Positions 1-22,763 of a DNA stretch of 22,763 nt are shown here, in pieces. The translations under genes were made by a program, and so were the position numbers. Below the pieces are notes generated by a model. The model saw only the letters and a program-made list of their open reading frames with translations. It did not search any database and was not told the origin of the DNA. The DNA lies in the NCBI GenBank assembly GCA_039683575.1, contig JBDKRC010000051.1:1-22763 (forward strand), read 5' to 3'. Source of the stretch: Armatimonadia bacterium. Its GTDB lineage: Bacteria > Armatimonadota > Zipacnadia > Zipacnadales > UBA11051. Position 1 is the first letter of the stretch. The number at the start of each line of letters is the position of its first letter.

Positions 1-316
1 CAATCGTCGCGCTGCTCCCGATCTTCCAGGCGCTGGTCGTCACCCCATCCGACGCCTGCGCCCGCACCCGCCAAGTCTCCCCGATCTTCACCCTCGCCGC
101 CGGCAGCGTCTGCCCGGTGTAGCTCCAGCGATCCCAACTACCATCAGCCTTCTGCTTCGCCCAGTGGTAGCGGTACGTCATCGTCCGCCCAGCGGCGCAG
201 GTCGACCCAGTGGCGGTCCCCTGCAAGTCTTCCGGCCCGGGCGCGGTCGGCGCGATCGTCACGGCAGTCGGCGCGGTCGGGACCTGCGTATTTTAGGCAT
301 GGGCGGAGTCACCGTC
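1..316 (-). pseudogene. In-frame continuation of the beta-helix gene beyond TAG (317-319) and TAA (293-295)
   Basis: Manual translation in the same frame: NMG*DGDSAHA*NTQVPTAPTAVTIAPTAPGPEDLQGTATGSTCAAGRTMTYRYHWAKQKADGSWDRWSYTGQTLPAARVKIGETWRVRAQASDGVTTSAWKIGSSATI, open to the window edge. It resembles an Ig/FN3-like beta-sandwich module. Confidence 0.7.
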
Positions 317-2326
317 CTAGCCCATGTTCATCCGCCCGCCGTTAGGCGCCGGCTCGTTAGCAAAGGGCGAGGCAGGATCGCCGGCATCAATGCAGGGGCT
401 GGTCACGGTGTCATTCACCCACGCCGCGCCGTTCCAGTGCCCGGCTTGCGATCTGAGGTAGAACTTGCTCTGTGCAGCACTCACGAAGCATGGGTCGAGG
501 CAGATGTTGCCGTTCGTGCCGGTCTGGTCGGGCCAGTTCACATACTCGCCCCCGACGTTGCCATATACGTCGCTGTAGGTAATGACAGGCTGGCAGGGGT
601 TATCGGGGTAGAGGGTCACGTCCACGTACAGCCCTCCCCCGTTGCTGCTGAAGGCGATGATGCTGTTCTCGATGATCGGCCCTGACGACCCGACGCAGGA
701 CACGCCGCCGCCGTAGGTCGCGGTGTTGCCGCTGATGGTGTTGTTGGTCAGAAGCGGCGACGCGTAATTGAAGCAAAACACGCCGCCACCGTAGGTCGCG
801 GCATTGTCCGCAATAGTGTTGTTGTCCAAGGCTGGCGCGACGCGCTCATCGCAGAACACCCCGCCGCCGAAAGTCGCCGAGTTCCCGTTGACCGTGTTGC
901 CACTGAATCGGTTTGAGTAGGTTGCCCACTCAAACCCGGTGTACCTAACACCGCCGCCGCCGTACGCCGTGTTGTCGCTGATAGTGTTATTGGTCAAGGT
1001 CAAGGCGGAGCAGTCGCAGAACACACCGCCGCCACCATCGTACCACTCGGTACCGTTCGACGAGTTCCCACTGATGGTGTTGTTGCTGAGGGTCGCGGTG
1101 GTGGACGAGCACAGCAGGCCGCCGCCGCTGGCCGCTGAGTTGCCGCTGATGGTGTTGTCGCTCACGACTGAAGGGGCTAGTACGTCATCGCAGCGCACGC
1201 CGCCGCCATGGAGGAGTGCCGAATTACCCCTGATAGTGTTCGCAGTGATGGTGACTACGCTCCGCTGACAGTACACCCCGCCGGCCTCGCCTGTTGCCGA
1301 ATTGTCCTCTATGAGATTATTGGCAATGGTCGCTGAATTGCAGAACACGCCGCCGCCTCGGCCATAGTTGCTGATCGCCGTGTTGCCGCTGATGGTGTTG
1401 TCGGTCAGCGTGAGCGAATTCCCATAGCAGCACACCCCGGCCCCGGTATATGCCGAGTTGCCCGTGATGGTATTGTGGCTGATCACGGTCGAGTCCCAGC
1501 AGTGCACGCCGCCGCCGGAGGCGTCGCCGTTGACAGCGCGAACTGTGTTGTTGGTGATCGTGTTGTTGGTCAGGGTCGCCGCACCACCGCACCACACGCC
1601 GCCGCCACCGGCCGCGCCGTCCGGCGTGCTGGCCGTGTTGCGGGTAATGGTGTTGCCGGTCAGAATCGCATTATTGCAGTACACTCCGCCACCGTCGGTG
1701 GCGGAGTTGTCGCTGATCGTGTTACCCGTCAACGTCCCGCCCGAACAGCACACACCGCCGCCCTGGGCGTCCCCGACCGCTCTTCCGGCCGTGTTCCCGC
1801 TGATGATGTTGTTGGCCAGGGTCGGCGAGGAGCCACCAAGAAAAACGCCGCCGCCGCTGTAGCCCGCCGAGTTGCCGGTGATGATGTTGTTACGCACCGT
1901 TGGCGATGACGGGCCCTCGCAGTACACGCCGCCGCCCACGCTATTGGGCATGGCTCCGTTGGTAATGGTGAAGCCGGCGAGGACCGAGGCGTTCGTCTCA
2001 AAAGACCAAAAGGTAACCACTCTGCCCTTCTGGTCCCCGTCAATGATCGTGGCCGCCACCACCGCCGGGCTGGTCGGATTGCTGCTCTGTACGGTGATCG
2101 CCTTACCCTTGAAGTCTATGTTCTCTTTGTACCGGCCCGCGGCCACCACCACCACATCACCAGCGGCTGCGCCATCAATCCCCGCCTGAATGGTGGGATA
2201 GGCGTCCGAAGGAACGTTGAGAGTAGCTGCCCCGCCCCCCGAGGCAGCTACTAACGCCAGCCCAATCACCAGGGGCATCCACATAGCATAGGACTTGCGG
2301 TAGTGTCCGACAGCCATCGCCATCAC
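317..2326 (-). CDS. Secreted right-handed parallel beta-helix repeat protein; probably C-terminally truncated by a premature stop
   Basis: Signal-like N-terminus (MPLVIGLALVAASGGGAA), then VPSDAYPTIQAGID..GDVVVVAAGRYKENIDFKGKAITV. Many GGGVxC / NNTISGN repeats and the C-terminal SPCIDAGDP...GGRMNMG motif typical of this protein class. Start codon uncertain. Confidence 0.85.
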   Translation of the reverse strand: MMAMAVGHYRKSYAMWMPLVIGLALVAASGGGAATLNVPSDAYPTIQAGIDGAAAGDVVVVAAGRYKENIDFKGKAITVQSSNPTSPAVVAATIIDGDQKGRVVTFWSFETNASVLAGFTITNGAMPNSVGGGVYCEGPSSPTVRNNIITGNSAGYSGGGVFLGGSSPTLANNIISGNTAGRAVGDAQGGGVCCSGGTLTGNTISDNSATDGGGVYCNNAILTGNTITRNTASTPDGAAGGGGVWCGGAATLTNNTITNNTVRAVNGDASGGGVHCWDSTVISHNTITGNSAYTGAGVCCYGNSLTLTDNTISGNTAISNYGRGGGVFCNSATIANNLIEDNSATGEAGGVYCQRSVVTITANTIRGNSALLHGGGVRCDDVLAPSVVSDNTISGNSAASGGGLLCSSTTATLSNNTISGNSSNGTEWYDGGGGVFCDCSALTLTNNTISDNTAYGGGGVRYTGFEWATYSNRFSGNTVNGNSATFGGGVFCDERVAPALDNNTIADNAATYGGGVFCFNYASPLLTNNTISGNTATYGGGVSCVGSSGPIIENSIIAFSSNGGGLYVDVTLYPDNPCQPVITYSDVYGNVGGEYVNWPDQTGTNGNICLDPCFVSAAQSKFYLRSQAGHWNGAAWVNDTVTSPCIDAGDPASPFANEPAPNGGRMNMG

Positions 2327-2543
2327 ATCGCTCTCTTCTTCTCACCGGTGGCCAACTGGCCCTGTCGCCGCCTGATTACCCGATGTCTGGTCTAGTTTCG
2401 TCTACCTATCCGCAATACCTTCGCGTGGTGTCCCCATTCCGGCCGCCCCGTCAGAACCTCGCCTTCATCCTCCCCATCCTTCCATCCTTACATCCTGTCA
2501 ATCCCGCCGTCCATCCTGCCCATCCTGTCCTCCGCTCCCCTCT

Positions 2544-2572
2544 TTGACATCCCCCTCCCCCCGATGTTAAAT
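2544..2572 (+). promoter_or_regulatory. Putative sigma70-type promoter for the 2612-5230 gene
   Basis: TTGACA (2544-2549), 17 nt, TTAAAT (2567-2572), about 40 nt upstream of the likely ATG at 2612. Confidence 0.45.
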
Positions 2573-2611
2573 ACATACCGTCACCCAACCACAGCCCGCG
2601 AGGACCTCAAC

Positions 2612-5230
2612 ATGCGCGTCGCTCTGCCCCTCCTTCTTCTGGCCCTCATCCCTGCCTCGTTAGCCGCCACACCCGTCAACTTCGGCCTCTGGAACGACCC
2701 CGCCCTTGCCCAGTGGTCGCCCACCAATCCCGCCAGCCTTGTCCCCCTGCTGACCACTCCCGACACGCAGGTCGTCACCATCTCAACCGCTGACCTGCTC
2801 GACCCTGCGACCCTCTCGGCTGACGGCATGGCCTGCCTCGTCATACCATACGCCGCCTACCCCGCCGCTGGCCGCGAGGCGCTGGACCGCTTTCTCAAAG
2901 CCGGTGGCGACCTGATGCTGTTGGGTGGCGACGCCTTCGCCCAACCACTCTACCGCGTCGGCGATCGTTGGCTCCCCCTCGCTAGCTTCGGCCCTGTTCA
3001 GCAACAAGTGACCGGCCCACAACAATGGGACCTCAGCCACAAGGGCGACACCGACCAGATGACCGTGACCGGCGAGGGCACTGCCGCCAAACCATACGTC
3101 TTCACAACCGAAAACCTCGTCGCCTTCCAGTACGCCGGCCTCTCCCCCACCCTCGCCCCCCAAACCGCCGGCTTGGTCTTCGAAGCCCGTGGCGGCCCCT
3201 CTACGGCCCTGATCTGCCTCGAAGCCCGCGAACAGGACGGCTCGCGGTGGAAGCAGGTTGTGCCGCTCGAGAGCAACTGGCGCGAGGTCCGCATCCACCT
3301 CGCCAGTTTCTGCGCCTATGCCAGCAAGGACCGCGGCAAGCCCGGCGACTACCTGCACCCCGAGAAGCTCAGCAGCCTCTACTTCGGCCTCGTCAAGAGC
3401 ATGGTCACCGGCGGCCAGCAGCGCCTCGAGATCCGCAACCTGCGCTTCGAGCAAGCCGCCGTCAGCCCCGCAGCCGCAACGGCTGCGGGCATTCCACTGC
3501 CCGGTCGCGCTCTGGTCGAGAAGACCCTCGGTGAGGCAGTGGTACCCGGCCCCGCAGGCCGTTGGCCCAGGCTCTTCGGCGACCTGCTGGAAGGGCCGCT
3601 CGACCTTGAGACCGCCCCGGATCAGCCGCTCCTCCTTCAGCCCGTCAGGCTAAGAGTCACAGGGGCTCAGGCGGTTCAGGCAGCACCGACATATGGCAAC
3701 GCGCGCCTCTTCCCCGAGGCCAACCTGCCCGTCCGCTTCATGCCCATCATCACGGCACCGACCCGCCCCCGGCAGACTCCCCTGGCAGCGATTACAGCCC
3801 ACCTGGGCGGGCCTCAGGCGGGCAGCCTGCAGTTCGCCCTGGGCCTGCCTCATACGGACCTCGCCGCGCCCCAAACCGCTCCCCTGCGCGACCTGATCAA
3901 GTCCGTCGCCCACCTCATGGCCACTGGCGCATTTCTTGGTCAGGCCGCGCCACGATTCGTACCGACCAACGAGCGACTGGAGGCGGTCGTCTTCGAGCAG
4001 CCCGTCTACCAGCGCCAGATCGCGGAAGCACCGCTACAACTGCGTACAGAGCTTCTGAGCCGCTTCTACCCGAAACCGATGGCCCGCACCGTCCCAGTCC
4101 CGGCCGCTGAGGGCAAGGTGACCAGTGTTGAGTGCTGGAGCCGGCTGAAGGCGTTTGACTGGCGAAACTTCACTCACGACGTAAGCCTCATTCGGGGCTC
4201 AAGGGTGGTGGATGAGGCGGTGTGGCGGGTGGATGCTAAACAGGCTCTGAGGGACCTCTGCGACTTCCTGGCGGCCTCTGGGGCTGATGACGGGAAGTTC
4301 AGCAAGGTCTACTTCATCGACAGCCGCGGGGCACGGACGCTGCTGGCCGGGTATGAGATATTCCAGGAAAAGAGCTATCGGATCGGCGCGATCAAGTGGG
4401 CCAAGGCCATGATCGCCGAGCAGCGGCCGGATGGGGGGTACCGGATGGGATATGGCATCACCAGTCGGGGGGAGGAGTGCTATGTGGCGGACGGCGGGGA
4501 GATCGCGCTGGGCATGGCGCGGGTGGCGGCCTATGCGGACGCAAAGGACCGCAGAGCCATCCAGGAGAGCCTCAGAGCCTATTTCCGCTATCGCGAAGAC
4601 TTCCGCTGTGAGGGCGGTGGAATCGGGGTTGGGTGGTGTCTTACAGACTATGGTAGCCGTCCGCTGCAACCCGGCGGCCTGAAGGAACCAAAACGCATCA
4701 TGGCCCCCGAGTTGAACACCTATACCATAACCTGCACCCTGGGCGCGGCATGGACCTATGCGACGATGATGAACAATGAAGCAGAAAGGCAGGCTACGGT
4801 GCGGGATGAGGAGTGGCTCAGGCCGCGGATCAAGAGCCTCGGCGGGGCGGCAGCGGAGAGCTACATGCTGGCCCACCTGCTGGCCCCGAACGAGGGAATG
4901 AGGAAGACCTACGCGGAGGTGCTGAAGAGCAAGTTCATTGACAACATGGTGGGCCAGGAAACGGCGTGGTGGCTCTCTGGGGGCGGCAGGAGCGCTTTGA
5001 ACCTCGCGGTGCTGGCATATTACCAGGCCCAACTGGGCCCCGACCCGCGGGTGGAGGCACAGATGGCACGGGCGACGGGAGCGATGGCCGCGCGGCAGTC
5101 GCCAACGTCGATCTACCACCTGCTTGGCAGGACGGATTTGAACCATGATGAGTGGCTCTACCTGTGCTTTGGTGGGCTGGGATTGGCCGAGGTAGTGGAG
5201 CCGGGAGTGACGCTGAAGAGGATGGATTAG
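2612..5230 (+). CDS. Large secreted hypothetical protein with a carbohydrate-binding-like central domain and a helical C-terminal domain (possible glycan-active enzyme)
   Basis: Long ORF with GC-biased codons. Likely start ATG 2612 (GAGGA upstream; MRVALPLLLLALIPASLAA is a signal peptide). The segment FEARG..LEAREQDGSRW..VPLESNWREVRIHLASF resembles CBM11/CIA30-like beta-sandwiches. Confidence 0.75.
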   Translation: MRVALPLLLLALIPASLAATPVNFGLWNDPALAQWSPTNPASLVPLLTTPDTQVVTISTADLLDPATLSADGMACLVIPYAAYPAAGREALDRFLKAGGDLMLLGGDAFAQPLYRVGDRWLPLASFGPVQQQVTGPQQWDLSHKGDTDQMTVTGEGTAAKPYVFTTENLVAFQYAGLSPTLAPQTAGLVFEARGGPSTALICLEAREQDGSRWKQVVPLESNWREVRIHLASFCAYASKDRGKPGDYLHPEKLSSLYFGLVKSMVTGGQQRLEIRNLRFEQAAVSPAAATAAGIPLPGRALVEKTLGEAVVPGPAGRWPRLFGDLLEGPLDLETAPDQPLLLQPVRLRVTGAQAVQAAPTYGNARLFPEANLPVRFMPIITAPTRPRQTPLAAITAHLGGPQAGSLQFALGLPHTDLAAPQTAPLRDLIKSVAHLMATGAFLGQAAPRFVPTNERLEAVVFEQPVYQRQIAEAPLQLRTELLSRFYPKPMARTVPVPAAEGKVTSVECWSRLKAFDWRNFTHDVSLIRGSRVVDEAVWRVDAKQALRDLCDFLAASGADDGKFSKVYFIDSRGARTLLAGYEIFQEKSYRIGAIKWAKAMIAEQRPDGGYRMGYGITSRGEECYVADGGEIALGMARVAAYADAKDRRAIQESLRAYFRYREDFRCEGGGIGVGWCLTDYGSRPLQPGGLKEPKRIMAPELNTYTITCTLGAAWTYATMMNNEAERQATVRDEEWLRPRIKSLGGAAAESYMLAHLLAPNEGMRKTYAEVLKSKFIDNMVGQETAWWLSGGGRSALNLAVLAYYQAQLGPDPRVEAQMARATGAMAARQSPTSIYHLLGRTDLNHDEWLYLCFGGLGLAEVVEPGVTLKRMD

Positions 5231-5718
5231 GTGACAAGGTATCGGCGAGTCGGGAAGGGAACTCTGGTGCGTGAGGGGGGCGCCAAGCTGCACAAAACCG
5301 AAAAATGGTGCGACCGGATTCGGCGCTGTGTGGCTCTCAGGCCCTGCTGCGTCCAGCAGAGCAACGGATTAGCTTAGAACGGCTCTCAGGGGCCTCTACG
5401 GGGCTCTGAGCGGAATCGGGTGTCAGAACGAATCCAGACGGTGGATTCCAGCCGTTTCAGGGCAGGGCAAAACAGCCGCTACTGGGCTCTGAAGGGCTGC
5501 TACGGCGATTTGGAGGATTGGAGCAGTTGCGAATCGCTCTGTAAGCCACGTAGAGGCCCTTTTCCGGCGTTTTCGGCATATGAGCAAGTGTCGGGTGACG
5601 CGGAACGGAGTCTACGCTCACCGAGGAGAGGCGCGGGATCATGTGGAGCGGCAGCCGACCATCATAGTGACAATCAACACAGTAGTCTATCGTGCCATCG
5701 GAAGGACCTTAGCAATCC

Positions 5719-6803
5719 GCCCCTTCGGGGCTCAAGATGAGATGCACTTGGTACCAGGGCCTTGCGGCCCTGGCTAGATGCCGGGCGGCCCTTCGGGCCT
5801 AACGACAACAGAAACGTCAACGACACAGGCAGCGACGACGAAGACGGCAACGCCTCAACGACCGACGGCTCGACCGCGTTGGGATCGAGCACGATCCGAA
5901 GTTGCTGTGGCGGTGAGGCTGCCGCCCCTTCGGGGCTCAATGTGAGATGCGCTTGGGACCAGGGCCTTGCGGCCCTGGCTAGATGCCGGACGGCCCTTCG
6001 GGCCTAACGACCACAGAGACGTCAACGACGCAGGCAGCGACGACGAAGACGGCAACGCCTCAACGACCGACGGCTTGACCGCCTTGGGATCGAGTACGAT
6101 CCGAAGTTGCTGTGGCGGTGAGGCTACCGCCCCTTCGGGGCTCAAGATGAGATGCGCTTGGGACCAGGGCCTTGCGGCCCTGGCTAGATGCCGGACGGCC
6201 CTTCGGGCCTAACGACAACAGAGACGTCAACGACACAGGCAGCGACGACGACAACGCCTCAACGACCGACGGCTTGACCGCGTTGGGATCGAGTACGATC
6301 CGGAGTTGCTGTGGCGATGAGGCTACCGCCCCTTCGGGGCTCAATGTGAGATGCGCTTGGGACCAGGGCCTTGCGGCCCTGGCTAGATGCCGGGCGGCCC
6401 TTCGGGCCTAACGACAACAGAAACGTCAACGACACAGGCAGCGACGACGAAGACGGCAACGGCTTGACCGCGTTGGGATCGAGTACGATCCGAAGTTGCT
6501 GTGGCGGTGAGGCTGCCGCCCCTTCGGGGCTCAAGATGAGATGCACTTGGTACCAGGGCCTTGCGGCCCTGGCTAGGTGCCGGGCGGCCCTTCGGGCCTA
6601 ACGACCACAGAGACGTCAATGACATAGGCAGCGACGACGAAGACGGCAACGCCTCAACGACCGACGGCTTGACCGCGTTGGGATCGAGCACGATCCGGAG
6701 TTGCTGTGGCGGTGAGGCTACCGCCCCTTCGGGGCTCAAGATGGGTAGTGCCCGGTACCAGGGCCTTGCGGCCCTGGCTAGGTGCCGGGCGGCCCTTCGG
6801 GCC
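5719..6803 (+). repeat. Tandem array of ~205-bp units (three-hairpin REP-like cassette + linker + copy of tnpA 3' end), six cassettes
   Basis: GCCCCTTCGGGGC starts at 5719, 5924, 6129, 6328, 6518 and 6723 (periods 205, 205, 199, 190, 205). Each is followed by CCAGGGCCTTGCGGCCCTGGCTAG and GGCCCTTCGGGCC. Confidence 0.97.
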
Positions 6804-6815
6804 TAACGACAACAG

Positions 6816-6938
6816 AGACGGCAACGACCCGACGGCAACGACCCGACGGCAACGGCCTGACGACAACGGCCCGACGGCAACGGCCTGACGACAACGGCTT
6901 GACGGCAACGGCTTGACGGCAACGGCTTGACGGCCTGA
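6816..6938 (+). repeat. Degenerate 14/17-bp minisatellite (GACGGCAACGGCTT-like)
   Basis: Repeated GACGGCAACGACCC / GACGGCAACGGCCT / GACGACAACGGCTT / GACGGCAACGGCTT units directly after the sixth cassette. Confidence 0.9.
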
Positions 6939-6975
6939 GGAGAATGTCCGCAAGCACTGTATTGCATGCTCTGCT

Positions 6976-7056
6976 GGCCCGAAGGGCCAGAAGGAATCTA
7001 GCCAGGGCCGCAAGGCCCTGGAACCGGGGGGCCACTAGCTTGAGCCCCGAAGGGGC
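6976..7056 (-). repeat. Inverted copy of the three-hairpin cassette immediately upstream of tnpA (left-end-like)
   Basis: GGCCCGAAGGGCC (6976-6988), CTAGCCAGGGCCGCAAGGCCCTGG (6998-7021) and GCCCCGAAGGGGC (7044-7056) are exact reverse complements of the array hairpins, with the same 13 and 22 nt spacing. Confidence 0.95.
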
Positions 7057-7064
7057 GACAGCGA

Positions 7065-7517
7065 ATGGCAGGTACCTTTGTCGCGATATATTGCCACGTG
7101 GTGTTCAGCACCAAGCACCGACAGCCTTTCATACGTGAGGACATACGGCCCCGCGTTCATCATTACATCGGCGGTATTGTCCGCGCTCAGAAGAGCCAGA
7201 ATGTCGTCATCGGCGGCACCGAAGACCACGTGCACATTCTGATGGGCCTGAACAAGCAGGTGGGGTTGTCAGACGCAGTGGCTGAGATCAAGGCCAATTC
7301 GTCACGGTGGATTCACGAGACGTTTGTCGATCTACGCGAATTCGCGTGGCAACCGGGATACGGTGCGTATAGTGTGCATCCAGATGGGCTCGAGAAGACA
7401 AGGCGGTACATTGAGGGTCAGGAGAGCCACCACCGGGAGATTGGCTTCGAAGAGGAGTTCCGGCAATTGCTTGACCGGCTTGGGATAGAGTACGATCCGA
7501 AGTTGCTGTGGCGGTGA
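7065..7517 (+). CDS. tnpA: IS200/IS605-family Y1 HUH transposase (TnpA; REP-associated / RAYT-like context)
   Basis: 150 aa. N-terminal HVVFSTKHR, HUH motif EDHVHIL (H55, H57), EIKANSSRWI, FAWQPGYGAYSV and catalytic YxxxQ (YIEGQ, Y115). No tnpB downstream. Confidence 0.95.
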   Translation: MAGTFVAIYCHVVFSTKHRQPFIREDIRPRVHHYIGGIVRAQKSQNVVIGGTEDHVHILMGLNKQVGLSDAVAEIKANSSRWIHETFVDLREFAWQPGYGAYSVHPDGLEKTRRYIEGQESHHREIGFEEEFRQLLDRLGIEYDPKLLWR

Positions 7518-7524
7518 GGCTGCC

Positions 7525-7810
7525 GCCCCTTCGGGGCTCAAGATGAGTAGTGCCCGGTACCAGGGCCTTGCGGCCCTGGCTAGATGCCGATCGGCCCTTC
7601 GGGCCTAACGACAACAGAGACGTCAACGACACAGGCAGCGACGACGAAGACGGCAACGCCTCAACGACCGACGACTCGACCGCGTTGGGACAGAGTACGA
7701 TCCGGAGTTCCTGTGGCGGTGAGGCTGCCGCCCCTTCGGGGCTCAAGATGAGATGCGCTTGGGACCAGGGCCTTGCGGCCCTGGCTAGATGCCGGGCGGC
7801 CCTTCGGGCC
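7525..7810 (+). repeat. Two further cassettes of the 205-bp array downstream of tnpA
   Basis: Cassettes at 7525 and 7730 (period 205), with the same linker and tnpA-tail copy between them. Confidence 0.97.
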
Positions 7811-7830
7811 TAACGACAACGGCAACAACC

Positions 7831-7907
7831 AACGGCTTGGCGACGAACGGCCAACGACGAACGGCCAACGACGAACGGCCAACGACGAGCGGCCAACGAC
7901 GAACGGC
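7831..7907 (+). repeat. 14-bp minisatellite (AACGACGAACGGCC)n, about 5 copies
   Basis: CGACGAACGGCCAA repeated tandemly right after the last cassette. Confidence 0.9.
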
Positions 7908-7979
7908 GTTGGGTGCTGCTTCAGTATCCATACAGGCGAACCAGAACACCGAACACGCTTTGCATGAGGAGAATCTTAC

Positions 7980-8735
7980 ATGTCAGTTCAACGGATGTTT
8001 GATCTCACCGGCAAGATTGCCGCAGTCACTGGCGGGGCGCGGGGGATTGGGCGGGCTTGCGCTGATGCTTTGCAGGAGATGGGCGCCAGGATCGCGCTGA
8101 TCGATGTGCTTGAAGACCGGGTGAAGCAGTCGGCAGACGAGATGGGCAACGGGACCATCGGCATCGTGTGCGACTGCACGAACAGCGCCAGCGTCACCGC
8201 GGCCTTCGACCAGGTTAAGGCGCACTTCGGGCGACTGGATATTCTTGTGACCAGCGCCGGGATCTGCATCTGGTCACCGGCAGAGGAGATGAGCGAGCAA
8301 GACTGGGACAAGGTGGTAGACCTCAACCTCAAGGGTACCTTCCTGTGCTGCCAGGCCGCCGGGCGGATCATGATTGGGCAGAAGTCAGGGTCCATCATCA
8401 ACGTCGCCAGCATGTCCGGGAGCATCGCCAACCGCCCGCAGGCGCAGATTGGCTACAACTCGTCGAAGGCCGGCGTCATGCACTTGACCCGGAGCCTCGC
8501 CGTCGAGTGGGCACAGCATAATGTGCGGGTCAACAGCATCAGCCCGGGGTACACGCTGAGCGAGTTGACCAAGCAGTTCCCGCAGTATTTCGATGGGTGG
8601 ATGCCGTATATCCCAATGGGGCGGATGGCGCAGCCGGAGGAGTTGGTGGGGGCGGTGGTATATCTGGCGAGCGACGCGGCGAGCTATACGACGGGGCATG
8701 ATCTGGTGATTGATGGCGGGTATACGTGTTGGTGA
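7980..8735 (+). CDS. SDR family NAD(P)-dependent oxidoreductase (sugar/polyol dehydrogenase-like)
   Basis: TGGARGIG Rossmann motif, NVASMSG, catalytic YNSSK and VRVNSISPGY; GAGGAG Shine-Dalgarno upstream. Confidence 0.95.
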   Translation: MSVQRMFDLTGKIAAVTGGARGIGRACADALQEMGARIALIDVLEDRVKQSADEMGNGTIGIVCDCTNSASVTAAFDQVKAHFGRLDILVTSAGICIWSPAEEMSEQDWDKVVDLNLKGTFLCCQAAGRIMIGQKSGSIINVASMSGSIANRPQAQIGYNSSKAGVMHLTRSLAVEWAQHNVRVNSISPGYTLSELTKQFPQYFDGWMPYIPMGRMAQPEELVGAVVYLASDAASYTTGHDLVIDGGYTCW

Positions 8736-8924
8736 GGCGGGGAATCGGGAATGGGGAATCGGGAATCGGGGACCGAACGAGCGGTTACTAAGGGGAGGCG
8801 GTTGGGGAGGAGCTTTACAGGATGTACAGGATAGAGGCAAGGATGAAGAGGATACGGCGAGAGGCGTGAGGAGGAGCAGAGGGGGAGGCGGTTGGGGGCG
8901 AGGGGGTGGTCGGTGATGACGGCT

Positions 8925-8959
8925 GCGGGCAGGATGCCCGCGCACCTACGGCTACGGCG
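8925..8959 (+). repeat. Dispersed 35-bp REP-like repeat, exact second copy at 11128-11162
   Basis: GCGGGCAGGATGCCCGCGCACCTACGGCTACGGCG occurs twice; related hairpins at ~14599 (GCGGGCGAGACGCCCGC) and ~14643. Confidence 0.9.
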
Positions 8960-9051
8960 TGCGAGAGCGGCTAGGCGAGGCCTGGTCGGTGATATCGCGG
9001 TCTGGTGACCGCTCCTACAGGCATACGGGTTGGAGTACGGGAGGTATGGCA

Positions 9052-10926
9052 ATGAGACTGCTAATTGGTATAGCGCTGATGGCGCTGGCTACGGCGGGGT
9101 TTGCGGATCTTACTTTGGTCAAGGATGGTGTGTCGGCTAGCGTTATTGTTCTGCAGTCCAAGCCGTCGGAGAGTGCCGAGGTGGCTGGCTTGAAGCTGCA
9201 GACTTATCTGGAGAAGATGAGTGGGGCCAAGGTGGAGATTGTGCGGGAGCCGGCGGCGGTGCCGGCGGGGATGCTTCCTGTACGGATCGTGTCGGGCGCG
9301 GTGAATGGGAAGGCTACCGGGTTCCCGCCGAAGATGGCTGGCGAGGAGATCCGGCTCAAGGCTGATGCCAAGGAGCTGGTGGTCAGCGGGTGCGATTGGT
9401 CGGCGACCAACTATGGGACCAACGGCACCACCTGGGCCGCGATGGAGCTTCTGGAGCGGCTGGGCTGCCGGTGGCTGTGGCCCGGAGAGCTTGGGGAAGT
9501 GGTGCCCTCGGTCAAGACCGTTACGGTGCCGGGGAATCTCGACTACAGCTTCACGCCGCCGGTGATCCAGCGGCATATTCGGATGCCGAAGTGGAATGAG
9601 CGGCAGCAGGCGGGGCTGGATAAGCTCGGGATCACGAAGGAGCAGGCGGAGGCGCTGTTTGCGTCGGGGGCGGACTGGTGGCTGCACAACCGCAATGGCA
9701 AGCAGGGGCAGATGTCGTACGGGCATGCGTTTGGGGACTACTGGGAGCGGTTCGGCAAGGACCACCCAGACTGGTTTGCACTACAGCCGGATGGGACGCG
9801 GAACCAGGGGACAAAGTCAACCGAACGGGCGCGGCTCTGCGTGTCGAACCCGGAGTTGCAGAAGCAAGTGGCGGCGGATGCGATTGCGAAGCTGAAGGCC
9901 GACCCGTCGCTGTACTGTGCGTCCATATCGCCCAATGATGGCGGGCCGCAGTATTTCTGCACTTGCGAGAAGTGTGAGGCGTGGGACGCCAAGGACGGTC
10001 CGGTGATCGAGTTTAGGATCAAGGAAGGCAAGCACGTTTCGCTTACAGACCGGTATGTGAAGTTCTATAATGCGGTCGCGGAGATTGTGGCCAAGGAGAT
10101 GCCTGACCGGAAGCTCGGAGCGTATGCCTACTCGTGCTACAGCACGCCGCCGCTGCATGTGAAACTGCACCCGAACGTGTTCATCGGGTACGTGGGGTTC
10201 ACGTATCTGAACGATGCAGCGCGGAAGGTATCGCAGGACGCATGGATGGCGTGGGCCAAGGCCGCGCCGGGCGGGTTGTTCCTGCGACCGAACCTGTACA
10301 TGACCGGCATGGGGTTCCCGGTGTTCTACCCGCACCGGCTCGGGGCGGACCTGAAGATGTGCGCTGACAATGGCATGAAGGTGACGGACTTCGATACCTG
10401 CATGAACCACTGGGCGCTCAATGGGATCGATTACTACATCACGATCCGGCTGCTGTGGGACCCGTCCAAGAGCGTGGATGAGATCCTGGATGACTACTAC
10501 AAGACTGGCTTCGGACCGGCGGCGGCGCCCGTGAAGAAGTACTATGAGGCGCTGGAGCAGATGTCGGACAAGCTGGCCGCGAGCAACAAGTACGAGGGGT
10601 ACAAGGTCAACCAGGAGCTACTGGCGGGGCAGTTCACCGACGAGTTCCTGGCGCAGTTGAACGGGTATCTGGACGAGGCGAAGAGGCTCGCGGGGGCGGA
10701 TGAGAAGCTGGCCAAGAGGGTGGAGTTCGTGCGGATCGCGGTGGACTTTGCGAAGCTCAACCGGGACTGGGTGTTGGCGAAGGCGGCGGAGAAGGCCGGG
10801 GAGGGCGACAAGAAGGCGCTGCGAGAGGCGCGGGAGAAGGCGGAGGCGGCGAAGCTGGAGTATTTGAAGGGGTTGGGGCCGAATATGGGTATCAATGGGG
10901 CTTATTTGATGTTTTACGGGGTGTGA
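9052..10926 (+). CDS. Secreted DUF4838-like protein (putative carbohydrate-active)
   Basis: GGAGGT then ATG at 9052; signal peptide. Motifs LERLGCRWLWPGELGEVVP, HPDWFALQPDGTR, LCVSNPE, SISPNDG, FCTCEKC, YAYSCYSTPP and RLLWDP..DDYY..FGPAA match my recollection of this family. Confidence 0.85.
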   Translation: MRLLIGIALMALATAGFADLTLVKDGVSASVIVLQSKPSESAEVAGLKLQTYLEKMSGAKVEIVREPAAVPAGMLPVRIVSGAVNGKATGFPPKMAGEEIRLKADAKELVVSGCDWSATNYGTNGTTWAAMELLERLGCRWLWPGELGEVVPSVKTVTVPGNLDYSFTPPVIQRHIRMPKWNERQQAGLDKLGITKEQAEALFASGADWWLHNRNGKQGQMSYGHAFGDYWERFGKDHPDWFALQPDGTRNQGTKSTERARLCVSNPELQKQVAADAIAKLKADPSLYCASISPNDGGPQYFCTCEKCEAWDAKDGPVIEFRIKEGKHVSLTDRYVKFYNAVAEIVAKEMPDRKLGAYAYSCYSTPPLHVKLHPNVFIGYVGFTYLNDAARKVSQDAWMAWAKAAPGGLFLRPNLYMTGMGFPVFYPHRLGADLKMCADNGMKVTDFDTCMNHWALNGIDYYITIRLLWDPSKSVDEILDDYYKTGFGPAAAPVKKYYEALEQMSDKLAASNKYEGYKVNQELLAGQFTDEFLAQLNGYLDEAKRLAGADEKLAKRVEFVRIAVDFAKLNRDWVLAKAAEKAGEGDKKALREAREKAEAAKLEYLKGLGPNMGINGAYLMFYGV

Positions 10927-11229
10927 TGGGGAGAGAGGACAGGATGGACAGGATGAACGGCGGATGGGCAGGATAAGGCAAAGGCAGGGGTGGAGGTGGA
11001 GATAACGGCGGGCCGGCTGCGCGGTTGGGCTGCGCATGCGGCCCCTCCAGACGGCGAGAGGCGGTGGCGGAGGTGGTCGGGGACAACGGCGGGCCGGCTG
11101 AAGCTCGGCCCCTCCACACGGCGAGAGGCGGGCAGGATGCCCGCGCACCTACGGCTACGGCGAACGGCGAGGCCGGCACGGAGTGTCGGCCCCACGCTAA
11201 CATAAGACGGCAGTTCAGGGAGATTGGTT

Positions 11230-12081
11230 ATGAAGATTTGTGCTACTACTGTGATGATGCCGCAGTATGACATGCGGGAGACGGCGGAGGTTTTGGGGAG
11301 ACTTGGGTTTGATGGTGGTGAGTGGCGGTGCCGGTATATTCCTGAGGCCCAGAAAGATAAGGACTACTCGCCCTGGGGTAACGTGAAGAATGACTTCTCG
11401 CCCGACAATCTGAGCGAGCGGGGCGAGGAGCTCCTGGCGGTTAGCAAGGAGTTCGGGCTGGAGATCGTGGGGCTGGCCACGAGCATGGCCGCGACGCAGC
11501 TTGAGGAAGTGAAGAAGGTGGCGGAGGGTTGCGCCAAGTGGGGCATCAGCAAGTTCCGCATCGGGGCGCCGCGTGGGTATGACCATGAGGGAAACCATCG
11601 GGAGCTCATCTCCGATACGATCAAGGCGTTTGAAGAGGCCCTGAAGATCACGCGGGCCAACGGCGTGCGGGTGCTTCTGGAGATCCACCGCAACACCGTG
11701 GCTTGCAGCGCGTCGCAGGCTTACCTCGTGGTCAAAGAGTTCGACCCGAAGGATGTGGGCGTGATTTTCGATATAGCTAACATGAGCCTGGGGCAGGGGC
11801 ATGAGCCGACCAAGATGGGGCTCGACCTGCTGGGCGACTACGTGGCGCACGTGCATGCGGGCGGCGGGCAGCCGGTGGCCACCGAGCGCAATGAGAAGGG
11901 GCAGCTTCAGTACCGGTGGGACACGGTGGACCTGGCAGACAGCATCATTGATGTGCCGCTGTTTGTAAGCGAGCTCAAGGCGATGGGGTATGGCGGTTTC
12001 ATCTCCGTCGAGGACTTCCGTGAGATGGACCTGGAGGAGAAGATTGGGCGGCAGCTTGGGTATTTGAGGTCGCTGGAGTAG
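11230..12081 (+). CDS. Sugar phosphate isomerase/epimerase family (xylose isomerase-like TIM barrel)
   Basis: LGFDGGEWR, GVRVLLEIH, VGVIFDIAN, VAHVH and MGYGGFISVED metal-binding motifs; likely start ATG 11230. Confidence 0.9.
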   Translation: MKICATTVMMPQYDMRETAEVLGRLGFDGGEWRCRYIPEAQKDKDYSPWGNVKNDFSPDNLSERGEELLAVSKEFGLEIVGLATSMAATQLEEVKKVAEGCAKWGISKFRIGAPRGYDHEGNHRELISDTIKAFEEALKITRANGVRVLLEIHRNTVACSASQAYLVVKEFDPKDVGVIFDIANMSLGQGHEPTKMGLDLLGDYVAHVHAGGGQPVATERNEKGQLQYRWDTVDLADSIIDVPLFVSELKAMGYGGFISVEDFREMDLEEKIGRQLGYLRSLE

Positions 12082-12111
12082 AGAGCGCGGAGGGGGAGCG
12101 GGAGAATGTGG

Positions 12112-12198
12112 GAAAACGGGGACAGACACCATTTTCCGAGCGGCGTTGGTGGTAGATGACCGGGTAGGTTGGGGAAAATGGTGTCAGTCCCCATTTTC
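12112..12198. repeat. REPIN-like inverted pair (GGGGACAGACACC / GGTGTCAGTCCCC family)
   Basis: GAAAACGGGGACAGACACCATTTTCC (12112-12137) and GGAAAATGGTGTCAGTCCCCATTTTC (12173-12198), 24/26 complementary. Confidence 0.85.
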
Positions 12199-12330
12199 GT
12201 CGGTGATGACGGCCGGCAGGGTACGAGCTCCGTTGCGACGCGGACGTCGCTTTGCCATACAGCAGAGGCCGGGCGGACCACGGTCCGCCCCCACCGGCCG
12301 CCATGAAGTGGCGACCCACGCGGTTGAGAG

Positions 12331-13887
12331 ATGATGCATACTGACAGGGAGACGATGAGCCGCAATTACCGCTACCTGAGGCAGCGGCTCATGATCGTGG
12401 GTGGGTATCTGGGGCAGATCCTGACCGGGTTCGGCGTGCTCCTGGTGCTGCCTGCAGTGGTGGGGATCATCTATCGGGAAGGGCGGGCGGCGGGGGCGTT
12501 TTTGGTGACCGGGGCAGTGACAGCGGTGGTGGGGCTGCTGCTGAGGAGGTTCATGGGGAGGGGGCGGCTGGGGACGCGGGAAGCGGTGCTGCTCTGCACG
12601 GGGGCATGGGGGGTGTGCTCGCTGGTGGCGTCGATCCCGATGCAGGCGATGCTGCACCACCCTTACATCGACACGCTTTTCGAGTCGGTTAGCGGGCTGA
12701 CAACGACAGGCCTGACGGCGTTCGCGGGGCTGGATGTGGTTCCGAAGACCGTGCTGTTCTGGCGGTCTACCAGCCAGCTTCTGGGGGGACTGGGCATCCT
12801 GTCGTTCTTCCTGCTGGTGAGCTATCAGGGGAACGCGGCGCACCGGCTGTTTCAGACGGAGGCCTCGAAAGCGACGGTGCCGCGGCCCGTGCCGAGCATG
12901 CGGCGCACGGTGATCATCACGTGGATGATCTACGGCCTGCTCCTGGTGTTCAACATTGCGGTGCTCGTGCTGCTGCGGGTTGGATTGTTTGATGCCATAA
13001 ACTATGGGTTCACAACCACCTCGACGGGCGGGATGTCGCCGCATGACATGGGGCTGGCGTACTTCCGGGCGAACGGACACCCATATGCGCTGCCGATTGA
13101 ACTGGCGACCATGATCTTCATGGCGCTGAGCGGGCTGAATTACCTGCTTTTGTACCGGGCGATCACGGGACGGGTCAAGGTGCTGTTTACCGGGGTGGAG
13201 GCGCGGCGCTACTGGATGCTGATGCTGTTTGGGCTGGCCCTGATCATGATCGAGAGCCTGAGCGTACCGGCGACGTGGGCGAACCTTGGACAGCCGACAG
13301 CGACGGGGCAGATCGGCGGCAACGTGGGGTATGAGACGTGGCGGCTGGCGAGCTTTCAGGTGGTGTCGCTCGTGAGCACGACGGGGCATGTGACGCTGCC
13401 GCTGGAGCACGCGTTCTTTGGCCCGGCGGCACGGCAGTTGTTCGTGTTCATGTTGCTGCTCGGCGGGTGCGCGGGGTCAACGGCAGGTGGGCTGAAGATC
13501 GTGCGAGCGATGGTGCTGAACCGCAGCCTGCGGCAGGAGATCCGGAAACTGTCGCATCCCGAGGGCGCGACGCTGCCGGTGGTGCTCGAAGGGCATGTGC
13601 TGGAGGCGCGGACGGTGGGGTCCATGGCGGCCATGGGGTCTGCGTGGCTTATCGCCGGGGTCGTCGGCGGGATCATCATCTCGCTCAATTCGGGCCACGA
13701 GGCGCTGGGTAGCCTGTCGCTGTCGCTATCGGCGTTGAGCAATGTTGGCCCGAGCCTGCTGCCGGTAGGGGCAGTGGCGGCGCTGCCAGCGGGGTCGAAG
13801 GTGCTGCTGATGGTGTGGATGATTGCGGGAAGGCTGGAGATCCTGCCGGTGCTGGCGCTGCTGTCGGCGCGGACATGGCATGAGTGA
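12331..13887 (+). CDS. trkH: TrkH-family potassium uptake membrane protein
   Basis: Multiple TM segments with pore-loop motifs FESVSGLTTTG, STGGMS, VSTTG and LSNVGP, plus LGGLGI, GGCAGSTAGGLKIVR and MIAGRLEI. The start may be ATG 12355. Confidence 0.92.
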   Translation: MMHTDRETMSRNYRYLRQRLMIVGGYLGQILTGFGVLLVLPAVVGIIYREGRAAGAFLVTGAVTAVVGLLLRRFMGRGRLGTREAVLLCTGAWGVCSLVASIPMQAMLHHPYIDTLFESVSGLTTTGLTAFAGLDVVPKTVLFWRSTSQLLGGLGILSFFLLVSYQGNAAHRLFQTEASKATVPRPVPSMRRTVIITWMIYGLLLVFNIAVLVLLRVGLFDAINYGFTTTSTGGMSPHDMGLAYFRANGHPYALPIELATMIFMALSGLNYLLLYRAITGRVKVLFTGVEARRYWMLMLFGLALIMIESLSVPATWANLGQPTATGQIGGNVGYETWRLASFQVVSLVSTTGHVTLPLEHAFFGPAARQLFVFMLLLGGCAGSTAGGLKIVRAMVLNRSLRQEIRKLSHPEGATLPVVLEGHVLEARTVGSMAAMGSAWLIAGVVGGIIISLNSGHEALGSLSLSLSALSNVGPSLLPVGAVAALPAGSKVLLMVWMIAGRLEILPVLALLSARTWHE

Positions 13888-13942
13888 GAGGCAGGGGTCA
13901 GGGATCAGGTTTCAGGGGGCAGGAACGGCGGGCGCGCGAGGT

Positions 13943-14026
13943 TGTCATCCTGAACGAAGTGAAGGATCGCGGGGCTTGGTGGGGGCCGGAGATTCTTCGT
14001 CGCAGACGACGCTCCTCAGAATGACA
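13943..14026. repeat. Short palindromic element with terminal inverted repeats
   Basis: TGTCATCCTGA...TCAGAATGACA ends, with internal GAAGGATC / GATTCTTC pairing. Confidence 0.8.
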
Positions 14027-14167
14027 CGCGTGTTGGGGGGCTGTCGGGGGCAGTGCCCCCCAAATGGCGGGGGTCAGGGGTCAGAAACGGCTGACGGCTA
14101 ACGGCGACGGCCTGGGGTTTGGCGGCGGAGGAACGGCCATAGACTTCGCTTTGAGGAGAGATGTGCC

Positions 14168-14554
14168 ATGAGTGAGAAGCGGTGTTTGCGTAGCGAGCGG
14201 ATTCCTCCGGCGGTGGGGCCCTACTCGCAGGCGGTGCGGGCCGGAGGGTTCTTGTTCTGTTCGGGTGTGATCCCTCTGGACCCGGAGACGAAGAAGCCCG
14301 TTGAGGGTGGCATTGCGGAGCAGACGCGGCGGGTGCTGGATAGCCTGACGCTGCTTTTGGATGATTGCGGGACCGCGATGTGGCGGGTCGTGAAGACAAC
14401 CGTGTTCCTGCAGAACATGGAACATTTCGCCGAGTTCAATGCTATATATGCGGAGTACTTCCCGCATGATCCGCCGGCGCGCAGTACGGTGCAGGTGGCG
14501 CGGCTACCGCTTGACGTACTGATTGAGGTGGAGGCGATTGCGCAGCTACCGTGA
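14168..14554 (+). CDS. RidA (YjgF/YER057c/UK114) family enamine/imine deaminase
   Basis: PAVGPYSQAV, LFCSGVIPLDP, VVKTTVFL, FNAIYAEYF, PPARSTVQVARLP and IEVEAIA. Confidence 0.95.
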   Translation: MSEKRCLRSERIPPAVGPYSQAVRAGGFLFCSGVIPLDPETKKPVEGGIAEQTRRVLDSLTLLLDDCGTAMWRVVKTTVFLQNMEHFAEFNAIYAEYFPHDPPARSTVQVARLPLDVLIEVEAIAQLP

Positions 14555-14789
14555 CAACCGAGTAGAGGGCAGAGCGCCCAACAGCCAGTCCGGTGGGGGC
14601 GGGCGAGACGCCCGCACTACGCGTGGGGGCTGGACCGGTGAGGGGCGAGACGCCCGTCCTACGCGGGTTGGTGTGGGGAGCGGGACGACGCGTGGAGGCG
14701 GTGTGTTCTGGTGTTGGCGCGCGGTCGGGCTCTGGAGAGCCCTTCCACAGGTATGTGGCGCCCTTCCACAGGTATCGAGACAGCTTCCG

Positions 14790-17018
14790 GTGCTGAGGCA
14801 GCTTCAGGTGTTAGCCCTGATCGCGCTGCTATTCGCGGTGCCGGCGGGGGCGGCGGAGCTTTTGCTCAACGGAGGCTTTGAGGCGCTTGGCACTGAGGGG
14901 GTGCCGGAGGGGTGGTCGTTTGCCAACTGGGGGGAGGTTAAGTATGTCAGCGGCAAGAGCGTCGGGGGAGCGGCCTTCGGCAAGAAGGCGGTGCAGCTTG
15001 AGGGCACCATCTACCCCGTCGCGTTTGGGATTTTCTCTTACCCCGTTACGTTGCCTGATCCCCATCCTTCTGAACTGCTACTGACGTTGTCTTACCGCAC
15101 CAAGGGCAGCCCGCTGCCTGAGGCGTCGCTGGTCACCTTCACTGACGACTTCTCGGTGCAGGAATGGAAGACGCCGCAGCTTGCGGCGGAGGCGATGCCA
15201 CTGGACCCGAGCCCGGCGTGGCGGTCGGTGACCTGGCGTGTGCATGTGCTCCCGGCGGCGCGGCAGGCCGTGGTGCTGGTACGGATCCATGGGGCGGGGA
15301 TCCTGACCCTGGACGCGGCCTCGCTGAAGACCTATCCGACCGAGGTGCAGTGTGAGGTGCTGGCGCCGGGGGTGCTCACCAATGTGAAGGGCGCGCGGGA
15401 GGCTCAACTGAAGCTGACCAACCACTCGGAGGAGGAAGTTACGGGACGAGTGGAGCTTGAAGCGGCCGCGCTCAAGGGACCCACGGCGAAGACGGGGATG
15501 GCAGTGACGCTGGGGGCGGGGCAGTCGCGGGAAGTGGCGCTGCGGTACAGCTACCCGGCCGACAAGGCGGCTGCGCTGACGGTGCGGGTGGTGGGGAAGC
15601 AGCAGGATGTGGTGTACGATCAGGTGGGCATGGCGCTGCCGGGGCTTTTGGAGGGGCGGCTGGTGCGGCCGGCGTTTCGCTCGACGATTCTGCCCTCGAT
15701 CCCTATCGCGGATGTATCGGCGACGGGGATCGTAAATGCGACACCGGAGCTTCGGGGGAAGCTGCGGATGGTGGCGAGGTTGACGGGGGCGGGGGTGAGC
15801 TCGAATGAGTTTGCGGCGGATGAGAGCGGGCGGTGGCAGGTGTCGCTGCCGACATCGGGGCTGCTGGCGGAGTCATATATGGTGCAGATCATGGCCTATG
15901 ACGGCAAGGCTCAGGTGGGGGAGCTTGATCTGCCGCTGATGAAGACTGACCCGAAGGCCGCGGAGACGGGCTATGATGAGCGGATGCGGCTGTGGGTGAA
16001 CGGGCAGTTGCGGATGCCGGTGGGGATCTTCTATGCGCTGGAGAAGCCGGATTTTGTGGATGCGGCGGAGGCGGGGTTCAATACCCTCGTGCTGCCGTCC
16101 CGGAGGGCCGGAGCAGATGCCATCGAGGCGGTGTCTAAGCTGGGGTTGAGTGCGATCATCTCCTCAGCCAATGCCGACCAAGAGTTTTGGAAGAACGTGT
16201 ACAGTAAGTACCAGGTGGACCCGACGGTGACGGGGTGGTATGTGCTGCAGAGGCCGGAGGCGCAGAGCCCGCCCGCGCACCCGCTGGCGATGGCGGACCT
16301 GTACGGGCGGCTGCGCAAGCTCGACCCGCGGCGGCCGGTGTACCTGGCGCTCAGTTCGGTGTCGCGGCTGGAGCCGTACGTGCCGTGGTGTGATGTGCTG
16401 ATGCCATGGACGGAGCCGGAGCCGGCAGGGGACCTGCGGTCGGTGGATGCGCTGCTGCAGCGGGCGATGCAGGTGGCGGGCGGGGAGAAGCCGGTGTGGC
16501 CTGTGATCCAGATCGCAGGGGCCGCGCATACCCAGGACCCGCGGCTCGACCCGAAAACCACTGGCCGGGCGCCGACAGCGGAGGAATTCCGGTGCATGGT
16601 GTATCTGTCACTGGCGCGCGGAGCGCAGGGGTTCTTTGTATATCCCTTCCAGATGGCGGCGTCGAAGACCACGCTGGACTATTCGGTGAAGCGGGACGCG
16701 CCGGAGCTTTGGGAGATGATCAAGCGGGTGGGGACGGAGATGAAAGCGCTGGCGCCGATTCTGCTTGAAGGAGAGTCGGTGGCGGTGGAGACGGACAACA
16801 AGGCCATTGCAATGCGGGCGCTGCGGTATAAGGATGCAACGTATGTGATATGCGCCAACCCGTACGCGCAGGTGGTGCCGGTGAGCTTCAAAGTGCCGAG
16901 CGTGGCGGGGACGGATCTTGAGGTGGCGTTTGACCAGCGGCGGATCGTGGGGCCGGGCGGCGGGCAGTTTGGGGATCTGCTAGACGCGCGGGCGGTTCGG
17001 GTTTATATGGGGCGGTAG
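14790..17018 (+). CDS. Large secreted hypothetical protein, N-terminal CBM-like domain and C-terminal glycoside-hydrolase-like barrel
   Basis: Signal-like VLALIALLFAVPAGA then ELLLNGGFE..VPEGW (CBM4/9-like start). C-terminal VNGQ..PVGIF, AEAGFNT, LRKLDPRRP and RCMVYLSLARGAQG. Start GTG 14790 is inferred; the ORF-track extension from 14523 runs through repeats. Confidence 0.75.
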   Translation: MLRQLQVLALIALLFAVPAGAAELLLNGGFEALGTEGVPEGWSFANWGEVKYVSGKSVGGAAFGKKAVQLEGTIYPVAFGIFSYPVTLPDPHPSELLLTLSYRTKGSPLPEASLVTFTDDFSVQEWKTPQLAAEAMPLDPSPAWRSVTWRVHVLPAARQAVVLVRIHGAGILTLDAASLKTYPTEVQCEVLAPGVLTNVKGAREAQLKLTNHSEEEVTGRVELEAAALKGPTAKTGMAVTLGAGQSREVALRYSYPADKAAALTVRVVGKQQDVVYDQVGMALPGLLEGRLVRPAFRSTILPSIPIADVSATGIVNATPELRGKLRMVARLTGAGVSSNEFAADESGRWQVSLPTSGLLAESYMVQIMAYDGKAQVGELDLPLMKTDPKAAETGYDERMRLWVNGQLRMPVGIFYALEKPDFVDAAEAGFNTLVLPSRRAGADAIEAVSKLGLSAIISSANADQEFWKNVYSKYQVDPTVTGWYVLQRPEAQSPPAHPLAMADLYGRLRKLDPRRPVYLALSSVSRLEPYVPWCDVLMPWTEPEPAGDLRSVDALLQRAMQVAGGEKPVWPVIQIAGAAHTQDPRLDPKTTGRAPTAEEFRCMVYLSLARGAQGFFVYPFQMAASKTTLDYSVKRDAPELWEMIKRVGTEMKALAPILLEGESVAVETDNKAIAMRALRYKDATYVICANPYAQVVPVSFKVPSVAGTDLEVAFDQRRIVGPGGGQFGDLLDARAVRVYMGR

Positions 17019-17501
17019 TGGGGAGAGGGACGGCGAAAACAGAAAACGGAGAACGGAAAACAGTCGGAGGGGGAACCTCTAGATTGGGGAAAATGGGGAC
17101 GGAGCCTTTGCGCGGCGCCAGGTGAGTTGGTTCTGGCGAGAGGTGTTGGCGCGCAAAGTCTCCGTCCCCATTTTTGGCGTGTGGTGGTCGGGGATGACGG
17201 CGTGGGCCGGATGCCGACGGTGAGGCTGTCGACCGTGAGGTGCGACAACCCGTGCGCGCGGGCGGTTCTGGTCTAGGTGGGGCGGTAGTGGGGAGAGGGA
17301 CGGCGAAAACAGAAAACAGAGAACAGAAAACAGTCGGAGGGGGAACCTCTAGATTGGGAAAAATGGGGACGGAGCCTTTGCGCGGCGCCAGGTGAGTTGG
17401 TTCTGGCGAGAGGTGTTGGCGCGCAAAGGCTCCGTCCCCATTTTTGGCGTGTGGTGGTCGGGGATGACGGCGTGGGCCGGATGCCTACGATGAGGCTGTC
17501 G
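16985..17501 (+). repeat. 270-bp-period tandem duplication of the upstream gene's 3' end plus intergenic palindromes
   Basis: 16985-17231 and 17255-17501 are near identical, with a handful of substitutions. Confidence 0.95.
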
Positions 17502-17594
17502 GCATTCGGCCCCTCCTTGTGATGAAAGCTGGTCGGGGATAACGGCGTGGGCCGGCTGAAGCACGGCCCCTCCGAAGAGGCGAGACGGCTACGG

Positions 17595-18746
17595 CTACTT
17601 CGTGCGGTTCAGGAGAGCCTGGGCTCTTAGCTTCCAGAAGAGGTCGGCGGAGCTTTGGATGGTGTCCGATAGCTGGGCCTCGGCTACCCAATCGCCAGCG
17701 TCGGCCTGGGCTTTGAGGCTGGTTATCTGCCCCAGCAGTTTCTCCACCTGTGGTTTGTAGGCTTTGCCCTCTTCGGCGGCATCGGCCAGCAGTTGGTTCG
17801 ATTCGCTGGTCAGGGCATCGGCTTTGAGTGACTGGAGCGGGAGCGGGCGGAAGTCTTCCTTTTGCAGGTCCGACAGGTCCTGGGCGCCGCAGGTCCGGAG
17901 GTACTTTTCGGCCTCCGCGTTGGTGCGTCCCTTGAGGTCGTAGAAGCAGAAACGCGCTTCCTTCGCGTCTGGCTTGAGGGTCAGTTCGGTCACTACGGGG
18001 TAGTTGGTGATGCGGACGACGCCGCTTTGCAGGGCTTCGGGGGCGACGATGGCAGCGCAGGGTCCGGCACCCTCGCCTTTGGCGACGTCGAAGACCGTGT
18101 CGTAGTAATACAGGAACGTGTCCTTGTCGGGCTCCAGAGTCAGCGTCTGGGGCTCTTTGGCGTCAGTGCGGGGCGTCATGCAATGGCGCTCGCCCTTGCG
18201 CCGATTGGTGAAGAAACTGGGGTAGCAGGTCAGGTTGACCTTGACCTCCTTGAGGGCTTTGCCCGGGCGCGGCTGCCACTTGAGCAGGGCGCGGACGTGG
18301 TTGCTGGCGGGCGGGAGGATGATGCGCATGGATACTTCGGCATCGGGGTGCTCCCAGATGACCTGAAAGCCGCCGCGGGCGCCGGATTCGGTGGCGCGCA
18401 TGTCGCGGAGCTTGTATCTCGTCACTTCCTCGCCGTTGATGGTCATGCGGAAGAAGCCGCCCCAGTACCAGTTGGCTGGGACAGGCTCGGGCATACCGAA
18501 GTTGCCCTCCGCGGACGGGCGCAGGTCGCCGTGAGAGGGGTCAGTGCAGCCAGAGTAGCGGAACTGGTAGCGGACGAGGCTGTTTTGCAGGGAGATGAGG
18601 TGGGTGAGGACGGAGTGGCCGGCGGTGCATTCGTAGTTGGAGGGCGCGGTTGTGGGACCGGAGTCGATGGTCAGGACGAGGGGGCTCTGGGCGAAGGCGG
18701 CGGAGACGAGCAGGGTGAGGATCGCGGTGAGGGTGAGGCGTTGCAT
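17595..18746 (-). CDS. Secreted hypothetical protein
   Basis: 383 aa ORF; signal peptide MQRLTLTAILTLLVSAAFA; GGAGG upstream; helical C-terminus. Confidence 0.8.
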   Translation of the reverse strand: MQRLTLTAILTLLVSAAFAQSPLVLTIDSGPTTAPSNYECTAGHSVLTHLISLQNSLVRYQFRYSGCTDPSHGDLRPSAEGNFGMPEPVPANWYWGGFFRMTINGEEVTRYKLRDMRATESGARGGFQVIWEHPDAEVSMRIILPPASNHVRALLKWQPRPGKALKEVKVNLTCYPSFFTNRRKGERHCMTPRTDAKEPQTLTLEPDKDTFLYYYDTVFDVAKGEGAGPCAAIVAPEALQSGVVRITNYPVVTELTLKPDAKEARFCFYDLKGRTNAEAEKYLRTCGAQDLSDLQKEDFRPLPLQSLKADALTSESNQLLADAAEEGKAYKPQVEKLLGQITSLKAQADAGDWVAEAQLSDTIQSSADLFWKLRAQALLNRTK

Positions 18747-18830
18747 GTGTTGGCCTCCACGGGGAATCAGTTGTCAGTTGTCAGTTGTCAGTTGGGAGAC
18801 AACGGCGACGACCAGAGCGGCGAAATGTCG

Positions 18831-18914
18831 GGAACGGGGACAGACCCCAATTTCGCATGACGGTTTGAGGGACTCGGAAGGTCAGGTTGCGAAATCAGGG
18901 TCAGTCCCCATTCC
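18831..18914. repeat. REPIN-like inverted pair of the same GGGGACAGACCCC family
   Basis: GGAACGGGGACAGACCCCAATTTCGCA ... TGCGAAATCAGGGTCAGTCCCCATTCC. Confidence 0.8.
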
Positions 18915-18940
18915 GGGGTTGGTCGGTGATAGCGGCAAGG

Positions 18941-20986
18941 TTAACCGCCGAGGTTTACATAGTACCTTGATGAGATGACCGGATCAATGAAATAGTTGAT
19001 GATGATGCGCCAGATTACTCCGCCTACCAGGACGTGGCCGAGGACTAGGCCGAGGAAGATCGGTACTGTCTTGCGGTAGAGCGGGAGGCCACCGTAGCGC
19101 AGGGCGAGGCGCTGGGCTAACCACGCTATGAAGAAGGGGAACCAGTACGGGCTGTGGTCGCCGTAGAGAGTGGCCATGACGAAGCCTAAGGGGTGGAGCG
19201 GGAAGGCGGTGAGGCGGGTGCGTGCGATCGTGAGGCCCGTGGTGAAGAGGAAGCCTGCTGCGTAGAAGGCGAGGCGGAGGAAGTCCGGGCCCGTGGGCTT
19301 GTCGAGAGCGTTGCGGATGAGGTTGTAATTGCCCTTGGACCACGACATCGCCCAGCCGGTGCCCGCGCGGCCGATTTTGGCGCCGATGAGGCCCTGACCA
19401 TACTTGTATCCAACGTCGAGGTGGAACCAGTATGCGAGGGCGAGGCCGACGACGCAGGTGATGATCATCATCGAGTTGATGGAGCGGCGGTGGACGTGGC
19501 CGACGTCGGCGAGGCGCAGGCCGTCGGTGAAGTACTGGGCGGTGGCGTGGGCGAAGACTGTGCGGCCGATGAAGAAGAGGGCGTTGTAGAGCACGAAGCC
19601 TTGCGGGCCGAGCATGTGCTGCATGGCGCGGGTGCCCAGGAAGTGCTGCGGGACAATGGTGTCAAAGCCGTAGGGGACGGTCCAGGTGACGGGCGGGCCG
19701 ACCTCGGCGCGGATGCGGGCGGCGACGAGGACGAACATGTACAGGACTGCGAAGAAGAAGACGACTAGAGTGAGCGGGATGCCAGCGGTCGTGAGCATGT
19801 AAACCATGCCGACGGTGGAGGCGAGAAAGACGATGGCTAAGTAGCGGAAGGGCATGGCCTCGTTGGCGTCGTGCTGGTTGGGGCCCTTGATGATGTCCTG
19901 CCAGACCTGGCGGAAGTGGGGGCGCGCGACGTACATGAGGAAGCCGGCGACGGCGATGCAGCCCCCGGCACTGAGTTCCTGGTAGAAGGGGAAGCCAACA
20001 GCGCGGTAACCGGCGGAGAGGCCGATCAGCTTGACGATTTTGATGAACCAGTAGAAGAGCCACGTGGACAGGAGGACTTCGCCGGACACCAGGTAGCCGA
20101 GGCCCCAGACCTCAAGGGCCATGCTGAGGGAGATGGGGCGCAGGTAGCGCCAGGGCGGATCCGTGAGGTTCTCATCGAGGGGTATGGTCGTACGGATCTG
20201 CGGCATGCCGGGGAAGAAGGAGTGCAGGATGTTTAGGAGGTTGAAGGCGGTGGCAAGGCCGAAGCCGATCCACATGAGCTTGTTGCTGAAAAAGCCGCTG
20301 GCCACGGAGGCGCTCATGCCGCCGGATTTGCTGTCGAGGCCGCCGGTCATCTCAATCGGCAGGAAGAGCAAGGGGTAGGTCAGGCGCTCGGATTCGGTCC
20401 ACTGGCGGCGGAAGAAGGCGGAGATGGACATCATGGCGGCGATTAGCAGCAGGGAGAAGCCGCCCCACCACGCCAGGAAGGGCCACCAGTAGCTCCAGGG
20501 GACCTGGCCGTCGGGGGAGGTCTCGAACCACTGGAGGATGACGCGGGAGTCCTGGGGGATCCAGTACTTGGGGTAGAAGTTGAAGAAGTTCTCCCAGCCG
20601 TTGACCTCGGTGGCGAAGTACTTGGCGGTGAGGAGGTAGTGGATGACATAGCCGCCGCGCTCCATGGCGAGGGCGACGCACATGCCAGCGTAGATCATGA
20701 GCAGTTCGCCGCGCGAGAGCGGCTTGAAGGCGGCGGGGAGGCGGTTGCCGAGGCCGGTGCGCGTGAGGAAAGCGTTGAGGCCGGTGAGGATGAGCAGGAA
20801 GAGCATCGCCGGGACCGGCGGGACCATGTAGGGGACCCAGTTGATCTGGATGAAGCCCACGCGGGTGATACCGACAAAGATCGCGACGGTGAGGATGATG
20901 GCGATGACGACGGAGCGAGCGGTGAGGTGGACGAGGCCCTGTGGGGTGGCGGGTGCAGTGGTGATTTGTGCGGCGGCCTGGGTCAT
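18941..20986 (-). CDS. Polytopic membrane protein, DUF6785/DUF6784-like (putative transporter)
   Basis: Likely start MTQAAAQ at 20986 (GAGGT upstream); many TM helices. Motifs LSRGELLMIY, RRQWTESERLTYPL, ARIRAEVG, FPLHPLGF and LRYGGLPLYRK. Confidence 0.85.
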   Translation of the reverse strand: MTQAAAQITTAPATPQGLVHLTARSVVIAIILTVAIFVGITRVGFIQINWVPYMVPPVPAMLFLLILTGLNAFLTRTGLGNRLPAAFKPLSRGELLMIYAGMCVALAMERGGYVIHYLLTAKYFATEVNGWENFFNFYPKYWIPQDSRVILQWFETSPDGQVPWSYWWPFLAWWGGFSLLLIAAMMSISAFFRRQWTESERLTYPLLFLPIEMTGGLDSKSGGMSASVASGFFSNKLMWIGFGLATAFNLLNILHSFFPGMPQIRTTIPLDENLTDPPWRYLRPISLSMALEVWGLGYLVSGEVLLSTWLFYWFIKIVKLIGLSAGYRAVGFPFYQELSAGGCIAVAGFLMYVARPHFRQVWQDIIKGPNQHDANEAMPFRYLAIVFLASTVGMVYMLTTAGIPLTLVVFFFAVLYMFVLVAARIRAEVGPPVTWTVPYGFDTIVPQHFLGTRAMQHMLGPQGFVLYNALFFIGRTVFAHATAQYFTDGLRLADVGHVHRRSINSMMIITCVVGLALAYWFHLDVGYKYGQGLIGAKIGRAGTGWAMSWSKGNYNLIRNALDKPTGPDFLRLAFYAAGFLFTTGLTIARTRLTAFPLHPLGFVMATLYGDHSPYWFPFFIAWLAQRLALRYGGLPLYRKTVPIFLGLVLGHVLVGGVIWRIIINYFIDPVISSRYYVNLGG

Positions 20987-21195
20987 GCGGTACCTCGGAT
21001 TATGGATGCGGGGAGGGTGATTCGCCGGGGGTGGGGGGAGGACCTGCGTGGCCGGCATTGAGCGCGCCAGCCGGCATTGAAATGCCGGCCTCGGTGATGA
21101 ACGTCCCTGCGGGACGAGGCAAACGGCAGTGGCCGCCACGGAGTGTGGGCCCCACGCGCCAGCGGCTGCCTCTGGTGCAGTGTCACTGGGAACGG

Positions 21196-21201
21196 TAGAA
21201 T
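21196..21201 (+). promoter_or_regulatory. Putative -10 box for leaderless folC transcript
   Basis: TAGAAT followed by 6 nt then ATG; no Shine-Dalgarno sequence. Confidence 0.55.
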
Positions 21202-21207
21202 AGTGCC

Positions 21208-22557
21208 ATGAACTACCCGGAAGCTGTGGCTTATCTGGAGTCGCTGGTGGATTTTGAGCGGCTGGGGTTTCGGCGGCATTTCGCTGAGACTGTGAATCTA
21301 GACACGATCTGGCGGCTGCTGGAGCTTCTGGGTAACCCGCAGCAGGGGCTCGATTGTGTGCATATCGCGGGGACCAAGGGGAAGGGGTCTACGGCGGCGA
21401 TACTGGAGAGTGTGTTGCGGGAGGCGGGGCTGGTTACGGGGCTCTTCACGTCGCCGCATCTGGTGTCTTTCAGGGAGAGGATACGGATTGCGGGGGAGAT
21501 GGCTGCGGAGGAGGAGATTGCGTGGGCAGTGGGGGAGGTACAGGGGCCGATTGAGGCGATGCGGGCCGAAGGGAAGCTGAACCCGTCGACGTTCTTTGAG
21601 GCGTATACGGCGATGGCTTACCTGCTGTTTCGGCGGCGCGGCGTGCAGGTGGCGGTGATGGAGACGGGGCTGGGTGGGAGGCTGGATGCGACGAACACCT
21701 GCGAGCCGGTGGCTTGCGCGATTACTACGCTGGGGCTGGACCATACGGAGATACTGGGGCACTCGATCGAGGAGATTGCGCGGGAGAAGGCGGGGATCAT
21801 GAAGGCGGGGGTGCCGGTGGTATGTGCGCCGCAGGCAGAGGCGGCGGAAGCGGTGTTGCGGGAGGTGGCGCGAGAGGCCGGGGCGCCGCTGCGGGTTGCG
21901 CCGAAGGTCCTCGCGAGGCGGGAGGCGGGGAGGTTGGCGATACCGGAGGGAGATGAGGGGGAGGTGCCGCGGCCGGGGCAGGAGGTTACGGTGGAGTTGG
22001 CGGAGGGGGAGGTGGCGGTGGAGTTGCCGCTGGTGGGGGAGCATCAGGCGGTGAACCTGGCAACGGCGCTGGGGGTGGTGGAGGTTCTGCGGGAAAGGGG
22101 ATGGGAGATCTCGAATGAGGCGGTGCGGGAGGGGGCCCGGAAGCTGCGATGGCCGGGGCGGCTGGAGGTGGTGGGCGTGCGGCCGTGGGTGGTTTTGGAC
22201 GTCGCGCACAACGAGCCGTCGGCGAAGGCCTTGGCGGGGGCTTTGCCGGGCATGTTGGAGTATGAGCGGCTGGTGGCGGTGGTGGGATTGATGGGGGAGA
22301 AGGATGCGGGGGCGTTCTGTGGGACGCTGGCGCCTTTGGTGGAGGTGGTGGTGCTCACGCAGGCGCGGAACCCGCGGGCGTTGCCGGTGGGGGAGCTGGA
22401 GAGGGCGTGCGAGGGGATGTGGAAGCGGGTTGTTGTGACGCAGAGCGTGCCGGAGGCATTCGAGGCGGCAAAGGCCGAGGCAGGGGTGAGGGATTGCGTG
22501 CTGGTGACGGGAGGGCTTTATGTGGTGGGGGAGGTTATGGAGGAGATGGGGGCGTGA
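21208..22557 (+). CDS. folC: Bifunctional folylpolyglutamate synthase / dihydrofolate synthase
   Basis: HIAGTKGKGST P-loop, FTSPHLVSFRERI, TFFE, ETGLGGRLDATN, IAREKAGI, WPGRLE, LDVAHN and VTGGLYVVGE. Confidence 0.97.
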   Translation: MNYPEAVAYLESLVDFERLGFRRHFAETVNLDTIWRLLELLGNPQQGLDCVHIAGTKGKGSTAAILESVLREAGLVTGLFTSPHLVSFRERIRIAGEMAAEEEIAWAVGEVQGPIEAMRAEGKLNPSTFFEAYTAMAYLLFRRRGVQVAVMETGLGGRLDATNTCEPVACAITTLGLDHTEILGHSIEEIAREKAGIMKAGVPVVCAPQAEAAEAVLREVAREAGAPLRVAPKVLARREAGRLAIPEGDEGEVPRPGQEVTVELAEGEVAVELPLVGEHQAVNLATALGVVEVLRERGWEISNEAVREGARKLRWPGRLEVVGVRPWVVLDVAHNEPSAKALAGALPGMLEYERLVAVVGLMGEKDAGAFCGTLAPLVEVVVLTQARNPRALPVGELERACEGMWKRVVVTQSVPEAFEAAKAEAGVRDCVLVTGGLYVVGEVMEEMGA

Positions 22558-22568
22558 GAGAGGCTGCC

Positions 22569-22650
22569 GCCCCTTCGGGGCTCTAGATGATCCTGGGCTG
22601 GGAACCAGGGCCTTGCGGCCCTGGCTAGATTCCGGACGGCCCTTCGGGCC
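22569..22650 (+). repeat. Solo copy of the tnpA-associated three-hairpin cassette after folC
   Basis: GCCCCTTCGGGGC, 23 nt, CCAGGGCCTTGCGGCCCTGG, 13 nt, GGCCCTTCGGGCC; preceded by GAGGCTGCC as in the array. Confidence 0.95.
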
Positions 22651-22657
22651 TGACGGC

Positions 22658-22763
22658 GAGGCGTGAGGCGTGAGGCGTGAGGCGTGAGGCGTGAGGCGTG
22701 AGGCGTGAGGCGTGAGGCGTGAGGCGTGAGGCGTGAGGCGTGAGGCGTGAGGCGTGAGGCGTG
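22658..22763 (+). repeat. Perfect heptamer microsatellite (GAGGCGT)15+, running off the window end
   Basis: 15 exact copies from 22658 to 22762. Confidence 0.97.

Follow-up and report, generated by a model that had tools for sequence, protein, structure and literature searches.

How do copies of the end of a transposase gene come to lie on both sides of that gene, and what are the hairpin cassettes with which they alternate? The question is raised by a locus in the stretch of Armatimonadota DNA analyzed here (the window; 22,763 nt). We found that the locus is a REPtron/REPIN-like system: a single Y1 transposase gene, tnpA, sits between inverted copies of a dispersed hairpin element and inside a tandem array. 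In total, eight direct cassettes and one inverted cassette were identified in the locus, together with six copies of the last 49 nt of tnpA.

Anatomy of the array

Tandem Repeats Finder detected a repeat with a period of 205 at 5717-6828 (5.5 copies, 90% matches, score 1825). The 20-mer of the central hairpin of the cassette was present in 10 exact copies in the window, against 0.03 expected, and 10 copies were reached in none of 100 shuffles. Six of these were on the + strand upstream of tnpA (5754, 5959, 6164, 6363, 6553, and 6758), one was on the - strand (7002-7021), and two were on the + strand downstream of tnpA (7560 and 7765). The tenth, at 22605, was outside the array. The last 24 nt of tnpA including the stop codon occurred at 7 sites with at most 2 mismatches (the gene and six copies; 0 expected). 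These counts confirm the arrangement given in a preliminary description of this DNA, namely a lone tnpA in an array of ~205 bp units with six direct cassettes upstream and two downstream, each unit containing a copy of ~50 bp of the tnpA end with its stop codon; the copy measures 49 nt and is present six times. The cassette is about 84 nt long rather than the 81 bp first given. The linker length of ~66 bp first given falls within the observed range, but the linkers vary from 52 to 67 nt.

The array starts at 5717 with cassette c1 (5717-5800, + strand; 75.2 bits with covariance model R1), which has unique sequence upstream and no tail copy. Five short units follow (5801-6720, +), each comprising a linker of 52-67 nt and a 49-nt tail copy. 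The tail copies (5868-5916, 6073-6121, 6272-6320, 6462-6510, and 6667-6715, all +) alternate with cassettes c2, c3, c4, and c5 (5922-6005, 6127-6210, 6326-6409, and 6516-6599, all +). Cassette c6 (6721-6804, +), the last one ahead of the gene-bearing unit, has a variable segment of the c7 type. As judged from repeat spacing and unit alignment, c6 and c7 lie 802 nt apart. This full unit F (802 bp; 6805-7606, +) contains an A/C-rich 14-nt tandem tract between c6 and the inverted cassette (6817-6934, +; 8.4 copies by Tandem Repeats Finder), the inverted left cassette (6975-7058, -; R1 82.9 bits at 6963-7068), whose first-hairpin side abuts the tnpA start codon, tnpA itself (7065-7517, +; 150 aa, a Y1 HUH transposase, Pfam PF01797), and cassette c7. 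The latter lies directly 3' of the tnpA stop codon (7523-7606, +; R1 87.9 bits at 7513-7618, RF01687 30.7 bits at 7560-7606). A sixth short unit downstream (7607-7722, +) consists of a linker and the most diverged tail copy (7674-7722, 42/49). Cassette c8 (7728-7811, +), with 20-mer, RF01687, and R1 matches, forms the right end of the array. It is followed by a second 14-nt tandem tract (7807-7907, +; 7.2 copies by Tandem Repeats Finder), and an SDR gene at 7980 forms the other flank of tnpA. A solo cassette without a tail was found ~15 kb away, just 3' of the stop codon of a folC-like gene (22567-22651, +; R1 87.6 bits), after which a 7-nt repeat extends to the end of the window.

The short units are 205, 205, 199, 190, 205, and 205 nt long with pairwise identities of 90.3-97.2%, and the six tail copies are identical to the end of tnpA at 42-47 of 49 nt. 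Short reads resolve ~205-bp repeats that are 90-97% identical only with difficulty, and the closest TnpA homologues are on very short contigs of 1073 and 3225 nt, so the array or its copy number could be an artefact of assembling a repeat. However, every unit has private substitutions, two units also have indels of their own (6 and 15 nt), and both ends of the array join unique sequence cleanly. Units differing by substitutions and indels are unlike the usual collapsed or looped assembly, and we consider an artefact very improbable.

A coding role of the array was considered and rejected: the 10 ORFs of the array, taken from both strands, had no Pfam match at E up to 0.1, and the reading frame of the tails stays open for just 30-37 codons, without any methionine and hence without an ATG start.

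Class of the transposase

To characterize TnpA, we compared it with protein families, solved structures, and published subclasses. TnpA matched Pfam PF01797 (Y1_Tnp) over residues 7-119 with 86.7 bits (cut-off 23) and contains H55-V-H57, W95-Q96, Y115-IEGQESHH, and a C-terminal tail of ~30 aa. The columns of the H55-V-H57 and Y115 motifs were invariant across 12 homologues, and two homologues, P0002 and P0003, were 75% and 71% identical. The relatives of TnpA in the PDB were the TnpA of ISDra2 and IS608 (E about 1e-5), and Y115 aligned with their YIENQ tyrosine; no TnpAREP chain was among the PDB matches at E up to 0.01. The NCBIfam IS200 model NF033573 was passed marginally (58.4 vs a cut-off of 55), whereas the score for the RAYT model NF047646 was 19.8 vs a cut-off of 80. 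The Y---NP motif listed for class 2 in Table 1 of PMC6006769 is absent, and YIEGQESHH takes its place.

In the classification of Quentin et al. 2018 (PMC6006769), TnpAY1 subclass 1.2 is listed with DH[IV]H, WQ, Y---Q--HH, a length of ~148 aa, and a specific C-terminal domain. All of these features were found in TnpA, the assignment being a signature read off the alignment of 12 homologues against Table 1 and the text of that paper. There the subclass is described as IS200 relatives without IS-like features, is marked 'REP: no', and is placed mostly in Cyanobacteria and Bacteroidetes. Two supplement files of the paper had no entry for Lentisphaera, Koribacter, Armatimonad, or Planctomyc. The locus thus resembles subclass 1.2 in protein length (148-150 aa), in the DH[IV]H, WQ, and Y---Q--HH motifs, in the conserved C-terminal domain of ~30 aa, and in having no IS-like features, but differs from the 'REP: no' entry in that a dispersed hairpin cassette flanks the gene, here in Armatimonadota.

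Gene-less IS200/IS605 derivatives that keep the ends exist. The locus shares with IS200/IS605 elements its closest solved relatives, IS608 and ISDra2 TnpA, and the match to the IS200 model. However, the ends of those elements are subterminal hairpins in direct orientation, whereas the ends here are long (~84-nt) inverted cassettes. An IS-like organization with subterminal hairpins, tnpB, and near-identical copies was not found: tnpA has a single copy in the 22.7 kb, and no tnpB-like ORF lies alongside by ORF and Pfam analysis, in agreement with the preliminary description. TnpA looks domesticated.

Head-to-head cassette pairs and the Acido-Lenti-1 motif

We then examined the arrangement of the cassettes here and in other genomes. 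The tnpA gene fills the exact centre of a head-to-head pair formed by the inverted left cassette (6975-7058, -) and c7 (7523-7606, +). Head-to-head pairs lacking a gene were found in 12 of 20 other cassette loci, with the model ends 5-8 nt apart; in the window pair, the separation is exactly the tnpA ORF. A TnpA homologue on a Persicobacter plasmid (37.6% identical) also has inverted cassettes on both sides, one of which scored 35.7 bits on RF01687 (cut-off 37). Close to it are gene-less pairs, two of which form a 390-bp tandem. The layout with the gene in the centre of the pair was thus seen in two phyla, and the REPtron layout, a gene between inverted copies of a dispersed hairpin repeat, in both the window and the Persicobacter plasmid. 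Organization of the REPIN/BIME type was seen in the doublets of the 12 loci and in the tandem cluster with flanking sequence beside tnpA. The link between TnpA and the cassette made in the preliminary description is therefore stronger than first seen, given the central gene, the gene-less pairs, and the Persicobacter homologue. These layouts suggest that TnpA may bind or cut the cassette.

Homologue loci with sequence context numbered three: the window, the Persicobacter plasmid, and a Bernardetia homologue (35.6% identity). The last has unrelated 2+2 inverted repeats with no RF01687 or R1 match. No tnpA homologue was found near cassettes elsewhere by tblastn at E up to 1e-3 in about ±2 kb around 65 loci, in ~40 of which the G+C-rich 20-mer matches by chance within genes from unrelated taxa. 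Neither arrays nor short tandem repeats were found beside cassettes in 22 loci (21 other cassette loci and the Persicobacter plasmid), most of the 21 being on short-read MAG contigs unable to hold an array. This suggests that the 7- and 14-nt tracts are a habit of this genome and not of the cassette.

The locus resembles published REPtron and RAYT-REPIN systems in several respects. In those systems, inverted copies of a hairpin element that is also dispersed in the genome stand on either side of a single Y1 gene, the dispersed form is an inverted doublet, and tandem clusters with flanking sequence adjoin the gene (PMC6006769, PMC3333891, PMC3116915). It differs in four features. RAYTs have the class 2 Y---NP motif and this TnpA has Y---Q--HH; the REPtron has one hairpin, compared with three in the ~84-nt cassette; the REP foot is GT[AG]G, compared with CTAG at the foot of the central hairpin on the bottom strand here; and only the locus studied here has an array unit with the last 49 nt of its own gene. 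The canonical foot 5' GT[AG]G was not found in the window cassettes: the tetranucleotide after the central hairpin was CTAG in 10 out of 10, a sequence that is identical on both strands. In two of the other loci (L012 and L053), it was CTAC, which is GTAG on the other strand.

Hairpins 2 and 3 of the cassette match the Rfam motif Acido-Lenti-1 (RF01687). All eight direct array cassettes aligned over positions 1-46 of the 46-position model, including both hairpins and the GCUA linker, with 29-31.6 bits and E of 1e-4 to 5e-4. These scores are below the gathering cut-off of 37 bits; a search of the whole window at gathering thresholds gave 0 Rfam matches, and the match to RF01687 emerged only when 2.4 kb were searched with reporting by E-value. 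Cassettes with the same central hairpin in two other loci scored above the cut-off (44 and 42.9 bits in L030, 41.7 and 40.8 bits in L018). The cassette shares with the motif an 8-bp hairpin, GCUA, a linker of ~9 nt, and a 5-bp hairpin, but differs in having an additional 5' hairpin and a variable segment, and in scoring below the cut-off in the window. The cassette stems covary: 88.2% of cells were paired, and the score of 0.161 (0.087 in shuffles) was reached by none of 500 shuffles. The array, too, has a counterpart in regularly spaced series of the motif in the Rfam seed alignment. There, Lentisphaera araneosa has frequent same-strand series at a regular spacing of 69-200 nt (192, 195, 196, 200, 110-115, 74, and 69 nt).

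Acido-Lenti-1 is filed as an sRNA, and in print is given as a family with unknown function that its authors judged a probable RNA (PMC2864571, Table 1). A link to a transposase was not found in six papers naming the motif. The cassette could accordingly work as RNA, either a small RNA or a 3'-UTR stabilizer or processing signal, with the array being a multi-copy RNA locus under selection and tnpA a mere neighbour. The strand-specific loops of the cassette and the position of cassettes directly after the stop codons of tnpA and the folC-like gene are in line with this. However, no site resembling a promoter or a terminator matches the units, and 0 intrinsic terminators were found in 5200-8100. 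Elsewhere the cassette usually comes as an inverted pair, with the motif on both strands; the gene is exactly central in the pair in two phyla; and the spacers duplicate one another as well as part of a gene. An RNA role is therefore improbable in our judgement. From its solo copy in the window and its gene-less head-to-head pairs elsewhere, the cassette can be assigned to the dispersed REP/REPIN-like elements.

The subclass 1.2 signature, the Acido-Lenti-1 match, the gene-centred pair, and the proposed origin by internal deletion are all new relative to the preliminary description. The locus joins two open ends, an enzyme subclass without a REP-like partner and a motif of unknown function. 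If the cassette is the DNA substrate of TnpA, both could be tested directly with oligonucleotides and one protein of 150 aa.

Origin of the 205-bp unit

The presence of tail copies upstream of the gene had been taken to exclude ordinary processes. Our analysis does not support this argument: the layout would equally follow from tandem duplication of the full unit, a single microhomology deletion, and unequal exchange among cassettes. The short unit, M, corresponds to F minus a segment bounded by GCTTGAC. A motif search located this 7-mer three times in the 14-mer tract (6897, 6911, and 6925) and once in tnpA (7469). Of the six unit junctions, those at 6073, 6272, 6462, and 6667 also carry it, whereas the one at 5868 has GCTCGAC and the one at 7674 ACTCGAC. 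M and F have in common the tail and the ~27 nt that directly follow the cassette. As a deletion derivative of F, the 205-bp unit needs no special mechanism to place tail copies upstream of the gene.

The differences of the six tails from tnpA fall within the same two short stretches, in which no tail matches the gene exactly. Such changes, common to all six tails and absent from the gene, show that the tails descend from one progenitor. Variants are distributed among the units as mosaics: c1 equals c5 and c2 equals c4 in the variable segment, c1 equals c4 in the linker, and c6 equals c7 around the gene. Recombination thus acts on the array. We give about even odds to the reading that the locus is REPtron-like, with TnpA between inverted copies of its cognate cassette, and that the array consists of M amplified by host recombination or slippage. 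Ordered REPIN clusters described in PMC3116915 offer a precedent, being tandem repeats that take in flanking sequence and are located next to RAYT genes.

Under this reading, F would first have been duplicated in tandem through exchange between the direct cassettes bracketing it. A deletion between GCTTGAC microhomologies would then have taken out the inverted cassette along with what remained of the 14-mer tract on one side and the 5' 404 nt of tnpA on the other. Exchanges between cassettes, in the form of unequal crossing, slippage, and gene conversion, may subsequently have spread M to both sides of the only intact gene. Amplification would be due to the host, through recombination or slippage in replication between direct repeats rich in hairpins, with nicks made by TnpA as a possible stimulus. 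Some observations complicate the deletion scheme. The presence of M on both sides of F requires several exchange steps. In addition, the variable segment differs at ~7 of 15 positions between M-type cassettes and c6/c7, compared with 2-7 of 49 positions between the tails and the gene. M therefore did not arise simply and recently from the F unit seen today, and either ectopic conversion or a longer history has to be invoked.

Alternatively, TnpA itself may have built the array by cutting ssDNA at or near cassettes and then either closing the ends into a unit-length circle, which would re-enter at a different cassette, or priming copying of the rolling-circle type. Units with captured flank, here the 3' end of tnpA, would then be added on either side of the gene. 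This is the model of the preliminary description, and it is not new: for REP/BIME arrays, Ton-Hoang et al. (PMC3333891, Fig. 7) had already put forward excision of a circle, its reintegration, and amplification by rolling circle. The same paper describes TnpAREP cutting at a distance from the hairpin and strand transfer in vitro that assembles tandem BIME copies. The Lentisphaera araneosa series also favour the model, their regularity being a hint that array building is an activity of this family and not a matter of chance recombination, as do the 390-bp tandem of cassette pairs with flank on the Persicobacter plasmid and the location of nine of the 10 window cassettes on one strand, the G-rich one. 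However, no junction feature requires an enzyme, the deletion junction being a 7-nt microhomology far from the hairpins, and the mosaic distribution of variants among the units is what homologous exchange would give. Moreover, this TnpA is nearer to IS200-type TnpA than to TnpAREP, and the activity of subclass 1.2 is putative. We consider construction by TnpA possible, but rather unlikely. The machinery that amplified M can only be inferred; sequence alone cannot tell host recombination from TnpA cleavage and strand transfer.

More speculatively, Acido-Lenti-1 might not primarily be an sRNA but an ssDNA recognition cassette of subclass 1.2 enzymes, which would build same-strand arrays by cleavage and strand transfer and capture the DNA between the cuts, here their own 3' end. 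We hold this idea only tentatively. If true, it would provide a function for an abundant orphan motif, a substrate for an orphan enzyme subclass, and a natural, sequence-defined system of TnpA-driven tandem amplification. With a datable gene fragment and private variants in its units, the array is also a clean natural test case for the long-standing question of whether REP/BIME clusters are made by host recombination or by the transposase.

The + strand of the window is G-rich from 8 kb on, a GC skew that is only suggestive of a lagging-strand template.

Array structure and the origin of its short unit

We searched the window for repeats and coding features and found that the ~205-bp cassette array, the copies of the tnpA end within it and the lone tnpA without tnpB, all reported in the preliminary description, were borne out. 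Tandem Repeats Finder identified an array of period 205 at 5717-6828 (5.5 copies, score 1825). A 20-mer from the central hairpin of the cassette was present in 10 exact copies in the window, against 0.03 expected: eight direct copies in the array, one inverted copy at 7002-7021 and a solo copy at 22605, the last not listed previously. The last 24 nt of tnpA (7065-7517, + strand) occurred seven times in the window, in the gene and in six copies. The tnpA product was identified as a Y1 HUH transposase (Pfam, 86.7 bits), and no tnpB was found beside the gene.

On the + strand, the array begins with cassette c1, followed by five units of linker, tail (a copy of the last 49 nt of tnpA) and cassette, the last cassette being c6. 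A 14-nt tandem tract, the inverted cassette (6975-7058), tnpA and c7 come next, and then linker, tail, c8 and a second 14-nt tract. Unit length ranges from 190 to 205 nt and identity between units from 90.3 to 97.2%, with private changes in every unit, and the tails are identical to the gene at 42-47 of 49 nt. A Pfam search of the array ORFs returned zero matches, no start codon was found for the tail reading frame, and no terminator-like sites were found in the array region.

To characterize the origin of the short ~205-bp unit (M; linker, tail and cassette), we aligned it with the 802-bp gene-bearing unit (F; 6805-7606). The two share the first ~27 nt after the cassette, a similar A/C-rich stretch and the last 49 nt of tnpA. 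The sequence GCTTGAC occurs three times where the 14-mer tract of F ends (6897, 6911 and 6925), once within the gene (7469) and at the M junctions in four of six cases (6073, 6272, 6462 and 6667); the two other junctions (5868 and 7674) read GCTCGAC and ACTCGAC. The window contains 10 GCTTGAC sites in all, where 3.3 would be expected. Given the shared ends and the presence of GCTTGAC at end points and junctions, M corresponds to F from which the first 404 nt of tnpA, the inverted cassette and the remaining part of the 14-mer tract have been deleted. The six tails all depart from the gene in the same two short stretches, in which none of them is identical to it, so they had one progenitor. Mosaic variants (for example, c1 with c5 and c2 with c4 in the variable segment, c1 with c4 in the linker, c6 with c7 around the gene) indicate exchange or conversion among units.

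It had been argued that ordinary processes cannot place tails upstream of the gene. On the right side, F could first be duplicated by exchange between two direct cassettes, and a microhomology deletion could convert the downstream F copy into M. Further unequal exchanges and conversion could then place and multiply M upstream. Since this path is workable, the exclusion of ordinary processes does not hold. The path leaves the divergence of the M-type variable segments unaccounted for: ~7 of 15 positions differ from c6/c7, a much higher proportion than between the tails and the gene. Our preferred interpretation of the array is an amplified derivative that arose from the gene unit by deletion.

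There is about an even chance that host recombination or slippage was the amplifier. We consider it rather unlikely that TnpA itself built the array through cleavage, a circle or rolling-circle copying, as in the proposed model of a ~205-nt ssDNA circle; the sole readable junction is a microhomology away from the hairpins. In favor of the enzyme, the Rfam seed contains many same-strand motif series at regular spacing in Lentisphaera araneosa (192, 195, 196, 200, 110-115, 74 and 69 nt), which makes array building look like a family habit. Most cassette loci elsewhere are on short-read MAG contigs, which are incapable of holding arrays. According to the available text of PMC3333891, the cuts made by TnpAREP lie some way from the hairpin and the enzyme builds BIME tandems in vitro; that work already drew circle and rolling-circle schemes for it, and the enzyme model for array building is not new.

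The cassette and the Acido-Lenti-1 motif

The ~84-nt cassette opens with hairpin 1 (5 bp), from which a variable segment of ~20 nt leads to the 8-bp hairpin 2; CTAG and a short linker then separate hairpin 2 from hairpin 3 (5 bp). Hairpin 2 is invariant among the window cassettes. In every one of the eight direct array copies, hairpins 2 and 3 aligned to the whole RF01687 (Acido-Lenti-1) model at 29-31.6 bits. These matches are below the cut-off of 37 bits and were found by E-value reporting; nothing in the window passes the Rfam gathering thresholds.

We scanned 185,579 species genomes with the 20-mer pattern, which uncovered 65 loci. About 40 were chance matches inside genes, and about 21 were true cassettes with the same three-hairpin plan, from Planctomycetota MAGs, Phaeodactylibacter, Lewinellaceae and a Granulosicoccus MAG. 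Cassettes at two of these loci (L030 and L018) exceeded the Rfam cut-off, with 40.8-44 bits on RF01687. Three Pseudomonadota loci (L017, L040 and L042) were rejected as cassette loci, with the 20-mer inside an apparently conserved coding stretch; by eye, this resembles the 5' end of a gene of the murD type, with heptad-like runs of GTGAGGN ahead of it. At L036 (1304-1529), one central hairpin is common to two cassette halves that are opposite in orientation and differ in subtype, as though recombination within the palindromic stem had joined two inverted cassettes.

The covariance model revealed compensatory changes in the stems of the whole cassette. The covariation score was 0.161, whereas shuffles gave 0.087 and none of 500 reached the observed value; the alignment scored was fitted to the model and has hairpin 3 partly out of register. 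The cassette element is a relative of Acido-Lenti-1, which appears in Table 1 of PMC2864571 as a probable RNA, with Acidobacteria and Lentisphaerae as its sources. No tie to a transposase was found in the available text of the literature naming Acido-Lenti-1.

Pairing of the transposase with the cassette

TnpA homologues are nearly all 147-155 aa long (best 120 of 686); among the matches listed, the top two show 75% and 71% identity and the others about 50% or less. The DHVH, WQ and YIEGQESHH motifs and a conserved C-terminal tail are common to 12 aligned homologues, and the gene tail that recurs in the array encodes the end of this C-terminal domain. This combination of motifs and C-terminal tail is the signature given in PMC6006769 for subclass 1.2, whose members are described in its Table 1 and subclass text as low-copy, non-IS-like and without REP partners. 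TnpA narrowly passes the NCBIfam IS200 model and fails the RAYT model, and its solved-structure relatives are ISDra2 and IS608 TnpA. TnpA is outside the RAYT class.

At 12 of the 20 other cassette loci, a partner cassette was found in opposite orientation, the two hairpin-1 ends being separated by 5-8 nt; the remainder comprised an overlapping pair (L018), a convergent pair (L004) and single cassettes. In the window, such a head-to-head pair is split by exactly the tnpA ORF (model ends 7068 and 7513). None of the 65 scanned loci had a tnpA within ±2 kb of the cassette, as expected for a system of many elements and few genes.

We examined two homologue contexts beyond the window. A full-length homologue on a Persicobacter plasmid (L066; 37.6% identical) is flanked by inverted cassettes like the window tnpA, one arm scoring 35.7 bits on RF01687. 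The cassette pair occurs at 10 places on this plasmid. Near the homologue, two gene-less pairs form a 390-bp tandem that includes flank, and one gene-less pair has ~700 nt of right flank in common with the gene-bearing copy. Within 1100-2350, 3730-5150 and 6860-7620, cassette pairs lie inside larger segmental repeats (up to 700 nt, 93% identity), and one flank resembles a YD-repeat coding stretch by eye. The Bernardetia plasmid homologue (L067; 35.6%) was rejected as a second case, its flanking inverted repeats being unrelated.

The locus is real and unusual, and tnpA and the cassette belong together. The logic of a gene within an element pair is like that of REPtron/REPIN systems as presented in the available text of PMC6006769 and PMC3116915, whereas the protein class and the element are different. 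By analogy, the locus probably works like a REPtron with REPIN-type elements. Its main value is that it couples an orphan enzyme subclass to an orphan motif in a way that can be tested.

Other repeats in the window

The solo cassette directly follows the stop of a folC-like gene, whose nearest named relatives are Armatimonadota MAGs (63-65% identity); the source genome probably belongs to that phylum. It is followed by at least 15 copies of a 7-nt repeat, GAGGCGT, that runs past the window end (cassette and repeat, 22567-22763). Tandem repeats of 7 or 14 nt were found at six intergenic places (6817-6934, 7807-7907, 8738-8772, 17305-17333, 18767-18794 and 22658-22763), and all four cassette 3' sides without a short unit after them face such a tract. 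No tract-cassette link was seen in 22 loci scanned in other genomes, so the tracts look like a habit of this genome.

A 16-nt motif, GGTCGGKGATRRCGGC, occurs in seven copies (one mismatch allowed; 0.03 expected), all on the + strand (8908, 11075, 12198, 17186, 17456, 17531 and 18921). The copies lie in or beside gaps between larger ORFs, irrespective of neighbor gene strand. One possibility is a polar signal that depends on orientation; another is a further repeat family. A 270-bp unit (16985-17501; 1.9 copies, 95% identity) is a second palindromic element family; each copy contains a run of the heptamer GAAAACA and a near-perfect inverted repeat of 25-26 nt around a 35-nt loop.

No Pfam family was found in four large ORFs of 888, 305, 831 and 383 aa (2564-5230, 11215-12132, 14523-17018 and 17595-18746, respectively). 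From 8 kb onward (8000-22763), GC skew is +0.2 to +0.35 irrespective of gene strand; it stands at -0.3 around 2-3.5 kb, and the switch of sign falls near 3.5-4.5 kb, within the 888-aa ORF. A 78-nt repeat (693-877; 2.4 copies, 75% identity) lies inside a beta-helix protein gene (317-2326).
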